Positions 1 through 17,715 of a DNA stretch of 17,715 nucleotides are shown here, piece after piece. Position numbers and translations under genes: made by a program. The DNA comes from an uncultured bacterium (lineage in GTDB: Bacteria; Abyssobacteria; SURF-5). Within the stretch, counting starts at the first letter, position 1. Each line of letters begins with the position of its first letter. The notes beneath the pieces were generated by a model, which saw only the letters and a list, made by a program, of their open reading frames with translations, searched no databases and was not told where the DNA came from. The stretch lies in the NCBI GenBank assembly GCA_964510165.1, contig CAZEBC010000069.1, forward strand, positions 1-17,715, in the 5' to 3' direction.

Positions 1-473
1 GAATGTGGAAACGCACCCAATTCCTCGCAGAGTTTCAGATAGTAATCAACCATCGGGAGTGGAACACGCTTCCCATTTTCCATTGGAGGTGGGACCGGAT
101 GCGTCAGCAGGAAGCCGCGCCCTTCTCGATCGTATCCTATCCTGTTCTTTGCGCCGGAGAAAAGCGCAAGGAGCGCGGAACTGAAGGAGTTGGGCATGAT
201 CACCGCCAGGTCGTAGCGGTTCTCTCGGAGGTGGCGAGCGTATCTGAGTGCTCCGACGATCCCCTTGTGTTCACGGCCTCGCGCGTACTCGATGATTCCA
301 TCAAACCATGGCGCTCTCTCGACTATCTTGCGCACGTAGGGAACAAGGGTGAGGTCGATTCGGGCATCGGAAAAATGCTGGCGCAGGCAGCGCAGCGCGG
401 GCGTAGCCATCACGACGTCGCCCACCCAGTTGGGCAGACGAACGAGGATGCGTTTATAGGCGCCTTTGTGCAA
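1..473 (-). CDS. waaF: Lipopolysaccharide heptosyltransferase II-like (GT9), N-terminal part; runs off the window's left edge
   Basis: Not in the ORF track. Manual translation of the minus strand from TTG at 473 gives (M)HKGAYKRILVRLPNWVGDVVMATPALRCLRQHFSDARIDL...YDLAVIMPNSFSSALLALFSGAKNRIGY. PNWVGDVVM, PNSFSSA and RIGY are WaaF hallmarks. It lies downstream of hldE/gmhB. An in-frame ATG at 515 is an alternative start. Confidence 0.88.
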   Translation of the reverse strand, partial: MHKGAYKRILVRLPNWVGDVVMATPALRCLRQHFSDARIDLTLVPYVRKIVERAPWFDGIIEYARGREHKGIVGALRYARHLRENRYDLAVIMPNSFSSALLALFSGAKNRIGYDREGRGFLLTHPVPPPMENGKRVPLPMVDYYLKLCEELGAFPH

Positions 474-482
474 GTGGGTTTT

Positions 483-564
483 TATGGATTCCCCGGTCAA
501 GCCGGGGAATGACATACGGGAGAAACCAGAATTCTTGTCATTCCCGCGCAAGCGGGAATCCATA
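483..564. repeat. Inverted pair of GTCATTCCC...GGGAATCCA palindromic REP-like elements (CGTC-tagged/dRS3-like)
   Basis: 483-514 reverse complement = TGTCATTCCCCGGCTTGACCGGGGAATCCATA; 536-564 = TGTCATTCCCGCGCAAGCGGGAATCCATA. The second has the ATTCCC-N8-GGGAAT core. Confidence 0.8.
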
Positions 565-612
565 CTTCCTGTCAATCGAAAATCTGGGCGAGACGCCCTG
601 TAGTCTTGGGGA

Positions 613-2108
613 TTAATAGCTCCTCACCGCTGTGAAAAGGTTGTATTTGTAGCTGTAATGCGGCTCTCTCGCGAGCGAGAGCATGCGCGAAACTTCCTCA
701 TCAAGCCGGACCAGGCCACGCTCAGCCTCGGGCCAGTCTTCGGGCGCGATCTTGTCGGCCTGCTCGAGCAGCCCTTCATATACGGAAGAACTGGGAAAGC
801 CTGCCCGTGCGTTCACGTGCCAGGGGAACGTGGTTCGGAGTTTCCTGATGAACCAGTTGTGCTCTGACCCGAAGTCGAGAGCCGATTCATCCGTGAAATT
901 TGTCAAGTTTTCCAGCTTTTCGAAATCGATAAAACCGCCCTCGCGCGCGATCTCATACGCCTTCGTGTTCACGTAAGGGAAGAATACAGACCAGCGGAAT
1001 CGCCCCGGCCTTATGCGGGCAAGCAGATCAATGGTCTCAAAAATCTCGGCCATAGTCTCGTGAGGAAACCCTATGATCACGAAGGCGGAGGTGTGGAATC
1101 CGAACTTCTCCGCGATGGCGAACGCGTGCGCAATGTCGTCGTTCGACATGCGCCGGTTCAGTATCTCGCTTCTCACGCGCTCACTGCCGCTCTCAAGACC
1201 GAACTTGACGATGCGGCAGCCCGCCTCTTTCAGGTATCCGGCTCGTTCCTCGTCGAATGCCTTCACATGCGCGTTGCAGACAAAGGGAACCTTGAGCCGG
1301 GCGCTGTATTCTTTGCAGAATTCCTTCAAATAATCCTTGTTCAGCGTGAAAAGGTCGTCATCGAAGATTATGGTCTCGATGTTTCTGTACTTCGACATGA
1401 GCATCTCGATTTCTTCAATGACCTCGCTCACCGGATGATGCCGGATGTAGTTCAGCTTCGAGGCCGGACAGCTCAAATCCCGTTGGTAAAGTTCCCTCAG
1501 CCGGTGGTTGAAGCAATACGAGCAGTTGAATGGGCAGCCGCGTGAACTCATGATGCCGACCCATCCGTTCTTCAGGTCGATCATCTTCTGGAAGTCGAAT
1601 ATCTCGTAGTCTTTCTGAGGCAGCGATTCAAGCGGGACGAACGGGCGGACCTTGTTGCGAATGGTCTCGCCGTTGCGTTTGAGCCAGATGTTCCGTATTT
1701 CGGTCGTCGGCATGCCGCGCTCGAGGGCGTCGGCCAGTTCCACTATCGCCTGCTCGCCCTCGCCGACGCACACAAAATCGAAGCAGTCCTCCTTTAGCAC
1801 GCCCTCGGGGTCCATGGTGGGATGGATTCCGCCGCACACGATTGGCGCGCGGCAATACCTCTTTATGTCACGCGCAAGTTCGCGCGCGAAGCGGTACTGG
1901 TTTGTGACAACGGAGAACCCGATCAGGTCCGGCCTGAACGCCTCGATCTCGCGCCTCACGTCCTCCATGTCGAATTCAGACCCCATCTGCTCGTTCATGT
2001 TGATGAGCGCGGTTGTGTGTCCGTGTTGTTTCAGACACGCCGAGAGGAAGGCGACCCCGTAATTGAAGCCGACCTGACAATTCAGATTGGGATATATGAA
2101 CAGAACCT

Positions 2109-2112
<4 letters not shown>
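613..2112 (-). CDS. Cobalamin-binding-domain radical SAM protein (class B radical SAM methyltransferase-like)
   Basis: N-terminal B12-binding domain (YGVAFLSACLKQHGH, PDLIGFS, GGIHPT, GEGE), RGCPFNCSYC CxxxCxxC motif, DDLFT, GLESGS, IIGFPHET. ATGA overlap with gmhB. Confidence 0.9.
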
Positions 2113-2720
<608 letters not shown>

Positions 2721-2731
2721 CCAGTATCTCG

Positions 2732-4204
2732 CTATTTCCGCCGCTTGCCGTTGATGATGCGCGACATGATGCCAGTGCTCGATGAGCCTTCCACCAGCGG
2801 CGCAAGCTCCACCCGGCCGCCGTATGTTTCCACGAAATCGCGGCCTACGACGGTGTCCTTTGTATAATCGGCCCCCTTTACAAGGACATCCGGTCTGACG
2901 GCACGAATCAGTTTCAGCGGCGTGTCCTCTCCGAATATCACTATGTAATCCACCTGCTCGATAGCCGAAAGTATGAACGCGCGTTCATCCTGATTGAGCA
3001 CCGGCCTGCCCGCGCCTTTCAACTTCCGCACTGAACCGTCCGAATTGAGGCCGACGACGAGGATTTCGCCGTTCTTCTTCGCGAACTGGAACAGTTTAAC
3101 GTGTCCCACATGAAGCAGGTCGAAGCAGCCGTTTGTGAATACGATTTTCTGGCGACGCCGGCGATGCTCCTTGCAGATATTCGCGATCTCCTCGAACGAC
3201 TTCACCTTGTGGGAAGCGATGTGGCGCAGGCCGAGCAGTTCGCGGATGATCTCGGCCTTTGTCACCGGCGCGGCCCCGACCTTTCCGACGACTATTGATG
3301 CGGCCACATTGGCGATGTGGGCGGCCTCTTCGATGGTTCCTCCGACAGCGAGCATGTATCCCAACAGACTGAGTACAGTGTCCCCCGCGCCGGTTATGTC
3401 GAACACCGGCCTGGCTAGACCCGCGATATGGATCGGCTCGTCCGTCTTTCCGAAAATCGTCAGGCCGTCCGCTCCCTGCGTGATGACGACATAACGCGTG
3501 CCGGTCATTTTTCGGAGCCGGTTGCCCGCCTGTTTGAGCGAGGTCCCGTCGCTAATATCGATGCCCGAAGCCTCGGATGCCTCGAGTTTGTTCGGCTTCA
3601 AGACCGTGCATCCCCTGTAGCATCTATAATCCCGCTGGCGCGCCGGATCGACAAGCACGGGCTTCCCACGTTCGTTACAGGCCGCGATGACCCGGCCGAT
3701 GAGAGAGTCGGGGATTGCACCTTTACCATAGTCCGATAGCAGCACCGCGTCACAATTCGGGAGGAGGTCGGTGATGCATTTGAGCATGGCCGTTTGGAGA
3801 CTGTCGTCGAGGCCCATCACAGTTTCTCTGTCCACTCGCAGGAGTTGCTGGCTGTGGGCAATCATGCGCGTCTTGACTGTCGTCGGCCTGGTTTTGTCCT
3901 TGACTACGGCGGAGGTATCGATTTTGAGATTCTTGAGCAGACGAAAAAGCTGGCGGCCGTTCATATCGTCGCCGACGGCCCCGCAACAGAAGACGCGCGC
4001 TCCAAGCGCGGCAAGATTCGCGGCCACATTGCCCGCGCCCCCGGGGCGCGGCTCTTCCGATTCCACCTTGAGCACCTGCACCGGGGCTTCGGGAGAGACC
4101 CGCTCGACGCTTCCCCACACATACAGGTCGAGCATCAGGTCGCCGACTACCATGATGGCCGGGGAACGGGCCGTCTCGAGGCGCTGCAAGAAAGGGTCTT
4201 TCAT
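2732..4204 (-). CDS. hldE: Bifunctional heptose 7-phosphate kinase / heptose 1-phosphate adenylyltransferase
   Basis: GDLMLD, RVSPEAPV, GGAGNVA, SDYGKG, DITGAGDT (PfkB kinase) plus FTNGCFDLLHVGH and LVKGADY (nucleotidyltransferase). Start moved to ATG 4204 because of its purine-rich SD-like sequence and ATGA overlap with the upstream gene. Confidence 0.95.
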   Translation of the reverse strand: MKDPFLQRLETARSPAIMVVGDLMLDLYVWGSVERVSPEAPVQVLKVESEEPRPGGAGNVAANLAALGARVFCCGAVGDDMNGRQLFRLLKNLKIDTSAVVKDKTRPTTVKTRMIAHSQQLLRVDRETVMGLDDSLQTAMLKCITDLLPNCDAVLLSDYGKGAIPDSLIGRVIAACNERGKPVLVDPARQRDYRCYRGCTVLKPNKLEASEASGIDISDGTSLKQAGNRLRKMTGTRYVVITQGADGLTIFGKTDEPIHIAGLARPVFDITGAGDTVLSLLGYMLAVGGTIEEAAHIANVAASIVVGKVGAAPVTKAEIIRELLGLRHIASHKVKSFEEIANICKEHRRRRQKIVFTNGCFDLLHVGHVKLFQFAKKNGEILVVGLNSDGSVRKLKGAGRPVLNQDERAFILSAIEQVDYIVIFGEDTPLKLIRAVRPDVLVKGADYTKDTVVGRDFVETYGGRVELAPLVEGSSSTGIMSRIINGKRRK

Positions 4205-5157
4205 ACCTTCCTGCCTCCTGCCTCGCACAGAATCCCCATGCGCAAGAGCGGCAGCATGATTTCGTGATGGCCCGTTATGGAATACCCCTGTTTGGTCGGC
4301 CTGCCGACGACATTCGTGTTCGGGCGGTAATGCTGGTGCATGTCGAGATTGACGGTGATGAACTTCCCCGCGTTACCGCCCAGATTGCGGGCGGCGGTAA
4401 GCGCTTTGAGGAACACCTCGGGCAACACGACCGCCGAGCCGATGTTCATCCATACTCCGCCGGCGAGGTCGGCGACAATCGAGATGAGCGTTCGAAAATC
4501 GCGGTGGCTGGCGGCAGCCAGTTCCTCGGGCTGATAGCTCGGATGCATGCACACAGTGTCGGTTCCAAGCGCCAGCGCCACGATGGCCGGCAGCCCAAGC
4601 TCCGCTGCGGCGGCCAAAACGCTATATTGGGCATACTCGCTGTTTCCCGACAGTATGACCTTGCCCAGCGCGCTGCCCAGGCCGATGTCTTCCTTCGCGG
4701 CAAGGTTTGCCGCCCGCGTGAATGCCTCCGGCGTCTCCCGCGCCATCCCGAACGAGCCGTCCTTGAGCGTCGCGGCCACGTCCTCTGAGGTGCATCCCAC
4801 AAGCGAAATCTCATAATCATGGATCGCCGTTGCTCCGTGCATAGCGACCGCCGTGATGAATCCCCTCTGCAGCAGGTCTATCAGTACAGGTCCGAGCCCG
4901 CACTTGACCACATGGCCGCCGATCGCAGCCACAACCGGCCTGTTTTTCTTTCGAGCGGCAACAATTCCCTTGACCACACTCCTCAGAACAGACGCCGCGA
5001 ACACGTCGGGAAGCGACGAGAGAAAATCGCTGCAGGCGGCGTTGGCTTCGGGCACTCCAGCAAATTGCCTGACCGATACCTTGGTCTTGCGATCATGAAT
5101 GCTGTGAGTATGGATGCTCGTGAGGTCCGCCGGTTTGTAATCTTTTCGTTTGGTCAT
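4201..5157 (-). CDS. Conserved hypothetical protein, deoxyhypusine-synthase-like fold (resembles the GSU2086 family)
   Basis: Motifs GGHVVKCGL, GATAIHDYEI, TSEDV, GSFGMARET, GSAVVLPEVFLK, HYRP, GHHEIMLPLL, which I recall from a family found beside hldE in Deltaproteobacteria. Start moved to ATG 5157, just downstream of the lpxL stop. Confidence 0.7.
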   Translation of the reverse strand: MTKRKDYKPADLTSIHTHSIHDRKTKVSVRQFAGVPEANAACSDFLSSLPDVFAASVLRSVVKGIVAARKKNRPVVAAIGGHVVKCGLGPVLIDLLQRGFITAVAMHGATAIHDYEISLVGCTSEDVAATLKDGSFGMARETPEAFTRAANLAAKEDIGLGSALGKVILSGNSEYAQYSVLAAAAELGLPAIVALALGTDTVCMHPSYQPEELAAASHRDFRTLISIVADLAGGVWMNIGSAVVLPEVFLKALTAARNLGGNAGKFITVNLDMHQHYRPNTNVVGRPTKQGYSITGHHEIMLPLLRMGILCEAGGRKV

Positions 5158-5164
5158 TTCGGTT

Positions 5165-6058
5165 TCAGTATATTGGTTGTTCACCGTGGGGCCGCGTACG
5201 CCACCTTCGATGCACCCAGAACCATTGCGAGGGGTACCTGCGGATGTAGTCTTCCAGGGTGTTCGCACATTTCTGCGTAATGGCAAGTGCGTCAGCTTCC
5301 ATATCGTCGGTGCGAGTGACCTCGATGGGGCGCTCGATTATAAGCCTGTGCTTGCCCGGTCCTTCCCGCAGCATGAACACGGGCACGAGTGCGGCGCCCG
5401 TCCTCAGGGCAAGCATCGCAGGGCCGGCCGTGGTCGCCGCCTTCATCCCAAAGAAGTCCACGAACACATTCCCTCTGCGCGTGTTCTGATCGGCAAGTAT
5501 TCCCACGATCTCGTTTTGCTTCAAGCGTTTTACCACTCGATAGGCCGAACGACGTTCGATCACCTTCAGGCCGGAGGATTCCCTGATTTTACGTACTATC
5601 CGTTCGAGGTCGGGGTCGTCGAGCGGACGCGCCACCGCAGAAATCGGGTATCCAACCATCGCCCCTGCCGCCGCCATTAATTCCCAGTTGCCGAAGTGGG
5701 AAGCGACCAGCACTACCCCTTTTCCCGATTTCAGGCACTCGTCCAACCGCTCGCGATGTTCCGGCGAGATGATGGCCATGGCTTTTTCGGGTGAGAGCGC
5801 CGGTATCTGCAGGAATTCTACCACTGTCTGGCCCATATTGCGAAAGACGGCGCGAGTGATTTCCCTTATCTGGCTCTTGGAGAGGGCGTCTCCGAAGGCC
5901 AGGCGCAGGTTCTTGCAGGCCACACTCCGATGACGCCTGTCCACAAAATATGCGATGTCTCCCAGCACGATGCCCACTTTCGCTGCCGTGCCGGGCGACA
6001 GGCGGCCGAACAACAGTGTGAATGCCGCCGCTAGCCATTTCAGTATCGCTCCCTTCAT
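5165..6058 (-). CDS. lpxL: Lipid A biosynthesis late acyltransferase (LpxL/HtrB family)
   Basis: NLRLAF, HFGNWEL catalytic motif, LADQ, FVDFFG, IRRYPSQWFWVHRRW. Confidence 0.88.
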   Translation of the reverse strand: MKGAILKWLAAAFTLLFGRLSPGTAAKVGIVLGDIAYFVDRRHRSVACKNLRLAFGDALSKSQIREITRAVFRNMGQTVVEFLQIPALSPEKAMAIISPEHRERLDECLKSGKGVVLVASHFGNWELMAAAGAMVGYPISAVARPLDDPDLERIVRKIRESSGLKVIERRSAYRVVKRLKQNEIVGILADQNTRRGNVFVDFFGMKAATTAGPAMLALRTGAALVPVFMLREGPGKHRLIIERPIEVTRTDDMEADALAITQKCANTLEDYIRRYPSQWFWVHRRWRTRPHGEQPIY

Positions 6059-6110
6059 CTGTCAGAATCTTCGCAAATCCTTATTCCATAAGGCCCTACA
6101 GTTTGCCTAT

Positions 6111-6139
6111 ATTATAGAGAAGAGGCTGCCAAAACTCAA
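6111..6139 (-). promoter_or_regulatory. Putative sigma70 promoter of the LPS operon
   Basis: Minus strand TTGAGT-N17-TATAAT, about 50 nt upstream of the lpxL start. Confidence 0.6.
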
Positions 6140-6154
6140 GGGCCACCGGCCGTC

Positions 6155-7591
6155 TCACGCCTCCACGCCCGCCATCCGTTTCGCCATCGTCGCGTACTGC
6201 TGGAGCGGCGCCTCGAACAGTATCATCATCTTCTGAGCCTCCATCGAGCCTTCGGCATGGACGGTGGTTATCTCCATGTGCGCGTGCTCGGCAGAGGCAA
6301 CTGCGCGATGAGCCTGCTCGATCAGTCGGAGCCGCTGTTCCGTGGTGAACCGCTCGGATCCCCCGAGATAGTGTTCCATGTAATCGTGCGTGGCCGGGTT
6401 CATCCAGTCCCTATATGTCGGCGCGGTTGTGATAATGCCGCCGCAAATGTCCTGGATTAACTTGATGAAGTTGTGATAATTCGAAGCGAAATGAAGCTTG
6501 GCCATGTTGGTCACGAGAGGGTTGGGCACGGCCATCTCGCCATACATGATCGGGTCTTTCGCCGCGGCGCGGGTGAGCGCCTTCAGCGTTTCAACGTAAG
6601 CGGCAATTTCGGCCAACTTGCCTCGTATATGGCCTATCTTTTCCAGGCCGTTCGCCTCCGCCATTGCGACTGCGCAGCCAGCCAGCATCTCCACCACGGG
6701 AATCTTGTAGCTGACCGCAGTGAACCGATGAAAACTCGCGAATGTGTAAGCGAGCAGCATCGAGAACTGCCACTCGCCGCACATGAACACCCGCTCCCAT
6801 GGGATAAACACGTTGTCGAACACGATCATCGCCTCACTCAGGGCGCGGACCGGAACATCGTTGGGGAATTCATACTGGCTGCGCTCGCCGCGGCCGGGCC
6901 TGCATATCATGGTGATCCCCTCGGCATTGGCCGGGACTGCGAAGCTGAGCGCGTAGTCGCCCTCATCCTCGCGCATTTGGCGCGTCGGCGTGACGATGAT
7001 CTCATTGGCCACGGGCCCGCTCGTGATGTGCATCTTGCAGCCTTTCACGACGATGCCGTCTTTTCGCTTGTCGACAACATGCAGATAATAGTCCGGATGC
7101 TTCTGTCGTGACGGCGGCCTGCCTCGGTCGCCCTTGGCGTCGGTCACCGCTCCGCACATGGCGAGGTCGTTCTTCTTGAGGTAACGCAGGAAATTCTTCG
7201 CCCGCTGTTTGTACTCCTCGTTTCCCATCTGGTCGGCGACCACCATGACGGCGTTGAGGCAGTCGGTACCCACGTCCTTACCAAACGGAAGCCCGCCCGT
7301 CAGCCTGATGGATTGCGCAATCATCTGGCTGCGCCGCTCCAGGTCCTCAACGGCCCTGGGCGGCTTGAAGAATCGGCTTATCGGCTCGCCTGTCTCCTCG
7401 TCTTCCGCCACGAATAACGTGCGAACCGCAGGGTCCTCCACCTCGGTCAGCACAAAATCCTGCGCCACGGTCTCGACGGCGACCTTGAGAATCGGGTGGG
7501 TAGTCACGTCGTCGACTTTCTCGCCCAAAATGAAAACGCGCCTGCCGTCACGCAGGCTCTGCCTGTATTGCTCCGGAGTTCTGAGCGCCAT
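6155..7591 (-). CDS. 4-hydroxybutyryl-CoA dehydratase / 4-hydroxyphenylacetate 3-hydroxylase (HpaB) family flavoprotein
   Basis: RTPEQYRQSLRDGR, VTDAKGDR, HPDYYLHVVD, GIVVKGCKMHIT, EAMIVFDNVFIPWERVFMCGE. Start moved to ATG 7591, which is preceded by AAGGAGG. Confidence 0.88.
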   Translation of the reverse strand: MALRTPEQYRQSLRDGRRVFILGEKVDDVTTHPILKVAVETVAQDFVLTEVEDPAVRTLFVAEDEETGEPISRFFKPPRAVEDLERRSQMIAQSIRLTGGLPFGKDVGTDCLNAVMVVADQMGNEEYKQRAKNFLRYLKKNDLAMCGAVTDAKGDRGRPPSRQKHPDYYLHVVDKRKDGIVVKGCKMHITSGPVANEIIVTPTRQMREDEGDYALSFAVPANAEGITMICRPGRGERSQYEFPNDVPVRALSEAMIVFDNVFIPWERVFMCGEWQFSMLLAYTFASFHRFTAVSYKIPVVEMLAGCAVAMAEANGLEKIGHIRGKLAEIAAYVETLKALTRAAAKDPIMYGEMAVPNPLVTNMAKLHFASNYHNFIKLIQDICGGIITTAPTYRDWMNPATHDYMEHYLGGSERFTTEQRLRLIEQAHRAVASAEHAHMEITTVHAEGSMEAQKMMILFEAPLQQYATMAKRMAGVEA

Positions 7592-7657
7592 ATCGCTTGC
7601 CTCCTTCTTGAATTGCAATTGGAGTCGGAGACACTTATCTCATAAGAAGCATGATTC

Positions 7658-7686
7658 ATTATACGGGGGCGCAGACGGCAGGTCAA
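7658..7686 (-). promoter_or_regulatory. Putative sigma70 promoter of the HpaB/AbfD-family gene
   Basis: Minus strand TTGACC-N17-TATAAT. Confidence 0.65.
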
Positions 7687-7703
7687 TTGGAAATATGATG
7701 CGA

Positions 7704-8969
7704 TTACAGCCCGCCTGCGAGGGCGCGATTGGCCGTCTTCTTGAATGCGGCGGCTATCTGGTCGAGATAATCCCGGCACGGAACGTGGAACCCGATGCTT
7801 GGGAGCACCAGTTCCTCGCTCGAGCAGCGCCGTTCAGCTACGGGACAATCACCCGGCTGATATTCCACCTGGCGGGCCGCATGGCTGCAACTCCACGGAC
7901 AGCCCTTTCCCCAGAAGCGGCGCTCCTGCATGCGCGGCCTGAGGTGAATTGGAACCCTCACGTAACTCGTGGTCTCCAGCCCCTCGAGCGCGAGCGCATT
8001 GCGGAAAGTCTCCAGTGGGACACTGTTAAGTTCGTCAGCCTTATAGATCAGTGGTATCATGTGGACCGCATGTGTGCAGTCGGGCGCCACATAGGTCGGC
8101 CTGATGCCGGGTATGTCCGCCAACTGTCGCGTGAGGTATGCAAGGTTTTCCTGACGCTGCGCGACCCATTTGTCAAGCCGTTTGAGCTGGACACCTGCAA
8201 TCGCAGCCGAAACCGGATGCATCCGGAAATTCGGCGCGATACTGTCGATGTACCTGCCGAGCGGACTGTCCTGCAGTTCCTGAAACTGGCGCATCGGATG
8301 CGAGGCCCAGCTTACGACCTCGTCAAAGAGCGATTCGTCGTCGAACACCAGGATGCCGCCTTCTCCACCGATCAGGTTCTTCGAGGCCTGTATGCTGAAG
8401 CAGCCGACATCGCCCAGGCTGCCGACTTTCGCGCCTTTATAGGTCGCTCCGTGCGCCTGCGCGCAGTCCTCGATTACCCGAAGCCCATATTCTCGCGCTA
8501 ATCGCATAATGGGCTCCATGTCGCATGGGTGACCGTAAATGTGAACGCACACGATCGCCTTGGTGCGGCTCGTGATATTCTTCCTGATCTCATCCGGACG
8601 CATGTTAAATGTCTGGGGGTCTATGTCGGCAAAGATGGGGATGGCGTTGTTGTGGAGGATGCAGCCGACGGTCGCGCCCCATGTGTAGGGTGAGACGATG
8701 ACCTCGTCGCCCGGACCCACTCCGCACACGTGAAGCGCGGTGTCAAGCGCTGCCGTACCGCTGCTGACCGCAAACGCAAACTTGCGGCCCTGATACCGGG
8801 CAAAATCGTCCTCGAAATCCTTGATCACGCCGACCTGCATTACCGGCGAAAGCGACTCTTCCTTGAGGACTCTGACTACCGATTGGATGATCTCGTCGTC
8901 TATGACCGGCCATGGCGAAGGCGATATCGTTACCGTTCTTTCCGTTTCATCTTGGCGTGTCCGCTCCAT
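7704..8969 (-). CDS. DegT/DnrJ/EryC1/StrS family PLP-dependent aminotransferase
   Basis: SSGTAAL, GPGDEVI, VHIYGHPCD, IEDCAQAHGA, FSIQASKNL (PLP lysine), GEGG; SD AAGGAAGG. Confidence 0.92.
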   Translation of the reverse strand: MERTRQDETERTVTISPSPWPVIDDEIIQSVVRVLKEESLSPVMQVGVIKDFEDDFARYQGRKFAFAVSSGTAALDTALHVCGVGPGDEVIVSPYTWGATVGCILHNNAIPIFADIDPQTFNMRPDEIRKNITSRTKAIVCVHIYGHPCDMEPIMRLAREYGLRVIEDCAQAHGATYKGAKVGSLGDVGCFSIQASKNLIGGEGGILVFDDESLFDEVVSWASHPMRQFQELQDSPLGRYIDSIAPNFRMHPVSAAIAGVQLKRLDKWVAQRQENLAYLTRQLADIPGIRPTYVAPDCTHAVHMIPLIYKADELNSVPLETFRNALALEGLETTSYVRVPIHLRPRMQERRFWGKGCPWSCSHAARQVEYQPGDCPVAERRCSSEELVLPSIGFHVPCRDYLDQIAAAFKKTANRALAGGL

Positions 8970-9024
8970 GCCAAACCTTCCTTATTAGAAACAAGCATTC
9001 CATCTGCATTCTCACACGACGGTA

Positions 9025-9053
9025 ATTCTATATCAGATTTTGGGAATTATCAA
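9025..9053 (-). promoter_or_regulatory. Putative sigma70 promoter of the DegT-family gene
   Basis: Minus strand TTGATA-N17-TAGAAT. Confidence 0.55.
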
Positions 9054-9184
9054 TAGGGGAGGGGGCGCCGACGTGTTGCTTGTTTCCTATTTCCAACACG
9101 CACCAGGGAACAAATTACAAAATGGAGGCCAGCACGTCTCGCCCGAGACGGTGGACTCGTCGAAGCAGAAAGATAACTGGAATG

Positions 9185-9214
9185 AAAAAGCCGCCCGAAA
9201 AAATCTCGGACGGC
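9185..9214 (-). terminator. Rho-independent terminator after tRNA-Leu
   Basis: Minus strand GCCGTCCGA-gattttt-TCGGGCGGC hairpin followed by TTTTT. Confidence 0.8.
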
Positions 9215-9216
9215 GG

Positions 9217-9301
9217 TGCGGGGAGGGGGACTTGAACCCCCACGGGAGCAATTCCCGTCAGCCCCTCAAGCTGGTGTGTCTGCCAGTTCCACCACCCCCG
9301 C
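9217..9301 (-). tRNA. tRNA-Leu (anticodon GAG)
   Basis: Minus strand GCGGGGG TGGTGGAACTGGCAGACACA CCAGC-TT GAG GG-GCTGA CGGGAATTGCTCCCG T GGGGG-TTCAAGT-CCCCC TCCCCGC A folds into a cloverleaf with a long variable arm. The next bases are CCG, so CCA is not encoded. Confidence 0.97.
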
Positions 9302-9314
9302 AAGCTGCATTTTC

Positions 9315-9343
9315 ATTATAGCCGCAACCTCGAGAATTGTCAA
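9315..9343 (-). promoter_or_regulatory. Consensus sigma70 promoter of tRNA-Leu
   Basis: Minus strand perfect TTGACA-N17-TATAAT, 13 nt upstream of the tRNA 5' end. Confidence 0.85.
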
Positions 9344-9388
9344 TGCAACCGCGCCGTTTAACTCGGTTCCGGACAATCACATCTTCCT

Positions 9389-10054
9389 TCATATCTTCCT
9401 CAAGGATGAAACCATCTTCAAAGCTTCCTTGAGCGCGTTCGAGGCGCTGTCGGCGGTGCCGTCCGCGCCGAACTTGTGAACGATTTCCTCCGTGACCGGA
9501 GCGCCGCCGATCATGATCTTGACATTCGGGTTCCTTTCGCGAATCAGCTTGATCACGCGTTCCATGCCGAGCATGGAGGTCGTCATCATCGCCGACAGAC
9601 AGACAAGCTCGGCGTTCGTCTTGAGCTGTTCCGCGACGAAACTCTCGAGCGGGACGTCCTTGCCCAAGTCGTGCACCTCGAAGCCGGCGACCTCGAACAT
9701 CATCTTTACCAGATTTTTTCCGATATCATGCACGTCGCCCTGAACGGTGCCGATAACCACGACCCCCTTCGTCTTCTGCGTGTCTTCTATCTTCATGTGG
9801 GGCCTCAGGATGCTTAGGCCCGAATAAAGTGCGTCCGCGCACAAGAGCAGTTCCGGCACGAAGTATTCCTCTTCTTCCCATAGGCGGCCCGCCTCCTCCA
9901 TCCCTTTGGCCAGCCCGTTCATAATGGCGTCATACGCATCAAGCCCGAGTTCGATTACTTCATTTGCGGCCTTTACCACCTCGTCCTCTTCGAATTTGAG
10001 GACTCCGTCGGCCAGTCTCTTGAGCAGTTCGAGTCGCTTTGCTTCGTCTGCCAT
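9389..10054 (-). CDS. Methyltransferase cognate corrinoid protein (MtaC/MtbC family)
   Basis: Cap domain GLAKGM...YFVPELL, base-off/His-on motif GDVHDIGKNLV, LSAMMTT, IGGAP. Start moved to ATG 10054 (MADEAKR, preceded by GAAGGGA). Confidence 0.93.
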   Translation of the reverse strand: MADEAKRLELLKRLADGVLKFEEDEVVKAANEVIELGLDAYDAIMNGLAKGMEEAGRLWEEEEYFVPELLLCADALYSGLSILRPHMKIEDTQKTKGVVVIGTVQGDVHDIGKNLVKMMFEVAGFEVHDLGKDVPLESFVAEQLKTNAELVCLSAMMTTSMLGMERVIKLIRERNPNVKIMIGGAPVTEEIVHKFGADGTADSASNALKEALKMVSSLRKI

Positions 10055-10083
10055 TTTGTGTTCCCTTCTCTGAAGTCTTGCCT

Positions 10084-11112
10084 TTAAGCTCTTCGCATGC
10101 TTCTCACCGTGCGAACCAGCGCCTCCATGTTCTCCTTTGGGGCTGTCGGCCAGATATCGCAGCCCGGCCATACCGCATCCACTCCGCCGCTCACGCAGTC
10201 CTTGACCGCCTTTTCGACGTCGGCGGGAGTACCCCTCACGAGCACGTTAAAGGGATCGAAGTTGCCCAGCAGAATCGGTTTGGGTCCGATGGCGGCCCGC
10301 GTTTCGCTCAGTTCGTTCTTCTGATCGACGCTCAGCGCGTGTGCCCCACATCGGTTCATGGAGTCAATGATCGAGTTGGTCTTGCCACAGATGTGGAGCA
10401 CTAATCTCCCCTTCGAATTATTAAAAATCCGCCTCAGATGCGGCTCAACAAGCTTCTTGAAAAGGGCGGGCCGCAACACATCGGAGCATGCGCCCATCTC
10501 GCGAATGGTAATGTAGTCGGCGCCCGCCTCGAAATAAATCTCGGCAAATTCTATCACGAGGTCGGCATAAAGACGCAATACCTCGTCCACGCGCTCCGGG
10601 TTCTTCAGGCATATCTTCAGCAGGTCGTTCAATTCCATCGTCTGACCGGCGATGGTAAACGGACCCATCACATATGTGCCAATAGCGACGTTATCGCCGA
10701 TATCCCGCTTCAACATGCGAATGGCCTCGATGACCACCGGTACCCTGCCAGCGCCGGAAAGCCTGGCGGGAACGCGCACGTCCGCCGCCGATGCAACCAC
10801 CTTTTCTTTCACAGTCGGGTAGAGGATTTCCTCCGGATTGACATTCGTATAGAAGTTGATCGGACATCCGAGCGCCTCGGCCTCGATCGCGACATCGAAG
10901 GGAACCACTGCGCAATCGAACCCGAACAGCTGGTAGGTCGTGGCCGCCAGCGTTGCCATCTTGCGCGCATCGGTATGCGCTTCGGCAAAACGAACTCCGG
11001 TCTGCTTCATCCCTTCTATCGTGACGTTTCCCATCCCGCTGAAACACAGGATTCCCCCGTCACGCCTGCCGTCCAACAGATTCAGAACTTTTTCTCGTGA
11101 ATTCACGCGCAT
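10084..11112 (-). CDS. MtaA/CmuA-family methyltransferase (uroporphyrinogen decarboxylase fold, Zn-thiol type)
   Basis: PFDVAIEAEALGC, GRVPVVIEAI, GPFT, LHICG and PGCDI (H-x-C...C zinc ligands), GNFDP. Confidence 0.88.
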   Translation of the reverse strand: MRVNSREKVLNLLDGRRDGGILCFSGMGNVTIEGMKQTGVRFAEAHTDARKMATLAATTYQLFGFDCAVVPFDVAIEAEALGCPINFYTNVNPEEILYPTVKEKVVASAADVRVPARLSGAGRVPVVIEAIRMLKRDIGDNVAIGTYVMGPFTIAGQTMELNDLLKICLKNPERVDEVLRLYADLVIEFAEIYFEAGADYITIREMGACSDVLRPALFKKLVEPHLRRIFNNSKGRLVLHICGKTNSIIDSMNRCGAHALSVDQKNELSETRAAIGPKPILLGNFDPFNVLVRGTPADVEKAVKDCVSGGVDAVWPGCDIWPTAPKENMEALVRTVRSMRRA

Positions 11113-11123
11113 ACTCCTTGTTC

Positions 11124-12065
11124 CTATCCCCTCAATTGCTCCACAAAGTCCTTGAACAAGGTTCCAAGCGGATGCCGAACCTCCGGAAGCTCACCGCTCT
11201 CCGCGTATCTGAACGTTGCCTTGATTGACTCTGCCACCGCCGCAGCCGCAAACACTCGCTCGGCGCCCGGCATCGGGCCGAAGAAAAGGAAGTCGCTCCA
11301 TAACAGCGCCGCGATCGCGTGCGCCGCCGCATCGGCCCCAACGAAACTGGACCGCGACCCGAATCGCCGTATCTCCTCCCACATGTACGTCCCGTTTGCG
11401 GGAGAACACCCCACGGGGAGTCCAAAGCGTTCCTTGATCTCAAAACCGGCCTGCATCGAAAATGCCATGGCCGCCAGATTCATCACCGTCGTGTCGATCA
11501 GAATGCTGTTGAATTCACCCTTCTTGACGATGGGCAACAACCTCTCGAGCGATTTGAGCCTTCCACTGGCGAGTTTGTCGGCCTCATCGAACACTGCAAC
11601 CACCACATGGCGCACCCCGGCCCCGGCCAGTTCCTCAACTTCCGCTGAAAGGTTGGGGTTCCATGGGTTCAGGCTGTTGTAAACAAGCCGGTCGAGCAGC
11701 CCGGCGCCCGACGCCCTCCTGGCCGTCTCGATCCTTACCTCAGGACGCCAGGAGTCGATGCACAGAGGAATCTTCGTTTCGGCGGCGACGAAGTCCAGGT
11801 AGCCCATCAATTCATCAGCCGAGTTGCCGATGAGGTCCACCATTGCCGGAATCGCGGTCTGCTCCGAGAATTCCTCCAGGCGTTTGATTTGAGCGCGCGC
11901 GGCCTCTTTGTCAAATGAGCCTTGTTTCCGGTTTCGCAGCAGCCTGTCACCCTTGTGGAACATCGAGCCGATAAGGACGGTCGGAATCGCTCCCGGCTGC
12001 CCGCCCACCTTCACGCCGCCGATGTCAAATACTTCTTGCTCTTTCTGGAATCTGAAGTGATTCAC
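11124..12065 (-). CDS. MtrH/MtgA/CmuB-family pterin-dependent methyltransferase (tetrahydromethanopterin S-methyltransferase subunit H-like)
   Basis: N-terminal F.FQKEQEVFDIGGVKVGGQPG..PTVLIGSMF is the MtrH signature; also IDS, VYNSLN, GLPVGC, DFLFFGP. GTG start. Confidence 0.88.
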   Translation of the reverse strand: MNHFRFQKEQEVFDIGGVKVGGQPGAIPTVLIGSMFHKGDRLLRNRKQGSFDKEAARAQIKRLEEFSEQTAIPAMVDLIGNSADELMGYLDFVAAETKIPLCIDSWRPEVRIETARRASGAGLLDRLVYNSLNPWNPNLSAEVEELAGAGVRHVVVAVFDEADKLASGRLKSLERLLPIVKKGEFNSILIDTTVMNLAAMAFSMQAGFEIKERFGLPVGCSPANGTYMWEEIRRFGSRSSFVGADAAAHAIAALLWSDFLFFGPMPGAERVFAAAAVAESIKATFRYAESGELPEVRHPLGTLFKDFVEQLRG

Positions 12066-12157
12066 TTTCTATAGACCTTTCAAGAGAAAACTGACTGCTC
12101 TGCACCACTGACTATCAGTTTCTTGAATGCGCTCCGTTGTTTTGTTGTGCTTTGAGT

Positions 12158-12187
12158 TGTAGGGGCGGTTCGCGAACCGCCCTTACA
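12158..12187. repeat. GTAG-tagged REP-like palindrome
   Basis: TGTAGGGGCGGTTCGCGAACCGCCCTTACA is a near-perfect palindrome with a GTAG tag. Confidence 0.8.
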
Positions 12188-12209
12188 GTTCGTCCGGCTT
12201 GGTGATTTT

Positions 12210-12284
12210 CCCCCCAACCCTTCCGGTGGGAGAGGGCGCACTCATATTGACCCTCTCCCTCTGGGAGAGGGCAGGGTGAGGGGG
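12210..12284. repeat. BoxC-like CCCTCTCCC..GGGAGAGGG..GGGTGAGGG repeat pair (one degenerate copy, one intact copy)
   Basis: 12251-12284 CCCTCTCCCTCTGGGAGAGGGCAGGGTGAGGGGG; 12210-12236 CCCCCCAACCCTTCCGGTGGGAGAGGG is a degenerate copy in the opposite orientation. Confidence 0.7.
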
Positions 12285-12312
12285 CTTTGGTTGCGGCTCC
12301 ACCGCTCCGTGA

Positions 12313-14256
12313 TCATCCGGGCAACATTCCCTCAAGACTTGGAAAATGGTCGGACATATGGGGAAAGTGCATTGCCTCAACGAATTCCCGCTCGAACTCC
12401 TTTTCCAGTGTCAGTTCCACATACTCCACGCGGCGGGCCTGCTCCTCGGCTTCACGTCTCTTATTCACATCCAGCAGTGCCATTCGCGCGCCGTCGCCGG
12501 CCGCGTTGCCGACCGCGATGACGTTCTCAATCGGACAATCCGGAAACATACCCATTACCATCGCGCAGGTGCGGTCAATGTATGTTCCAAAAGCCCCCGC
12601 CAGCACCACGCGGTCAACCTTTTCGACGCCCAGCTTGCGCATCAGGATTTTCGAACCGGCATAGATGGCGCCCTTCGCAAGTTGCACCGCGCGCACATCA
12701 CCCGCCGTGATGGTGATGTCCCTGCCGATGGCGGTTTCTTCTTTCGGCACAAGCACGAATTCGCGCGTCTTGCCGTCTTGAATGAGCCTGGACGTGGTGA
12801 GCGACTTGTTGATCCTGCCGCTCTTCTCGATGACGCCAGCCCGGAACATCTCCGCTATCGCATCTATTATGCCTGACCCACAGATGCCGCGGGCAAGCTG
12901 ATGGTCCTCTCCCGCGATGATCTTGTATTCCACTTTGAACGTTTCGGGATTGATTGCGACCCGTTCCACTGCGCCCGGTGCGGCACGCATCCCAAACTTT
13001 ATATGCGCGCCCTCGAGCGCCGGACCCGTCGCGCACGACGCCGCCAACAGCCTGTCGCGATTGCCCACCAGAATCTCGCCGTTCGTGCCGATGTCGATGA
13101 TGAGTTGCATCTCATCCTTCTGATACGGCGCCTCCGCGATCAAGACTCCTACATTGTCCGCCCCCACAAACCCGGCTTCGTTCGGCAGTACGTGAACATT
13201 GGCGGAGTCATTGACCGCAATCCCGAGTTCCTTCGCCTTCACGTCGAGCGCGCTCTGCACCGCAGGCACAAACGGCGATACGCCCACGCCCACCGGCGTG
13301 ATATTGAGGAACAAGTGGTGCATGACCGTGTTGCCGACCACGCACAACTCGAGAATATCGTCGGGGCAGATTTCCGCTTTCTCACACACGTGCGATACGA
13401 TTTCGTTCATCGCCCCGATTATCTCGCGATGCAACTCTTCGAGGCCGTTTTCATGCGTCATGATGTAGGTGACGCGCGACATGACATCTTCGCCATATGC
13501 GACCTGCGGATTCATGAACGAATGGGTGGCGGCGACCTCTCCGGTGGCGAGATTACAGAGATATCCGGCGACGGTTGTCGTGCCAATATCAACCGCGAGG
13601 CCGAAACACTTCATCGAGCCGCCCGGCACAACCCGCAATATCTCGCGGTTCATCCAGACTGCGACCGAAACCTCCCAATTGCCGTCACGGAGCGCGCGAG
13701 GGAGCCTTGCCAGAACATCCCGTCCCGCTCTCAAGCCGATTAATCCATGCTGCGACTTCAACCCTGCGGTCAGCCGTTCGTAATCTCCGAGCGGGTCGGC
13801 CAGTGTGGGTTTTTCCAACTTCGCCGTATGGACTCTGACGGCGGGATTAAGCTCGATCTTGCGGAGAGTGACTTCCTTTCGGACAACCTGTTTGCCGCCC
13901 CGGCTCTCCTCGGGAACATGGATGAGCGCATCGCCCTGAACTTGTGTCGCGCATGCCAACCGGTAGCCCTCTGACAGTTCCTCATCAGTCAGGAACTTCT
14001 TTTCTTCACTTGTGAGAGGAGAAAGATGCTCCGTCCGGCTTTGGATGCCGTGACGCTCGAAGAAGCCCTCCAGCACTCGGACCTTGCATTTGCCGCACGT
14101 CTTCTTGCCGCCGCACACAGATTCGATATCAACGCCAAGCTCGCGGGAAACCTCGAGGAGGTTCTTGCCCTCCTCGACTCGTCCGCGTTGGCCGGAGGGC
14201 TGGAAGATTATGAGATGGTTCCGCAAAATTCGCTCCTTATTCCTGTTCTCCCCCAT
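12313..14256 (-). CDS. ATP-dependent reductive activator of corrinoid proteins (RACo/RACE; N-terminal 2Fe-2S + ASKHA domain)
   Basis: CGGKKTCGKC...RLAC [2Fe-2S] motif, DIGTTT, NPQVAYGEDVMSR, GNTVMHH, FVGAD, DIGTNGE, GPALEG, GICGSG, QLAKGA, LAGAFG, GNAAGDGA. An alternative TTG start at 14226 has an AAGGAG SD. Confidence 0.93.
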   Translation of the reverse strand: MGENRNKERILRNHLIIFQPSGQRGRVEEGKNLLEVSRELGVDIESVCGGKKTCGKCKVRVLEGFFERHGIQSRTEHLSPLTSEEKKFLTDEELSEGYRLACATQVQGDALIHVPEESRGGKQVVRKEVTLRKIELNPAVRVHTAKLEKPTLADPLGDYERLTAGLKSQHGLIGLRAGRDVLARLPRALRDGNWEVSVAVWMNREILRVVPGGSMKCFGLAVDIGTTTVAGYLCNLATGEVAATHSFMNPQVAYGEDVMSRVTYIMTHENGLEELHREIIGAMNEIVSHVCEKAEICPDDILELCVVGNTVMHHLFLNITPVGVGVSPFVPAVQSALDVKAKELGIAVNDSANVHVLPNEAGFVGADNVGVLIAEAPYQKDEMQLIIDIGTNGEILVGNRDRLLAASCATGPALEGAHIKFGMRAAPGAVERVAINPETFKVEYKIIAGEDHQLARGICGSGIIDAIAEMFRAGVIEKSGRINKSLTTSRLIQDGKTREFVLVPKEETAIGRDITITAGDVRAVQLAKGAIYAGSKILMRKLGVEKVDRVVLAGAFGTYIDRTCAMVMGMFPDCPIENVIAVGNAAGDGARMALLDVNKRREAEEQARRVEYVELTLEKEFEREFVEAMHFPHMSDHFPSLEGMLPG

Positions 14257-14271
14257 TCAACTTAACCCCTC

Positions 14272-14346
14272 AAAATAAAGCGCCTCCCTTTCGCCCAAAG
14301 CATGATTCCATCCATAATCGTATGGGCTTGCCGAGAGGGAGGCGCT
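14272..14346 (-). terminator. Long GC-rich hairpin with U-rich tail between the 593-aa gene and RACo (terminator/attenuator candidate)
   Basis: Arms 14279-14293 and 14332-14346 match at 14 of 15 positions (AGCGCCTCCCTYTCG). On the minus strand the hairpin is followed by TTATTTT. Confidence 0.5.
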
Positions 14347-14361
14347 CCCGAGTTCCGCCTC

Positions 14362-14390
14362 ATGGTATCAGAACCTTTCATGAAATTCAA
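14362..14390 (-). promoter_or_regulatory. Possible internal sigma70 promoter upstream of RACo
   Basis: Minus strand TTGAAT-N17-TACCAT with an extended -10 TG; overlaps the palindrome TTTCATGAAA (14376-14385). Confidence 0.35.
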
Positions 14391-14395
14391 TCGCG

Positions 14396-16177
14396 TCAGC
14401 CTTCAATCTGCCCCGCAATGCGCACCGCAAGCATGGCCACCTTTTCGGCCCGCTCGCGTGCCCCGGGAATCGCTGTCGAGATAAACCCTCCGGCTTCGGC
14501 GAGTTGCGCGGCCTCTTGAGGCGAATGCCTTCCCATTGCCGCCGCCACGGCGGCAGGAACAGTAATGTTCAGGATAATATTCGATCCCATGAGCATCTCA
14601 TTTAGCGGAACGGCGGCAAACGGGATGAACGACAACACGCTTTCATCCTTCTCCCGGACTGCTTTCGGAATTACTTTGTGGGCCAGTCCCTCGAAGCGCA
14701 TGGTCTGGTCTCCGATGGTAATCTCGACATCGGCGTCAACATCGAAACTCAAGTGCCGCTTTGCTATGTCGTCCGGCCTCCGTGCCCCGCACGCTATCTT
14801 GGAGAACCTGATGCCTATTTCCTGTCCCATTTGTTTCATAAAATAGGTGGTGGCGCCTTTTTCAGCCGAGACCTGTCGCTCCTCGTCGAGCGCTCTGACA
14901 ACGGAGCCCAAATCGGCCCCCTCCGAGAGCATCACGTATGCTTTTTCGGCGCGGCGACGAACGGCCTCGATCTTGATCCCTTCCGTTCCGCGGATAATGG
15001 CTCGCGTGACAGGTCCTCGCCGCAGTTGCTCGGCCTTCCGGGCCACCACATTGGCCGACACTTTCCCGATTTCCGGGTCCATGAAGTATTCGTGCCGCAC
15101 ATCGTGAACGATAGTCGCCGCCATTTCCTCGTCACCGTTGTGCTCGATGAGCGCGAGAAGAGAGATGACTGCGTCAGTGGTGACCCGGCTGAGCACGCTG
15201 GCGACCGGTCCGCTGCCTCCGCCGCAGCCGATCCAGCCGCCTTCTTTGAAGCAGCCCAGTGTGTCGTCAAGCGTAATCATCGCCATGACGCTGGGTCCGC
15301 CGATATCCTTCAGGATCAATCCCAGGTCTCCCACCACCTTCGCCGTGTCAACCTCGCGGTCAATGCCCTTGATATGCAGCGTTTCCGGCAGACCAGTGGC
15401 CATAACCGCTCCCTGGCCGGCAAGCTGAGTGGAATTGATCTTGCTGTAGTTCCCGTATTCCGGCGAGACGCGGGCATCGGGATGCACGATCTCGAGAATA
15501 GCCGCAGCCCCGAAGAGCGCCGACATGATCCGGTTCGGCTGCATCCCCGCTCCCGCGTAAGCGTTCATCATCGCCTCCGCCCCTATGCGGGCGCCCTCCC
15601 TCGCCATGGCGGGATATACGATATCCTCTCCGAGCGCCGAATGCCCATAGATGGGCCCCCGGGCGACGCCATTGGGGACAAGCCGGCCGTCTATCGGGCT
15701 TAGCTTCCCTTCCTCCATAGCACGGTAGATGGCCATCACCGCCGGAAACCCCGAAATCTTGCTGTTTGTCTTCGGGGTGGGAACGGCCACCACCCCGCAG
15801 CGGTCCGCGCCCGCAATCATGCGCGCCATGGCCCCCAGCTTGCGGTTGCCCGCCGCAACACCGGCCTGAACATTCGAGCCCGCGAAATAAATGAGCACCG
15901 CACTCAGGAGCGCCGCATTGGCGGCATCGGCGCCCGCTGCCTTCGCGGCGCTGATGCACTCCTGGAGAACGTGATCGAGCGGGATTTCGGGCGCATTCTC
16001 TGAAGTCACCTTCAGCCTGGTCCCTCGCAGAAATTCTTCCGCGATCACGTTCGCGATAGAGAACACCGCGAAACTGAGCATCCCGTGGCCTTTCATCAAC
16101 GCCTCGAGACGGTCGCACGTCATGAGGTCAACATCCGCTATCGAGGCCGTCATCGCGGCGAGGACTTCTTTCTTCAT
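14396..16177 (-). CDS. Hypothetical protein (593 aa, Ala/Gly-rich, apparently soluble, no family recognised)
   Basis: Long ORF with protein-like composition, AAGGA SD, co-oriented and tightly packed between the LarC-like gene and RACo. Confidence 0.85.
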   Translation of the reverse strand: MKKEVLAAMTASIADVDLMTCDRLEALMKGHGMLSFAVFSIANVIAEEFLRGTRLKVTSENAPEIPLDHVLQECISAAKAAGADAANAALLSAVLIYFAGSNVQAGVAAGNRKLGAMARMIAGADRCGVVAVPTPKTNSKISGFPAVMAIYRAMEEGKLSPIDGRLVPNGVARGPIYGHSALGEDIVYPAMAREGARIGAEAMMNAYAGAGMQPNRIMSALFGAAAILEIVHPDARVSPEYGNYSKINSTQLAGQGAVMATGLPETLHIKGIDREVDTAKVVGDLGLILKDIGGPSVMAMITLDDTLGCFKEGGWIGCGGGSGPVASVLSRVTTDAVISLLALIEHNGDEEMAATIVHDVRHEYFMDPEIGKVSANVVARKAEQLRRGPVTRAIIRGTEGIKIEAVRRRAEKAYVMLSEGADLGSVVRALDEERQVSAEKGATTYFMKQMGQEIGIRFSKIACGARRPDDIAKRHLSFDVDADVEITIGDQTMRFEGLAHKVIPKAVREKDESVLSFIPFAAVPLNEMLMGSNIILNITVPAAVAAAMGRHSPQEAAQLAEAGGFISTAIPGARERAEKVAMLAVRIAGQIEG

Positions 16178-16198
16178 AATTCGGTCATCCTTTCGGAC

Positions 16199-16699
16199 TC
16201 ACAAGTCGAGCTCTATTTGATCGTTCCCGTTCATTATCTGCGATTCGAGGCGCCCGCGCAACTTCGACAGTGAAACTCTTGTCTTTAGTTTCTGCTCCAC
16301 TTGCTCGCGCAATCGCACGAGGTCGGCGTGCTCGACCCGGCAATCGCCCGTCCCGTGCCCCGATACCTTGGAATGGATGTGTGTTTCCAATCGAGTGCGG
16401 CCTTTCCGAATGATCACCGTGTGGCTTTGCTGCCGACATCGAGAACAGTAATGAGAAGTGAGAATTCGATGATAGCCGTAAACCGACAATTCCTCTGCCA
16501 AAAGACGCGCCCATTTGGCCTCATCATCCGGGTCGATGTCAATCAAAAGCACACAACTGGGGCGGTTTCTCTTGGTTGTTCCGGGCAACGCATGCACGTT
16601 ACGCGCGCCCCACCGCATGATCTGGTCAATCGCAAAGCCCAACTCCTCGCCCGTAAGGTGGTCCACCTGAGCCAGAATCAGCATTCCATCCTTCTTCAT
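16199..16699 (-). CDS. LarC-family (nickel insertion protein) C-terminal-domain-only protein (LarC2-like)
   Basis: AQVDHLTGEELGFAIDQIMRWGARNVHALPGTTKRNRP resembles the LarC C-terminal pattern (xNxDDxxxExxGxxxxxLxxxGAxDVxxxPxxMKKxRP), and RVEHADL resembles KPEYED. ATGA overlap with tetR. Confidence 0.72.
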   Translation of the reverse strand: MKKDGMLILAQVDHLTGEELGFAIDQIMRWGARNVHALPGTTKRNRPSCVLLIDIDPDDEAKWARLLAEELSVYGYHRILTSHYCSRCRQQSHTVIIRKGRTRLETHIHSKVSGHGTGDCRVEHADLVRLREQVEQKLKTRVSLSKLRGRLESQIMNGNDQIELDL

Positions 16700-17388
16700 T
16701 GGCTCTCCCGGCGAGGCTTGCCCCGCCTCCTTCCGCTGGATGGCGAAAGCAGCCCCTTCAGCCAGTCCATCATGCGGTCCACTATCCGGGTGTGTGTGGC
16801 TTCATCTGCGCTGAACGGCATATGAAAAAATTCCTCCAGGCGGATGCGATGGTATTCCGAAACAAATCCGGCGTAAAGGAAGAAGCAAAGGCTGCTGACA
16901 AGGTGGGCCGTCATCTCAACGTCAATGTCCGGCCGGACTTCCCTCCGCTCGATGCCCTCGACCAATATCGCGCGGATGTTCTTGAACACCGTGGACTCGG
17001 CGCGTTGCGTGACTTCCCGAGCGAAGGGGTCCATGTCGGATGTGCCGAGTTGCAGCAGTATTCGAAATGTATCGTTCCGGGCTTCCGTCTCGGTCTGCTT
17101 ATTTTCCAGAAGCATTCGGATTTTCTGGAGGCAGGTCGCCTTGGCGCCAAGTACACTGCGCATGTACTCATCCTTGCCTTGAACCTGTCGCTCAATTACC
17201 GCACGATACAAGTCCGCCTTGCTCTCGAAATATTTGTAAAGAGCTCCATTGCTGATACCCGCGCGCTCGCAGATGTCGTTGATGTTCGCCTTGTGGTAGC
17301 CTTGTCTGGCGAATTCTATCTGGGCCGCGCGCAGCACGCGGTCTTGCTTTTCTTTCGGGATATTCTGGAACGTTCTGCCCGGCGCCAT
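16696..17388 (-). CDS. TetR/AcrR family transcriptional regulator
   Basis: TFQNIPKEKQDRVLRAAQIEFARQGYHKANINDICERAGISNGALYKYFESKADLY HTH. ATG 17388 is preceded by AGGAG and is preferred over TTG 17412. Confidence 0.93.
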   Translation of the reverse strand: MAPGRTFQNIPKEKQDRVLRAAQIEFARQGYHKANINDICERAGISNGALYKYFESKADLYRAVIERQVQGKDEYMRSVLGAKATCLQKIRMLLENKQTETEARNDTFRILLQLGTSDMDPFAREVTQRAESTVFKNIRAILVEGIERREVRPDIDVEMTAHLVSSLCFFLYAGFVSEYHRIRLEEFFHMPFSADEATHTRIVDRMMDWLKGLLSPSSGRRRGKPRRESQ

Positions 17389-17436
17389 TGCAACGCTCCT
17401 GTGTCTGCGCAAATGTGCGTCGCCTGCATGGAGATG

Positions 17437-17456
17437 GAGAGCGACCGTTCACTCTC
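17437..17456. promoter_or_regulatory. Putative TetR operator palindrome
   Basis: GAGAGCGACCGTTCACTCTC is self-complementary at 16 of 20 positions and starts right at the predicted +1 of the adjacent promoter. Confidence 0.6.
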
Positions 17457-17462
17457 TAAAGA

Positions 17463-17491
17463 ATTATACCGACCCACCTCCTCCTTGTCAA
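17463..17491 (-). promoter_or_regulatory. Consensus sigma70 promoter of the tetR-larC2-hypothetical cluster
   Basis: Minus strand perfect TTGACA-N17-TATAAT. Confidence 0.82.
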
Positions 17492-17545
17492 GTTCATAAG
17501 CCCGCAGCCACTCAACTCGAAACCCGAAACTGCCGCGTAGCGACG

Positions 17546-17715
17546 CTAAACCTTCTCCACCTCAACCGATACGGCCCGGTCAATCGGCTGTATGCACCAG
17601 TTCCAACGGTAATAGCTCAGATGGCCGTATCCGCCCGCAAGGTCCAGCCACTTTATCATTCCCGGTATCGCCGCGTCATAGCTCTTCCAGCCCGGGAACT
17701 GGTACGGTTCCCACG
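17546..17715 (-). CDS. C-terminal end of a molybdopterin oxidoreductase alpha subunit (type II DMSO reductase family; NarG/EbdA/S25dA-like); partial
   Basis: Not in the ORF track. Manual translation gives WEPYQFPGWKSYDAAIPGMIKWLDLAGGYGHLSYYRWNWCIQPIDRAVSVEVEKV*. WEPYQF, LAGGYG and the terminal R..VEVEK match this family's C-terminus. Confidence 0.72.
   Translation of the reverse strand, partial: WEPYQFPGWKSYDAAIPGMIKWLDLAGGYGHLSYYRWNWCIQPIDRAVSVEVEKV

Follow-up and report, generated by a model that had tools for sequence, protein, structure and literature searches.

In bacterial corrinoid methyl-transfer systems, UroD-superfamily proteins of the MtaA/CmuA type have been described in the role of MT1, and MtrH-like proteins act as methylcorrinoid:tetrahydrofolate MT2 (PMC8630106, PMC13222342). 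Within the UroD superfamily, a His-Cys-Cys site has been presented as the mark of S/Se-methyltransferases; the same preprint describes type 1 mlp clusters, in which MtaA-like Mlps occur with a corrinoid protein and Ram/RACE and which are proposed to act in methyl-sulfur/methyl-selenide metabolism (Kountz and Balskus, PMC10418091). These clusters are defined there by Mlp2 plus Mlp3, without a tetrahydrofolate methylase. In LarC, the LarC2 part is reported to be the CTP-binding, CMPylating core and LarC1 the nickel-insertion part (PMC13510736).

Here, we analyzed a stretch of 17,715 nucleotides from an uncultured bacterium, referred to as the window, in which an ordinary complete B12-type methyl-transfer system is joined to a gene pair found elsewhere among nickel-cofactor genes. 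To our knowledge this pair, which is widely conserved, has never been studied. The ORF list and translations of the whole window showed seven co-oriented ORFs on the minus strand (9389-17412), encoding in 5' to 3' order a TetR-family regulator, a LarC2-like protein (LarC2x), an orphan protein of 593 aa (X593), RACo, an MtrH-family protein, a URO-D/MtaA-family protein and a corrinoid protein. The TetR and LarC2x genes overlap by 4 nt, with the LarC2x start overlapping the TetR stop, and 21 nt separate LarC2x from X593. Gaps of 11 nt (MtrH to URO-D) and 29 nt (URO-D to corrinoid protein) were found further downstream, and the RACo gene is separated from its neighbours by longer stretches (139 and 247 nt), with strong hairpins in them. 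The G+C content is uniform across the locus (0.54-0.61).

The four downstream genes are termed module B. The RACo-type corrinoid-protein reductive activase (2Fe-2S + ASKHA ATPase; 12313..14256, minus strand) holds all four RACo/Fer2 domains in Pfam (PF14574, PF17651, PF17650, PF00111) and scores 491 bits against the AcsV model, under the cutoff of 800. The MtrH-family methyltransferase (11124..12065, minus strand) matches PF02007 at 1e-58 and NF002142 at 316.9 (cutoff 287). Its best solved relative is 6sj8, the methylcorrinoid:tetrahydrofolate methyltransferase of D. hafniense, and it is probably the MT2 with this same specificity. The MtaA/CmuA-family methyltransferase of the UroD superfamily (10084..11112, minus strand) passes the cutoffs of TIGR01463 (263; cutoff 235.4) and NF004889 (272.7; cutoff 244); MtaA 4ay7 is its best solved relative (166 bits), and the HICG and PGC motifs align. 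Residues H240, C242 and C318 are invariant in six relatives, showing that the His-Cys-Cys site is kept. The protein is probably an MT1, and we infer its substrate class to be S/Se. The corrinoid protein (9389..10054, minus strand) contains the domains B12-binding_2 (PF02607) and B12-binding (PF02310) and a D-x-H-x-x-G motif, and scores 194 against TIGR02370, under the cutoff of 215. Its ORF runs to 10171; the probable true start is M40 at 10054, which gives a protein of 221 aa, compared with 222 aa in L001, a locus closely related to the window, as is L008.

A first-pass annotation of this DNA had seen no MT1 and hence a gap for the two extra genes. Since the URO-D protein belongs to a superfamily with members that serve as MT1, passes TIGR01463 and NF004889 and keeps His-Cys-Cys, no MT1 is missing. 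As judged from their sequences, the four proteins make up a complete MT1/corrinoid protein/MT2/activase system of a known bacterial type. The MtaA-like enzyme would work on the substrate side, most likely taking a methylated sulfur or selenium compound as substrate or, run backwards, a thiol. The corrinoid protein would serve as methyl carrier, the MtrH-like enzyme would exchange the methyl group with tetrahydrofolate, and RACo would re-reduce Co(II).

The other two genes form module A. X593 (14396..16177, minus strand) is mostly alpha-helical, without a clear transmembrane segment, and matched no family in Pfam or NCBIfam. We found 835 homologues, with methanogen members about 50% identical; a profile search of 1.84 billion representative proteins returned just 237 matches, and clustering at 50% left 14 full-length representatives among the 150 matches listed. 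The family is compact and uniform, with an identity of about 50% between bacteria and archaea and with invariant residues His 31, 179 and 232 and Lys 113, 136, 290 and 381. The AF2 model (pLDDT 85.9, pTM 0.89) matched no PDB fold at E<=1e-3, and comparison with LarC1 revealed no similarity (hhalign probability 0.36%). LarC2x (16199..16699, minus strand; 166 aa) stands alone and matches positions 246-370 of PF01969 at 5e-14; its score against the LarC2 model NF052512, 47.4 bits, is just short of the cutoff of 50. Structure-database matches were LarC2 (PDB 6bwo, 7.5e-5) and MK0293 (3c19). Residues D13, T42, K43, R46, D54, E70, H83 and K111 are invariant in LarC2x, and the T-K-K-x-R-P segment is kept and aligns to 6bwo. 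In the tree, the X593-partnered LarC2x proteins are split from 19 true full-length LarC C-domains (SH-aLRT 97), a split that holds within the Methanosarcinaceae, which possess both.

Gene neighbourhoods were compared across 80 related loci, which come from methanogens and numerous bacterial phyla. A LarC2-like gene adjoins X593 in 76/80 loci with the window query and in 76/80 with the LarC query (union 77/80), and two of the three loci without this adjacency lie at contig ends. Nickel-pincer genes (LarB, LarE, LarC1 or full LarC) were found in 31/80 loci. LarB lies within 10 kb of the pair in 28 of the 80, covering Archaea and at least five bacterial phyla, and in most of these 28 it is on the same strand about 1-2 kb away. 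LarE, LarB and LarC1 score above the NCBIfam equivalog cutoffs in L030, L060, L069 and L007. The order LarE-LarB-X593-URO-D-X593'-LarC2x-LarC1 was found in L030, a Nitrospirota MAG, and LarC2x-X593-LarB-LarC1 in L069, L074, L075 and L056. At 12 loci, LarC2x lies about 3 kb or less from a stand-alone LarC1 or a non-Methanosarcinaceae full LarC; full LarC also occurs in 17 further Methanosarcinaceae loci. No Lar gene besides LarC2x was detected within 10 kb at 49/80 loci, nearly all Methanobacteriaceae included, and LarB, LarE and LarC1 were found neither in the window nor within 10 kb in L001 and L008. Among the scanned neighbour genes, none belonged to the DUF2088 (LarA) or AKR family.

Other neighbours vary: SelD, YedF and cysteine desulfurase in L055 and L059, rhodaneses in L046 and L080, PTS and aldolase genes in L061, a neighbour cluster represented by a NifX-like protein in 14 loci and one by a CobW-type GTPase in six.

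The first-pass annotation had also expected the pair to co-occur with corrinoid methyltransferase genes across genomes, a test set in advance, and this was largely not borne out: RACo, MtrH, URO-D and corrinoid genes stand beside the pair only in L001 and L008 (2/80), and URO-D genes alone in L030 (1/80). [quoted passage not shown] From the earlier interpretation we retain the gene identities and the view that the two proteins are partners with a connection to a metal cofactor; the missing-MT1 argument falls away.

In the window, both modules lie behind one perfect sigma-70 promoter, as had been claimed for the seven genes (TTGACA-17 nt-TATAAT, 17463..17491, minus strand, 12/12 match). A promoter scan of the window gave four promoter-like sites against 2.8 +/- 1.5 in shuffles, but the operon and tRNA-Leu promoters are both 12/12 matches. 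The cluster stops, as described earlier, before a separately promoted tRNA-Leu(GAG) unit (9190..9343, minus strand), which consists of its own perfect promoter (9343-9315, 12/12), the gene (9301-9215) and a terminator (9214-9190). The palindrome noted downstream of the operon promoter (17436..17457, minus strand) consists of two inverted 9-nt arms around a 4-nt spacer and lies 6 nt past the -10 box (AGAGAGTGA-ACGG-TCGCTCTCC). It proved imperfect in the window, with 7/9 arm pairs, and was not reported by a repeat search of the window (seed 6); the repeat is 8/9 in L008 and perfect (9+9) in L001. The 22-nt element and the -35 box are conserved in L001 and L008. Because the element is conserved amid diverging flanks and perfect in L001, it is more than chance, and it is a probable TetR operator. 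The regulator itself (16696..17388, minus strand; PF00440 at 9.1e-15) scored below cutoff with every NCBIfam equivalog; its ORF reaches a TTG at 17412, and the ATG at 17388 behind AGGAG is the likely start. Between X593 and RACo lies a long hairpin with a U-run (14272..14349, minus strand; 13-bp G+C-rich stem, loop of about 47 nt, MFE -48.5 kcal/mol, z -2.0), which matched no Rfam family and was not called by the terminator scan with its loop limit of 8. It is possibly an attenuator or partial terminator and may uncouple transcription of X593 and RACo.

Our best explanation, held with moderate confidence, is that the cluster is a composite of modules A and B under one TetR-controlled promoter, and that X593 and LarC2x together act in nickel-pincer-type cofactor metabolism as a two-component, CTP-dependent enzyme similar to LarC. 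TetR would co-regulate this enzyme with an S/Se-methyl:tetrahydrofolate system. By analogy with the LarC2 domain within LarC, LarC2x could bind CTP and nucleotidylate the LarB-derived pyridinium mononucleotide, and X593 could carry out the next step in the stead of LarC1, to make or install a variant cofactor of the pincer type. We offer this mechanism tentatively; as X593 and LarC1 share no similarity, the placement of X593 is an analogy only. Points against the composite explanation are the absence of LarB, LarE and LarC1 from the window and from the surroundings of the pair in L001 and L008, the 49/80 loci with no further Lar gene, and the LarC2x score just short of the LarC2 cutoff.

A rather unlikely alternative is that X593 uses the cofactor, as a third nickel-pincer scaffold after LarA and the AKR protein NphT, with LarC2x as dedicated loader or maker of a cytidine-dinucleotide form. 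X593 sits at the user-gene position of lar clusters that lack LarA, and its invariant residues include His and Lys, residues of the kind to which NPN is tethered in LarA and NphT. About 15% of genomes are reported to carry larB, larE and larC without larA (PMC11796402). NphT was discovered by the same adjacency logic, via Pfam co-occurrence (PMC13524815), and X593 would slip through such a screen since it has no Pfam family. However, the known NPN users are large, substrate-diversified families, whereas the X593 family is compact and uniform, and neither LarA nor NphT needs a private LarC2.

We consider it unlikely that the pair is integral to the corrinoid pathway, in substrate activation or product processing, for example by redox chemistry on methyl- or methylene-tetrahydrofolate. 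The window, L001 and L008 share the order TetR-LarC2x-X593-(URO-D)-RACo-MtrH-URO-D-CP, and in the distant L030 a URO-D protein with His-Cys-Cys is encoded between the two X593 copies. C1-pterin genes occur near the pair in 15/80 loci, among them 13 of the 35 bacterial ones: MTHFR directly upstream in L069, FolD and FTHFS in L038, L055 and L059 (with FTCD in the latter two), and MtdB-like and Fwd/Fhc-like genes directly downstream in L012, L073 and L077. Carriers of the pair are methanogens, acetogens and bacteria with H4MPT genes. Against this, no gene for a corrinoid protein, RACo or a URO-D protein stands beside the pair in 77/80 loci, C1 genes are absent from 14 further bacterial loci, the pair occurs in hydrogenotrophic Methanobacterium and Methanobrevibacter, and the four-gene system requires no extra MT1. 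The three syntenic loci, with X593 identities of 84-88%, are close relatives and therefore amount to about one observation. Their synteny, the independent X593/URO-D adjacency in L030 and the C1-pterin neighbours leave room in the composite explanation for a real, lineage-specific functional link between the modules, which may exist.

It is improbable that the pair is unconnected to the nickel-pincer cofactor, with LarC2x serving an unrelated enzyme (perhaps of S/Se or C1 metabolism) as a ferredoxin-like subunit that binds nucleotides or has a regulatory role, and lar proximity in some lineages due to shared LarC2-domain ancestry: the 49 loci without another Lar gene and the varied neighbours fit this, but the recurrent position of LarB, on the same strand and close by in Archaea and at least five bacterial phyla, speaks against it. 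We know of no role of LarB outside NPN synthesis.

Compared with the bacterial and archaeal three-component corrinoid systems with activase (the O-demethylases Odm/Mtv/Mto, chloromethane Cdm and glycine-betaine Mtg), module B has the same parts list: a UroD-superfamily MT1, a corrinoid protein, a tetrahydrofolate-methylating MtrH-like MT2 (as MtoA and D. hafniense 6sj8) and RACo. Unlike in those systems, the candidate for MT1 is closest to MtaA, with a His-Cys-Cys site that points to S/Se rather than O/halide, and one promoter serves the module together with TetR, LarC2x and X593. Three features of the window recur in type 1 mlp clusters: a methyltransferase of the MtaA-like type with His-Cys-Cys, a corrinoid protein and an activase of the bacterial type. 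L001 and L008 carry two methyltransferases of this kind. By gene content the window differs from the type 1 clusters: it has a single MtaA-like gene, accompanied by an MtrH-family one. LarC2x resembles the C-terminal region of LarC, the CTP-dependent nickel cyclometallase composed of LarC1 and LarC2, and solved LarC2, but it stands alone, scores under the LarC2 cutoff, falls in a separate clade and has a constant partner unrelated to LarC1. Like the LarA racemases and NphT, X593 is encoded within or beside lar clusters, here without LarA; unlike them, it has no sequence or fold similarity to solved proteins, its cofactor binding is hypothetical, and it forms a compact family with an obligate LarC2 paralogue.

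Seven co-oriented open reading frames (ORFs) were found on the minus strand at 17412-9389, with a perfect sigma-70 promoter (TTGACA, a 17-nt spacer and TATAAT, 17491-17463) ahead of the gene for a TetR regulator. A second perfect promoter (9343-9315) serves the tRNA-Leu(GAG), which has its own terminator. The first-pass annotation had described such a cluster behind one perfect promoter, ending just before a separately promoted tRNA-Leu, and the ORFs and both promoters bear this out. Using the Pfam and NCBIfam libraries, families were given to six of the seven ORFs; the exception is the 593-aa protein encoded at 16177-14396 (minus strand), termed X593 here. The first half of the operon encodes TetR, a stand-alone 166-aa LarC2-like protein (LarC2x, 16699-16199, minus strand) and X593, the second half the activase RACo, an MtrH-family protein, a URO-D (MtaA/CmuA family) protein and a corrinoid protein (CP). 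The genes at positions 1-9000 of the window, Gram-negative envelope genes and others on the minus strand, show no apparent connection with the operon; they encode a heptosyltransferase fragment, a B12-binding radical SAM protein (613-2112), a HAD phosphatase, an HldE-like kinase/adenylyltransferase (2732-4228), a lipid A acyltransferase (5165-6058), a HpaB/4-hydroxybutyryl-CoA-dehydratase-like protein (6155-7618) and a DegT-type aminotransferase (7704-8969).

The TetR regulator (PF00440) most likely starts at the ATG at 17388, behind an AGGAG. The operator-like palindrome noted earlier (17457-17436) pairs at seven of nine arm positions in the window, and a repeat search at seed 6 did not report it, since mismatches interrupt the arms. 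Alignment of the window with two related loci showed that the -35 box and the repeat are kept while the flanks diverge, and a perfect 9+9 version is present in L001, one of the two loci closest to the window. The regulator carries a TetR_N helix-turn-helix (PF00440), and the repeat, which is conserved, follows the -10 box immediately; together they have the features of a TetR repressor with a putative operator overlapping its own promoter.

Genes within each half are closely spaced: TetR and LarC2x overlap by 4 nt, LarC2x and X593 are 21 nt apart, and the gaps between the MtrH-family and URO-D genes and between the URO-D and CP genes are 11 and 29 nt. RACo is flanked by two longer gaps, 139 nt after X593 and 247 nt before the MtrH-family gene. 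The 139-nt gap contains a 13-bp G+C-rich stem followed by a U-run (z = -2.0), a possible attenuator or partial terminator. Within the 247-nt gap (12066-12312, minus strand) lie two short, perfect hairpins, one with a 9-bp stem (CCCTCTCCC/GGGAGAGGG) and one formed by a 10-bp palindrome (GGGCGGTTCG/CGAACCGCCC), neither followed by a U-run; these hairpins look like REP-type intergenic elements or RNA-stability elements. A promoter scan found no site of at least 9/12 in either gap and one 9/12 site within the 3' end of X593 (14601-14574). Rfam detected only the tRNA across the whole window and no riboswitch in either gap. Co-transcription of both halves appears plausible. At the X593/RACo junction (14257-14395) the window has the hairpin-containing 139-nt gap alone. 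In the two closest loci, L001 (12357-13931) and L008 (9202-10353), this place is occupied by an additional URO-D paralogue with a His-Cys-Cys site, accompanied in L001 by a DUF559 endonuclease-like gene; the difference suggests a deletion or insertion at this junction.

The second half resembles a known type of methyl-transfer system. RACo has all three RACo domains (PF14574, PF17651, PF17650) and a 2Fe-2S domain (Fer2). The CP, whose most likely start is M40 (10054) in agreement with the 222-aa orthologue in L001, combines PF02607 (B12-binding_2) and PF02310 (B12-binding), and its translation contains GDVHDIG, a D-x-H-x-x-G motif. The MtrH-family protein (NF002142, 316.9 against a cutoff of 287) has as its nearest solved relative the D. 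hafniense methylcorrinoid:THF methyltransferase 6sj8 (173.6 bits). The URO-D protein is assigned to the MtaA/CmuA family within the UroD superfamily (TIGR01463, score 263, cutoff 235.4). Among solved proteins it comes closest to MtaA 4ay7 (166.5 bits), and the HICG and PGC segments of the two align; His240, Cys242 and Cys318 are invariant in all six URO-D proteins aligned (window, L001, L008 and L030). According to the available text of PMC13222342, the substrate-side methyltransferase (MT1) of bacterial systems often belongs to the UroD superfamily, as in O-demethylases and the chloromethane protein CdmB, and the accessible part of PMC8630106 describes MtrH-like proteins outside the Mtr complex as methylcorrinoid:tetrahydrofolate or H4MPT methyltransferases. 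The earlier premise that no MT1 is present was thus mistaken: the URO-D protein belongs to the MT1-type superfamily, and the MtrH-like protein is of the pterin-side (MT2) type. Judged by these family assignments, MT1, CP, MT2 and activase are all encoded in the window and the predicted system is complete. In the available text of Kountz and Balskus (PMC10418091), a His-Cys-Cys site denotes an S- or Se-methyltransferase in the UroD superfamily, and the cysteines are replaced in O-demethylases. The URO-D protein carries the site expected of the S/Se-type members (MtaA/MtbA/MtsA, Mlps). Since the site is kept, this half is best read as a putative methyl-sulfur or methyl-selenium:tetrahydrofolate system, or its reverse.

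X593 matched no Pfam and no NCBIfam family. A word-indexed search returned 835 relatives; among the matches listed, none of 120 relatives carried a precomputed Pfam domain, and the source names shown were all "hypothetical" or "uncharacterized". Among these listed matches X593 is 76-87% identical to proteins from MAGs labelled Abyssobacteria, Poribacteria, Hydrogenedentota and Lindowbacteria and about 50% identical to those of Methanobacterium, Methanocella, Methanosarcina, Methanobrevibacter and Methanothermobacter; a length of about 590 aa and about 50% identity are maintained from Methanobacterium to Burkholderiales. A profile of 24 sequences has a mean column identity of 70%, and Gly, Pro, His, Lys, Asp and Glu are invariant at many positions. 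Searched against 1.84 billion cluster representatives, it gave only 237 matches at E<=1e-3 and no distant relatives; 14 of the 150 profile matches listed were full-length (587-627 aa), the others being shorter pieces. Longer fused forms were absent at E<=1e-3 from 7999 scored candidates, which is weak evidence, and no X593-LarC2 fusion was seen, with nothing longer than 627 aa among the near-length matches listed. The AlphaFold model is of high confidence (pLDDT 85.9, pTM 0.89) and mostly helical. Foldseek found no PDB chain at E<=1e-3, designed helical repeats being the best hits (TM ~0.14), in a PDB searched to April 2026, so that a full-length LarC cryo-EM structure of August 2026 may fall outside. 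ESM Atlas gave no usable match with X593 or a Methanobacterium homologue as query. A membrane protein was considered and discarded, as the top 19-residue hydropathy is 1.6 and no clear transmembrane segment is present. A literature search did not find a paper on the family; the supplementary co-occurrence tables of PMC13524815 may list it.

The constant partner of X593 is LarC2x. Altogether, 217 genomic places encode an X593 relative, and the best 80 were taken with 10-kb flanks (45 archaeal and 35 bacterial by record title). Many are closely related, 17 being Methanosarcinaceae and about 25 Methanobacteriaceae, so that counts do not represent independent events. With flanks limited to 10 kb, plain ORF calling and short MAG contigs at many loci, the neighbourhood counts are lower bounds. 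In these best 80 of 217 loci a LarC2-like ORF adjoins X593 in 76 with the window protein as query, in 76 with a LarC query and in 77 with both united, two of the three misses lying at contig ends. LarC2x usually follows X593 directly; it precedes X593 in the window, in L001 and L008 and in several Firmicutes. Within the LarC nickel-insertion family, the match of the window LarC2x is confined to the C-terminal third (PF01969 positions 246-370, 5e-14). The protein scores 47.4 bits with the LarC2 model NF052512, under the cutoff of 50, and matches the solved L. plantarum LarC2 (6bwo, 7.5e-5) and the stand-alone M. kandleri protein 3c19. No N-terminal region of PF01969, and hence no LarC1 partner, was found among the window ORFs scanned; LarC1 or full LarC is nearby in 29 of the best 80 loci. 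A LarC2 tree was calculated from 85 rows, 64 stand-alone proteins of 150-215 aa including that of the window (ORFs outside this range were excluded) and 21 labelled full-length. The C-domains from 19 true full-length LarC proteins fall on one side of a branch with SH-aLRT 97, and all the stand-alone proteins on the other; the two other "full" rows (L046, L053) are over-extended ORFs overlapping X593, and for all 21 labelled rows grouping together was not rejected (AU test, p = 0.16). Methanosarcinaceae carry both LarC2x and full LarC, which makes LarC2x a paralogue in its own right rather than one part of a split LarC.

Next to the pair, RACo, MtrH-family, URO-D and CP genes occur together only in L001 and L008 among the best 80 of 217 loci, and the co-occurrence with corrinoid methyl-transfer genes expected from the first-pass annotation was therefore not general. 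URO-D genes alone are present in L030, and corrinoid genes lie 2-8 kb away in L031 (CP, RACo) and L070 (CP). Within 10 kb, again in the best 80 of 217 loci, LarB was detected in 28, full LarC in 20, stand-alone LarC1 in nine and LarE in six, and at least one of the four in 31. NCBIfam equivalogs confirmed LarE (316 and 231 bits, cutoff 150), LarB (298, 290 and 241 bits, cutoff 175) and LarC1 (191 bits, cutoff 90). Lar genes repeatedly accompany the pair, in Archaea and in at least five phyla of bacteria. The clearest cases have the orders LarC2x-X593-LarB-LarC1 in Lachnospiraceae and Eubacterium limosum, X593-LarC2x-LarB-LarC in Methanosarcinaceae, X593-LarC2x-LarC-LarE-LarB in three proteobacterial loci and flavodoxin-LarE-LarB-X593-URO-D-X593'-LarC2x-LarC1 in L030 (Thermodesulfovibrionales, 7720-16128). 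In this L030 MAG the two X593 paralogues flank the MtaA-like gene, the second one matching the window X593 at about E 1e-113, and no corrinoid protein is encoded within 10 kb. Neither LarB nor LarE is present in the 17.7-kb window or within 10 kb in L001 or L008, so that no cluster for the nickel-pincer nucleotide (NPN) is found there. No LarA or aldo-keto-reductase family member was found among the X593 neighbours scanned.

C1-pterin genes lie near the pair in 15 of the best 80 of 217 loci, and 13 of these 15 belong to the 35 bacterial loci. MTHFR is encoded immediately upstream in L069. The others are FolD and FTHFS in L038, L055 and L059, with FTCD in the latter two, MtrH-family genes in L001, L008, L029 and L047, and genes for MtdB-like, MptN-like ATP-grasp, formylmethanofuran-dehydrogenase-type (A, B and D subunits) and H4MPT-biosynthesis proteins in L012, L017, L034, L063, L072, L073 and L077. 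Sulfur/selenium genes are a third theme, weaker than Lar and C1-pterin: SelD, YedF and a cysteine desulfurase/SclA-like gene are encoded directly upstream in L055 and L059, and rhodaneses in L046 and L080. In 14 other bacterial loci none of these genes was found near the pair, and neighbours in the Methanobacteriaceae loci are mostly NifX-like, Mrp-like and DUF134 proteins. One cluster of 14 loci, mostly from Methanobacteriaceae (e.g. L028, 8267-8671), has a small NifX/NafY-like protein (Nitro_FeMo-Co domain) encoded near X593, and two Synergistota loci (L034/L063) have one between LarB and an ATP-grasp gene; this recurrent neighbour hints at a metallocofactor context. In the Firmicutes loci L038, L055 and L059, the genes next after X593-LarC2x-LarC1 encode a DUF1893 (TM1506) protein and an ECF-transporter S component, which may together take up a metal or a cofactor precursor. 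An HxlR-type regulator adjoins the pair in seven Firmicutes loci (L038, L056, L062, L069, L070, L074, L075). HxlR regulators respond to formaldehyde and other aldehydes, which would fit the C1 theme. In Burkholderiales-type loci a 441-aa protein without Pfam or NCBIfam family is encoded beside X593 (L046, 1105-2427; L053, 4267-5589; L058, 6200-8888, two copies).

The pair is thus a real, widespread and uncharacterised module, and its interest lies in the link to nickel-pincer cofactor genes. Of the earlier interpretation, the grouping of the two proteins and the tie to a metal stood; the idea that the pair supplies a missing MT1 did not, given the complete four-gene system. According to the accessible part of PMC13510736, CTP binds to LarC in its LarC2 core, the place where the pyridinium mononucleotide receives CMP ahead of nickel insertion by LarC1. 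A T-K-K-x-R-P segment is invariant in LarC2x, and based on this conservation we propose that LarC2x may bind CTP and transfer CMP. Because X593 has a private LarC2 paralogue even beside complete LarC, the pair might work as a two-step enzyme: LarC2x would perform the nucleotide activation, and X593 the second step in place of LarC1, as one conserved step such as making or installing a cofactor variant. Of the mechanisms considered we hold this one, drawn from gene context, to be the likeliest, though as a tentative proposal. A complex prediction for X593 and LarC2x gave a score of 0.00 without control runs and is evidence neither way. Alternatively, X593 could itself be a new cofactor-carrying enzyme. 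The gene context could accommodate this, but the compact, uniform family suits one conserved reaction better than a substrate-diversified user family, and we regard it as rather improbable; compared with the known NPN users (LarA DUF2088, aldo-keto reductase fold), X593 had no Pfam family and no PDB fold at E<=1e-3. The first-pass annotation had treated the pair as part of the methyl-transfer system. The pair shares a TetR-controlled promoter with the putative S/Se-type methyl:tetrahydrofolate system, and the C1-pterin and S/Se neighbours at other loci match this arrangement. A lineage-specific metabolic link may therefore exist, but the methyl-transfer chemistry does not require X593 or LarC2x, and the integrated model seems unlikely. 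Two further candidates were rejected: a divergent LarC1, at the sequence level (hhalign against a LarC1 profile of 12 sequences, probability 0.36%), and an enzyme building the H4MPT hydroxyglutarate-phosphate link by CTP activation, since the pair also occurs in tetrahydrofolate-only Firmicutes and the adjoining LarB, LarE and LarC1 would be left unexplained.

In a bolder view, X593 and its private LarC2 could conceivably stand for a new branch of cofactor biology, universally conserved and based on nickel-pincer or related pyridinium-metal compounds, either as a third, new carrier scaffold or as a LarC1-independent route to a variant cofactor, serving C1-pterin and methyl-S/Se metabolism in methanogens, acetogens and H4MPT-containing bacteria; we hold this as a speculative reading. 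If true, this would explain to what use organisms without LarA put their lar genes. About 15% of genomes have larB, larE and larC without larA, according to the available text of PMC11796402, and the user of the cofactor in them is a standing question of the NPN field. A recent discovery pipeline for NPN enzymes profiled Pfam co-occurrence (PMC13524815, as far as its accessible text goes), and X593, having no Pfam family, would be invisible to it. X593 is a concrete candidate for larA-less genomes that can be approached with existing E. coli co-expression systems and in genetically tractable organisms, Methanosarcina and Eubacterium limosum among them. The pair matters more than the methyl-transfer half. 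X593 belongs to no named family and has no solved fold, and its constant partner derives from the CTP-using core of the nickel cyclometallase LarC.

The methyl-transfer half is ordinary and at most adds a bacterial S/Se-methyl:tetrahydrofolate system. Among known systems it resembles the mlp gene clusters, as far as these are described in the available text of PMC10418091. A type 1 mlp cluster needs at least Mlp2 and Mlp3 genes with a CP and Ram/RACE, whereas the window has one MtaA-like gene as its single URO-D-family ORF, which places it outside this type. In addition, mlp clusters are described in that text as lacking a tetrahydrofolate methylase, whereas the window cluster carries a methylase of the tetrahydrofolate type, its MtrH-family gene.

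Follow-up and report, generated by a model that had tools for sequence, protein, structure and literature searches.

The 593-residue protein X593, encoded in the 17,715-nucleotide contig analysed here (the window), belongs to a highly conserved family that is obligately paired with S-LarC2, a stand-alone paralogue of the CTP-binding domain of LarC (LarC2). We propose, with a probability of roughly 0.5, that X593 is a new client enzyme of the nickel-pincer cofactor, served by its own LarC2-type loader. We infer cofactor binding by X593, the role of S-LarC2 and the chemistry from gene association, on which the functional case is built wholly. The relevant features of the window are as follows.

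17463..17491, minus strand: promoter-like site, TTGACA-17 nt-TATAAT (12/12, consensus match only), upstream of the TetR gene
16696..17412, minus strand: TetR-family regulator (PF00440, E 9.1e-15)
16199..16699, minus strand: S-LarC2, 166 aa, stand-alone LarC2 paralogue (PF01969, hhalign, Foldseek)
14396..16177, minus strand: X593, unannotated, highly conserved family (ORF, no Pfam/NCBIfam match, AF2 model)
12313..14256, minus strand: RACo-type corrinoid reductive activase with N-terminal 2Fe-2S ferredoxin domain (PF14574, 8.8e-99; PF17651; PF17650; PF00111)
11124..12065, minus strand: MtrH-family methyltransferase, probable methyl-corrinoid:pterin MT2 (PF02007, 1.1e-58; NF002142, 316.9 bits, cut-off 287)
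10084..11112, minus strand: URO-D / MtaA-CmuA family methyltransferase (PF01208, 2.9e-69; TIGR01463, 263 bits, cut-off 235.4)
9389..10171, minus strand: corrinoid (B12-binding) protein (PF02310, 4.6e-27; PF02607, 2.6e-20)

X593 is a compact family without a named relative

The X593 reading frame, for which the initial annotation named no strand, runs from ATG to stop on the minus strand, and the plus-strand frame of the same stretch is interrupted by internal stops. The start codon is preceded, at about 10 nt, by a ribosome-binding motif, AAAGGA, and GC content at codon positions 1, 2 and 3 is 0.64, 0.46 and 0.72. The 593-aa reading frame described in the initial annotation is a genuine gene, because it has 835 relatives at E ≤ 0.001 (7999 candidates scored) and 261 in a collection that represents 185,579 species by a single genome each. 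The other primary observations were borne out as well. X593 has no clear membrane segment (top 19-residue Kyte-Doolittle mean, 1.6), it is rich in Ala (15.2%) and Gly (9.9%), and all six quoted motifs are found, at residues 109, 133, 174, 228, 283 and 308. The failure to match it to a named family also held, with no family in Pfam or NCBIfam at E ≤ 0.01 and nothing significant among PDB sequences, using either the single sequence or a profile.

A profile search of 1.84 billion representative sequences returned only 235 matches at E ≤ 0.001. The best 150 of these are all X593 family members or fragments thereof, 14 of them at least 580 aa long and the longest 627 aa, with no remote families and no X593-LarC2 fusions among them. 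Two apparent fusions, of 745 aa (L056) and 795 aa (L052), were rejected since the two matches lie in different frames; such artefacts arise at these loci from picking the longest ORF in GC-rich DNA.

The fold, which the initial annotation had proposed to identify with AlphaFold and Foldseek, could be modeled confidently (AF2; pLDDT 86.5, pTM 0.90) but has no counterpart in the PDB at E ≤ 0.001. The top Foldseek match was to designed helical repeats (E 0.16, TM 0.17), and the ESM Atlas gave no usable match for either X593 or its Methanobacterium homologue P0048.

The family is compact and slowly evolving, with a median pairwise identity of 50% and 63 residues invariant in 76 full-length sequences. 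Invariant residues within the motifs (76/76) are N111, R112, K113, R119, R126, K136, H179, E184, D185, E229, H232, D234, K290, D291 and E312, which include the lysines K113, K136 and K290. Only three histidines, H31, H179 and H232, are invariant. The motifs had been read as holding potential His, Cys, Asp and Glu metal ligands; the alignment of homologues upholds the His, Asp and Glu residues but not the cysteines, which are variable (C127 in 44/76, C309 in 9/76 and C318 in 6/76).

X593 is spread across methanogens and many bacterial phyla. Carriers include acetogens, syntrophs, rhizobial plasmids of the symbiosis type and four methanogen orders, with rumen Methanobrevibacter among the methanogens; aerobes such as Rhizobium and Paracoccus also have the gene. 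Conservation in X593 far exceeds that in the substrate-diverse LarA family, and its extent across very different contexts counts against a client role.

X593 is paired with a separate lineage of LarC2

Using an S-LarC2 profile, we found a same-strand S-LarC2 gene near X593 in 78 of 80 loci; the only two where it is missing, L059 and L076, are cut contigs. The median spacing is 60 bp (21 nt in the window); S-LarC2 follows X593 in 65 loci and precedes it in 13. Pairwise identities of X593 are correlated with those of S-LarC2 (Spearman 0.80, 59 loci), as common descent alone could yield. With a median identity of 50% against 30% for S-LarC2, X593 is much the slower to evolve, which we counted for a catalytic role since catalytic subunits tend to evolve slowly. 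No third conserved partner was found in the Pseudomonadota or Actinomycetota loci, where the upstream ORFs that match no Pfam family are singletons.

S-LarC2 aligns with positions 246-370 of the 375 in PF01969 (E 5.2e-14) and with the LarC C-domain over 147 columns (hhalign probability 99.2%). Its model matches LarC2 structures in Foldseek, with E 6.9e-10 and TM 0.78 for 6bwo, and E about 1e-9 and TM 0.76-0.78 for 6bwo/6bwq. Homology therefore extends over the whole length of the protein, with the same fold. Scores against the NCBIfam LarC2 model are nonetheless low, at 47-67 bits for S-LarC2 copies (at or below cut-off) versus about 94-112 bits for genuine LarC2 domains; the window copy scores 47.4 bits against NF052512, under the cut-off of 50.

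Residues D13, K43, K/R44, R46, H83, K111 and E123 are kept in both S-LarC2 and genuine LarC2. At two fixed positions the groups differ: N34 and D54 occur in 60/60 small S-LarC2 copies, whereas D and I/L stand there in 18/18 genuine LarC C-domains. A single branch with 97% support separates the two groups in the tree. S-LarC2 is thus a true LarC2 relative, yet a separate lineage. Nor is it simply the LarC2 of the cell, because full-length LarC adjoins it in 18 genomic loci and in both plasmid loci. Another stand-alone protein of LarC2 fold, MK0293 of Methanopyrus kandleri (PDB 3c19), matches the S-LarC2 model at E 2.5e-9 but carries Ala and Leu at the N34 and D54 positions and so is not of the S type.

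lar genes recur around the pair

Genes of the lar pathway lie within 8 kb of X593 in 29 of 80 loci (LarB in 21, full LarC in 18, LarC1-only in 7 and LarE in 6), the assignments being confirmed by scores above the NCBIfam cut-offs. These loci come from Methanosarcinaceae, Bacillota, Nitrospirota, Pseudomonadota and Actinomycetota, together with one Methanobacteriaceae locus and a Balneolaceae contig. On Rhizobium plasmids, X593, S-LarC2, LarC, LarE, LarB and a HoxN/NixA nickel permease stand in one tight row, and the pair lies inside the lar cluster in both (2/2) annotated plasmid loci compared. X593 there occupies the place of LarA in the classical lar operon. LarA itself (PF09861) was absent from the 41 scanned of 43 non-redundant clusters of 330-520-aa ORFs from the 29 lar loci. 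In the 17.7-kb window, no LarB, LarE or LarC was found.

These contexts bear on the earlier suggestion that X593 is a metalloenzyme matured by its LarC2-like neighbor. The neighbor is indeed a constant partner, and the lar clusters and both Rhizobium plasmid loci favor such a link, but cysteine ligands, which were part of the proposal, are not conserved.

The 51 loci that have no lar gene within 8 kb and the very varied contexts of X593, among methyltransferases, methanopterin-type genes and amino-acid transporters, would suit a different account, as would the resemblance of the N-terminal half of the S-LarC2 model to trimeric PII-like nucleotide sensors (Foldseek E about 2e-3). S-LarC2 would then be a nucleotide-sensing regulatory or structural subunit, PII-like and recruited from LarC2, X593 would be unrelated to the pincer cofactor, and lar genes would be near for another reason, such as shared nickel supply or regulation. 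We regard this as quite unlikely, given that lar genes adjoin the pair in at least six phyla in differing gene orders, that the plasmid lar genes form tight operon-like rows with a nickel permease, and that S-LarC2 retains the residues invariant in genuine LarC2.

The X593 loci of Methanobacterium and Methanocella have NifX-like, MinD-ferredoxin and DUF134 neighbors, not lar genes. X593 could accordingly be a scaffold or carrier for another complex metal cofactor, acting with these genes. Across the loci, NifX-like genes (PF02579) occur in 14, with 27 copies, one of which immediately follows X593 in the same orientation in each of L019, L029, L037 and L060; CbiA-ferredoxin genes occur in 6, DUF134 in 9 and DUF2124 in 7. 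Such neighbors were, however, seen in mapped Methanobacterium, Methanocella and close archaeal loci, X593 lacks conserved Cys for cluster binding, and its universal partner is LarC2-like rather than NifX-like. A scaffold role therefore appears very unlikely.

Client enzyme or maturation enzyme

In seven loci, the sole LarC-type gene nearby is of the LarC1-only kind (PF01969 positions 1 to about 234). In four of them, L034, L065, L069 and L049, it follows directly after S-LarC2, with no ordinary LarC2 within 8 kb, and S-LarC2 probably serves the biosynthetic pathway there. This arrangement favors an alternative in which X593 and S-LarC2 together make up a second maturation enzyme of the LarC kind, with its client encoded at another place: S-LarC2 would cytidylylate the pincer precursor, and X593 would replace LarC1 with a different finishing step, such as another metal, tailoring or retention of a dinucleotide. 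The LarC domain to which S-LarC2 is homologous is the one that uses CTP for substrate activation (mechanism in PMC13510736), a dinucleotide pincer cofactor has been reported (mentioned in PMC13524815), and two genes so constantly paired look like a two-domain enzyme that has been split. The known NPN clients, LarA and NphT, need no LarC2 copy of their own, so a biosynthetic role could explain the pairing equally well.

Several observations argue in the other direction. Similarity between X593 and LarC is undetectable (hhalign probability 0.4%, against an alignment of LarC1-only and full-length LarC), and X593 has its three invariant histidines and no histidine-rich patch. A length of 593 aa and the 50% median identity suit a catalytic more than an accessory enzyme, and the absence of X593-LarC2 fusions from the best 150 of 235 representative matches also speaks against a divided LarC. 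The Rhizobium and Methanosarcinaceae clusters hold no other obvious client, save an aldo-keto reductase fused to a 4Fe-4S domain in three Methanosarcinaceae lar loci (L014, L024 and L074), where it could be the client of the cofactor. Overall, we consider a maturation role unlikely.

The association with corrinoid methyltransferase genes is lineage-specific

In the window, the TetR stop codon overlaps the S-LarC2 start (ATGA), and RACo begins 139 nt downstream of X593. The genes from TetR through X593/S-LarC2 to the complete corrinoid set are probably co-transcribed. Promoter consensus sites, of which one lies upstream of TetR, number 4 against 2.8 expected. The corrinoid protein probably starts at an internal Met near 10054, since the ORF as listed overlaps the previous gene by 88 nt.

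The four corrinoid genes correspond part for part to the Mto/Mtv O-demethylase system (MtoABCD), with an activase carrying 2Fe-2S, an MtrH-like MT2, an MtaA/CmuA-type MT1 and a corrinoid protein (PMC8630106). The excerpted account of MtoABCD in PMC8630106, by difference, mentions neither X593 nor a LarC2-like gene. The URO-D / MtaA-CmuA protein is likely the substrate-side methyltransferase of the set.

The initial annotation had offered X593 as a new substrate-specific corrinoid methyltransferase (MT1) family. In the window, L001 and L002, X593 precedes the genes for RACo, the MtrH-like and URO-D-type proteins and the corrinoid protein, which gives grounds for this, as does L049, a single other lineage with a URO-D-type gene placed between those of X593 and S-LarC2. 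The proposal is not supported, because the four-part set is already complete with the URO-D-type protein in the substrate slot. Among the 80 loci, searched with the proteins of the window, the corrinoid protein, RACo and URO-D each had matches in 3 loci and MtrH in 4, with L044 and L060 showing a distant MtrH-like match only; in 76 loci, none of URO-D, RACo and the corrinoid protein was detected within 8 kb. Only the two closest relatives, L001 and L002, carry the set with X593, and the TetR gene lies upstream there too. X593 also resembles no MT1 family in Pfam or NCBIfam, and its presence in aerobes fits poorly with such a function. We thus hold an MT1 role to be highly improbable.

The link between X593 and the corrinoid set is lineage-specific. 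The methyltransferase system of the window is complete without X593, and X593 probably belongs to nickel-cofactor biology. If X593 is a pincer enzyme, the hydride-transfer type chemistry expected of it may prepare or process the compound demethylated by the corrinoid set.

A model for X593 as a nickel-pincer client

In the client model, X593 and S-LarC2 would make up a module of two genes, in which X593 is the large protein and the catalyst. X593 would be an apo-enzyme that takes up the pincer cofactor built by LarB, LarE and LarC, and would correspond to LarA in function while having an unrelated and so far unseen fold. S-LarC2, keeping the nucleotide-binding LarC2 architecture, would act as its private adaptor, binding CTP and the pincer nucleotide and delivering the cofactor, once activated or metallated, to X593. 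Within X593, the thiocarboxylates, nickel and phosphate of the cofactor may be held by the Lys, His, Arg and acidic residues that are invariant in the family.

Comparison with LarA brings out both sides of this analogy. Where LarB, LarE, LarC and a nickel transporter are clustered, X593 takes the place of the enzyme that uses the cofactor, and its invariant Lys and His are of the kinds that LarA uses for the cofactor tether and nickel (PMC13524815). Unlike LarA, X593 has a constant private LarC2 paralogue and is about 170 residues longer. It shows no PF09861 or partner domain in Pfam and no PDB sequence or fold match to LarA, in keeping with its lack of a match to any Pfam family or PDB fold.

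NPN clients have previously been found through adjacency to LarB/C/E (PMC13524815). NphT-type aldo-keto reductases resemble X593 in being non-LarA clients or candidates that adjoin these genes in clusters without LarA, but NphT belongs to a known superfamily (PF00248, TIM barrel) and its cofactor binding was shown biochemically, NphT and LarA each gaining 450 Da in mass (PMC13524815), whereas X593 is a candidate recognized from gene context. The Pfam co-occurrence step of that study would probably not register a Pfam-less family. With LarC, the X593 module shares a LarC2 core joined by a second, larger part; X593 differs in being unrelated to LarC, a separate polypeptide, and one that usually coexists with full LarC.

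Our literature search on the X593 family and on a stand-alone LarC2 paralogue, Rhizobium accessions and locus tags included, found no paper; the supplement of PMC13524815 may list Pfam-less neighbors.

Many genomes encode LarB, LarC and LarE, and an unidentified pincer enzyme has been suspected in some archaea (PMC11796402, PMC8305020). A host that makes the cofactor from LarB, LarE, LarC and nickel has been described (PMC11796402). Answers on cofactor use outside the LarA family are only beginning to appear (PMC13524815). The existence of a second, stand-alone lineage of LarC2 bears on cofactor activation and handover. More tentatively than the client assignment itself, X593 may found a structurally new class of nickel-pincer enzymes, users of the LarB/LarE/LarC pathway in methanogens, acetogens and others without LarA, loaded via their own LarC2-type adaptor. 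If this is true, such loading would mean that the cofactor is delivered in a new way or is itself a variant, and the near-identity of X593 from archaea to rhizobia would point to a single widespread reaction. The X593 family thus offers a concrete, testable candidate for a pincer client, with S-LarC2 as its diagnostic partner gene.

The X593 gene and its row

X593, the 593-aa protein under study, is encoded within a row of minus-strand genes that begins at a perfect promoter consensus and ends with a corrinoid protein gene.

Features of the window, with the X593 row in 5'→3' order on the minus strand
17491-17463 (-), perfect -35/-10 consensus at the 5' end of the row
16696-17412 (-), TetR regulator
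16199-16699 (-), S-LarC2, 166 aa, its match to the LarC "nickel insertion" family confined to that family's C-terminal third
14396-16177 (-), X593, 593-aa ORF
next 3' of X593 (-), RACo-type corrinoid activase with a 2Fe-2S domain
3' of the RACo gene (-), MtrH-family methyltransferase
3' of the MtrH-family gene (-), URO-D/MtaA-CmuA family methyltransferase
9389-10171 (longest ORF) (-), corrinoid protein, last gene of the row
3-8969 (-), DegT-type aminotransferase; HpaB-like flavin monooxygenase; lipid A acyltransferase; 361-aa protein with only a weak Rossmann match; PfkB kinase fused to a cytidylyltransferase-like domain (HldE-like); HAD phosphatase; B12-binding radical SAM protein; partial heptosyltransferase

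The TetR stop and the S-LarC2 start overlap as ATGA, and 21 nt separate S-LarC2 from X593. The gaps that follow X593 and the RACo gene are 139 nt and 247 nt. Read at its longest, the corrinoid protein ORF shares 88 nt with the URO-D gene and opens with a basic, low-complexity stretch of 39 residues; the true start is probably an internal Met near 10054. Just 3' lies a tRNA-Leu(GAG) gene (9215-9301, minus strand) with its own perfect -35/-10 consensus (9315-9343) and, beside it, a strong terminator-like hairpin (9190-9214). The hairpin is therefore that of the tRNA and not of the operon. The region 3-8969 looks like a sugar/LPS-core cluster.

A plausible ribosome-binding site precedes X593, and the plus strand of the same interval is broken by stops. 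The translation contains all six motifs quoted in the initial annotation, is rich in alanine (15.2%) and glycine (9.9%), and has no convincing membrane segment, with a peak 19-residue hydropathy of 1.6. It could not be assigned to a named family at first sight, and searches of Pfam and NCBIfam bear this out, returning no family at E≤0.01. Nothing significant was found among PDB sequences, either with the single sequence or with a family profile.

X593 defines a conserved family

Of the 7999 candidates scored in a word-indexed search, 835 proved to be relatives at E≤0.001. Their sources are Methanobacterium, Methanobrevibacter, Methanothermobacter, Methanosarcina, Methanocella and varied bacteria. 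Among the best 120, every name given is "hypothetical" or "uncharacterized", and no precomputed Pfam domain is attached to any of them. When 1.84 billion representative proteins were searched with a profile, only 235 matched, of which the best 150 are family members or their fragments, the longest being 627 aa. Judged from these sequences, the family stands isolated: neither remote relatives nor fused forms occur among the matches listed (best 150 of 235). Our literature search found no paper describing either this family or a stand-alone LarC2 paralogue.

Mean column identity is 71% in an alignment of 28 sequences. Across 76 full-length genome-derived sequences, pairwise identity has a median of 50% and a minimum of 38.5%, and 63 residues are invariant. 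These include H31, H179, H232, K113, K136, K290, five arginines and eight acidic residues. The histidine and acidic residues initially proposed as metal ligands are thus retained, but no cysteine is conserved among the 76.

A confident AlphaFold2 model built from the family alignment (pLDDT 86.5, pTM 0.90) shows a mostly helical single body. Foldseek, which the initial annotation had suggested for the fold, found no match at E≤0.001 among 350,542 PDB chains, with a TM-score never above 0.17, and the ESM Atlas gave no lead. In a quick-method, midpoint-rooted X593 tree, the window's clade adjoins the methanogens with strong support; in contrast, the window's S-LarC2 and gene order resemble the bacterial type.

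S-LarC2 is a constant partner

We fetched 80 of the 261 loci detected in a collection holding one genome per species. With the window protein as tblastn query, an S-LarC2-like neighbour was found in 76 of the 80; with a profile of the small protein, S-LarC2 stands beside X593 in 78, always on the same strand, downstream in 65 and upstream in 13. The median distance is 60 bp, and only three loci exceed 300 bp. The two misses are cut loci: in L059 the match reaches the contig end, and in L076 only 55 bp remain upstream of the match, the side on which related Lachnospiraceae loci carry S-LarC2.

Over 147 columns, S-LarC2 aligns as a homologue of the LarC C-domain (hhalign 99.2%). Its model (pLDDT 94.3) resembles the crystal structures of LarC2 (6bwo, 6bwq) and also MK0293 (3c19), with E about 1e-9. 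For X593 itself, no relationship to LarC is seen (hhalign probability 0.4%). D13, K43, K/R44, R46, H83, K111 and E123 are common to S-LarC2 and genuine LarC2. N34 and D54 occur in all 60 S-LarC2 copies compared, where the 18 genuine LarC C-domains of the same loci all have D and I/L. A single branch with 97% support parts the two groups, and the S profile scores 84-204 bits on S copies and 20-96 bits on genuine C-domains. Despite its homology to LarC2, S-LarC2 is by these sequence criteria its own lineage. The solved stand-alone LarC2-like protein of Methanopyrus (MK0293, 3c19) is without the N34/D54 signature, and there are therefore at least two kinds of stand-alone LarC2.

A lineage-specific link to methyltransferases

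X593 had initially been read as a new MT1, a substrate-specific corrinoid methyltransferase. The four window genes 3' of X593 correspond part for part to the Mto O-demethylase system, given in PMC8630106 as MtoD with 2Fe-2S, MtrH-like MtoA, MtoB and MtoC; the methyltransferase system thus needs no X593 to be complete. Matches to the window RACo, URO-D and corrinoid protein occur in three of the 80 loci each, and to MtrH in four. The full set is found only in L001 and L002, close relatives of the window (Abyssobacteria and Poribacteria; 84-88% identity), and an MT1 role is accordingly very improbable. In both, a second URO-D gene separates X593 from RACo. In L001, the closest relative, a DUF559 endonuclease-like gene (11473-11931) is inserted there with the second URO-D-type gene, so adjacency of X593 and RACo is not fixed even within the window's lineage. 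URO-D-type genes also lie in the cluster of a second lineage, L049 (Nitrospirota). The methyltransferase link of X593 is local to lineage.

X593 lies among nickel-pincer biosynthesis genes

When the neighbouring ORFs of the 80 loci were clustered and the clusters then named, the commonest neighbours after S-LarC2 were genes of nickel-pincer cofactor biosynthesis: LarB in 21 loci, full-length LarC in 18, a LarC1-only gene in seven and LarE in six. Within the loci fetched, lar genes lie near X593 in 29 of 80, and example lar neighbours exceed NCBIfam equivalog cut-offs. It seems improbable that S-LarC2 is instead a regulatory LarC2-like subunit on an enzyme unrelated to the pincer cofactor.

The Methanosarcinaceae row reads X593, S-LarC2, LarB, LarC, and two Pseudomonadota loci (L053, L073) have LarE in addition. 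An independent plasmid collection confirms the lar context. There, tblastn placed X593 on five records, four from Rhizobium and one from Ciceribacter. The row of Rhizobium sp. CCGE532 comprises X593 ("hypothetical protein"), S-LarC2 ("nickel insertion protein"), LarC, LarE (one gene, 268 aa, annotated as adenine nucleotide alpha hydrolase), LarB and a HoxN/NixA nickel permease. The R. tropici CIAT 899 plasmid has the same type of row with LarE split in two; its ORFs of 134 and 121 aa (L081, 13607-14413) match the two halves of TIGR00268. At both Rhizobium loci the small proteins carry the S signature and the LarC C-domains the ordinary one.

The LarC1-only gene occurs in several Bacillota loci and one Eggerthellaceae locus, directly after S-LarC2 in L034, L065 and L069 and after LarB in L057 and L063. 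The order in L049 is LarE, LarB, X593, URO-D-type gene, S-LarC2, LarC1. The LarC halves are thus separate genes in reversed order in L034 (9852-11121), L065 (9810-11076), L069 (9833-11152) and L049 (12840-14128), and no ordinary LarC2 lies within 8 kb in these four, where S-LarC2 may serve LarC1. X593 could replace LarC1 in a second maturation enzyme making a variant cofactor, which fits those loci in which a LarC1-only gene has no LarC2 beside it but S-LarC2; we consider this main alternative unlikely.

LarA (PF09861), a known client enzyme, was absent from the 41 scanned of 43 non-redundant clusters of 330-520 aa ORFs from the 29 lar loci, two ORFs cut by locus ends having been left out. Three Methanosarcinaceae lar clusters (L074, 5979-7178; ORF cluster c34, also in L014 and L024) encode an aldo-keto reductase fused to a 4Fe-4S dicluster domain. 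Recent work (PMC13524815) showed that aldo-keto reductases adjoining lar genes employ the pincer cofactor, so the fusion may be a second client in Methanosarcinaceae.

Other neighbourhoods

In Syntrophaceticus (L020, 10599-16201) and a Syntrophomonadaceae bin (L027), the X593/S-LarC2 pair is followed by methanopterin-type genes (DUF6513/pterin-binding, DUF447, GHMP kinase, Mpt_N dehydrogenase, ATP-grasp protein), a set typical of methanopterin-linked C1 metabolism. Their X593 branches stand beside Methanosarcinaceae in the tree, which suggests transfer from archaea. In Methanobacterium and Methanocella (L019, L028, L029, L037, L012, L060, L009, L013), the pair lies among NifX-like (PF02579), MinD-type ATPase-ferredoxin, DUF134 and DUF2124 genes, the NifX-like gene being directly downstream in L019, L029, L037 and L060; a role of X593 with these NifX-like neighbours is quite improbable, though less so than an MT1 role. 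Rhizobium neighbours include amino-acid ABC transporter, C-S lyase, RidA and CMD genes, and those of L053 an ABC transporter, CMD and a molybdopterin oxidoreductase.

A putative role for X593

We favour X593 as a cofactor-receiving enzyme, with a probability of about one half. It takes the client's place in lar clusters without another client, and it is large and slowly evolving, as expected of a catalytic protein. Its invariant Lys, His and Arg residues would suit a thiocarboxylate-nickel-phosphate ligand, and clients with non-LarA folds were recently shown to exist, as reported in PMC13524815. X593 would then receive the pincer cofactor, with S-LarC2 as its private adaptor. LarC2 is described in PMC13510736 as a hexameric CTP-binding core, proposed to cytidylylate the precursor and then pass it to LarC1. 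The sequence and gene-context evidence places X593 in nickel-pincer cofactor biology and not among the methyltransferases.
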